A stretch of 32,000 nucleotides of DNA, from assembly GCF_000353285.1 (NCBI RefSeq), contig NZ_KB731324.1, positions 6,009,018-6,041,017 on the forward strand, read 5' to 3'. Source of the stretch: Leptolyngbya boryana PCC 6306. Lineage in GTDB: Bacteria > Cyanobacteriota > Cyanobacteriia > Leptolyngbyales > Leptolyngbyaceae. The notes under the pieces were generated by a model. That model had not been told where the DNA came from. It saw only the letters and a program-made list of their open reading frames with translations, and made no database searches. Of the stretch, positions 1 through 32,000 are shown piece by piece (positions within the stretch are counted from its first letter, which is position 1; every line of letters starts with the position of its first letter). Both the position numbers and the translations under genes were made by a program.

Positions 1-203
1 GGCACATCCAGGACTCCCTCGCGCTGCCGCAGAGACATTCTCGCCGCCTATCCCAAATCAGCCGGAACCTTTGCCGCAGTTTTGCTTACTCTTACTTGAG
101 CCGCTTTCTGTAGATCACTTAGAACTCAGAGGCGACCCGCAGAATCGACATCAATATCACTTGCATCAAGGTAATTGGAGCATGGAAGCAGTGAATCCTT
201 GAT

Positions 204-959
204 TTATCGAGGCATTGCCCCTGGAAGCGGCGCGGGTGCTGCACCCATACCGGGTGTGCCGGGGGCAGTCCGGATCGGTGGCAGGGTTGCACCGACTGCT
301 GCCGGATTTCCCTGAAAGTTGAATTCCATTTGACGCATCACATTGTTCAGAACAGTAATCGTTTGACTGGTTCCGATCGGGAAGTCGGGAGAGTCAGGCT
401 CGATCACGTACATGCCGGGAATCAGACGAATTTGGAAGAGTCCTTCGGGGTCAGTGACAAGACGTGTTACGCGATCGCGGGCAACTGTCGTGATCTTAAT
501 CGCACCTGTGTAGGGACGAACACGACAGGAAGCGGATGGAGCGGTGACAGGACAGATAGGAGTGAACATTACTTTGCCAGAGATGCCGCTAATTGGAGTG
601 ACCGGAGAACCGGGAAGCGTGCGAATGTCGAGTGGTCTCGGAAGTTCAGGCAGCGGAGCGCGGGCATCTCCAGGCATGGGAACTGGATCGATGGGGATGC
701 GGCGAGGTCTTCGAGTTGGACGCGCAGGAGCGGGCGGAGCGGTAATCGGGGCGGGTGGAGCGCCTGGAATGCCAATCTGGCTCGGTGCAGCGAAAGCATC
801 AGGAGTATCAGGAGCAGGAGCAGGCATTACTTGAGAGAGCCGAAATTGTGCTCTCGCCTGAGTCGCGATCGCAATCATGCCTCCTGTAGCAGCAACGCCT
901 GCGACTACAAGAGCAATTTTGCGCGATTTGGTTAAGCTGATTTTCGTTAAACCAAACAT
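204..959 (-). CDS. secreted or membrane-anchored proline-rich protein, hypothetical
   Basis: 251-aa ORF. It has an N-terminal hydrophobic segment KIALVVAGVAATGGMIAIATQARA ending in an AxA-type site, then a long Pro/Ala-rich linker, then a beta-rich C-terminal half (GKVMFTPICPV...GLFQIRLIPGMYVIEP) resembling a carboxypeptidase-regulatory-like sandwich. The overlapping + strand ORFs (330..935, 544..834) are Arg/Ser/Gly-rich shadows. Confidence 0.55.
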   Translation of the reverse strand: MFGLTKISLTKSRKIALVVAGVAATGGMIAIATQARAQFRLSQVMPAPAPDTPDAFAAPSQIGIPGAPPAPITAPPAPARPTRRPRRIPIDPVPMPGDARAPLPELPRPLDIRTLPGSPVTPISGISGKVMFTPICPVTAPSASCRVRPYTGAIKITTVARDRVTRLVTDPEGLFQIRLIPGMYVIEPDSPDFPIGTSQTITVLNNVMRQMEFNFQGNPAAVGATLPPIRTAPGTPGMGAAPAPLPGAMPR

Positions 960-1061
960 TCCACTCTTCCCAATGGCAACATGTGTTAAAAACTAGCACA
1001 CTCAGGTTTCACAATCCGGTAAACGCCCTGCTTCTTGATGAAAGCTTCAAATGGATTGCAC

Positions 1062-2186
1062 TTAGTCAATTTGCTGAATGATTCCATCTCCTTCAATACG
1101 CAGTTTTCGCCCACGCCAGTAGGCTTCTCGCCCAAATCCACCGATTGCCCAAATTACCAAACTCAATGCATCTCGAAATGGCAGAACCCATAACCAACGC
1201 AATAGCCCAGAGGCATCCATGCTGAATGCTGCGATCGTTGCTTGAGTATAACGAATCACATAGACTAACCCAGTCAGCACGATTGCCCAAGCTGCAAATT
1301 TCGACACTAAAAGCAACAGCAGAGACAATATTGTTCCGTAGCAAAAGATCATACTGTAATAAATGCTACCTCGGTTGAAGCGGATCGTTCTTGACCAACG
1401 TAATTCTCGCTGAAAGAGATCCCAAAGGCTTTCTTTTCCTGTATCGGATTCGAGAATCAGGTGGGAAAGTTCGACGGTGTAACCAGCTTGAGCAGCCCGT
1501 TTACCGAGGTTATAGTCTGAGCCGATGCGGTTGAGTTGGAGTCCGCCAAAGTTGACGAGAGTAGATTTTCGAGTCGCAATCGTCACGCCAATCGCAAATT
1601 TTAATCCTCGATCGAGAGTACGGGCAATTAAAGTACTCGGGATGAAGTCACAGCAGCGCCCCAGAGACGCGATCGCGGAAGTTAAAGACTGAGGATGATG
1701 CGCGATATAGCCACAGGTGATGACGTCAACTTGAGCGAGTGGAGCAGTGACAGTGCGAATATAGTCTGGAGCGACTCGGATATCGCTGTCCGCAAAGATG
1801 AGAGTTTCGTATTGGGTCTGTTCTAAAAGGTAGCTGAGGGTACTGTCTTTGAAGTTAATTCCGCGTGGGGGAAGTCCGACGAAGACTTGAACCCGATCCG
1901 AGTAGGTTTCTTTGAGGCGATAGAGCACAGGGACGGCTGGATCGGTTTCATCGACAACACCGAATAAGACTTCGTAGGTCGGATAGTCTTGCGTACAGAG
2001 AGATGACCAGTTTTCAAATGCACCTTCGTCGAGACCGCAAATCGGAACCAAGACAGAGACAGGATCTTCGGAAGATGCGATCGAGTGAGATTTTGAGAAA
2101 AATTGCAGTGTGAAGTAGGCACAGGCGAGGTAAAAGACCATTGAACCTAGCACTGGGATAGTTAATAAAATTTCGAGCCAGAACAT
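1062..2186 (-). CDS. GT2/GT21-family glycosyltransferase (ceramide glucosyltransferase / HpnI-like), membrane-bound
   Basis: 374 aa. It has an N-terminal TM helix, a VSVLVPICGLDEGAFENWSSLCTQDYPTYEVLFGV block typical of this family, a DxD-type FADSDIRV, a QRELRWSRT (Q/RxxRW) motif and C-terminal TM helices. Confidence 0.8.
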   Translation of the reverse strand: MFWLEILLTIPVLGSMVFYLACAYFTLQFFSKSHSIASSEDPVSVLVPICGLDEGAFENWSSLCTQDYPTYEVLFGVVDETDPAVPVLYRLKETYSDRVQVFVGLPPRGINFKDSTLSYLLEQTQYETLIFADSDIRVAPDYIRTVTAPLAQVDVITCGYIAHHPQSLTSAIASLGRCCDFIPSTLIARTLDRGLKFAIGVTIATRKSTLVNFGGLQLNRIGSDYNLGKRAAQAGYTVELSHLILESDTGKESLWDLFQRELRWSRTIRFNRGSIYYSMIFCYGTILSLLLLLVSKFAAWAIVLTGLVYVIRYTQATIAAFSMDASGLLRWLWVLPFRDALSLVIWAIGGFGREAYWRGRKLRIEGDGIIQQID

Positions 2187-2346
2187 TTTTAAGTTTCGCG
2201 ATCGTCTGATCTAAGGATCGCATCGGTTTGGATACAACATTCAATTTATCGTGGTGTTTGGGTCTCAGATCCGCTCAACCCGCAGAAGATTCTGGCATTG
2301 AATCACGTAGAGTTTTGCAAGTTGAGCAGATCTATAAAGACAGCAA

Positions 2347-4017
2347 TTATGGCGGAGGCAATTCTCCCAAGATTGTGAATCGAATATGATTTAATGCTAA
2401 ATCCCCAATCGATAAATCCATCAAATCACCAATCGGGATTCCTTGACTTCTCAGCGATTCAAAAGAAATGCCTTTACCAATCTCAGCGTGATACCAGGGT
2501 AGCCCCATGAAAAATCGAGTCGGATAAGGTCCACGCTCAACAATGTCATCCGGATTTGACTCCATCGGTAGCCACCCATATCCAGGCAGATAGAACTCAA
2601 TCCACACATGGTTGTAGTCAGGTTCAAGCGGGACATTTTGGCGATCGGCAAAAGGCGGACATTTATACCGTCCAACCGTTCGGCAAGCAATTCCATTCAG
2701 ACGAGATAATGCTAGCAACACGCCCACGTATTCACCGCAAGAACCAACTCCGCGATCAAGAACGACATCAGGAGAATCAATATGAGGCTTAATACCGTAA
2801 GACAATCGATCGTAAACGTAATTCCGAATCTTCAGCATTTTACGTAATACATTGGTCTCCGTTCCGATCGCTTCTTTTGCAGCTTGTTGAATGGCTGGCT
2901 TATCCATTGCCAATTCATCATCATCGACTAAATAGCGATCGCGAAATTCTGGCGGAAGCTCTGGCGACTGTTCAACATCCTCAAACGAAAACTGATACTT
3001 AATACCTCGAACTTCTAGCACCGCTTTCCAGCCGAAAATCTGCCGCTCCTGAGATTTGAGTCTCGGAAATTGAAAGACTGCAACTCTTTGTCCGTCTTGG
3101 ATATCTTCGGTAAACGGAATCCCGATCGCTTCAACGCTGCGAATCTTTTGACGATGCGTTTCCGTTGGCAATGCAATTCGCCATTCTAGATCGGTTAATT
3201 CCACGTCATCGAGGGGAAGGAGTTCCTCAACGTACGACATTTCCACCAAATATCCAGTCGATAACGTGTAGCGCTCGTCTGGATAATGGCGAAAATGTAA
3301 GGGATGAATGAACGTTCGATCGCGATAGGTCAGCTCTAAATTCGGGTCAGCATTCGGATTGTCACGAATGTAAGCTTCTTCACCTGCATAGGAAACATAC
3401 AGCGTTGAATTCAAGAACGCGATCGCAGTTGGATTCTCAAACGGAGTGAGCATACTGAACTTCTGTTCACCCGTTGCGCGATCAAGACAATAAACCGTTT
3501 CTTCGGTGCGATCGCATAGCCAAAGCTCTTCATCTCTCACCGTCAAATTTGTAATTCCAACGCCAGGCAACGGAAATTGGGTAATCTTGCGTTTCGTTTG
3601 ACGTTCGTAGATCAGAATATATCCCAGTTTTTGACTCGTAATATAAACTGTTGACTCCCAAATGCCGATTCCATCGGCTTCATAAGGTAGAACAGTGAAC
3701 AACTGCGGCTCAAACTGTCCAAACTCACAGGAATAAACCTCTTTGCCTTTCGCAAACCAAATCGTATCCTCCCAGACCGCAAAGCCTGTTGCTTCGATAA
3801 ATAGCTCGGTGTGATAGGAATTGAGAATTGTTGTATTGTCACTGAGGGGATTGACCTGAAGCAAATAGCCTCGGATCGCATCCATCGTCACAAGTTGATT
3901 GTGCCAAGTCGCTAAACCTTGCAGCGCATAAGCCCCGATCGGTCGGATTGATCGAGCAGACCACTCTGAAGCGGCTTGGGGGTTGGAATGCGGAGTTGAA
4001 GTACCAGAGTCGAGCAT
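2347..4017 (-). CDS. transglutaminase-like cysteine protease-fold protein with a beta-propeller-like N-terminal half
   Basis: 556 aa. The transglutaminase core triad context is visible: GVGSCGEYVGVLLALSRLNGIACRTV (Cys) and DYNHVWIEFYLPGYGWLPMESNPDD (His, Asp). The N-terminal ~230 aa contain repeated beta-strand-rich W/Y motifs. Confidence 0.8.
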   Translation of the reverse strand: MLDSGTSTPHSNPQAASEWSARSIRPIGAYALQGLATWHNQLVTMDAIRGYLLQVNPLSDNTTILNSYHTELFIEATGFAVWEDTIWFAKGKEVYSCEFGQFEPQLFTVLPYEADGIGIWESTVYITSQKLGYILIYERQTKRKITQFPLPGVGITNLTVRDEELWLCDRTEETVYCLDRATGEQKFSMLTPFENPTAIAFLNSTLYVSYAGEEAYIRDNPNADPNLELTYRDRTFIHPLHFRHYPDERYTLSTGYLVEMSYVEELLPLDDVELTDLEWRIALPTETHRQKIRSVEAIGIPFTEDIQDGQRVAVFQFPRLKSQERQIFGWKAVLEVRGIKYQFSFEDVEQSPELPPEFRDRYLVDDDELAMDKPAIQQAAKEAIGTETNVLRKMLKIRNYVYDRLSYGIKPHIDSPDVVLDRGVGSCGEYVGVLLALSRLNGIACRTVGRYKCPPFADRQNVPLEPDYNHVWIEFYLPGYGWLPMESNPDDIVERGPYPTRFFMGLPWYHAEIGKGISFESLRSQGIPIGDLMDLSIGDLALNHIRFTILGELPPP

Positions 4018-4213
4018 TCAAAAACAGATGCCATAAGTTAACACTTCTGAATTCTAGTAAACCTGAGCGCGATCGAATGTATCCCAGCCAGCGAGTTTTT
4101 GAATTGTGCGATCGGCTTTGATCTCACAAAATATTTAATCTCACAAAGTAAAAGTGGCATTGGATCATCTCCAATACCACCTGCTAACCTTCACCTACAA
4201 ACTGAATTCACGC

Positions 4214-4540
4214 TTAAATCGAGATCATTTCTCGCAGTTCGGCTTCTAAAGCGCGTAAAAGATTTTGATCGCCTCGTTCTCTCGCAACCTGCATTCGACG
4301 TGTGACATTCCGGTGAATTGTCACGCGATGCGCGTCTGCAACAGAATGAGAGCGGCGGACAATGCCAAGCCGTCGCGCCTTCACAGGCGATTTCTCAACC
4401 AGGACATCAGCTTTTGGAATACTCATTTGAGCGATCGTCTGACAAGTCCAGGGTTTCACAGACCGTCCGATTTCCGTTTCTCGCACTTCGAGACTGGGAA
4501 ACGGAGACAAATAAGATTGAGTAAGCCGGGAGTGACGCAT
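4214..4540 (-). CDS. hypothetical small basic protein (start uncertain; an internal Met at MSIPKAD is possible)
   Basis: 108-aa ORF on the same strand as its neighbours. Its sequence looks more protein-like than the overlapping Cys/His/Arg-rich + strand ORFs 4265..4594 and 4318..4524. I recognise no family. Confidence 0.35.
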   Translation of the reverse strand: MRHSRLTQSYLSPFPSLEVRETEIGRSVKPWTCQTIAQMSIPKADVLVEKSPVKARRLGIVRRSHSVADAHRVTIHRNVTRRMQVARERGDQNLLRALEAELREMISI

Positions 4541-4669
4541 AAGAGAGATAATCTAAAAAGGCTATTGCTTGAGGATTCCCCAGGCAATCTATAAACTCGG
4601 GGTTATATTCTGTATCTTACGTGACAGTTTATATTTCACCAATACTACTTAAGGAATATTTAGATCTCG

Positions 4670-5347
4670 CTATCTTTCGAGGCGTTTGAGATGAGCGCAG
4701 ACATCCCCTGAATCCCACTGCAACTCAGCAATCAAGAGCGCACTCACTCCCGTAACGAGTCCCGTAGTCAGAAATTCCCATCCACCCACATAAGGCAGGA
4801 GCGCGATCGCCAAAAAACTTAGCCCTCCGATCCAAGCAAATGCCCGCGATCGAATCCTGATACCTGTGAACAAATACCCGATCGCATTAATGCCTAGCCA
4901 CAGAGGGCACAGCCGCGCCATCAGTTCTCCCCAACTTAGAAATATACTCAAATCCGTGAGAGTAATTCCTACCAGCATCAGGATGACCCAAGCATCGATC
5001 ACATCTTTCAGGGGCTTAATCGTGCGCCAACACTGAGAAAGTTTTGCCATTGAGAGCGTGCCCACCAATGACAATCCCGACCATAAGAAGGCTTGAATTT
5101 GCCAGTCGATCGCTAAAAATTGAGCGGTGGCAAAAATGAGAGTCGAAATGGCTCCCCAGAGGATACAAGCTTGGTCGATGCGAGTGTAAAAGGTGGAAAG
5201 AATTATCGTCTTGCCCAGTTGCCAATGAATGCGCCACAATCCAGGTAAATCCTCGATTTCAAAGGCAGAGCGCTTTCGCCGTAGCGGCACAGATCGGTCA
5301 AACCAAAAGAGTTCCAATAAAAAATTCCAGGTCATTGTTGTTAACAA
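4670..5347 (-). CDS. integral membrane protein, hypothetical (about 6 TM segments)
   Basis: 225 aa with successive hydrophobic stretches (ILWGAISTLIFATAQFLAI, FLWSGLSLVGTL, AWVILMLVGITLTDLSIFL, LWLGINAIGYLF, WIGGLSFLAIALLPYV, LVTGVSALLIA). Confidence 0.6.
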   Translation of the reverse strand: MLTTMTWNFLLELFWFDRSVPLRRKRSAFEIEDLPGLWRIHWQLGKTIILSTFYTRIDQACILWGAISTLIFATAQFLAIDWQIQAFLWSGLSLVGTLSMAKLSQCWRTIKPLKDVIDAWVILMLVGITLTDLSIFLSWGELMARLCPLWLGINAIGYLFTGIRIRSRAFAWIGGLSFLAIALLPYVGGWEFLTTGLVTGVSALLIAELQWDSGDVCAHLKRLER

Positions 5348-5685
5348 TTCTTATTATTATTCTAAGAATACTCGATCGCCTGATAGAAATATCTCTATTG
5401 AAGCAGCGATTAAAGAATTAGGGTGAGACATCAAAAGGTGGATTTTGAGGCAAGTCTAAGTTTGCGACCTGCGACCCGCTGTATTGAACTTGTCATTCGC
5501 TCTGAGCGCTTCTCTTTCTAAAGGTTGACGTAACTTTGAGTTTTTCAGCCCAAGGCTCACTTCTCCAGACAGAGTGACTTGCCTTGACGTTTTGAGTATT
5601 TTGGTTGCATTAGAGCATCTATGAATACCAATCTGAGACATCAACCTCAGTGATTTTGGCTGTAAATAATTAAGGACTATTCAAA

Positions 5686-6255
5686 ATGGCAAATCCCAAT
5701 CCTCGTGATCCCCAAGATCGCACAAACTATCCTGGCTCGACTTCAAACGACCCACTGAATCCACCAAGCTATAACCGTAACGATTTGTCCAGACAAACGG
5801 TTGAAAGGCAGCGGTATGAAGACGCACAGCAAGCCAGAGATGAAAACAATACGGCGAATGGTTTTTTGATTGGAATCTTGTTGACCGGATTAGTTTTAGG
5901 CGGTGCAGCTTTGGCATATTTTGTCACCCAGCGCGATCGTACTCCGGTTCCGCAACGCACGATTGTGGTTCCGAGTGCATCTCCGTCTCCGTCTCCGTCT
6001 CCAGAGGTGCGCGAGCGAGTGATTGAGCGCGATCGCATTGTGCCGGTTCCCCAACCTCAGCAAAGTGCGCCTGTCGTCGTTCCGGCTCCAGAAGTCAGAA
6101 TTGAATCTCCCAGACCTAACCCTCAAACCTCGCCTTCTACGCCCAGTTCTCAACAGCAGGAGCCTGCCCGTCAAGAACAACCGCGATCGACGAGCGAACC
6201 AACGACTACTCCTGAAGCGACTGCAAGCCCCAGTCCAAGTAATACAGGGCAGTAG
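5686..6255 (+). CDS. single-pass membrane protein with a disordered Pro/Ser/Gln-rich tail, hypothetical
   Basis: 189 aa with one TM (FLIGILLTGLVLGGAALAYFV). An AAGGA SD-like element lies about 12 nt upstream of the ATG. It contains an in-frame (TCTCCG)n repeat encoding SPSPSPSP. The antisense ORFs 5769..6038 and 5896..6180 are shadows. Confidence 0.6.
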   Translation: MANPNPRDPQDRTNYPGSTSNDPLNPPSYNRNDLSRQTVERQRYEDAQQARDENNTANGFLIGILLTGLVLGGAALAYFVTQRDRTPVPQRTIVVPSASPSPSPSPEVRERVIERDRIVPVPQPQQSAPVVVPAPEVRIESPRPNPQTSPSTPSSQQQEPARQEQPRSTSEPTTTPEATASPSPSNTGQ

Positions 6256-6333
6256 TGAATGTCCGAAAATTCTTCAATGTATCTGCAATGTTCATATAAT
6301 GAGAAACGAGTCGATCGTATTGGATTTGTTGAG

Positions 6334-6567
6334 ATGACGCTAATTGCAGTGCTGAAGATAATTTGGATGGTTTCTGCGGTAGGAACAATTATTCTGGTGC
6401 TGCTGCATAGCCCGAAAGGGGATGGTTTGGGCGGTTTGGGCGGTCAAGCGCAACTGTTTACCAGTACCAAAAGTGCAGAGACGACGCTGAATCGTCTGAC
6501 CTGGTTATTAATGACGATTTGTATGGGAATCACGGTGGTTCTCAGTGCCGGATGGCTCGGTCGTTAA
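6334..6567 (+). CDS. secG: preprotein translocase subunit SecG
   Basis: Starting from the internal ATG at 6334 of track ORF 6259..6567 gives 77 aa. It has two TM helices flanking the Gly-rich loop LLHSPKGDGLGGLGGQAQLFTSTKSAE, which is the SecG signature layout. Confidence 0.75.
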   Translation: MTLIAVLKIIWMVSAVGTIILVLLHSPKGDGLGGLGGQAQLFTSTKSAETTLNRLTWLLMTICMGITVVLSAGWLGR

Positions 6568-7202
6568 AGTGGAATTGGTTCAAAGCGCATTCGATCTGTT
6601 TCGCGATCGGATGCGTTTTGTTTTGGGCAATTTCGGTGCAGGCGACTCCAAAGATTCACGCAATGCCACCGATTTTGGCGCAGTGGTCTGATCGATCGGG
6701 CGATTATTTCGATCGAGTTGAGAAAACTGAGCCAGAGTATTTGATTTGGTCAGAATTTCCCGTCAAGGTGTATGTCCAATCTGGAGATGCGACTTGGGCA
6801 AAGTTGATGATCCAGGCTGTGAATGAGTGGAAAGCTTATTTTCCCTTAGAGTTGACCGAGCAAAGGGAAGAAGCGGGAATTGTGTTCGATCGTGCTTCTA
6901 TTCCGCTCCGGTTTCCTCCAACGGAGCGAGTTCGATTTGCGGATGCTCGGTTCGAGCTTTACAAACAAAACTCTGTTTTGCGGCATCGGATGAAAATTCG
7001 GATTCAGCCCAATCGTCCAAATGATTCTTTATTGCTAGCAGCGCGGCATGAGTTGGGTCATGCTTTAGGAATTTGGGGACATAGCCCTCTAGAAACCGAT
7101 GTAATGTATTTTTCGCAGGTGCGCACGCCACCAACTATTTCACCGAGAGATGTAAATACGTTGAAACGGGTGTATGAGCAGCCGACTCGATTGGGTTGGT
7201 AG
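6552..7202 (+). CDS. secreted metzincin/matrixin-like zinc metalloprotease
   Basis: Zinc-site motif HELGHALGIWGHS at 7047..7085, followed by DVMYF (a possible Met-turn). The ATG at 6552 gives a signal-peptide-like N-terminus MARSLKWNWFKAHSICFAIGCVLFWAISVQA. The track start at 6519 is the alternative. The gene overlaps the secG 3' end by 16 nt. Confidence 0.7.
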   Translation: MARSLKWNWFKAHSICFAIGCVLFWAISVQATPKIHAMPPILAQWSDRSGDYFDRVEKTEPEYLIWSEFPVKVYVQSGDATWAKLMIQAVNEWKAYFPLELTEQREEAGIVFDRASIPLRFPPTERVRFADARFELYKQNSVLRHRMKIRIQPNRPNDSLLLAARHELGHALGIWGHSPLETDVMYFSQVRTPPTISPRDVNTLKRVYEQPTRLGW

Positions 7203-7362
7203 GAGAGGGTTTGAGCGATCGCGGTTGAGAAAGAAAAATGATTGAGAAGTGATTATAGATGTAGTCACCTCGATCATTGCATACAAGTTTTCAGCCTTAA
7301 GCCTCTTGGAGATTAGAACGATGATAGGAATCAATTTGTCTGAAGAACCTCGTGCGATTTGA

Positions 7363-7557
7363 GAAGCTAAAGAGGAGCAAGCGATCGCTCTAATCACACG
7401 GATGTTGAATCGTCGATTGCAACAAGAATTGCCTGAAGAAGTGCGATCGCGGTTGACTACGCTTTCACTTCCAATCCTCCAAGATCTCAGCGAAGATCGC
7501 ATCATTCTCTTTATCTACAGAAATTCTGAGATTTTTCGGAACGACTTTCATTCTTAG
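7363..7557 (+). pseudogene. DUF4351-like C-terminal remnant of an Rpn/PD-(D/E)XK putative-transposase-family gene
   Basis: My hand translation gives EAKEEQAIALITRMLNRRLQQELPEEVRSRLTTLSLPILQDLSEDRIILF...NDFHS*. This follows the DUF4351 pattern (xxLxRxLxRRxGxxPExxxxxxxLSxxxLxxLxE...). It is preceded directly by an in-frame TGA (7360-7362) and has no nuclease domain upstream. Confidence 0.35.
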
Positions 7558-7593
7558 AGTAGAAAAGATACAGCCCCTATCCGGAAAATCTGT

Positions 7594-8055
7594 ATGACTG
7601 AACCATTCAGCGCTCTCGGTATTGCTGCGTTTGCTTTCTTGAGTCATTTTGCTCAGTCTGAACCTGGAAAGAAGTTTATTGAGTCGATCGTTGGAAAGCT
7701 CGGCGAGAAGATGCTTGAGGCGGGATTGAAGAAAGCAGGGGAATTGAAGTCGATCGTGGTCAAAAAATTGCAGGGAAATGCAACGGCGGAACAAGCGATC
7801 GCATTAGCGGAAAGTGGCGATGAGCAAGCATTGAAAACGGTTGGGGCTTATTTGAATGTGGCAATGGTTGAGGATCAGGAGTTTGCGGCTCAGGTGCGGC
7901 AAATGGCAGAACAGATTATCAACATTGGCAGAATTGAAGGGAAAAACATTCAAAATATTTACGGTGGACAAGGCTTGCAGGTGAATGATTCGACTGCACC
8001 TGTGATTCAGGCGGGAGAGAATGCCAGCATTAATTTCAATTACGGCAAGGATTGA
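7594..8055 (+). CDS. hypothetical helical protein; candidate N-terminal effector module of the downstream NB-ARC/TPR STAND protein (same frame, separated by one TGA)
   Basis: 153 aa. It has a hydrophobic N-terminal helix MTEPFSALGIAAFAFLSHF, then K/E/A-rich amphipathic helices, then a G/N/Q-rich tail NIQNIYGGQGLQVNDSTAPVIQAGENASINFNYGKD. It is in frame with 8131..10302. The overlapping - strand ORF 7465..7794 looks non-coding. Confidence 0.55.
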   Translation: MTEPFSALGIAAFAFLSHFAQSEPGKKFIESIVGKLGEKMLEAGLKKAGELKSIVVKKLQGNATAEQAIALAESGDEQALKTVGAYLNVAMVEDQEFAAQVRQMAEQIINIGRIEGKNIQNIYGGQGLQVNDSTAPVIQAGENASINFNYGKD

Positions 8056-8130
8056 CTGAATTCGTCGGATCGCGGTTCCGACAAAGTAACGCCGTCTTTT
8101 GAAATTCCCTATCGCGTCTCGCCGAATTTT

Positions 8131-10302
8131 GTGGGACGGGAGGATGAGCTTGTTCGATTGCAGGAGATTTTGCGATCGTCTTCGTCTGCGGCGATCGCGG
8201 TTGTGAGCGGAATGGGCGGATTGGGCAAGACGCAATTGGCGGCGAAGTATGCGACGGAGAACAAGGCGAAGTATCCGGGGGGAATCTATTGGCTGAATGG
8301 TCGCGCCAGTAATTTAGCGGTTCAGATCATTTACAAGGCAGAATTCGATCTGCATTTACCTGGATTGGATGCGGCGAAAGAGCGATTGCAGGAGTCGGCA
8401 GCGATCGCGAAGTGGTGTTGGGATCATTGGTTGCCGAAAGAGCCGACGCTGATTGTGGTAGATGATGTGGCGGACTGGGCAGAGGTACGATCGCTGATGC
8501 CTGTGGAGAGCCGCTTTCGGGTGCTGGTGACGACGAGACAGCGCGATCTTTTACCGCAGCAGCATACGATCGCGTTGAAGCGGCTGGAACCGGAGCAGTC
8601 GCGATCGCTGTTGGCGGCATTGGAGGAGGTGGGACGGGTTGAGGACGATCGAGCATTTGCTGATCGGATTTGTGCGGGATTGGGCAATTTGCCGCTTGCG
8701 ATCGAGCTGGTTGGATCTTATTTGCGGCACGATCGACATTTGACGCTCTCGGAGATTTGGGAGCGGTTGAGGTCGAATGGGGTGCGGGACGAGGTGCTTG
8801 AGCGATCGCCGCAGTATGAGATGGCGGCGGAGTTGGGGGTGAGAGCGGCGTTTGATTTGACTTGGGAGACGATCGAGCCGGAAGGGAAACGGGTGGCGCG
8901 GTTGTTGAGTTATTTCGGGTTGGATTGGGTGCCGTGGGAGTTGGCGGAACGGGTGATGCAACGGGTGGAGGGGGAGGAGTATCGATTTGGGAAATGGAAG
9001 GCGCGGCTAGAGAATGCGTCGCTGGTGGAATTTGAGCCGGAGCGCATTGGGGATTGTCGGTTGCATCCATTGATTCAGAGTTTCTTGCGTGATCAGCCGG
9101 AGGAGGAGGAGATTCGATCGGCGTTTGTGAAAGAGATGATCGCGATCGCGAAAACAATGCCGGATAACCCGACGACGAAACAGGTGAATCAGTTTAAGGG
9201 TCTAGAATTGCACGTTCAAGAAATTTCAAAGCGACACATAGCAGAGTTAGAAGAGGATGATCTGCTATGGGCATTCGTCGGACTCGCACGATTCTATGAA
9301 GGACAGGCACTCTTTAGAGATGCAGAATCACAATACGCAGACTGTTTAGCTGTCACCCAACGCCTGTTTGAGGGCGACCTTGGGATGGTCGCCCTCAGCC
9401 TCAACAATCTCGCAGCACTCTACGACTCACAAGGACGATTGAGTGAGGCGGAACCCCTCTATCTCCAAGCTCTCCAAATGACACAACGACTCTTTGAGGG
9501 CGACCATCCCAATATCGCACTCAGCCTCAACAATCTCGCTTACCTCTACAAAGCACAAGGACGATTGAGTGAGGCGGAACCCCTCTATCTCCAAGCTCTC
9601 CAAATGACACAACGACTCTTTGAGGGCGACCATCCCGATGTGGCAAGGAGCCTCAACAATCTCGCATTGCTCTACCAAACACAAGGACGATTGAGTGAGG
9701 CGGAACCCCTCTATCTCCAAGCTCTCCAAATGACACAACGACTCTTTGAGGGCGACCATCCCGATGTGGCAAGGAGCCTCAACAATCTCGCATTGCTCTA
9801 CCAAACACAAGGACGATTGAGTGAGGCGGAACCCCTCTATCTCCAAGCTCTCGATATGCGAAAACGCCTCTTTGAGGGCGACCATCCCGATGTGGCAAGG
9901 AGCCTCAACAATCTCGCATTGCTCTACAAAGCACAAGGACAATTGAGTGAGGCGGAACCCCTCTATCTCCAAGCTCTCGATATGCGAAAACGCCTCTTTG
10001 AGGGCGACCATCCCGATGTGGCAAAGAGCCTCAACAATCTCGCAGGACTCTACAAAGCACAAGGAAAGCTAGAGCAAGCTGAAATCTACTACCAGCAAGC
10101 CCTCCAACTCTGCGAGAAATTCTTAGGAGCCAATCACCCCGACACCCAAATCGTCCGCAACAATCTCGCCTACCTTCGCCAGCAACAGCAATCCATCCCC
10201 CCGACAACTTCCTCACGCTCTGCCTTCCGTCGCCTCTTGCGTCCCCTGCGCCGATTCATTCGCTTTCTGCTGGGTTGCTTTGGGATTCGATCGACTCGGT
10301 AG
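8131..10302 (+). CDS. STAND NTPase: NB-ARC domain + 7 TPR (42-aa, kinesin-light-chain-type) repeats, NLR-like
   Basis: Motifs seen: FVGREDEL pre-P-loop motif, Walker A GMGGLGKTQLA (from 8209), Walker B LIVVDDV, RVLVTTRQRDL, and GLPL-type GLGNLPLAIELVG. Seven TPRs follow with the consensus RLSEAEPLYLQALxMxxRLFEGDHPDVAxSLNNLAxLYxxQG. The track start is a GTG, and the frame stays open upstream back to the TGA at 8053. Confidence 0.85.
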   Translation: MGREDELVRLQEILRSSSSAAIAVVSGMGGLGKTQLAAKYATENKAKYPGGIYWLNGRASNLAVQIIYKAEFDLHLPGLDAAKERLQESAAIAKWCWDHWLPKEPTLIVVDDVADWAEVRSLMPVESRFRVLVTTRQRDLLPQQHTIALKRLEPEQSRSLLAALEEVGRVEDDRAFADRICAGLGNLPLAIELVGSYLRHDRHLTLSEIWERLRSNGVRDEVLERSPQYEMAAELGVRAAFDLTWETIEPEGKRVARLLSYFGLDWVPWELAERVMQRVEGEEYRFGKWKARLENASLVEFEPERIGDCRLHPLIQSFLRDQPEEEEIRSAFVKEMIAIAKTMPDNPTTKQVNQFKGLELHVQEISKRHIAELEEDDLLWAFVGLARFYEGQALFRDAESQYADCLAVTQRLFEGDLGMVALSLNNLAALYDSQGRLSEAEPLYLQALQMTQRLFEGDHPNIALSLNNLAYLYKAQGRLSEAEPLYLQALQMTQRLFEGDHPDVARSLNNLALLYQTQGRLSEAEPLYLQALQMTQRLFEGDHPDVARSLNNLALLYQTQGRLSEAEPLYLQALDMRKRLFEGDHPDVARSLNNLALLYKAQGQLSEAEPLYLQALDMRKRLFEGDHPDVAKSLNNLAGLYKAQGKLEQAEIYYQQALQLCEKFLGANHPDTQIVRNNLAYLRQQQQSIPPTTSSRSAFRRLLRPLRRFIRFLLGCFGIRSTR
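9436..10065 (+). repeat. five near-identical 126-bp tandem cassettes (TPR units) inside the NB-ARC/TPR gene
   Basis: Units begin at 9436, 9562, 9688, 9814 and 9940. Units 9562-9687 and 9688-9813 read as identical. The others differ only in three short codon blocks. Confidence 0.9.
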
Positions 10303-10303
10303 A

Positions 10304-10362
10304 GGGAGTGGGGAGTGGGGGAGTGGGGAGATGGGGAGATGGGGGAACGGATTAGGTGGGGG
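10304..10362 (+). repeat. G-tract heptamer repeat (GGGGAGT/GGGGAGA, STRR-like), potential G-quadruplex
   Basis: There are seven G3-5 tracts at 10304, 10310, 10317, 10325, 10333, 10341 and 10358, separated by 3-4 nt (the last by 12 nt). The repeat starts 2 nt after the TAG of the NB-ARC/TPR gene. Confidence 0.85.
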
Positions 10363-10476
10363 AATGGGTTTGGAGATTTTGGAGGGGTTTGATTGCAAAT
10401 CGGCTTCCCTACAGATTCAACGGATAAAATAGGAACACACAATTGAGACACAACCCAGGTGTGAGGACTCTGAACG

Positions 10477-10635
10477 ATGGAATGGACAGCCGAAGCAGAA
10501 GCAAAACTCAAAGAAATCCCCTTCTTCGTGCGACCCGCAGCCCGCAAGAAAATCGAAAAACTTGCTCAAGAAATGGGAGCAACTCAAATTACCGTCGAAA
10601 TCTACGATCGAGCTAAACAACAGTTCGGCAACTAA
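10477..10635 (+). CDS. small PCP_red-family protein (stand-alone homologue of the ChlB/BchB C-terminal domain)
   Basis: My hand translation gives 52 aa: MEWTAEAEAKLKEIPFFVRPAARKKIEKLAQEMGATQITVEIYDRAKQQFGN*. The W(T/S)xEAExxLxxIPFFVRxxARxxIExxA pattern is characteristic of the family. The ORF is below the 60-aa track cutoff. Confidence 0.65.
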   Translation: MEWTAEAEAKLKEIPFFVRPAARKKIEKLAQEMGATQITVEIYDRAKQQFGN

Positions 10636-10724
10636 GCTCGATCGTCGAACTACACCGAAGTATAAAGTGATTCTTAGACTCTGCGGGGTATACTCACTCA
10701 GCAATCTAATCACAAAGCACATCC

Positions 10725-11621
10725 ATGCCCACAAGAATAGCTGTACTCTCCAAATTGAGCGGACTAATTGCATTCAGTTTCGGTTTACTAGCCTGTGGGC
10801 AACCCAACACTGCAAGTTTATCTAGCACTCCTATCCAGCCCGCTTCCGCATCTCCTCAAAAGCCATCCTCGCAACCCCAACAAGCCGAGGCATCCTCAAG
10901 CCAAGCAAACCCCTCGCCGACTCAACCCAGTGCAGAGGCGATTTATACAGAGTTTGAACGGCTCACCCAAAAAGCCTGTAAACAGCAGGAGAAAGTGGTC
11001 GGGAATATGCGCTACACCCTTTGCAGCATGACTGACACCCAGGGAGTCACCCGCATTGTTTCTGCCTCTTCATCTCTAAAGAACGAAGGCGATGGCGCGG
11101 GGTATTGGCTAAATGAGCAGGGCGATATTTACGCAATTCGGTACTTCCATTCTGACGAAATCGTCGTTCTGCTCCCAGAAGACAAAAAGACGATCGTTGA
11201 ACTTGTCGGAAACCGACAAATCAATGTCATCACCGATGAAGCTCGCTGGAATCAGTTAGAACTCGGTGCGAGAGATCAGTTAATGACAATTTCTGAACAG
11301 TTTGATCCAGACGCAAGTCAACCATCAGGCACTTCAAAGCCACAATCTATGGAGCAAACCGCCCTTCAGCACCTCAATACTCCTGGATCTGTCAAAGCAA
11401 CGATCGAGAAAACCGCGATCGTCGAAAACACTGCTCTCATTCAATGGCAACAAGGCGAAGCAGGCGGCATGATGCTGTTGAGAAAAGAGAACGAAACTTG
11501 GAAAGTTCTCACATCGGGCGGCGGTGCAATGAGTCTAAGAGACTTATCAGAGTACGATGTCCCTCGCGCCACAGCAGAATCCCTGCTGACTCAAATCGAT
11601 CCAAACTGGCGAAAATACTAA
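10725..11621 (+). CDS. lipoprotein, hypothetical
   Basis: 298 aa. The signal peptide has a lipobox (AFSFGLLACGQ), followed by a Ser/Pro/Gln-rich linker and a globular C-terminal part. Confidence 0.7.
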   Translation: MPTRIAVLSKLSGLIAFSFGLLACGQPNTASLSSTPIQPASASPQKPSSQPQQAEASSSQANPSPTQPSAEAIYTEFERLTQKACKQQEKVVGNMRYTLCSMTDTQGVTRIVSASSSLKNEGDGAGYWLNEQGDIYAIRYFHSDEIVVLLPEDKKTIVELVGNRQINVITDEARWNQLELGARDQLMTISEQFDPDASQPSGTSKPQSMEQTALQHLNTPGSVKATIEKTAIVENTALIQWQQGEAGGMMLLRKENETWKVLTSGGGAMSLRDLSEYDVPRATAESLLTQIDPNWRKY

Positions 11622-11665
11622 AGAATAGGGGGTAGAAAATAGGAAGAGCGACTAAGGAAACACTT

Positions 11666-11690
11666 CCCTACTCCCCACTCCCCACTTCAC
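11666..11690 (+). repeat. C-tract copy (inverted orientation) of the GGGGAGT heptamer repeat
   Basis: The sequence ccctactccccactccccacttcac has reverse complement gtgaagtggggagtggggagtaggg, which matches gtggggagtggggg at 10309-10322. Confidence 0.75.
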
Positions 11691-11824
11691 CTATCAGGCT
11701 CGAAACAAAGTCGAACCAAACACTTCGGCTATTTCTATCGCCAAAGGACGGTACTCCGATCTCTCCAGATTCCATCCCTTCTCTACAATAGCGATAGCAC
11801 GATCGACATAGAAGGGGGAACACG

Positions 11825-14449
11825 ATGCAGCCGACCAACTCAGAAAAATTTACCGAAAAAGTCTGGGAAGCAATCATCCGAACTCAAGAGATTGTAAAAC
11901 AGGCGCAACAACAGCAGATCGAGACGGAGCATCTGATGAAAGCTCTGCTCGAACAAGATGGCTTAGCAATCAGCATCTTCAACAAACTCGCTGTCCCCGT
12001 CGATCGAGTGCGCGATCGTACCGATGATTTTATTCGTCGTCAGCCCAAAGTTTCTGGAAGTGGAACCTCGGTATACTGGGGACGCAGCGCCGATGCCTTG
12101 CTCGATCGGGCTGAAGAATATCGCAAGCAATTCGAGGACAGCTTTATCTCGATCGAACATCTTTTGCTAGGTTACGCCCAAGATAGTCGGTTCGGAAAAG
12201 CATTGCTGTCAGAATTTAGAATCGATGAAGCAAAATTAAGAAACGCGATCGAACAAGTTCGGGGAAATCAAAAAGTGACCGACCAGACTCCTGAAAACAA
12301 ATACGAATCCCTAGAAAAATACGGGCGTGATTTGACCCAGTATGCTCGCGAAGGGAAACTCGATCCGGTCATTGGACGAGACGACGAAATCCGACGCACG
12401 ATCCAGATCTTGTCCCGTCGCACCAAAAACAATCCGGTTTTGATCGGTGAACCCGGTGTTGGTAAAACCGCGATCGCTGAAGGTCTTGCTCAGCGAATTC
12501 TCAGTGGAGATGTCCCGCAATCCCTAAAAGACCGCAAACTGATCGCCCTAGATATGGGCGCACTGATTGCAGGTGCAAAATACCGAGGCGAATTTGAGGA
12601 ACGCTTGAAAGCCGTTCTCAAAGAAGTCACCGATTCTCGTGGCAACATCATTCTGTTTATCGACGAAATTCATACCGTGGTTGGTGCAGGTGCAACTCAA
12701 GGCGCGATGGATGCCGGAAACCTGCTGAAGCCGATGCTGGCACGAGGCGAGTTGCGCTGTATCGGTGCAACGACCTTAGACGAATATCGCAAATACATCG
12801 AGAAAGATGCAGCCTTAGAGCGGCGCTTCCAGCAAGTCTTCGTCGATCAGCCGAGTGTTGAAGACACGATCTCGATTCTGCGCGGACTAAAAGAGCGGTA
12901 CGAAGTTCACCACGGGGTGAAAATCTCCGACTCTGCGTTAGTTGCTGCTGCAACCCTTTCGACTCGATATATCAGCGATCGCTTCCTTCCCGACAAAGCG
13001 ATCGACCTCGTAGACGAAGCGGCTGCCAAACTCAAAATGGAGATTACGTCGAAGCCAGAAGAACTCGATGAAGTCGATCGTAAAGTTCTCCAGCTTGAGA
13101 TGGAACGACTTTCGTTGCAGAAAGAGAACGATGCAGGATCTCGCGATCGCTTAGAACGATTAGAGCGTGAACTTGCCGATTTCAAAGAAGATCAGTCCAA
13201 GTTAAATGCTCAATGGCAAGCCGAGAAAAGCGTCATCACAGATCTTCAGAAGCTCAAAGAAGAAATCGATCGAGTCAACCTTGAAATCCAGCAAGCCGAA
13301 CGCGATTACGATCTCAACCGCGCGGCTGAACTGAAGTACGGCAAGCTCAACGAACTCAATCGTAAAGTTGAAGAAACGGAATCCCAACTGTCTCAAACTC
13401 AGAAATCGGGAGCGACGCTGCTCCGTGAAGAAGTTCTTGAATCAGACATTGCTGAAATCATTTCCAAATGGACGGGTATCCCCGTTAGTAAACTCGTTGA
13501 ATCTGAAATGCAAAAGCTCTTGCAGCTTGACGATGTTTTACATCAGCGCGTGATTGGACAAGACGAAGCGGTGACGGCAGTTTCCGATGCAATTCAGCGA
13601 TCGAGAGCCGGACTTTCTGATCCAAATCGTCCAACGGCTAGCTTCATTTTCTTAGGACCAACAGGAGTTGGTAAAACTGAGCTTGCAAAAGCACTCGCTG
13701 CTTTCTTATTCGACACCGAAGAAGCAATGGTTCGGATCGACATGTCCGAATACATGGAGAAGCATTCTGTTTCTCGCTTAATTGGTGCGCCTCCTGGATA
13801 TGTCGGCTATGAAGAAGGCGGACAACTCACGGAAGCGGTTCGTCGTCGTCCTTACTCGGTGATTCTGTTTGATGAAATCGAGAAAGCCCATCCCGATGTC
13901 TTCAATGTGATGCTGCAAATTCTCGATGATGGTCGCGTGACAGACTCCCAAGGTCGCACCGTAGACTTCAAGAACACAATTATCATCATGACCTCGAACA
14001 TCGGTTCGCAGTACATCTTTGAATACGGTGGTGATGACGATCGCTATGAGGAAATGCGATCGAGAGTGATGGAAGCAATGCGATCGAACTTCCGTCCTGA
14101 GTTCTTGAACCGGATTGATGAGATCATCATCTTCCACAGTCTGCAAAAGGCTCAACTCCGCGAGATCGTCAAGATTCAAACGCATCGCTTAGAAAGTCGC
14201 TTAGCAGAGCGGAAGATGTCCCTGAAGCTCTCCGATGCAGCACTCGATTTCTTAGCAGAAGTAGGCTTTGATCCAGTTTACGGAGCACGTCCACTGAAGC
14301 GGGCAATTCAGCGGGAGTTGGAAACAACGATCGCCAAAGAAATTCTACGCAGCAACTTCACTGAAGGCGATACTATCTTCGTCGATGTCGGTGAAACGGA
14401 GCGCTTAGAATTCAAACGCTTGCCTTCTGAAGTGTTGACCACGCAATAG
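11825..14449 (+). CDS. clpB: ATP-dependent chaperone ClpB (Hsp100 disaggregase)
   Basis: 874 aa. It has a Clp N-domain and two AAA+ modules ([34 protein letters not shown]). A long coiled-coil M-domain lies between them, and the protein has the ClpB C-terminal signature. Confidence 0.95.
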
Positions 14450-14450
14450 G

Positions 14451-14490
14451 CAATGAAGGGGTGAGACTTCTCTCACCCCTTCATTGCTTT
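14451..14490 (+). terminator. intrinsic-terminator-like hairpin after clpB
   Basis: A perfect 16-bp stem (caatgaaggggtgaga 14451-14466 pairing with tctcaccccttcattg 14471-14486) with a 4-nt loop cttc, followed by cttt. It starts 2 nt after the clpB TAG. Confidence 0.75.
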
Positions 14491-14540
14491 AGAAGCAAAT
14501 GAAATTCAAATTGAGGCATCGTTGACCGAAAAAAGCCATC

Positions 14541-14783
14541 ATGCAAGCAGCCGTCCGAATCAGAGCCAAAGTGCTACCTGGAAACAGAATTGAGATTGAA
14601 GTTCCTGACGGTTCTGTTGGAGCAGAGGTTGAAGTCATGGTTGTCTTTCCTGAAACGATTCCAATTGGATTTGATCAGCGCGATCGTAGCTATCACCTCT
14701 TTTTGATCTTCAGACGTGAGAGACGAACTCACGAGATTTGTGGCTTTTATTCTAAGTGTTTTGGTAAAAACCAATGCTTCTAG
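14541..14783 (+). CDS. small hypothetical ORF with an antitoxin-like N-terminus, possibly degenerate
   Basis: The N-terminal part MQAAVRIRAKVLPGNRIEIEVPDGSVGAEVEVMVVFPE resembles the short swapped-hairpin / DUF104-like antitoxin-type proteins common in cyanobacteria. The C-terminal half is Cys/Phe/Arg-rich and unconvincing. There is no partner toxin ORF nearby. Confidence 0.25.
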   Translation: MQAAVRIRAKVLPGNRIEIEVPDGSVGAEVEVMVVFPETIPIGFDQRDRSYHLFLIFRRERRTHEICGFYSKCFGKNQCF

Positions 14784-14820
14784 AATGCCCGTCTGCCCAA
14801 ATCAAACCCTGAAGAATCAA

Positions 14821-15684
14821 CTAGAGAATCGGCGATCGCTGTTCCAAATCGAACTTATACCCGTGTGGCAAAATATGCAACTTTGCACCACACAGCGCTA
14901 AAGCTTCGTCATGCAACAGTTCAGCCATATTGTTGTGCGTGACCGTTGATTCATCCACGATCGTTACTGCACCTTCACCAATGACTTCTAAGATTTTGCC
15001 ATTGATTGAGATCGCAGTATTCTCATCAATCCCAAAGCCTAAGCTAGCAGGCTGCTGTGCTAAAGCAGAAAGTAATCGTCCCAGTCGTCCGCGTTGTGCG
15101 AAATGCTGATCAATAATCACATTCGGCAAAAAGCCCATGCCCCGATCCATGCGAGCGACCTCGCGTCGAGGATTCGTTTCGCCTTCACCCTCGACAATCA
15201 TCATATCGGGCATCATCGCTGCACCTGCACTCGTTCCAGCAATTACAATGCCTTCAGAAAAGCGCCTGTGCAAAACAGCTTCTAGCTCTGTATCTTTCAA
15301 GCATTCTGTAATTCGAGCTTGGTTTCCCCCCGTGAAGAACACCCCGGTCGATTGAGAGATAGCTTCGATCGCTCTTGGATCACTCGCATCCTCACGCTTG
15401 CCCGTATCGACAACCTGAACGTCTTTTGCGCCTAATCGCTCAAAAATGTCAATGTACTGCGCGCCAACTTCACCTGGTAAGCCCGTCGCAACCGTCATCA
15501 CAACAATATGCGCATCAAGTCCACCTGATCGCCGCACAAATTCCCGCAGAATCTTACACTCTCCCTCTTTATCCTCGGCTCCACCAATAATGACAAGTTC
15601 ACCATGCGTCTCAGGTAAAGCGACATTCTCTTGAGGGTCATCCTGAGCAGGCGTTTCAATCTGACTTACCATAACCATCTCCAA
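14821..15684 (-). CDS. cphB: cyanophycinase (peptidase S51)
   Basis: 287 aa. Motifs seen: LVIIGGAEDKEG, FFTGGNQ, the catalytic-serine motif IAGTSAGAAMM, and IIDQHFAQRGRLGRL. Confidence 0.9.
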   Translation of the reverse strand: MEMVMVSQIETPAQDDPQENVALPETHGELVIIGGAEDKEGECKILREFVRRSGGLDAHIVVMTVATGLPGEVGAQYIDIFERLGAKDVQVVDTGKREDASDPRAIEAISQSTGVFFTGGNQARITECLKDTELEAVLHRRFSEGIVIAGTSAGAAMMPDMMIVEGEGETNPRREVARMDRGMGFLPNVIIDQHFAQRGRLGRLLSALAQQPASLGFGIDENTAISINGKILEVIGEGAVTIVDESTVTHNNMAELLHDEALALCGAKLHILPHGYKFDLEQRSPIL

Positions 15685-15760
15685 TATAAGAGTTTGATGT
15701 TACTGAACCATATTTGGTTATCACTCCATCACAACCGAACGGTAGATTTCGATACAAAAA

Positions 15761-16030
15761 TTAGAGCGCCCGCGAATCTTTCGATCGTCGTCGATAGCTT
15801 TCAAGTAGCAACATCCAACCCAGACGAAACTGATTAAAGCTCTTGACTTCAGGCTGAATTAAATCAGTCAAAAACGCCTTTGCTCTTTCTAAAGGAAGAT
15901 GGCGAGGTTTGCCTTTGTAAACAATCTGGTACTCGTTGTCATATTCACCATCGCCATAGCCGGAAATTAAGTGCAGGTGAAATGCTTCTTCCGCTAAGGT
16001 ATGAACTTCTTCACGTAAATTAGTATCCAT
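15761..16030 (-). CDS. hypothetical 89-aa protein between cphB and cphA2
   Basis: Its composition is protein-like (MDTNLREEVHTLAEEAFHLHLISGYGDGEYDNEYQIVYKGKPRHLPLERAKAF...). It is on the same strand as cphB and 76 nt upstream of it. I recognise no family. Confidence 0.45.
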   Translation of the reverse strand: MDTNLREEVHTLAEEAFHLHLISGYGDGEYDNEYQIVYKGKPRHLPLERAKAFLTDLIQPEVKSFNQFRLGWMLLLESYRRRSKDSRAL

Positions 16031-16174
16031 AATGTCAGTCTTTACTTGATTTAGTCTGAGTTGTAATACAGGTCAGAATCTTTTGACACCTAGCTTGAGT
16101 TTTACTCTTTGGGATAGACGCAGCTTACGCTTCGATTTCTGTAGAGTCTCAAGGTACAAATATCTTGTGAAATT

Positions 16175-18082
16175 ATGGTTGTCGATCGCATCTCCGAACT
16201 CAACCGCGTCAATGCGAGAAAAACTGATGCGTTTGATATTTTTAATATTCGTGCTTACGTTGGTGCAAATCCCTATTTGTCGATGGCTGCCATCGTGTTC
16301 GATTTTACGCTGACGAAAAATCAGAATGCGCTGCCCGTCGAGCAGTATGCCAAGATTGTGAGCGATCGCTATCCTGATTTCCGAGAAAAAACGTTTACTT
16401 CTCATGCTGATCTGTTTGCCCAGACCGTCGCGAAAGTGAGTGCACTGGAGATGGATCTGCATTTGCAGCACTGGAGTGTCACGGCTTATCCACAGTTCGA
16501 TCGTATTGCAGTCGAAACGCTACATGCTCGAACCAGTCGAGAACTGATCTTTTCAGTTTGGGATTGGTTTGAAGCGATGACTCAAGGACAAGACTTTGCG
16601 ATCGCAGATCACATCGAAGTGTTGCAGGCGCAGTTTCGGCGATCGGTGTATGGTGGCCCTACGGTTTATGCTTTACTCAAATCGGCTAGAGAGCTAGGCA
16701 TTCCCACTTTCTATCTGTGGGATGAAGGGTTGATGCAGTATGGCTACGGGCGAAAGCAAGTCAGAGGCATTGCCACAACTTTCGAGCGGGATAGTCATCT
16801 CGATTCAGACTTCACGACACGCAAAGATGACTGCAAAGCGTTCTTGCAAACCTTAGGATTTCCTGTGCCAAAAGGTCGGATTGTTTCGAGCTTCAATGAA
16901 GCACTCAACGCAGTTGATCGCATCGGTTATCCAGTCGCGGTAAAGCCTGTGGTCGGACATAAAGGCATCGGCGTGACAGCAAATATCCAATCCGATGAAG
17001 ATCTAGAAGCCGCATTCGATCGAGCAGTAGAAGCTGTTGAACCAGAACAATCGATTCGGATCATTATTGAACAGAGTATTGAAGGCGATGATTTTCGATT
17101 GTTGTGTGTGGATGGAAAGTTCATTGCTGCGACGAAGCGCGAACCTGCTTCGGTAGTCGGAGATGGAATGTCTACGATCGAGGAATTGATCAACCGAGCG
17201 AATCGCTCTCCTGAACGCAGCGATACCCCAACTTCGCCGATGGGTAAGATTCATGTCGATGACGCGATGCACCGCTATCTAGCTGAGCAGGATTTATCAA
17301 TTGAGACAGTACTAGAGCGCGATCGCACAATCTTCTTGCGCAAAGTCGCGAATCTCTCTGCTGGTGGACTGAGCATTGATGCAACACCGAACATTCATCC
17401 CGATAACATTGTGCTAGCTCAGGATGTCGCTCAACATTTTCGCTTGACTTGCCTCGGCATTGATATCATGACCCGCGATCTCAGCCGCTCTTGGAAAGAA
17501 GGAAACTTTGCCATCATTGAGATCAATGCGGCTCCTGGAATTTTTATGCACTTAAAACCTGCGATCGGCAATCGAGTCGATGTGACTTCTCATATTTTGA
17601 AAACCTTCTTTCACTCAAGTGCAGAAGCTCGAATTCCGATCATCACCTTCAATCGCGTTACTCTTTCAGATTTGCAAACTGCGATCGCTTACATTCTTCG
17701 ACATTATCCACATTGGACAATTGGAGCCGCTTGCCAAGATGGTATTTTGATCAATCACTCTGAAAAGCCACTGCATCCAGACTACAACACCAACATTCAG
17801 AATCTACTGAGAAATCCTAAGTTAGATTTACTGATTACTGAATATCCTGAATCCATTCTCGATCGCTCTGGCATGTTTTATGAAAAGAGCAATCTTGTTG
17901 TGCTGAATGATCCAACAGAGATCGAAATGATGTTGGCAAAAAATATTTTTGAAGATGCAAAAGTTGTGATTAAGCAAGGCAGTAAAGTTTCAACTCAATA
18001 TCAAGGATTGATTGAACAATATGCTTTAAGTGAATCGTTCGATCAGGTTTACCTAGAAGCAATCGCGGCAATGATCTTGTAA
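16175..18082 (+). CDS. cphA2: truncated cyanophycin synthetase, CphA2-type (N domain + ATP-grasp G domain, vestigial M domain)
   Basis: 635 aa, compared with about 900 for CphA1. CphA-type N domain and ATP-grasp blocks are present (GYPVAVKPVVGHKGIGV, IIEQSIEGDDFRLLCVDGKF, RKVANLSAGG, AIIEINAAPG). Where CphA1 has the Mur-ligase P-loop (IPIVAVTGTNGKTT) this protein reads IPIITFNRVTLSDL, and only about 170 aa follow. Confidence 0.8.
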   Translation: MVVDRISELNRVNARKTDAFDIFNIRAYVGANPYLSMAAIVFDFTLTKNQNALPVEQYAKIVSDRYPDFREKTFTSHADLFAQTVAKVSALEMDLHLQHWSVTAYPQFDRIAVETLHARTSRELIFSVWDWFEAMTQGQDFAIADHIEVLQAQFRRSVYGGPTVYALLKSARELGIPTFYLWDEGLMQYGYGRKQVRGIATTFERDSHLDSDFTTRKDDCKAFLQTLGFPVPKGRIVSSFNEALNAVDRIGYPVAVKPVVGHKGIGVTANIQSDEDLEAAFDRAVEAVEPEQSIRIIIEQSIEGDDFRLLCVDGKFIAATKREPASVVGDGMSTIEELINRANRSPERSDTPTSPMGKIHVDDAMHRYLAEQDLSIETVLERDRTIFLRKVANLSAGGLSIDATPNIHPDNIVLAQDVAQHFRLTCLGIDIMTRDLSRSWKEGNFAIIEINAAPGIFMHLKPAIGNRVDVTSHILKTFFHSSAEARIPIITFNRVTLSDLQTAIAYILRHYPHWTIGAACQDGILINHSEKPLHPDYNTNIQNLLRNPKLDLLITEYPESILDRSGMFYEKSNLVVLNDPTEIEMMLAKNIFEDAKVVIKQGSKVSTQYQGLIEQYALSESFDQVYLEAIAAMIL

Positions 18083-18321
18083 AACTGATGCCTTTGAAGA
18101 GACAGATATCGGTTCTCTAGAGAATTCTTCTGAATTAAGTAATTTTACTGGGTGATTCTTGTGGAATTTATGTGTTAATTGGCACGTAAAAGAAGCAAGC
18201 TGGTAAGTTAGTGTGCTTACTAAATTTACTGGTTTGCATGAGCGACGTTGCCCCGTTTAACTAGTGTGTCCCTACTTTTAGAGGGTCACAACTGGTTATA
18301 TTACTTCTCAGGAATTACCCA

Positions 18322-19143
18322 ATGTCAGACTTTGAGCAAATCTCCCTGTTGACGATCGACAACCAATCCCTTTCTCTTGGCACGGTACTTCAGTACTTTC
18401 AACTCTCTGGAAAACTGATGCCTTGGATTAGAGACATTCTTGAACAGCATATTGTTTTTCAAACGATTCAATCTCGCAACGACTTGAATATTCTTGAATC
18501 TGAGGTAGATCAAGCAGTCATTAATTTCCGAATCAACAATCAATTGTCTGATGCAGATGTCTTTGAGCAATGGTTGATCAATCAAGGCATCGACTTCGCA
18601 GTATTGAGAAGTCGGTTTGTGATTGGGCTGAAAGTGGACAAGCTGAAAGCATTGATCGCAGAGCCAAATTTGCAGGCATTGTTTGATCAGCAGAAGCTCG
18701 CATTGGATCAGGTCGAACTTTATTACATGATCGCTTCGAGCCAAGAGATTGCTGAAGAAATTCAGCGCAAAATCGAACAAGAAGGTGGTTTTGAGAAAGT
18801 TGCGAGAGAGTATGCTTTAGCAGAAGAGCCGCAAGTGAGCTTGGTTAGACGGGCTTTTTCGCTGGCTCAGTTGCCTGAAGACCTCAGAACCGCGATCGCA
18901 CAAAAGCAAGCTGGCGATACCGTGGGCGCAATCGAAGTTGAGCAGCGCTGGTGTGTGTTCCGCATCGAAGCAGTCGTTCCTGCTGTCTTGGAAGGTGAAT
19001 TAAAGCTTGCGCTACAAAATCAGCTGTTTGAACAATGGGTTGCTGATCAGATCCAGCAGTTATCTGTTCGATTGGGAGGATCTCAACTGGCTGAGGCTTC
19101 TGCCGTTGAGACAGAAGAACGGGAACTGGTAGCGACAATGTAG
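18322..19143 (+). CDS. PpiC/parvulin-like (SurA/NifM-like) protein, probably catalytically degenerate
   Basis: 273 aa. It has a helical N-terminal chaperone-like part. The C-terminal region VELYYMIASSQEIAEEIQRKIEQEGGFEKVAREYA...GDTVGAIEVEQRWCVFRIE follows the parvulin fold pattern, but Tyr and Val/Phe sit where the two conserved His residues are expected. Confidence 0.55.
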   Translation: MSDFEQISLLTIDNQSLSLGTVLQYFQLSGKLMPWIRDILEQHIVFQTIQSRNDLNILESEVDQAVINFRINNQLSDADVFEQWLINQGIDFAVLRSRFVIGLKVDKLKALIAEPNLQALFDQQKLALDQVELYYMIASSQEIAEEIQRKIEQEGGFEKVAREYALAEEPQVSLVRRAFSLAQLPEDLRTAIAQKQAGDTVGAIEVEQRWCVFRIEAVVPAVLEGELKLALQNQLFEQWVADQIQQLSVRLGGSQLAEASAVETEERELVATM

Positions 19144-19363
19144 TTGATCAGGTGTGTAGGGGTGAATAGCTCTGCCAATGCCTCAGACTTTTGCCCCTCA
19201 ATCTCGCATACTGAGAAACTTTGAAAAGCACAGAATACCTTCATAACATAGGCATTCTGGTTGAGAACAGCCCAATCCAATTCATGTTAATTTCCTGAGC
19301 GCGATCGCTTCTAGATATCGCGCGGTTTTGCTTTTCATCCAAACTTAATCCCGGTAACGACTT

Positions 19364-22300
19364 ATGCAATCTGATGCTCTACTTCGTAATGCTTTACTAG
19401 GTTCTACAACGGCAATTGCCCCTGCGCCGCTTGAGATTAACTTAAGTCCAGCACTAAACGATATCTCTCGATCGAGTTCGATTGCATTTGTCGATCGTGG
19501 AATTCAAGGATATGAAAAGCTCCTCGCAAACGCTGCTTCAGGAACAGAAATCTATGTTCTAGATCCCATCAAAGATGCAGTTTCGCAAATCACCGACATT
19601 CTACTAGAGCGCACGAGCATCTCGGCAGTTCACATTCTTTCGCATGGAAGCAGCGGCGGACTGACATTAGGACAGAACTGGCTCGACAGCAACGCTTTGG
19701 AACAGTATGCGGATCAGTTCCGAAGTTGGTCAAAGGCACTCACTCAAGACGCAGATATCTTGCTCTACGGATGTGAGGTTGCACAGGGCGAAATTGGACA
19801 GGCATTTGTCAATATTTTGAGCGAATTGACGCAGGCAGATGTTGCAGCTTCAACGAATCTGACTGGAAGCGCAGCGCTAGGTGGAGACTGGACTTTAGAA
19901 TATCAACACGGCAAGATCGAAGCCGGATTAGTGTTTCAATCTGCTGCACTCGCTGACTATCAATCTGTTCTAGGCATTAACTTTACGGGCAGTGCTATCA
20001 CGAATACTGGCATCAATACGGTAGGTGCGATCGCGCGGATCACAGGCAACGCGATTTTAGACGTGATTGGGGATATCACGATCGATGCAAGCGGGATTAC
20101 TGGAGATGGAGTAGGCGGGCTTGATAACCTCACGCTAAAAGCAACAGGGAACGTTGAGATTCGCGGTTTAGTAGGAACAGGTGGGCTAAATAATCTCAAC
20201 ATCGAAGCGAGGACTATTACTGTATCGAATAGCGTTCGGATTGAGGCGCTGGCAGACATTGCATTTGCGGCTAAAGATTTGCGGATCAGTCTAGAGAGCT
20301 TGTTGCCTGGAGTACTGCCTGTCTCTGCTGACATTAAGTCGTCTGGAATTACACTAGGCAGCAATGTTATTGTACAAGGTCAAAATATTAGCTTCAGTGC
20401 AGAAGCGAAAGATATCAATCCAACCGAGGGACTGAATGAATTTATAGACGGTATCATTGTTCAGCCGTTAATCGATTTTTATGCCGGACAGGTTCCGTCC
20501 TTGCCGGTTAGTGTGATGGTTCGAGAGTCTAGAGCAAATATTACGATCGGCAATGGCTCTCAAATCCTTGCGACAGAAGATACTAGCATTGTTGCGACTG
20601 CGGCAGCAGATGCCAGTGCAGAAGCAAAAGGCGAATTTGTTAGCGTCGGTTGGAGTAATGCGACTGCTTCTGCCACAATCGACATTGGACAATCCGTCGT
20701 GATCACAGCTGGAGCAGATGTTACTCTTGCCTCAGATGCCTCGACAACGGCAAGTATGACGACTGAGACGAAGCCTCCTGAACAAGGACAATCTTCAGTT
20801 CCTGGCGTTGCTGTATCGCTCGCAATTGCGAACGCAAATTTGACAGCAAAGACAACGATTTCACAAGGAGCAACCATTACCGCAGGGAGAAATGCAAACA
20901 TTCTTGCAACTGGGAAGGTTGAACGAGAAGCAGGTTCTGAAGCCGAAGCTAGCCAGGGTGGAAAAGCGGGCGTATCGGTTGGACTAGGGTTCACAAAATC
21001 AGATGTTCAAGCGATCGTCAATGGAACCGTGACCTCGGGTGCAACGGCTGAAAAGATCTTTAATCCATCTGTTGCGGTGAACAACAATGCGGACACTATT
21101 ACCGTCGCAAATCATGGCTTCAAGCAGGGGCAAGCTGTTGTCTATAGTAAGGGCAGTGGTTCGGACATTGATGGATTAGAAGATGGCAATACTTATTTTG
21201 TGATTGTTGTGAATAACAACACCATTAAGCTTGCCGAGTCTGCTGCTGCTGCTGAAGAAAACACCGCGATCGATGTCTCTAATTCGGGTGTTCAGGGTAC
21301 CGATCATGTCCTCAAAGATCCAGGCATTCGGATTGTCGCTCAACTGGAAAGTGAAGATAAAGCTTCCGCAACCTCAGGTGTGAGTGACGAAGAAGAAGAA
21401 GACACGGCGAATGGGCAAAGCGGCGATGGAGCACAAACCCAAGTGAATCCCGCAAGTCTTATCCAGGGAATGACTGCAAATAATGTCTCTCAAAACGCGG
21501 GCGCAGGCGGAAGTGGGTCTAAAACGAACTTTAGTGCAGCAGGTGCATTTGCGTTCTCTAGCGTTCGTAACACTGTAGCTGCGACCGTGGGACTTACAGG
21601 CGTACTCAAATCTGAAGCAGACATTGCGGTGCAAGCCACGATCGAGAATAAAAATCAAACGCAAGCAGAGGCGAGTGTCGAACCGAATGAAGGCGCACAA
21701 GCTTCAACAGCAAGTGCGGCAGTCATTGTTGGCTTGTATTCTAATAGCGCGATCGCAAAAGTTGAGGGAACAACTGATGCTCGAAAAGCAACGACGATCA
21801 GTTCTGAAGTCATTTATCCATTCCTCTCTACGGTTGAAGAGAATTTTGATATCCTCGGAAAGCTTAAAGAAGATGGAATTGATGGTCTAGTTGAACACTT
21901 TGATGATGGAACTCTGGGCTTCAAGAGTTCATTGTTCAACTCTTGGGCGAAGAGTACTGCAAAAGCCGAGAAATTGGGAATTGCGGGTTCGGTGAACTTC
22001 CAGCAGTTTACGAGTAATGCACAAGCGATCGTCGGCTCCAATGCCAAGATAAATCAAACTGCTGCATTCCAGACGAATGAACAGACGGTTTCGGTTGAAG
22101 CCAAAACAGAACTGCATCAAATTAACATTACGGGTGTCTTCGATTTTGAGTTGACGACCGAAAAGCTTCAAGAATTGAAAGATTCCAAAGATCGTCTAGC
22201 AGACCTGAATCCGGCTGGCTCACAGTCTGGTAAGGGTGGCATGGGTGGATCATTGTTCCTCTTGTTTAACAATAGCAATACGATCGCGAAAGTTGAATCT

Positions 22301-25300
22301 GGAGCGCTGATTCGGACGGGAGCAGATGGAGATCTCACGGTCAAGGCAGAGTCTAAAAACATTGATATTAACGTTGCACAATCGGGTGCAAGCGGTGGAC
22401 AGTTTGGAGTCGGTGGGACTTTTGTTTACACCAATCAGACAAGCAATACGATCGCGCAAGTTGATAGCGGTGTGAAGTTCCGAGGTGGAGCACTCAACAT
22501 TACAGCCGCAGACGAAACGACGCGCGTGAATGCGGTCGGGGGTGTTGCGAAAGGCGGCAACGTTGGGATTGGTCTATCTGTGTCGCTCAATAACATGGAT
22601 CGAACCGTTTCTGCCTTTATTGGTCAAGTCGCAACGGCGGCACCCATTACTGGCACAGACATTGATGCAGGCGATATTACGATTGGGGCGAAGGGAACAG
22701 GTGGCTTGTGGTCATTCTCCCTAGCAGCTGCGATCGCATCTAAAAATCCCCAAGACCAAGCGTCTCAAGATCCTCCCGAACAACCGACTGATGTTGCTGA
22801 TTCTCCAGGCAGTTCGGATGATCCCTTAGACGGGGTTACGTTGCCGACACTCTTTGGAGAAATGACTCCACAAGCAGATGCAGCCAATCCAGACAACAGT
22901 GCTGCAAATACGTCGAATGACAAGGGCAATCAAGGAAAATCTGGAATTGGAATTTCTGGGGACGTTTCGATCAATACAGCCACCGATCGAGTGTCTGCCT
23001 TTATCAATGATGCAGGCGTAATCAACGGTGGAAAAGTTGCTCTAGAAGCAACGAATGATACTGTGATGCGAGTTGCTTCTGGTTCAGCCGCGTTTGCTAA
23101 ATCTGCTGACGCCAATGCAACATCGGTAGGAATTGCAGGATCTGTTAGCATTAACACGTTAACAGGCACGACAAATGCTTTTATTACGGGCACTGCTTCA
23201 GGGGGGCAGAAACTCGCGCTCACAGCGGATCAACTCTCCTTAAAAGCGATTCGCAGCGGAGATCTGTTTGCACTGTCGGCGAGTGGTTCTGGTGCGCCTG
23301 GTAAGAATGGCATTGCGATCGCTGGCTCTGTTTCCGTCAACCGCATTACAAATACAACTGAAGCTTATTTAAATGGTGTACAAGCGACCATTGCTGGCAG
23401 CGTTTCGTTGGATGCGAAAGATAACTCTCGAATTTTTGCGCTCGGGGGTGCAGTAGCAGGTCTGGTTGGACGGGCTGGATTTGGCGCAGGCGTGGGTGTG
23501 AATATTATTAAGAATACGGTTAAAGCGAATAGCAGTAACACCACGCTCGATCTTGGTACAAGTCTAACTTTGTCTGCTCTGAATAGCTCTGAGATTCAAG
23601 CAATTGCAGCATCACTTGGGATTTCTCCACAACAAAATGGAATCGGTGCAGCGGGAACCGTTTCTGTAAATAACATTACCCTAACCACAGAAGCTTCTGT
23701 TACTAAAACGAACCGAACTATCAACGCGACTTTACCCACAGGCGTGATCTCACTATCTGCGAAAAACACTGCAACGATTGAATCTTTAGCAGGCGCGGTT
23801 GGAGGCGGTCAAACTGTCGGCTTTGGCGCAGCCGTTGCCTACAATGGCATCACAAACAACACTCAAGTTTTTGTCAGCGAGTCTACACTAGCGACGACAG
23901 CAGGAGCAGAGATCACAGCAGAATCTTCAGGCACAATCAAATCGCTAACGCTAGGCGTTGGAGGTGGAAAAGAACTCGGTCTAGGTGGCTCTGTTGCGAT
24001 CAATATGATCCGGGGTGGAACTCGTGCTTTCATTGACCAAAACACAGTTCTACTTGCAGGCGGTCAAATTAACCTGGGGGCGAAAGATACGAGTACGATC
24101 GAAGGCTTGTCAGGCGGAATTGCAGGCTCTCAAACAGCCGCGATCGGAGCAGCAATCTCAGTTAATGATATTTCAACGACGACGACAAGCTACATTGAGA
24201 AATCTACGGTTACGTCACAAAATGCAGGGGTTCGTTCTGTTGCTGAAGCAAGCGCAACGATTAAAACGATTACAGTCGGAGGCGCGGGTGCTCAAAGCGT
24301 TGCGATTGGGGGATCTGTTTCTGTTAACTTGATTCGTAAAACAGTAGAGAGCCATATTGCAGATAGTGCGACAGTGACTGCGGCTCAAGATGTGAAAGTC
24401 GAAGCGATCGCATCTTCAACTTTAGAGGCGAATGGGGGCGCTTTAGCAGGTGCAGGTAAAGTGAGTGTTGCAGGCTCACTGGCCGTGAATGATCTAGAAA
24501 ATAGAACGATCGCACGGATTTCAGGCTCTACAGTTACAAGTTCTCAAGGCAATGTGATTGTCAGTGCAGATTCTCGTGACACAGTGCGAACGATTTCTGT
24601 CGGAGGCTCTGGTGCAGGTAAGGTTGGTGTTGCGGGTTCTGCCTCCGTCAGCATGATGGGGAATACCACAACAGCAGAGATCGTCGGTGGAACCGTCAGC
24701 GCAGATGACAACGTACTCGTACTGGCAAACAGCAAAAATGCGATCGATTTTTATGGAGGGACAATTTCGGTTGGAGGCGTAGCAGGGGTTGGCGGTCTTG
24801 CGAATGTTAATACGATCGCAAATACAACCCAAGCTGCAATTCGCCAAGGTGCAAGTGTTACCGCAAAGGGCAACGCGACAAGTTCGATTTCAAAAGCGGA
24901 TGGTACTGGAACCAGTGAACTCACACGCGGCGTTGCAGTCATCGCGACCAGCGAAGAGCAAGTTGATGTCGTATCCGTCAATCTTGCAGGAGGTGGCAAA
25001 GCAGGTGTAGCAGCAACAGCATCTGTCACCGTTTTAGAAAGTCAGACGACAGCATCGATTGATGGTGCGTCCGTTAACGCAAATAACACTGGGGCAAATG
25101 CGGGTCAAACCGTCAAGGTTAAGGCATTCAATCATTCTGATGTTGACATTAAAGCAGGTTCGATCGCAGGGAGTGGCGCAGTCGGTGTTGGTGCAACCGT
25201 TGATGTAACTGTGATTGGAAATACGACTCGTGCCTTGATTAACAATGCTCCGATTGTGAATGCTCAAGCTGGCATTGATGTCACGTCCTTCACTCGCGAA

Positions 25301-28300
25301 AAATTTGGGTCTGTTGTTGCAAGTGGTGCAGGTGGATTTTTTGCAGGGGTAGCAGGTTCACTTCTAGTCAGTGATATTCGCAGTCAGAATGAAGCATTCA
25401 TTGCAGGTTCGACCATTAATACCTTTGGTAATCTGCGAGTGATTGCTGATGATCGGGTCGAAGCAACTGGAGCCTCAGGAGCAGCAGGACTTGCGGGTAA
25501 GGGAGTTGGGTTTGGTGCGACGATTTCCGTCATTACGATCGCCAATTCTACAACTGCGAAAATCACAAGCTCTACGACGAATGCAAGTGGACTGACTGAA
25601 GTTAAGGCAAATTCGGTAGAAAGCGTGACAACAGGCGGCGCATCTTTAGGGGCAGCACTGTTTGGAGGAGTGGCTGGAACAGTATTGGTTTCCTCGCTCA
25701 CAACTGATACGATCGCGACGATCGATGGAACGAGCCGAGTCAACCAAGATTTGGCGTACCGCACTGGAACACAAGATGTCCAAGTGAAAGCTGAAAATAA
25801 TTCAACATTGACCGGGGGTGTTGCAGCGCTGGGGGTAGGAGCAGTAGGGGCTGGAATTTCGGTCATGGTATCGGGGATCTGGAATACAACTTCAGCATCG
25901 ATTGGAGACGGCGCGACGGTCAGTGCAGGACGCAATATTGTTGTAGATGCCGACTCTAGCAAAACAGTAACAACTGGTGTAATGGCATTTGCAGGAGGGT
26001 TGGCTGGTGTCGCGGGTGCTGTCTCTGTCGTCAATATCGGCAGCGGCATGTCTGGCGATGGCACGAGTTCTGTCGCCTCGACTCAATCTGAAACGGATGA
26101 ACAATTGGATAAGAGCCAAATCGATAGCGGTTTGGGTAATTCCAGCTTTGCGACTCGTGCGAAGACCAAGGCTGATAGCAAGACTGTCGGGATGAGAACG
26201 ACAGGATTTGGGGCGACTGCTCCAGTGCTGAACGGAACCAGTGCTTTTGTGGGCGTGAATGCGATCCTCAACGCTGGTGCAGATGTCAATGTGACTGCGA
26301 CTGAGACGATTACGCTAAATCAGGGCATCGGTAACATTACAGTCGGCGCAGTCGGTGTTGGAGGATCGGTTGCGATCGCAAATATCAACGGCAATACTCA
26401 AGCATTCTTGGCAGAAGGCTCGATCGTCAATGCAGGTAACAATATCAATGTGACTGCGAACTTTACGAATACCCTAAATAGCATTGCAGGTGCAGGGCAG
26501 GGTGGACTGGTGGGCTTAGGTGCTCAAGTTGTAATTGTCAACGATGATAGTCGTCAACTTGCAGCAATTCGCAACGGAGCCAGAATTAATCAAGCCAATA
26601 ATGTCTTGGTCACTGCTCTTGCGAATCGAACAAATACAAGCACAATGGTTAACCTGCAAGTTGGAGGCTATGTTGCTGGAGCCGCGATCGCTCGATTAAC
26701 AGGAAAGGGTTCAACTCAAGCTCTCGTTGACAATGATGCTCAAATTGGTCAGGTTGCTGGCAGCACTGTCGGCAGTCTGTCTGTCTCAGCCGATGCGAAT
26801 CTCACTGCAACTGCAACCACTCGATCGCTCTCAGTTGGAATTGGTTCTGGGAGTGCGAACGTTGCGATCGCTGACTTTTCTCCGACCATTTCTGCAAGCA
26901 TTGGTGCAGGAGCAGACATTAAGACCTTACGCAATATTGATGTTGTGAGCAGTGGTACTGCAAATCTCGCAACCGATGTTGCTGGAGCAAATGCCGGAGT
27001 TGTTGCAGTCGGACTATCGAATGCAAGATCTCAAGTGAATGCGACCTTAGCAACAAGCGTTGGAAGTGGGGCTAGGCTTGATGCCGGAACAAATATTCTC
27101 CTTGCAAGCCGATTTAACCGAGATGCAAGTGGTCAACTCATCTCTGGAAAGCAAGTAAAAGCTTCTGCTTCTGCTTCTGCAGGTGCATTAGGTGTCGTAG
27201 TTGGCGCGAAGGCTGAAGCTAAGATGTCAACGAATATTGCTGCTTCTGTCGATAACGACGCTAGATTAGACGCTGTTAATCATGTATTGATTCAGTCTCA
27301 GTCGAGTAATGTCGTCGATGCTTATGCAAGTGGTAAGCAGCTTGGGGTTGCAGCAGGTGGAGCAGTGATTACTGAGGCGGAAATCACGAACACAAATCGG
27401 GCTTCAATCGGCGACCGTGTAAAAATTACTGCAGGTCAGGATGTCACAATTTCCGCACAGTCTGATAATCATGTTGTGCGATCGGAAGCAGAAGGTGCAT
27501 CTCTAGGTGTTGCGACTGGTGCAAGTACTTCTGCTAATGCAACTGTTACAGATAATACCACTGCATCGATTGGGAGCAGTAGCGAAATCATTGCGGGAGA
27601 AACAATCAAAGTCGAATCTTTGATGAGTAATCAAGTTCAAAGCAAGGGCACGTTTGAGACGGGTGCTGCTGTTTCTGCGAATCTCACACAAGCTCGAAGC
27701 AGGCTAACTTCCCGCACACTGACTGAAATTGGTACAAATGCGTTGTTGAGAGGCAAGACCGTTCAACTTCATGCAAAAGGAACAAAACTCAATGTTGATG
27801 CAGATGCTACTTCACAAACGGCTGCGTTGAATTCTACGACAAATGCACAATCCTTTGTCGATGTTGATACGAATACAAAGGTTGTCAACAAAACAAGCGC
27901 AACGTTAGACGGGGAGAATCGTGTAGAAATTCTGTCTCGCTTAGATGGAGTTGAACTCAATACTAGTAAATCGAAGTCAAAAATTGCGGGTTTTACTGGA
28001 TCGATCAAGGCGAATTCGCACAATGACTTTAAACTGACGGCAGATATTGATGTTCAATCTCAGTCTGTCATCATTGGAACTGATGTCCTGATTGAAGCGT
28101 ATTCTCCCCAAGACAAAGCAAGTATCTATGCTCAAGAGCTAGATGCAGTAGCCAATACTGTCGTCAAATTCATTACAGAGACGATTAGAACTGTTTCTAA
28201 AGTCTTTAGCTGGATTCCTTTCTTTGGCAGACTTGTCAAAGAAGTTGTGAGGTGGGTCACAAGAACGATCGAAGAAATTACAAACAGTACTGTCGATGCG

Positions 28301-31300
28301 ACTCGTAGTGGAAACTTCAGTAGTACCAACTTCATCAACCTCAATGGAGATATTTACCAGGGAACTCCTGCCAAGGCTGAACTAACTGTGAATGCTGATT
28401 TGAGTATGCTAGCAAAAGGCGGCATCGTAGGTCGAGTAGTTAATGACGAAGTCGTTGTTGATGACTTAGTAGCAAGACCGCCCGGCAAGATCATAATCAA
28501 TTCTGATTCTGGTAAACTGGCGGGCAATTTCACTGTCCACAAGAACAGTGTTATAGAGTCAGTAAACATTGTTAATAATTCAACTAAAAATGTTCGGATC
28601 AATCGAATTCGCATGATTAATCCAGCAATGGCAGAGCCAGATTTGAAGATTTCGGCTGAAGACAATACTGCTACAATTCGCACAGTCACTGATATCAATG
28701 GCGTTCCAAATATTGATATTCGCAACAATACAAACTCGAATGTCATTTTTGCAGGTCAGATTGAAAATTCAGTTGGTTCAATGACTGTGTTCAACCAGGG
28801 CGGCAATATTATTGCCGGAAATCCGATTCAGCTAGAAGTGGCAAGCCTTAATCTGAATGCGGTGCAAGGACAAATTGGGACACTGAGTAATCGACTTGAC
28901 TTGCGATTGTTTGATACTCAGACTGAGACGATTGAGTCGATCAATGGTGCGCTTTCCGTCAATGCGGGGCAAGGTGTCTACCTCAACACGAAGCTAATTC
29001 GCGAAGTTGCATCTACAACTGCTTTGACAGCTTTGGATGGATTGGATTTCAATACTGTAACTGCAGGTAATGATATCGATATCACCATTCAAACGGCTGA
29101 AACGAACCAGTTGATTACAACGACAGAGATAATCACAACGGAAACGACAAATGAAGTGATTCCGATAGAGACAACGATATTAGAGCGTAAAGTAGTTGCA
29201 GGTGTTTACAACCTGAAAGATATCGCTTCAACTCAAGGAAATGTCAAGATTACTTCAGTCCAAGGCGACTTGAGTATTGGAAAAATTCGTGCTGCCACTG
29301 GAACAGTTAATCTGGTTACATCTGGTTCTATTACTGACGCGAATGCAGTAGGTGCAGACATTACTGCTCAAAATGCAATTCTTCAAGCAACTTCTGGAAT
29401 TGGTTCTGCCAGCAATGCGATCGATACAGCCGTTTCTCGACTCGAAGCGAATGGTTCAGGGGGAATGTGGATTAACAACACTGGGAATTTATCGATCGGC
29501 GGAATTAGCCCGATGATTGGTTTAACCATCACCGGTGATCTGTCTCTAACTAATGCAGGATCGGTAACGGTCAGTGAGAATGTGACGGCTTCTGGGAATG
29601 TTCAAGTCACGACAACAGATACACAAAATCAAGGCGAAGACATTGAAGTTGTCGCCAATACGAAAGTCGAAAGTACAGGTGCTAGTATTTCTCTACTTGC
29701 AGGCGACAACTTCACATTGAATCCAACGGGTACGATCGCGGCTGCAACTCAAATTCTAATTAAAGGCGACCAGGGCAACGCTGATAGTGTGGGAAGCACG
29801 ATCGACATTCGCGGAACCCTCCAAGCTCCAGTTGTCGAAATTACTGGAGATAGCAACAACGATCGCGTCAATCTCACCAATGTTTCGACGGGTTCACCTG
29901 TAACCATTAGAACCTTAGATGGTGATGATACGATCAATATCGGCAGTAATTCCACGCCTACATCAAATACGAATGGCACTCTAAATCGGATCAGTGCGAA
30001 TTTGGCGATCGACGGAGGAACCGGAAACGATCAGTTCAAAGCAGACGACTCAGGTGATACAACCGCAAACACTGGAACTCTCACGAATACTCAATTGCTC
30101 GGATTGGGTATGACAGGCACGATCAACTACGCAGGAGTCGAAGCGATCGAGGTCGCACTCGGTTCTGGGGCTGATACGTTTACTGTTGCTAGCACGATCG
30201 CAGGAACAACTACGGTCAATGCGAATGCAGGCGCGGATACTGTCAATGTTCAATCGATCTCAGGCGCGACTACAGTCAATGCAGGTGCAGACAACGACAC
30301 AATTAATGTCGGAAACGCGAGCAATACTGTTAACGATATTGGCGCGACTCTAACGGTTCAAGGGGATGCGGGTACTGATACTCTCAACGTGATTGACTCG
30401 GGTGATACTACTGCAAACACAGGCAATTTAACCAGCACTCGCGTCTCGGGCTTAGGAATGGCAGGTGCAATCGACTACGACACTGTTGAAGCTTTAGACA
30501 TTACTCTCGGTTCAGGTGGAGACACCTTTACGGTTCAGAGTACACACACAGGTTCTACGACTCTAAATAGTGCTGCGGGTGCTGATACGATCGCAGTTCA
30601 ATCCAATACAGGCGCAACGACCGTTAATGCAGGCGCAAACGATGATAACGTAACAGTTTCGGTGATCACTCCAGGTGGAACATTAGTTGTAAATGGTGAA
30701 GCAGGCAATGATGTGGTCAATGCAACTGCATCCACACGCGGTATTGTTCTCAATGGTGGAGATGGCGACGATACGCTACAAGGCGGATCAGGCAACGATT
30801 TGATCGGCGGCGGATCAGGGAACGATCGTATTGATGGCAATGCCGGAAATGATGAAATCTATGGCGATTCGACTTTCCCGGTTCAAGCAACAGATGCGGC
30901 TTATAACAGCTTTACCTTTGATGCGAATGTGATGACGGCTCCTGCTGGATCGCGTCCAAGTGCTACACAGCAAACTTCTCAAGGGAATGACACAATTTCC
31001 GGTGGAATTGGAAGCGATACCGTTTATGGGGAAGGTGGCGATGACAACATCGTTGGAGGTAGTTTTACTGCGAATGTCGCAGATGGAACGGACTATCTGT
31101 TTGGTGGAGCCGGAAATGATGTGATTGCTGGCGATAATGCCACGATTGATGTCAATCGCTCGATCGCGGTTTTCAATGACAATAACGGCGCGGCGGATTA
31201 CATCTTTGGGGATACTGGAACGCTCACATTTGCTCCGACAGGAGAAGTGACTCGCGCCGCGAATGCTTCGGTTGCAGGAGATGGCAACGATACGATCTCC

Positions 31301-32000
31301 GGTGGAATTGGTAATGATGCTCTCTTTGGTGGAGCCGGCAATGATGTGATTTCTGGAAACTTGGGAGACGATCGCTTAATCGGTGATCAAGGTGTGATTG
31401 ACTTTGTGAATAGTGCAGTCACCAAGATTGAAACGACAGAAGCAAATGTTGGCGGAACCGACACGCTAAATGGTGATGAAGGCAACGACATTGCGATCGG
31501 GGGATTTGGAAATGACACGATTTCTGGAAATGCTGGAGATGATTTCTTAATTGGAGACAACGGACGCGCGCAATTTTCGGCAGGCATCTTAACGAGAATT
31601 GAATCGATTGATCCAGGACTCGGAGGAAATGATGCGATCGCTGGAAATGAAGGCAACGACATCGCGATCGGCGGATTTGGAGACGATACGATTTTTGGAG
31701 AAGTCGGGCGGGATGTCTTACTCGGTGACAATGGCGTTGTAGTTCGAGCCGATGGCACGATTGAAGCCAATGATATTTACTCGACTGATCCCACTTTCGG
31801 TGGTAAGGACACCATCACTGGAGGATTGGACAATGATGTGATCATCGGGGGGTCGGGTGGCAATGATGCACTGGGGCTAGGCGGTGACATCCTGGCAGGA
31901 AACGAAGGCGATGACTGGATCATCGGCGACAATGCTTATATCACTCGCGATAGTAACGATCAAGTCGAGCAAGTCGTAACCTCTTTCTCATCGAATGGCG
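19364..32000 (+). CDS. giant secreted exoprotein/adhesin (5' part only): DUF4347 domain, long beta-helical repeat region, RTX calcium-binding repeats
   Basis: The ATG at 19364 is preceded by an in-frame TAA (19355-19357). The frame (position 2 mod 3) was hand-translated at 19364-19970, 20582-20700, 21062-21330, 23282-23400, 25022-25080, 28133-28300, 30761-30840 and 31022-31080, and it was coding and stop-free at each. No + strand ORF in this frame appears in the track, which is consistent with an ORF that has no stop inside the window (at least 4,212 codons). All listed ORFs between 19960 and 31770 are short and in other frames or on the other strand. Confidence 0.9.
   Translation, partial: [4212 protein letters not shown]
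19481..19918 (+). other. DUF4347-like N-terminal domain of the giant protein
   Basis: Residues ~40-185 read [15 protein letters not shown]...[17 protein letters not shown]....[18 protein letters not shown]...[39 protein letters not shown]...GDWTLEY. This matches the DUF4347 pattern found at the N-terminus of very large bacterial repeat proteins. Confidence 0.7.
20630..27500 (+). repeat. periodic (~55-60 aa, ~165-180 nt) beta-helix-type repeats within the giant ORF
   Basis: A recurring motif G-[SA]-[VL]-[SA]-[VI]-N-x-[IL]-x-N-x-T-x-A-x-I. Examples are [16 protein letters not shown] (~23325), [16 protein letters not shown] (~23140), [16 protein letters not shown] (~24310), [16 protein letters not shown] (~24800) and [16 protein letters not shown] (~26370). 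The array is interrupted at about 21000-21950 and 22740-22940. The boundaries are approximate. Confidence 0.6.
30044..30694 (+). repeat. two tandem ~117-aa modules preceding the RTX block
   Basis: Module 1 reads [51 protein letters not shown]...[12 protein letters not shown]. Module 2, from ~30395, reads [50 protein letters not shown]...[11 protein letters not shown]. Confidence 0.7.
30695..32000 (+). repeat. RTX / hemolysin-type calcium-binding nonapeptide repeats (GGxGxDxxx)
   Basis: Repeats seen: [138 protein letters not shown] and more. The block continues past the window end. Confidence 0.9.

What the first reader, a model, noticed from the sequence alone, without database searches (positions are those of the whole stretch)
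7594..10302. NLR/STAND-like locus whose putative effector module and NB-ARC-TPR sensor share one frame, interrupted by a single TGA-C stop
ORF 7594..8055 and ORF 8131..10302 are in the same frame (both starts are 1 mod 3). Reading on from the TGA at 8053-8055, 25 sense codons (LNSSDRGSDKVTPSFEIPYRVSPNF) run straight into VGREDELVRLQEIL and the P-loop GMGGLGKT (from 8209). So 7594..10302 is a 902-codon frame with exactly one internal stop. The downstream ORF can only start at GTG 8131. There is no ATG and no purine-rich SD in the preceding cgcgtctcgccgaatttt. Started there, it would be NB-ARC + TPR only, a STAND NTPase with no N-terminal effector, and the start would cut into the usual xFVGRExEL pre-P-loop motif. 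The stop is in a TGA-C context, reported as the weakest tetranucleotide terminator in E. coli. Eight nt later there is a GC-rich 6-bp hairpin (gtcgga 8064-8069 / tccgac 8077-8082, 7-nt loop), a geometry used by known read-through stimulators. I see three readings. (a) A recent nonsense mutation in a decaying defence or cell-death gene. (b) An assembly or sequencing error. (c) Programmed partial read-through that gives a free 153-aa module plus a full-length effector-NB-ARC-TPR protein. As far as I know, (c) would be an undescribed way of setting effector:sensor ratio in a bacterial NLR.
Basis: partly seen in the sequence, partly recalled or inferred. Interest (0 to 1): 0.8.

Follow-up and report, generated by a model that had tools for sequence, protein, structure and literature searches.

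The report
Conserved leaky stop joins effector to NLR
A cyanobacterial cell-death-type module and its NLR immune-like sensor lie in one reading frame, split by a UGA stop that is conserved across relatives and followed by a conserved RNA pseudoknot, which looks like programmed stop-codon read-through, a mechanism hardly known in bacterial chromosomal genes.

Summary
ORF1 (7594-8055, 153 aa) and the NB-ARC/TPR ORF share a frame. They are separated by one TGA-C (8053-8055) and 25 sense codons, with a hairpin 8 nt downstream of the stop.

It is neither a recent nonsense mutation nor a sequencing error. All 29 ORF1 homologues (42-99% identity) are 119-170 aa long (most 152-158). In about 17 distinct loci the stop is always TGA, and the downstream NTPase, of at least three P-loop types, is always in frame. 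No start codon is conserved.

The linker upstream of the first possible start evolves as protein (pN/pS 0.47 in frame 0, about 1.0-1.4 in the other frames). The 13 codons after the stop have synonymous change three times lower than the flanks. They fold into an H-type pseudoknot with compensatory changes in both stems.

Other subfamilies of the same Bell-like family are ordinary two-gene amyloid-signalling pairs, where the NLR has its own ATG and its own motif copy. Here the NLR has neither.

Best explanation (about 0.65): programmed UGA read-through gives abundant Bell-motif effector and rare Bell-motif-NB-ARC-TPR sensor. All evidence is computational. One orthologue, L001, has a second in-frame TGA.

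The parts
7594..7932 (+). ORF1 residues 1-113: Bell-like helical bundle with a hydrophobic N-terminal helix (MTEPFSALGIAAFAFL, Glu at position 3)
   Evidence: The AlphaFold2 model has helices 7-113 with pLDDT about 70-90. A profile search finds 377 cluster representatives, most of the 150 listed 130-160 aa long. There is no Pfam, NCBIfam or PADLOC hit.
7933..8052 (+). ORF1 residues 114-153: G/N/Q-rich, strand-prone C-terminal motif (GRIEGKNIQNIYGGQGLQVNDSTAPVIQAGENASINFNYGKD), a candidate amyloid signalling motif
   Evidence: The motif is conserved in alignment A1. It has low pLDDT with short strands in the model. Sister subfamilies carry equivalent motifs that are duplicated at the partner's N-terminus.
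8053..8056 (+). Conserved UGA stop in a UGA-C context: the proposed recoding site
   Evidence: The stop is TGA in all 18 in-frame loci tabulated (14 TGA-C, 3 TGA-A, 1 TGA-G), and L023 and L031 are also TGA-C. In the window, only 2 of 14 long ORFs end in TGA.
8056..8063 (+). 8-nt spacer between the stop codon and the RNA structure
   Evidence: The spacer is 8 nt in nearly all loci.
8064..8082 (+). Stem 1 hairpin: GUCGG(A) 8064-8069 pairs with (U)CCGAC 8077-8082
   Evidence: 95.8% of cells are paired and 2 pairs have changes on both sides (L012 GCCCG/CGGGC, L031 GUCCG/CGGAU). The RNAalifold consensus predicts the same stem.
8073..8076 (+). Stem 2, 5' strand (CGGU), inside the stem 1 loop
   Evidence: It pairs with 8091-8094. 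Variants are CGGC/GCCG, AGGA/UCCU, GAGG/CCUC, GGGG/CCCC, GGGC/GCCC and AGG/CCU.
8083..8090 (+). Loop 3, A-rich (AAAGUAAC); its AG dinucleotide is invariant and the preceding A nearly so
   Evidence: Alignment A3 columns 38-48. UAA at 8087-8089 is invariant in the 16-sequence alignment A2.
8091..8094 (+). Stem 2, 3' strand (GCCG)
   Evidence: 93.4% of cells are paired and 3 of 4 pairs have changes on both sides. The alignment was fitted to the structure.
8056..8130 (+). 25-codon linker between the stop and the first canonical start; proposed to be translated only by read-through
   Evidence: Codons +14..+25 have pN/pS 0.47 in frame 0, against 1.03 and 1.37 in the other frames. Codons +1..+13 have pS 0.20, against about 0.6 in the flanks. 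A fused relative (P0048/L029) translates the equivalent peptide, LKSSGGVPTKKSTP.
8131..8133 (+). GTG, the Val of the FVGR motif: the first canonical start after the stop, and not conserved as a start
   Evidence: The Val codon is GTA in L013/L014 and GTC in L021, and the residue is Thr in L018. The first canonical start therefore ranges from codon +3 to +35 across loci.
8140..8775 (+). NB-ARC NTPase domain; Walker A GMGGLGKT at 8209-8232
   Evidence: Pfam PF00931, E 6e-15, 55.6 bits against a cut-off of 23.5.
9430..10206 (+). TPR_10/TPR_12 repeat sensor region; includes a 126-nt tandem array at 9397-10065
   Evidence: Pfam TPR_12 E 1.6e-105, 7 stretches. Tandem Repeats Finder reports period 126, 5.3 copies, 94% matches.
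10300..10302 (+). TAG stop of the long frame

Best explanation
The region 7594-10302 is one recoded gene. Most ribosomes terminate at UGA 8053-8055 and release a 153-aa protein: a Bell-like helical domain plus a C-terminal amyloid-type motif. A minority decode the UGA, probably as Trp through near-cognate tRNA-Trp. This would be helped by the weak UGA-C context and by an H-type pseudoknot that starts 8 nt downstream, which puts it at the mRNA entrance when UGA is in the A site. These ribosomes continue through the 25-codon linker into NB-ARC and TPR and make a protein of about 902 aa with the order Bell, motif, linker, NB-ARC, TPR.

By analogy with two-gene Bell/BASS-NLR and HET-S/NWD2 systems, ligand-induced oligomerisation of the rare long form would bring its N-terminal motifs together. 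That would nucleate the amyloid fold and template the abundant short form, whose Bell domain executes the response, presumably membrane damage or cell death.

Shown by comparative analysis: conservation of the UGA, of the shared frame, of the linker as coding sequence, and of the RNA structure; and absence of an own start and an own motif copy in the NLR. Inferred: that read-through occurs at all, its efficiency, the inserted amino acid, amyloid behaviour of the motif, and the function of the Bell-like domain.
For: 1. The stop is ancient. All 29 ORF1 homologues (42-99% identity) are 119-170 aa long (most 152-158) and none is a long fused form.

2. About 17 distinct loci all have TGA with an in-frame NTPase. 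Linker lengths differ and there are at least three P-loop types (GMGGLGKT in the NB-ARC loci; GEPGSGKT in L005/L006; GAGGFGKS in L012/L031).

3. No start codon is conserved. The first ATG/GTG/TTG lies between codon +3 and +35.

4. The linker is coding in frame 0. pN/pS is 0.47 for codons +14..+25, the same as the flanking true coding sequence (0.54 and 0.51). The other frames give 1.0-1.4.

5. There is an RNA-level constraint right after the stop. Codons +3..+13 are conserved at all three codon positions, and pS over +1..+13 is 0.20 against about 0.6 in the flanks.

6. The pseudoknot is supported. On the unfitted alignment A2, 86.8% of cells are paired and 4 pairs have double-sided changes. 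On the hand-registered alignment A3, 94.7% are paired, 5 of 9 pairs have double-sided changes, and the covariation score is 0.335 against 0.117 +/- 0.024 in shuffles (0 of 500). Stem 2 complementarity beats shuffles in all but 1 of 2000 trials. The stem 1 plus stem 2 geometry occurs at 1.8% of window positions.

7. Controls behave differently. Sister subfamilies L025 and L027 are canonical pairs in which the partner has its own ATG, sits in another frame, and carries its own motif copy. They have no hairpin in this geometry.

8. Single-ORF relatives show that the fused architecture exists. P0137, P0150 and P0050 are Bell-like plus NB-ARC (plus TPR in P0137 and P0150). P0048 keeps the linker and the pseudoknot but has the TGA out of frame.

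9. No promoter-like or terminator-like site lies between the two ORFs.
Against: There is no experimental evidence of the long product. Orthologue L001 (FACHB-63) has a second in-frame TGA at linker codon +20, yet its NLR ORF stays intact for 734 further codons. That fits independent NLR initiation or a very recent mutation.

Pseudoknot-stimulated read-through is not established for bacterial ribosomes. The known bacterial-type cases listed in the review I read are phage Qbeta A1 and a Bacillus subtilis case (PMC7026636).

The sequences are related, and the A3 alignment was fitted to the structure, so the covariation statistics are optimistic. A near-cognate AUU at codon +17 is nearly conserved in the NB-ARC clade and could in principle serve as a weak start. 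Two loci (L004/L011 and L031) carry truncated NLRs.
Confidence: 0.65

Rival explanations
1. These are two separately translated proteins. ORF1 always terminates at the UGA. The NLR is initiated internally, at GTG 8131 or at a non-canonical codon such as AUU (+17), possibly by post-termination scanning. The conserved pseudoknot would tune this coupling or limit NLR expression. The NLR would then lack any N-terminal effector or motif.
For: L001 has a second in-frame TGA in the linker, yet its NLR is intact. Gene callers place NLR starts at codon +26 or later. Relatives in other subfamilies are true two-gene pairs. Separate initiation is the default in bacteria.
Against: No start codon is conserved, and the first canonical start varies from +3 to +35. 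The linker upstream of those starts has a coding signature in frame 0. Frame is kept across different linker lengths and NTPase types. The stop is always TGA, never TAA or TAG. Starting at the Val of FVGR would cut off the IP..FVGR segment that is translated in single-ORF relatives and in the L025 NLR. The NLR would have no motif through which to signal to ORF1.
Confidence: 0.2
2. Selenocysteine insertion: the UGA is decoded as Sec by SelB, and the downstream hairpin is a bacterial SECIS element.
For: There is a conserved in-frame UGA followed closely by a conserved hairpin inside coding sequence.
Against: Fused relatives have no Cys at the equivalent site: P0048 has His-Glu, and P0137, P0150 and P0035 have unrelated residues. 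The site is an interdomain linker, not a redox centre. The hairpin loop is variable and is paired in stem 2. Rfam gives no hit. A survey of selenium traits lists the cyanobacteria it examined among bacteria that carry selD (and ybbB) but lack the Sec-decoding trait (PMC1273633).
Confidence: 0.03
3. Decay or artefact: a recent nonsense mutation in an all-in-one Bell-NLR gene, or an assembly or sequencing error.
For: Single-ORF Bell-NB-ARC-TPR relatives exist. Some loci have truncated NLRs (L004, L031).
Against: The same TGA is present in every independent assembly, in ORF1 homologues from 41% to 99% identity. Both halves are under purifying selection. The downstream RNA element is conserved and shows compensatory changes.
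Confidence: 0.01
4. Another recoding event at the same site, such as ribosome hopping, or a dedicated suppressor tRNA that reads UGA efficiently, so that the long protein is the main product.
For: The evidence is the same conserved stop plus structure. Efficiency cannot be judged from sequence.
Against: The downstream ORF is in frame 0, so no shift or hop is needed. There is no slippery or matched take-off and landing site: GAU-UGA-CUG offers only a +4 GAC re-pairing, which would leave frame 0. TGA also ends another long ORF in the window.
Confidence: 0.05

Closest known systems
Bell-domain/BASS - NLR two-gene amyloid signalling pairs of filamentous bacteria (Dyrka et al., bioRxiv 10.1101/2020.01.06.895854); Bab/Agp antiphage system (bioRxiv 10.1101/2024.11.07.622273)
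   Same: Both have a short helical protein with a hydrophobic N-terminal helix and an acidic residue at position 2-3, plus a C-terminal G/N/Q-rich motif. Both are followed directly and collinearly by an NB-ARC/TPR NLR, in a filamentous-type cyanobacterium. Sister subfamilies found with the same profile are textbook pairs (L025, L027).
   Different: In this clade the NLR has no N-terminal copy of the motif and no start codon of its own. It is instead in frame behind a conserved UGA and pseudoknot. The preprint does not mention stop codons, read-through or pseudogenes. Its screen required a motif on the NLR side, so it would have missed this clade.
All-in-one Bell-NLR proteins (effector/NOD/repeat in one polypeptide)
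   Same: The predicted read-through product has this architecture. Relatives P0137 (967 aa) and P0150 (957 aa) are single ORFs with Bell-like, motif, NB-ARC and TPR parts.
   Different: Here a conserved stop would also release the effector part alone, presumably in excess.
Gammaretrovirus (MuLV) gag-pol read-through signal: a stop codon, an 8-nt spacer and a pseudoknot (as summarised in PMC7026636)
   Same: Both have a stop codon, an 8-nt spacer, an H-type pseudoknot, an in-frame downstream ORF, and a minor fusion product next to a major short product.
   Different: The stop is UGA, not UAG. The pseudoknot is much smaller (5 + 4 bp). The host is a bacterial chromosome and the ribosome is bacterial. 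The function is unproven.
Coliphage Qbeta coat/A1 UGA read-through (about 5%; PMC7026636)
   Same: Both involve a leaky UGA read by a bacterial ribosome, a rare extended isoform, and a major short product that polymerises.
   Different: As far as I know, Qbeta needs no dedicated downstream pseudoknot. It is a phage gene, not a cellular NLR locus.
Fungal HET-S/NWD2 and mammalian ASC/NLRP3-type nucleated polymerisation
   Same: The proposed logic is the same: a rare sensor carries the same polymerising motif as an abundant effector or adaptor and nucleates it.
   Different: In those systems the sensor and the effector are separate genes with independently evolving motif copies. Here one DNA copy of the motif would serve both.

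Membership tests
Bell-domain + BASS amyloid signalling effector | Short protein (about 120-140 aa) whose N-terminal part is an all-helical (about five-helix) bundle | tested here: met
   ORF1 is 153 aa. The AF2 model has helices at 7-19, 23-36, 42-59, 63-72, 77-93 and 95-113, with pLDDT about 70-90.
Bell-domain + BASS amyloid signalling effector | Hydrophobic N-terminal helix with an acidic residue at position 2 or 3 | tested here: met
   The N-terminus is MTEPFSALGIAAFAFL. Across alignment A1, position 3 is Asp or Glu in nearly every sequence. The feature is as described.
Bell-domain + BASS amyloid signalling effector | Sequence homology to recognised Bell-domain proteins | tested here: inconclusive
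   None of the libraries searched gave a hit. No named Bell sequence or solved structure was recovered. Indirect support: the A1 profile retrieves proteins that form canonical motif-sharing pairs with NLRs.
Bell-domain + BASS amyloid signalling effector | C-terminal short motif that forms amyloid | not testable with these tools
   The motif is G/N/Q-rich with predicted short strands and low pLDDT. Fibril formation needs experiment.
Bell-domain + BASS amyloid signalling effector | The same motif is present at the N-terminus of the adjacent NLR | tested here: not met
   The NLR frame after the UGA (LNSSDRGSDKVTPSFEIPY...) has no copy of the motif. The feature is met only if read-through supplies it. 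It is met in the sister loci L025 and L027.
NLR / STAND NB-ARC-TPR | NB-ARC NTPase domain with a Walker A motif | tested here: met
   PF00931 scores 55.6 bits (cut-off 23.5), E 6e-15. Walker A is GMGGLGKT at 8209-8232.
NLR / STAND NB-ARC-TPR | C-terminal repeat sensor domain | tested here: met
   Seven TPR_10/TPR_12 units. There is a 126-nt tandem array with copy-number difference from L007.
NLR / STAND NB-ARC-TPR | N-terminal effector or adaptor domain in the same polypeptide | tested here: inconclusive
   It is absent if translation starts at 8131 and present (Bell-like plus motif) if the UGA is read through.
Programmed stop-codon read-through | Evolutionarily conserved leaky stop (UGA, C at +4) | tested here: met
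   The stop is TGA in all in-frame loci, and about four in five loci have TGA-C.
Programmed stop-codon read-through | Protein-coding signature continues in frame 0 beyond the stop, with no intervening start | tested here: met
   pN/pS is 0.47 in frame 0 against 1.03 and 1.37 in the other frames for codons +14..+25. No start codon is conserved.
Programmed stop-codon read-through | Conserved 3' stimulatory RNA structure at a fixed short distance | tested here: met
   The spacer is 8 nt. Stems 1 and 2 show compensatory changes. This is in silico only, and the A3 alignment was fitted to the structure.
Programmed stop-codon read-through | Extended protein detected; read-through efficiency above background | not testable with these tools
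   This needs a reporter assay, a western blot or mass spectrometry.
Bacterial selenoprotein gene | Cys-containing homologues at the UGA position | tested here: not met
   Fused relatives have no Cys there.
Bacterial selenoprotein gene | Sec-decoding machinery (selA, selB, selC) in the genome | not testable with these tools
The survey read lists the cyanobacteria it examined as non-Sec-decoding (PMC1273633).

The most novel reading that the evidence does not exclude
A family of cyanobacterial Bell-motif/NLR loci uses pseudoknot-stimulated programmed UGA read-through on bacterial ribosomes. A single ORF would then yield both an abundant amyloid-controlled cell-death effector and a rare sensor that carries the identical motif and nucleates it. 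This would be the first conserved chromosomal, structure-dependent read-through signal in bacteria, and a new way of wiring an NLR to its effector.
Probability: 0.55. Interest if true: 0.9.

Novelty: new variant of a known kind. Interest (0 to 1): 0.82.

Why it matters
Programmed read-through with a dedicated RNA stimulator is a hallmark of viruses and eukaryotes. In bacteria, conserved in-frame UGAs are almost always selenocysteine codons or pseudogene lesions.

A conserved UGA-pseudoknot cassette in cellular genes would give recoding research a natural bacterial model that compensatory mutagenesis can test directly.

For bacterial immunity and cell-death research, it would explain how an NLR with no start and no signalling motif of its own is coupled to its effector. 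It would also show a one-gene solution to two problems that two-gene amyloid signalling systems solve separately: the sensor-to-effector ratio, and keeping the two motif copies matched.

It also has a practical consequence. Annotation pipelines currently call these NLRs from arbitrary internal starts, and motif-pair screens miss the whole clade.

Tried and rejected
1. Recent nonsense mutation or sequencing error: rejected, because the TGA is conserved in all homologous loci.

2. Selenocysteine: judged unlikely. There are no Cys homologues, the site is a linker, the loop is variable and paired, Rfam gives no hit, and the survey read does not list the cyanobacteria it examined as Sec-decoding.

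3. Frameshift or hop: rejected. The ORFs are in frame 0 and there is no slippery site.

4. A conserved non-canonical start directly after the stop (CUG): rejected. The +1 codon is CUG, CUA, CUC, AAG or GCG depending on the locus.

5. A small hairpin enclosing the UGA itself (GGAUU/AAUUC): not consistently formable across loci, so dropped.

6. A conserved upstream partner gene: the 92-aa ORFs upstream in L013 and L015 are unrelated to each other and to the window.

7. Fold identification of ORF1: Foldseek against the PDB gave nothing significant. The best hits, at E about 1, included NRG1 CC-R, BAK and Rx CC helical bundles and are not usable. The PDB profile search returned only designed helical repeats.

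8. A search with the 47-aa motif alone returned only 2 fragments, because the word index is unsuitable for short queries.

9. A scan for the cassette in viral contigs gave no hit.

10. Promoter and terminator scan between the ORFs: nothing found.


Full report
**Observation.**
- ORF1 runs from ATG 7594 to TGA 8053-8055, and the next base is C.
- Twenty-five sense codons (8056-8130) lead into VGREDEL and the Walker A motif GMGGLGKT at 8209.
- The frame 7594-10302 contains one internal stop.
- The first ATG/GTG/TTG after the stop is GTG 8131.
- A 6-bp hairpin (8064-8069 / 8077-8082) starts 8 nt after the stop.
- The downstream ORF is NB-ARC (PF00931, E 6e-15) plus seven TPR_10/TPR_12 units.
- ORF1 has no Pfam, NCBIfam or PADLOC match.
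- The window is cyanobacterial: it carries 36 HIP1 octamers, and its closest relative is a metagenome contig with 98% ORF1 identity (L007).

**The stop is ancient, not a lesion or an error.** A search of 5.8 billion proteins with ORF1 returned 29 homologues at 42-99% identity. All are 119-170 aa long, most 152-158, and none is a long fused form.

I recovered the DNA of about 17 distinct loci of this type from isolate genomes, MAGs and metagenomes. In every one the ORF1 stop is TGA. Of the 18 in-frame loci tabulated, 14 are TGA-C, 3 are TGA-A and 1 is TGA-G. L023 and L031 are also TGA-C.

In every one the downstream NTPase ORF is in the same frame. This holds although the partner varies. It is NB-ARC/TPR in most loci, a GEPGSGKT-type NTPase with a linker of about 100 codons in L005 and L006, and a GAGGFGKS-type NTPase in L012 and L031. 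In the window itself TGA is an uncommon stop, ending 2 of 14 long ORFs.

**No conserved start; the linker is translated.** The first canonical start after the TGA lies at codon +26 in many loci; this is the GTG that encodes the Val of FVGR. Elsewhere it lies at +3, +14, +17, +25/+27, +32 or +35. The reason is that the Val codon is GTA or GTC in some loci, and the residue is Thr in L018.

A Nei-Gojobori count over 12 NB-ARC-clade loci gives the results below.

| Region | pN/pS, frame 0 | pN/pS, frame 1 | pN/pS, frame 2 |
|---|---|---|---|
| ORF1 C-terminus (-40..-1) | 0.54 | 1.01 | 1.36 |
| Linker codons +14..+25 | 0.47 | 1.03 | 1.37 |
| NB-ARC start (+26..+60) | 0.51 | 0.90 | 1.41 |

The linker upstream of the first possible canonical start therefore evolves as protein in the ORF1 frame. 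A start at the Val of FVGR would also cut off the IP..F[VR]GR segment. That segment is unquestionably translated in single-ORF relatives and in the NLR of L025.

**An RNA element follows the stop directly.**
- Codons +3..+13 are conserved at all three codon positions. Third-position variability is 0-0.23, against 0.3-0.6 in the flanks.
- Over +1..+13, pS drops to 0.20 from about 0.6, and pN/pS is about 0.9. This indicates nucleotide-level selection.
- Four nucleotides of the stem 1 loop are complementary to a stretch 8-11 nt after stem 1, which gives an H-type pseudoknot. In the window the parts are stem 1 at 8064-8068/8078-8082, stem 2 at 8073-8076/8091-8094, and the A-rich loop 3 (AAAGUAAC) at 8083-8090.
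- Stem 2 changes sequence while keeping complementarity. The variants are CGGC/GCCG, CGGU/GCCG, AGGA/UCCU, GAGG/CCUC, GGGG/CCCC, GGGC/GCCC and AGG/CCU.

Statistics for the pseudoknot:

| Test | Result |
|---|---|
| Unfitted 16-sequence alignment A2 | 86.8% of cells paired; 4 pairs with double-sided changes |
| Hand-registered 19-sequence alignment A3 | 94.7% paired; 5 of 9 pairs with double-sided changes; covariation 0.335 vs 0.117 +/- 0.024 in shuffles (0 of 500) |
| A3 with partners slid by 1-3 columns | 24-62% paired |
| Stem 2 complementarity vs shuffled downstream sequence | exceeded in 1 of 2000 shuffles |
| Same stem 1 + stem 2 geometry at random window positions | 1.8% of positions |

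Two caveats apply. The sequences are related to one another, and A3 was fitted to the proposed structure. Rfam has no matching family. The cassette occurs once per locus, only at this site.

**What ORF1 is.** AlphaFold2 models residues 1-113 as a helical bundle and residues 114-153 as low-confidence with short strands. The N-terminus is hydrophobic, with Glu at position 3. The C-terminus is a conserved G/N/Q-rich motif. These are the features Dyrka et al. give for Bell-domain proteins with C-terminal amyloid signalling (BASS) motifs next to NLR genes in filamentous bacteria.

A profile search of 1.84 billion cluster representatives found 377 relatives. Most of the 150 listed are 130-160 aa long and they carry diverse C-terminal motifs. 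Two of these subfamilies serve as controls and are textbook amyloid-signalling pairs.
- In L025, ORF1 ends ...GWQAKVEGGTAYIGDITIH.... The NLR starts at its own ATG in another frame as MSDQHIHDQGKGFQVEVKGGTAYIGDIEIH...FRGRED...GMGGVGKT.
- In L027, the stop and start overlap (TGATGATG), and the partner begins MMDQQNLNYGRDQNVINQPG, which copies the ORF1 motif.
- Neither locus has the hairpin.

In the window's clade the NLR has neither its own motif copy nor its own start. Read-through would supply both. Direct homology to named Bell proteins or to a solved structure could not be shown.

**Fused relatives.** Single-ORF proteins with the same N-terminal module exist.
- P0137 (967 aa) and P0150 (957 aa) carry NB-ARC plus TPR.
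- P0035 carries TIR.
- P0093 carries CHAT, TRADD-like_N and TIR.
- P0119 has AAA_35 at the N-terminus, then the module, then NB-ARC.
- P0040 and P0048 carry GUN4.

P0048 (locus L029) is the most instructive. Its DNA reads CAT GAG CTG AAG TCA TCG GGA GGG GTT CCG ACA AAG AAA AGT ACC CC. The TGA is still visible but lies out of frame. The linker peptide LKSSGGVPTKKSTP is translated, and the pseudoknot (UCGG/CCGA with GGGG/CCCC) is retained. The fused architecture is therefore viable, and the post-stop peptide is a real protein segment.

**Mechanism proposed.** Most ribosomes stop at the UGA and release the 153-aa Bell-motif protein. A fraction read through and produce a protein of about 902 aa with the order Bell, motif, linker, NB-ARC, TPR. 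Read-through would be favoured by the UGA-C context and by the pseudoknot. With an 8-nt spacer the pseudoknot sits at the mRNA entrance while the UGA occupies the A site. This is the same layout as the MuLV gag-pol signal (PMC7026636).

By analogy with two-gene Bell/BASS-NLR systems and with HET-S/NWD2, oligomerisation of the rare long form would nucleate the motif's amyloid fold and recruit the abundant short form. One DNA copy of the motif would then serve both partners, and the ratio would be set at the level of translation. These steps are inference, and no product has been observed.

**Evidence against, and rivals.**
- L001 (FACHB-63) has a second in-frame TGA at linker codon +20 (CGA to TGA), but the NLR ORF is intact for 734 codons after it. 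This is either very recent or a sign that the NLR can be made independently.
- Separate initiation is the main rival (about 0.2). It does not explain the coding signature of the linker, the strict TGA, the maintained frame, or the missing motif.
- Selenocysteine is unlikely (about 0.03). There are no Cys homologues, the site is a linker, the loop is variable and paired, and the cyanobacteria in the survey I read are listed as carrying selD but lacking the Sec-decoding trait.
- The pseudogene or error reading is effectively excluded.

**Novelty.** The Bell/BASS preprint does not mention stop codons or read-through. Full-text searches combining read-through with NB-ARC and cyanobacteria, or with amyloid signalling, found nothing relevant. 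A general claim that in-frame stops in prokaryotic genes are often read through exists (PMC7918605), but its text has none of the terms I searched for on cyanobacteria, RNA secondary structure or this protein family. I rate the finding a new variant of known kinds: amyloid-signalling NLR systems, and structure-stimulated read-through.

Noticed in passing
window 9397-10065: The TPR region is a 126-nt (42-aa) tandem array of 5.3 copies at 94% identity, and two units are identical at protein level. The near-identical locus L007 (98% ORF1 identity) has an NLR exactly 42 codons shorter, which is repeat copy-number variation in the sensor domain.
   Followed up: partly
L001:5460-5525 (FACHB-63): A second in-frame TGA (CGA to TGA) lies at linker codon +20, yet the NLR ORF stays open for 734 further codons. 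It could be a recent mutation, a double read-through, or a sign of independent NLR initiation.
   Followed up: partly
L029:2001-3182 (P0048) and proteins P0035, P0040, P0093, P0119: The same Bell-like plus motif module is fused in single ORFs to GUN4, TIR, CHAT plus TRADD-like_N plus TIR, or sits between AAA_35 and NB-ARC. In L029 the former TGA is shifted out of frame while the pseudoknot is kept.
   Followed up: partly
window 8087-8089: UAA is invariant in all 16 sequences of alignment A2, even where the encoded residues change (GUA-A, UUA-A). It lies in the +1 frame within loop 3 of the pseudoknot. It is absent in L029 and L031. Its role, as a loop 3 contact or a +1-frame stop, is unexplained.
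   Followed up: no
window 19358-32000 (+): A giant ORF of more than 4214 aa runs off the window end. It has DUF4347 at the N-terminus and RTX calcium-binding repeats near residue 3970.
   Followed up: partly
window 10304-10344: A short G-rich tandem repeat (GGGAGTG-like, about 5 copies) lies directly after the NLR stop codon.
   Followed up: no
L013, L014, L016, L018, L021, L029 flanks: Orthologous loci sit in different neighbourhoods rich in toxin-antitoxin and mobile-element genes (XisH/XisI, PemK, PIN, DUF4926/DUF6883, Y1 transposase, HNH, integrases in L015). L013/L014 also carry a TIR-NB-ARC-TPR gene upstream. The cassette seems to move between islands. The window copy instead lies between a matrixin-like peptidase gene and clpB.
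   Followed up: no
L004/L011 and L031: Two loci keep ORF1, the TGA and most of the RNA element, but the NLR frame is truncated after 47 and 65 codons. These are probably decaying copies.
   Followed up: no
window 14821-18082: A peptidase S51 (cyanophycinase-type) gene and a divergently oriented ATP-grasp protein of 635 aa lie downstream of clpB (11825-14449). This is ordinary cyanobacterial housekeeping context.
   Followed up: no

Follow-up and report, generated by a model that had tools for sequence, protein, structure and literature searches.

The giant open frame at the end of the Leptolyngbya boryana PCC 6306 DNA analysed here (the whole 32,000-nt stretch, called the window) is the first part of a real gene. 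On balance, and with modest confidence, we read its product as a giant fibre of the RTX-adhesin kind, very acidic, displayed on the cell surface and binding calcium. The fibre would be exported by a type I secretion system (T1SS), be served by its conserved neighbours and carry, more speculatively, a self-release head. The kind of protein is ordinary; its peptidase-like head and two conserved, unstudied partner genes are unusual. Both partner genes, as well as the Cys/His signature of the DUF4347 head, had been missed in the initial annotation of this DNA.

Extent and integrity of the giant gene

The frame opens at ATG 19364 on the + strand and reaches the window end (19364..32000). Translation of 19364-31999 yielded 4,212 codons and zero stops, as first annotated, and the overlooked in-frame stop that the initial annotation had named as its own refutation does not appear in this computational translation. 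The frame fills 12,637 of the 32,000 bases (39.5%, against about 40% originally given), and its absence from the supplied list of open reading frames is explained by the fact that frames running off the source get no entry there. No start before ATG 19364 is possible, because the upstream in-frame stop ends at 19357, and the gene call on contig JACJRN010000008.1 (GCA_014697285.1, Leptolyngbya boryana group) uses this start as well. The locus on that contig (L068) is 100% identical to window positions 27638-32000 and carries the stop codon. As predicted, the stop thus falls outside the window: it corresponds to position 37558, 5,558 nt past the window end on the extended contig. The whole product has 6,064 aa, a mass of 615 kDa and a pI of 4.1; the window holds the first 4,212 of its 6,064 codons, roughly the 5' two thirds of an 18.2-kb gene.

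Giant repetitive genes misassemble easily, and a frame of this length might be an assembly artefact or a decaying pseudogene. We regard this as very improbable. The product length of 6,064 aa agrees between the NCBI assembly and at least one Logan assembly (DRR469515), and orthologues of 78-79% identity are collinear and intact across 3,800 aa. The 18.2 kb run without a stop, and Tandem Repeats Finder detected in the gene no DNA-level tandem repeat of the sort that could collapse.

Domain architecture outside the head

The order of parts first proposed, namely a DUF4347 domain, a long beta-repeat body, a compositionally odd section, modules and RTX repeats, was recovered, with the module period corrected from 117 to 116 aa. 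The repeat body (20804..27652, + strand; aa 481-2763) spans about 6.9 kb and about 2,300 aa. It is built of repeats about 53 aa long, of which at least 29 follow one another in divergent copies, and is predicted to form an all-beta rod. A self-derived HMM found 29 copies of the 53-aa repeat, and the NF012206 model (LktA_tand_53) matched 19 stretches (E 1e-96, 316.8 bits against a cut-off of 50). In the AlphaFold model of the body (pLDDT 84.6, pTM 0.83) the strands are about 18 residues long, and the modelled rod has no significant analogue among solved structures. The earlier label of beta-helix fits the repeats only loosely; no Pfam beta-helix model matches them, NF012206 matching instead. 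The Pfam models Big, Cadherin and VCBS gave no matches in the window protein.

The rod is followed by a non-repetitive Asn/Ile/Thr-rich section (27701..29698, + strand; aa 2780-3445), whose reported composition was borne out: across aa 2780-3480, Gly falls from 12-16% to 5-8%, and Asn rises to 14%, Ile to 12% and Thr to 16%. The same residues have almost no internal paralogues. Neither they nor aa 204-720 matched any Pfam model, and a PDB sequence search with the unique section returned nothing. The section recurs in other giants: 28 representative clusters share it at E<=1e-30, and most of these proteins are 2,000-6,000 aa long. Three 116-aa modules come next (29699..30742, + strand; aa 3446-3793), found by comparing the protein with itself by BLAST in chunks; whole-protein self-BLAST gave the identity match only. 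The last two (aa 3562-3677 and aa 3678-3793), which are 59% identical, correspond to the pair initially described, and a weaker third copy lies upstream of them.

The RTX nonapeptide region begins at aa 3798 (30755..32000, + strand) and runs past the window to aa 5984, giving about 2,200 aa of RTX blocks with an FG-GAP propeller inside. HemolysinCabind matches with E 1.8e-28 in the window, where ten strict GGxGxD motifs all fall within aa 3551-4103 in agreement with the RTX repeats first noted, and with E 2.6e-95 in the remaining 1,852 aa. Altogether, 54 RTX-like G-x-x-G-x-D motifs occupy aa 3551-5984, the last one 80 aa before the C-terminus. A non-RTX C-terminal tail of about 70-80 aa is conserved in five lineages.

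A peptidase-like DUF4347 head

The N-terminal DUF4347 domain of the initial annotation was confirmed (19481..19972, + strand; aa 40-203), with Pfam PF14252 matched over its full model (1-164) at E 4e-59 and 199.4 bits against a cut-off of 24.6. AlphaFold and Foldseek together predict an alpha/beta, clan-CD-peptidase-like fold, the core being modelled at pLDDT >90. Two motifs, VHILSH94G and ILLYGC137, are placed 43 residues apart, with modelled hydrophobic strands (residues 86-92 and 126-135) directly before them. The head thereby shows the clan CD pattern, a His-Gly and a Cys that follow beta strands and are separated by about 40-50 residues. The codons of His94-Gly95, with the putative catalytic His, lie at 19643..19648 and those of Tyr135-Gly136-Cys137 at 19766..19774 (both + strand). 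The two motifs are 99-100% invariant in 120 DUF4347 homologues, with 99% conservation of the His-Gly and 100% of the Cys, and Cys137 is the sole cysteine among the 6,064 residues.

Structural comparison gave modest scores (E about 1e-4 and TM 0.30-0.42 overall). Foldseek matched the head model to legumain, caspase-1/3/7 and Csx29 with a probability of 0.95-1.0, but with E of 1e-4 to 1e-2 and TM of 0.30-0.36; unrelated, Rossmann-like folds (SDR, GDSL and flavodoxin) reached similar scores. The match to Tce1 of Pseudomonas aeruginosa (9qpe_G) reached a TM of 0.52 normalised on Tce1, with an rmsd of 4.0 Å and 20% identity. In a profile alignment, the His-Gly falls on the HG of Tce1, and His94 and Cys137 fall on Tce1 His186 and Cys240, a weak match at the sequence level (profile E 0.098); a PDB sequence search with a single DUF4347 sequence returned nothing. 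Tce1 (PA0256) is itself a DUF4347 protein (PMC8262886). Its His186/Cys240 pair is a putative dyad, aligned with the TcdB cysteine protease domain, and Tce1 in yeast gave no activity-dependent phenotype (PMC13323088). We found DUF4347 mentioned in only four papers, and no demonstrated case of cleavage activity for any member of the domain. More speculatively, the modelled head may be a folded clan-CD cysteine-peptidase-like domain with His94/Cys137 as its putative dyad.

The pairing of RTX repeats and a CPD-like cysteine-peptidase fold is that of MARTX toxins, and the product might be a released toxin or lysin, MARTX- or leukotoxin-like, whose clan-CD head autoprocesses after delivery. The short name of NF012206, the model matched by the repeat body, can be read as a leukotoxin reference, and the Tce1/Tce2 relatives of the head are T6SS effectors (PMC13323088). 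However, the head forms the very N-terminal end instead of lying between effector domains, and no effector-like catalytic domain was found in the 6,064 aa. An InsP6-type activation pocket is unlikely because the domain has few Lys and Arg residues. The organism is a free-living phototroph, and an FG-GAP propeller and a long rod are typical of adhesins. We consider a toxin quite improbable and retain the adhesin-type fibre.

The probable secretion route

The prediction of type I secretion accords with the protein itself, which has no Sec-type N-terminus (maximum hydropathy 1.26 over 12 residues within the first 35 aa), a pI of 4.1, one Cys, 54 RTX-like motifs and a conserved tail. Without a signal peptide, the Sec route to the periplasm is closed to the giant protein. 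An acidic, Cys-poor, signal-less RTX protein with such a tail fits type I secretion, and the tail is a candidate C-terminal signal. The expectation that the T1SS genes would lie just beyond the window was not borne out: neither the 19 kb upstream (window 1-19363) nor the 10 kb downstream contains a gene for an ABC transporter, a HlyD-type adaptor or TolC. The downstream 10 kb encodes a porin-like barrel of the Lpg1974 family, a histidine kinase/response regulator hybrid and housekeeping proteins, among them pyruvate kinase and a glycogen-debranching enzyme.

Hundreds of signal-less proteins that look extracellular begin with a DUF4347 head (267 of the candidates scored, at E<=1e-5). In the 120 homologues the domain starts at a median of about residue 16, and a strongly hydrophobic N-terminus is present in only three. 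The domain is not tied to T1SS, since RTX motifs are carried by under half of these homologues (51 of 120).

A conserved three-gene module

The giant gene is flanked by two partners. Upstream lies a PPIase-like gene (18322..19143, + strand) for a protein of 273 aa without a signal peptide, which matches Pfam Rotamase_2 (E 2e-7), PDB 3gpk, a PpiC-type PPIase (E 0.003), and, weakly, NCBIfam TIGR04500, a PpiC-related maturation protein. Its homologue stands directly upstream of the giant-gene homologue in NIES-3755 (L062) and in L066/L067. In L. boryana CZ1, GGD and FACHB-1624, the accession numbers of the PPIase and the outer-membrane protein are 2 apart, with the giant between them. Downstream by 79 nt lies an outer-membrane barrel of the Lpg1974/Legionella-MOMP type (Legionella_OMP family), with a signal peptide, a coiled coil, a C-terminal Phe and no POTRA domains. 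Legionella members of this family are porins tethered to peptidoglycan (PMC11841132). The barrel adjoins the giant gene in nine lineages (L. boryana, L068; L069, L065, L001, L002, L063, L070, L062 and L066), and the module of PPIase-like gene, giant gene and barrel is kept across Leptolyngbya, Phormidesmis, Pantanalinema and Thainema. A giant from outside the cyanobacteria (L071), with the same repeat body and a head other than DUF4347, is also found beside an Lpg1974-like barrel; the barrel may therefore be linked to the rod and not to the head. Promoter and terminator scans of both intergenic regions gave hits at or below shuffle expectation and were uninformative. Farther away, at 2347-4017 and 15 kb from the giant gene, the window encodes a transglutaminase-core protein.

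Such an arrangement could mean that the giant protein passes through the barrel, or is held by it, in a two-partner-like system without a TolC-type T1SS. The barrel is close, with no terminator-like site in between (a scan that was uninformative), the adjacency recurs in the nine lineages and beside the differently headed giant with the same rod, and the repeat body matches NF012206. We take the short name of this model, LktA_tand_53, to mean Fusobacterium LktA, a two-partner secretion substrate and leukotoxin. In P. aeruginosa, the adhesin CdrA is anchored by a syntenic outer-membrane transporter, CdrB (PMC13090378). Against this, the giant protein has neither a signal peptide nor a TPS domain, the barrel belongs to a porin-type family without POTRA domains, and C-terminal RTX repeats with a conserved tail are the classic T1SS arrangement. 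Export or anchoring by the barrel without such a T1SS is unlikely in our judgement.

The product might also be a structural protein of the surface layer or of gliding motility (oscillin, SwmB or S-layer type) that coats the filament instead of acting as a discrete adhesin. Other cyanobacteria build surface fibrils or S-layers from calcium-binding RTX-like glycoproteins, and the gene is conserved across Leptolyngbya-like genera. Known S-layer proteins are, however, far smaller and highly expressed, and the low GC3 of the giant gene (0.39 vs 0.49 for ClpB) does not suggest high expression. A role of this kind seems doubtful to us, and the discrete T1SS-exported fibre remains our preferred reading.

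Discussion

We envisage the following course for the fibre. It would leave the cell C-terminus first, via a type I (ABC/MFP/TolC) system whose genes would lie at another place in the genome, and its RTX blocks would fold upon binding external Ca2+. The repeat body would form a stiff beta rod, and this would keep the propeller and the unique domains off the cell as binding modules. The signal-less PPIase-like protein may be a cytoplasmic holdase or foldase for the fibre, and the Lpg1974-type barrel may be its dock or anchor. More speculatively, the DUF4347 head would exit last and act as a stopper that tethers the fibre in the envelope, possibly also as its own release switch. Stopper and switch in one chain would combine the roles of the LapA retention module and the LapG protease, the two precedents (PMC13090378). 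A bolder version, to which we give little weight, is that DUF4347, the signal-less PPIase-like protein and the barrel constitute an undescribed display module for giant beta-rods, in which the barrel docks the fibre and the head plugs the channel and cleaves itself. If true, this would be a one-chain cyanobacterial equivalent of the LapA/LapG switch and the first defined role for DUF4347.

Cyanobacterial genomes commonly encode giant RTX proteins, hardly any of which has a known role, so a further example is in itself no news. What merits attention is, first, the invariant His/Cys pair, the Cys being unique in 6,064 residues, which opens the idea of a protease, or of self-processing, to a direct test; L. 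boryana is a cultured and genetically manipulable cyanobacterium. Second, the conserved three-gene module, together with the wider pairing of barrel and giant, suggests a partnership dedicated to anchoring or assembly, outside the textbook model of T1SS adhesins. Third, the rod of 53-aa repeats is confidently predicted and has no solved structural analogue. Our literature search found no study on this protein or on RTX proteins in L. boryana.

Comparison with known systems

The giant RTX adhesins LapA and MpIBP resemble the protein in size range, acidity, scarcity of Cys, lack of a Sec signal and a long repetitive extender; likewise, binding-type domains lie towards the distal end, RTX repeats with a tail are C-terminal, and a folded N-terminal domain would exit last. 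Their extender, however, consists of Ig-like (BIg) domains, in contrast to the 53-aa beta repeats here, and the head here is the peptidase-like DUF4347 and not the LapA retention fold. The adjoining genes also differ, being a porin-type barrel and a PPIase-like gene instead of LapD/LapG or T1SS genes. The LapG site [T/A/P]AAG is absent from the first 600 aa, and no LapG- or LapD-like gene adjoins the giant gene among its window neighbours or in the 10 kb downstream. With neither the site nor these neighbours nor an Ig-like extender, a LapA-type adhesin in the strict sense was rejected.

MARTX shares with the protein the combination of an RTX exoprotein and a clan-CD-like His/Cys domain. The CPD of MARTX and TcdA/TcdB (clan CD, C80) is, however, internal, activated by InsP6 and releases effector domains, whereas the domain here is N-terminal and has few basic residues, and no effectors were found. 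No C80 structure was among the Foldseek matches listed for the head. A MARTX toxin was rejected after a defining feature was looked for and not found.

Two-partner systems offer further parallels. Nineteen stretches of the rod fit the 53-residue model of the NF012206 (LktA_tand_53) proteins. Fusobacterium LktA, as a substrate of two-partner secretion, carries a signal peptide and an N-terminus of the TPS type; the giant protein, by contrast, has neither and adds RTX repeats. The window protein gave no match to a TPS or Haemagg_act domain. Like CdrA/CdrB (type Vb), a large adhesin gene here stands beside an outer-membrane barrel gene, but CdrB is an Omp85/TpsB transporter and the barrel here is of the Legionella MOMP/Lpg1974 family. 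A TpsA exoprotein was rejected for want of a TPS domain and a signal peptide and because of the Legionella_OMP family of the partner barrel.

For the head alone, the counterpart is P. aeruginosa Tce1 (PA0256, PDB 9qpe_G), which belongs to the same Pfam family and has a matching fold, with HG and YGC aligned to its proposed dyad. Tce1, however, is a stand-alone effector of 310 aa inside Hcp3, whereas the cyanobacterial RTX protein of 6,064 aa carries the domain as its head.

The giant frame is a complete gene

The frame opening at ATG 19364 on the + strand is a real, complete gene that is cut by the window edge. Translation of window 19364-31999 yielded 4,212 codons and no stop, confirming the uninterrupted frame proposed in the initial annotation. 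No start codon is available ahead of ATG 19364, the closest upstream in-frame stop ending at 19357. As that annotation stated, the frame is missing from the ORF track, solely because the mechanical ORF list excludes ORFs running off the source. The anticipated continuation was found in L068, a locus fetched via the downstream gene from NCBI contig JACJRN010000008.1 (GCA_014697285.1; 239,696 bp), which overlaps window 27638-32000 at 100% identity. Joined, the two sequences form a gene of 18,195 nt whose only stop is the terminal one, and its product was computed to have 6,064 aa, 615 kDa, a pI of 4.1, 706 acidic versus 316 basic residues, and one cysteine in total. On the same contig, reached through an exact match to the 273-aa protein encoded upstream, the gene is called with an identical start and a 6,064-aa product, and a Logan assembly gives a product of equal length. 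Orthologues are 78-79% identical and collinear across up to 3,800 aa. An artefact or a pseudogene was therefore rejected, given the lone terminal stop, the same product length in two assemblies, and the collinear orthologues; the gene is intact and conserved. By cluster membership, the flanking proteins group with those of the Leptolyngbya boryana group (NIES-2135, CZ1, and FACHB strains). The third-position GC of 19364-31999 is 0.39 vs 0.49 in ClpB (11825-14449) at equal overall GC (0.48), which may reflect a Gly/Ala/Thr/Asn-rich composition or low expression.

Domain organization of the giant protein

The family HMM scan placed the expected N-terminal DUF4347 domain (the head) at aa 40-203 (E 4e-59), and no family match was found in the following link region (aa 204-480). 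The repeat body (aa 481-2763) consists of tandem repeats of ~53 aa, at least 29 in number, divergent in sequence and undetectable at the DNA level, with a consensus of approximately VGxGGSVSVNxIxNTTxAxI...V.V.A...........GG.AG. Nineteen of these repeats match NCBIfam NF012206 ('LktA_tand_53, tandem repeat-containing filamentous protein', E 1e-96). An AlphaFold model of seven repeats (pLDDT 84.6, pTM 0.83) is all-beta, with two ~18-residue strands and one short strand per repeat. The earlier description of the repeats as beta-helix-type holds loosely, as a stacked beta rod, but Foldseek found no significant PDB analogue (best E 0.13); the closest, non-significant shapes are the beta-solenoids of CsgA, FapC, SufD, ice-binding proteins, and tailspikes.

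Beyond the rod lies a unique section (aa 2780-3445), compositionally distinct as first noticed, non-repetitive, and with no Pfam or PDB match. In an exhaustive HMMER search with aa 2780-3480, the first 470 residues were common to 28 representative clusters at E<=1e-30, most of them giants of 2,000-6,000 aa with the matching region similarly placed, and the last 200 residues proved to be a module recurring in many large proteins. The tandem modules reported as two copies of 117 aa are present, but as three copies with a period of 116 aa (aa 3446-3793), the last two being 59% identical. The predicted RTX repeats begin at aa 3798 and extend past the window to aa 5984; HemolysinCabind matches the part beyond the window in 13 stretches (E 2.6e-95). 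Five Pfam FG-GAP stretches interrupt the RTX region, and the FG-GAP stretch of L065, a 79%-identical orthologue, can be read as about seven blades of ~57 aa. The last 80 residues form a non-RTX tail conserved in five lineages with the pattern NPSxxD...LSPxLQxY...Q..N.L.L.G. Overall, the repeat body is rod-like, and the distal domains are of adhesin type.

The head carries an invariant His/Cys pair

Across 120 homologues, DUF4347 starts at a median residue of 16 and a strongly hydrophobic N-terminus occurs in only three, indicating that the domain is the extreme N-terminus of proteins lacking a Sec signal. Their passengers are of extracellular type (FG-GAP, Calx-beta, lectin, GH18, and RTX), with RTX motifs in only 51 of the 120. 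Two motifs, His94-Gly95 and Tyr135-Gly136-Cys137, are 99-100% invariant in this set; they lie 43 residues apart, each after a hydrophobic strand. Cys137 is the sole cysteine of the 6,064-aa protein, and the sequenced portions of orthologues hold zero to at most two.

The AlphaFold model of the domain (core pLDDT >90) matched legumain, caspases, and the CHAT protease Csx29 by Foldseek, as well as PDB 9qpe_G, a 'DUF4347 domain-containing protein' (TM 0.52 on target, rmsd 4.0 Å, 20% identity). The latter is Tce1 (PA0256) of P. aeruginosa (PMC13323088; PMC8262886), described as a putative cysteine protease of undemonstrated activity, its His186/Cys240 being aligned with the TcdB cysteine-protease-domain dyad (PMC13323088). 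A profile built from cyanobacterial DUF4347 domains puts its HG and YGC motifs exactly on His186/Cys240, at a weak E of 0.098. Foldseek gives other alpha/beta folds similar scores, and the assigned fold therefore depends chiefly on motif geometry and the Tce1 link. The literature search turned up just four papers that name DUF4347, none of them on cyanobacteria.

Genomic neighborhood and conserved partner genes

By its own sequence, the giant protein has the intrinsic features expected of a type I secretion substrate, the conserved tail being consistent with a secretion signal. The initial annotation had placed the type I secretion system (T1SS) genes beyond the window, but the 10 kb downstream contains no ABC transporter, HlyD-type adaptor, or TolC, and neither do the scanned window ORFs (those of 150 aa or longer and four smaller ones). 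The downstream genes instead encode a hybrid kinase/regulator, pyruvate kinase, a debranching enzyme, the glycyl-tRNA synthetase beta subunit, and phosphofructokinase.

Upstream, the window encodes a GT21 glycosyltransferase, a transglutaminase-core protein, SecG, an M10-like peptidase, an NB-ARC/TPR protein, ClpB, a cyanophycinase, and a short cyanophycin-synthetase-like ligase. The transglutaminase-core protein (2347-4017, -; 556 aa; no NCBIfam match) belongs to a superfamily shared with LapG-type adhesin proteases, and is encoded on the opposite strand to the giant gene, at a distance of 15 kb. SecG (6259-6567, +) overlaps by 49 nt the weakly matrixin-like (M10) ORF 6519-7202 (+), whose TTG start was probably called too early. 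The STAND-type NB-ARC and multi-TPR protein (8131-10302, +; 723 aa) may have a GTG start set too far downstream, because its NB-ARC match begins at residue 4. A 52-aa gene called in locus L060, at window 10477-10635 (+), matches Pfam PCP_red (protochlorophyllide reductase C-terminal-like) and closely precedes a 298-aa protein with a weak copper-uptake-associated match. The cyanophycinase (14821-15684, -; TIGR02069, E 1e-99) stands head to head with the 635-aa ATP-grasp ligase (16175-18082, +), which matches just the first two thirds of full-length enzyme models with scores far under the cut-offs.

Two partner genes are conserved. The first, encoding 388 aa, begins 79 nt past the giant-gene stop, with no terminator-like site in the spacer; the protein it encodes combines a signal peptide with a coiled coil, a Legionella_OMP (PF05150) barrel, and a C-terminal Phe, and NCBI names its homologues 'Lpg1974 family pore-forming outer membrane protein'. 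These directly adjoin DUF4347-RTX giants of 4,645-6,064 aa in nine lineages: L. boryana (L068), Leptolyngbya UWPOB_LEPTO1 (L069), a Logan assembly (L065), Leptolyngbya Prado105 (L001), Phormidesmis (L002), Pantanalinema (L063), Thainema (L070), Leptolyngbya NIES-3755 (L062), and an ENA metagenome (L066). The second (18322-19143, +) encodes a PPIase-like protein without signal peptide and with weak Rotamase_2, PpiC, and TIGR04500 signatures. Its homologue lies directly upstream of the giant gene in NIES-3755 and the L066/L067 loci, in the order barrel-PPIase-giant, and accession numbers imply the order PPIase-giant-barrel in three more L. boryana-group genomes; of the loci and genomes compared, these are the ones in which the region 5' of the giant gene could be examined.

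In L071, a JGI metagenome locus, an Lpg1974-like barrel gene (10001-10984, +; 33% identical to the Leptolyngbya barrel) lies divergently beside a 5,091-aa ORF (1-9186, -) whose repeat body resembles that of the window protein (32% identity over 690 aa, E 7e-62). The 3,061 visible residues of this ORF contain no DUF4347; the ORF has no Pfam match, and its N-terminus is different and planctomycete-style. The barrel may therefore serve the rod, not the head. A more distant Lpg1974-like barrel (30% identity; 10001-11239, +) in locus L072 lies ~4 kb from genes in 1-6035 (-) for a 751-aa ABC transporter, two HlyD/AprE-type adaptor fragments, and a 1,268-aa ORF, with transposases between and TPS-domain and CHAT proteins close by; this is the sole locus seen with the barrel family near T1SS-type genes.

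A possible export and display mechanism

Cyanobacterial T1SS genes are usually unlinked to their substrates, and the giant protein would be exported C-terminus first by a T1SS encoded elsewhere in the genome. Extracellular Ca2+ binding would then fold the RTX blocks, and the FG-GAP propeller and unique domain would serve as binding modules held out by the beta rod. More speculatively, the PPIase-like protein could act on the 6,064-aa chain in the cytoplasm before export, and the folded head could exit last and stall in the envelope like a LapA-type retention module. In LapA-type adhesins, LapG cleaves this module to release the adhesin (PMC13090378); here the head's own His/Cys pair might give release in cis. 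The Lpg1974-type barrel might serve as the dock, its Legionella relatives being porins tethered to peptidoglycan (PMC11841132).

Comparison with known systems

The overall description in the initial annotation stands. The giant protein belongs to DUF4347, to the NF012206 repeat class, and, judged by its repeat content, to the RTX proteins; both the gene, called in public assemblies, and giant RTX adhesins as a kind were already known. We found no published description of the peptidase-like head with its single Cys in this combination, of the 53-aa beta rod, or of the conserved PPIase-like and porin-type partner genes. The protein falls outside the TpsA exoproteins and MARTX toxins. It also differs from the LapA subfamily in its retention domain, in having neither a LapG site nor an Ig-like extender, and in the absence of adjacent T1SS or Lap genes. 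The system that it would work most like is that of the giant RTX adhesins.
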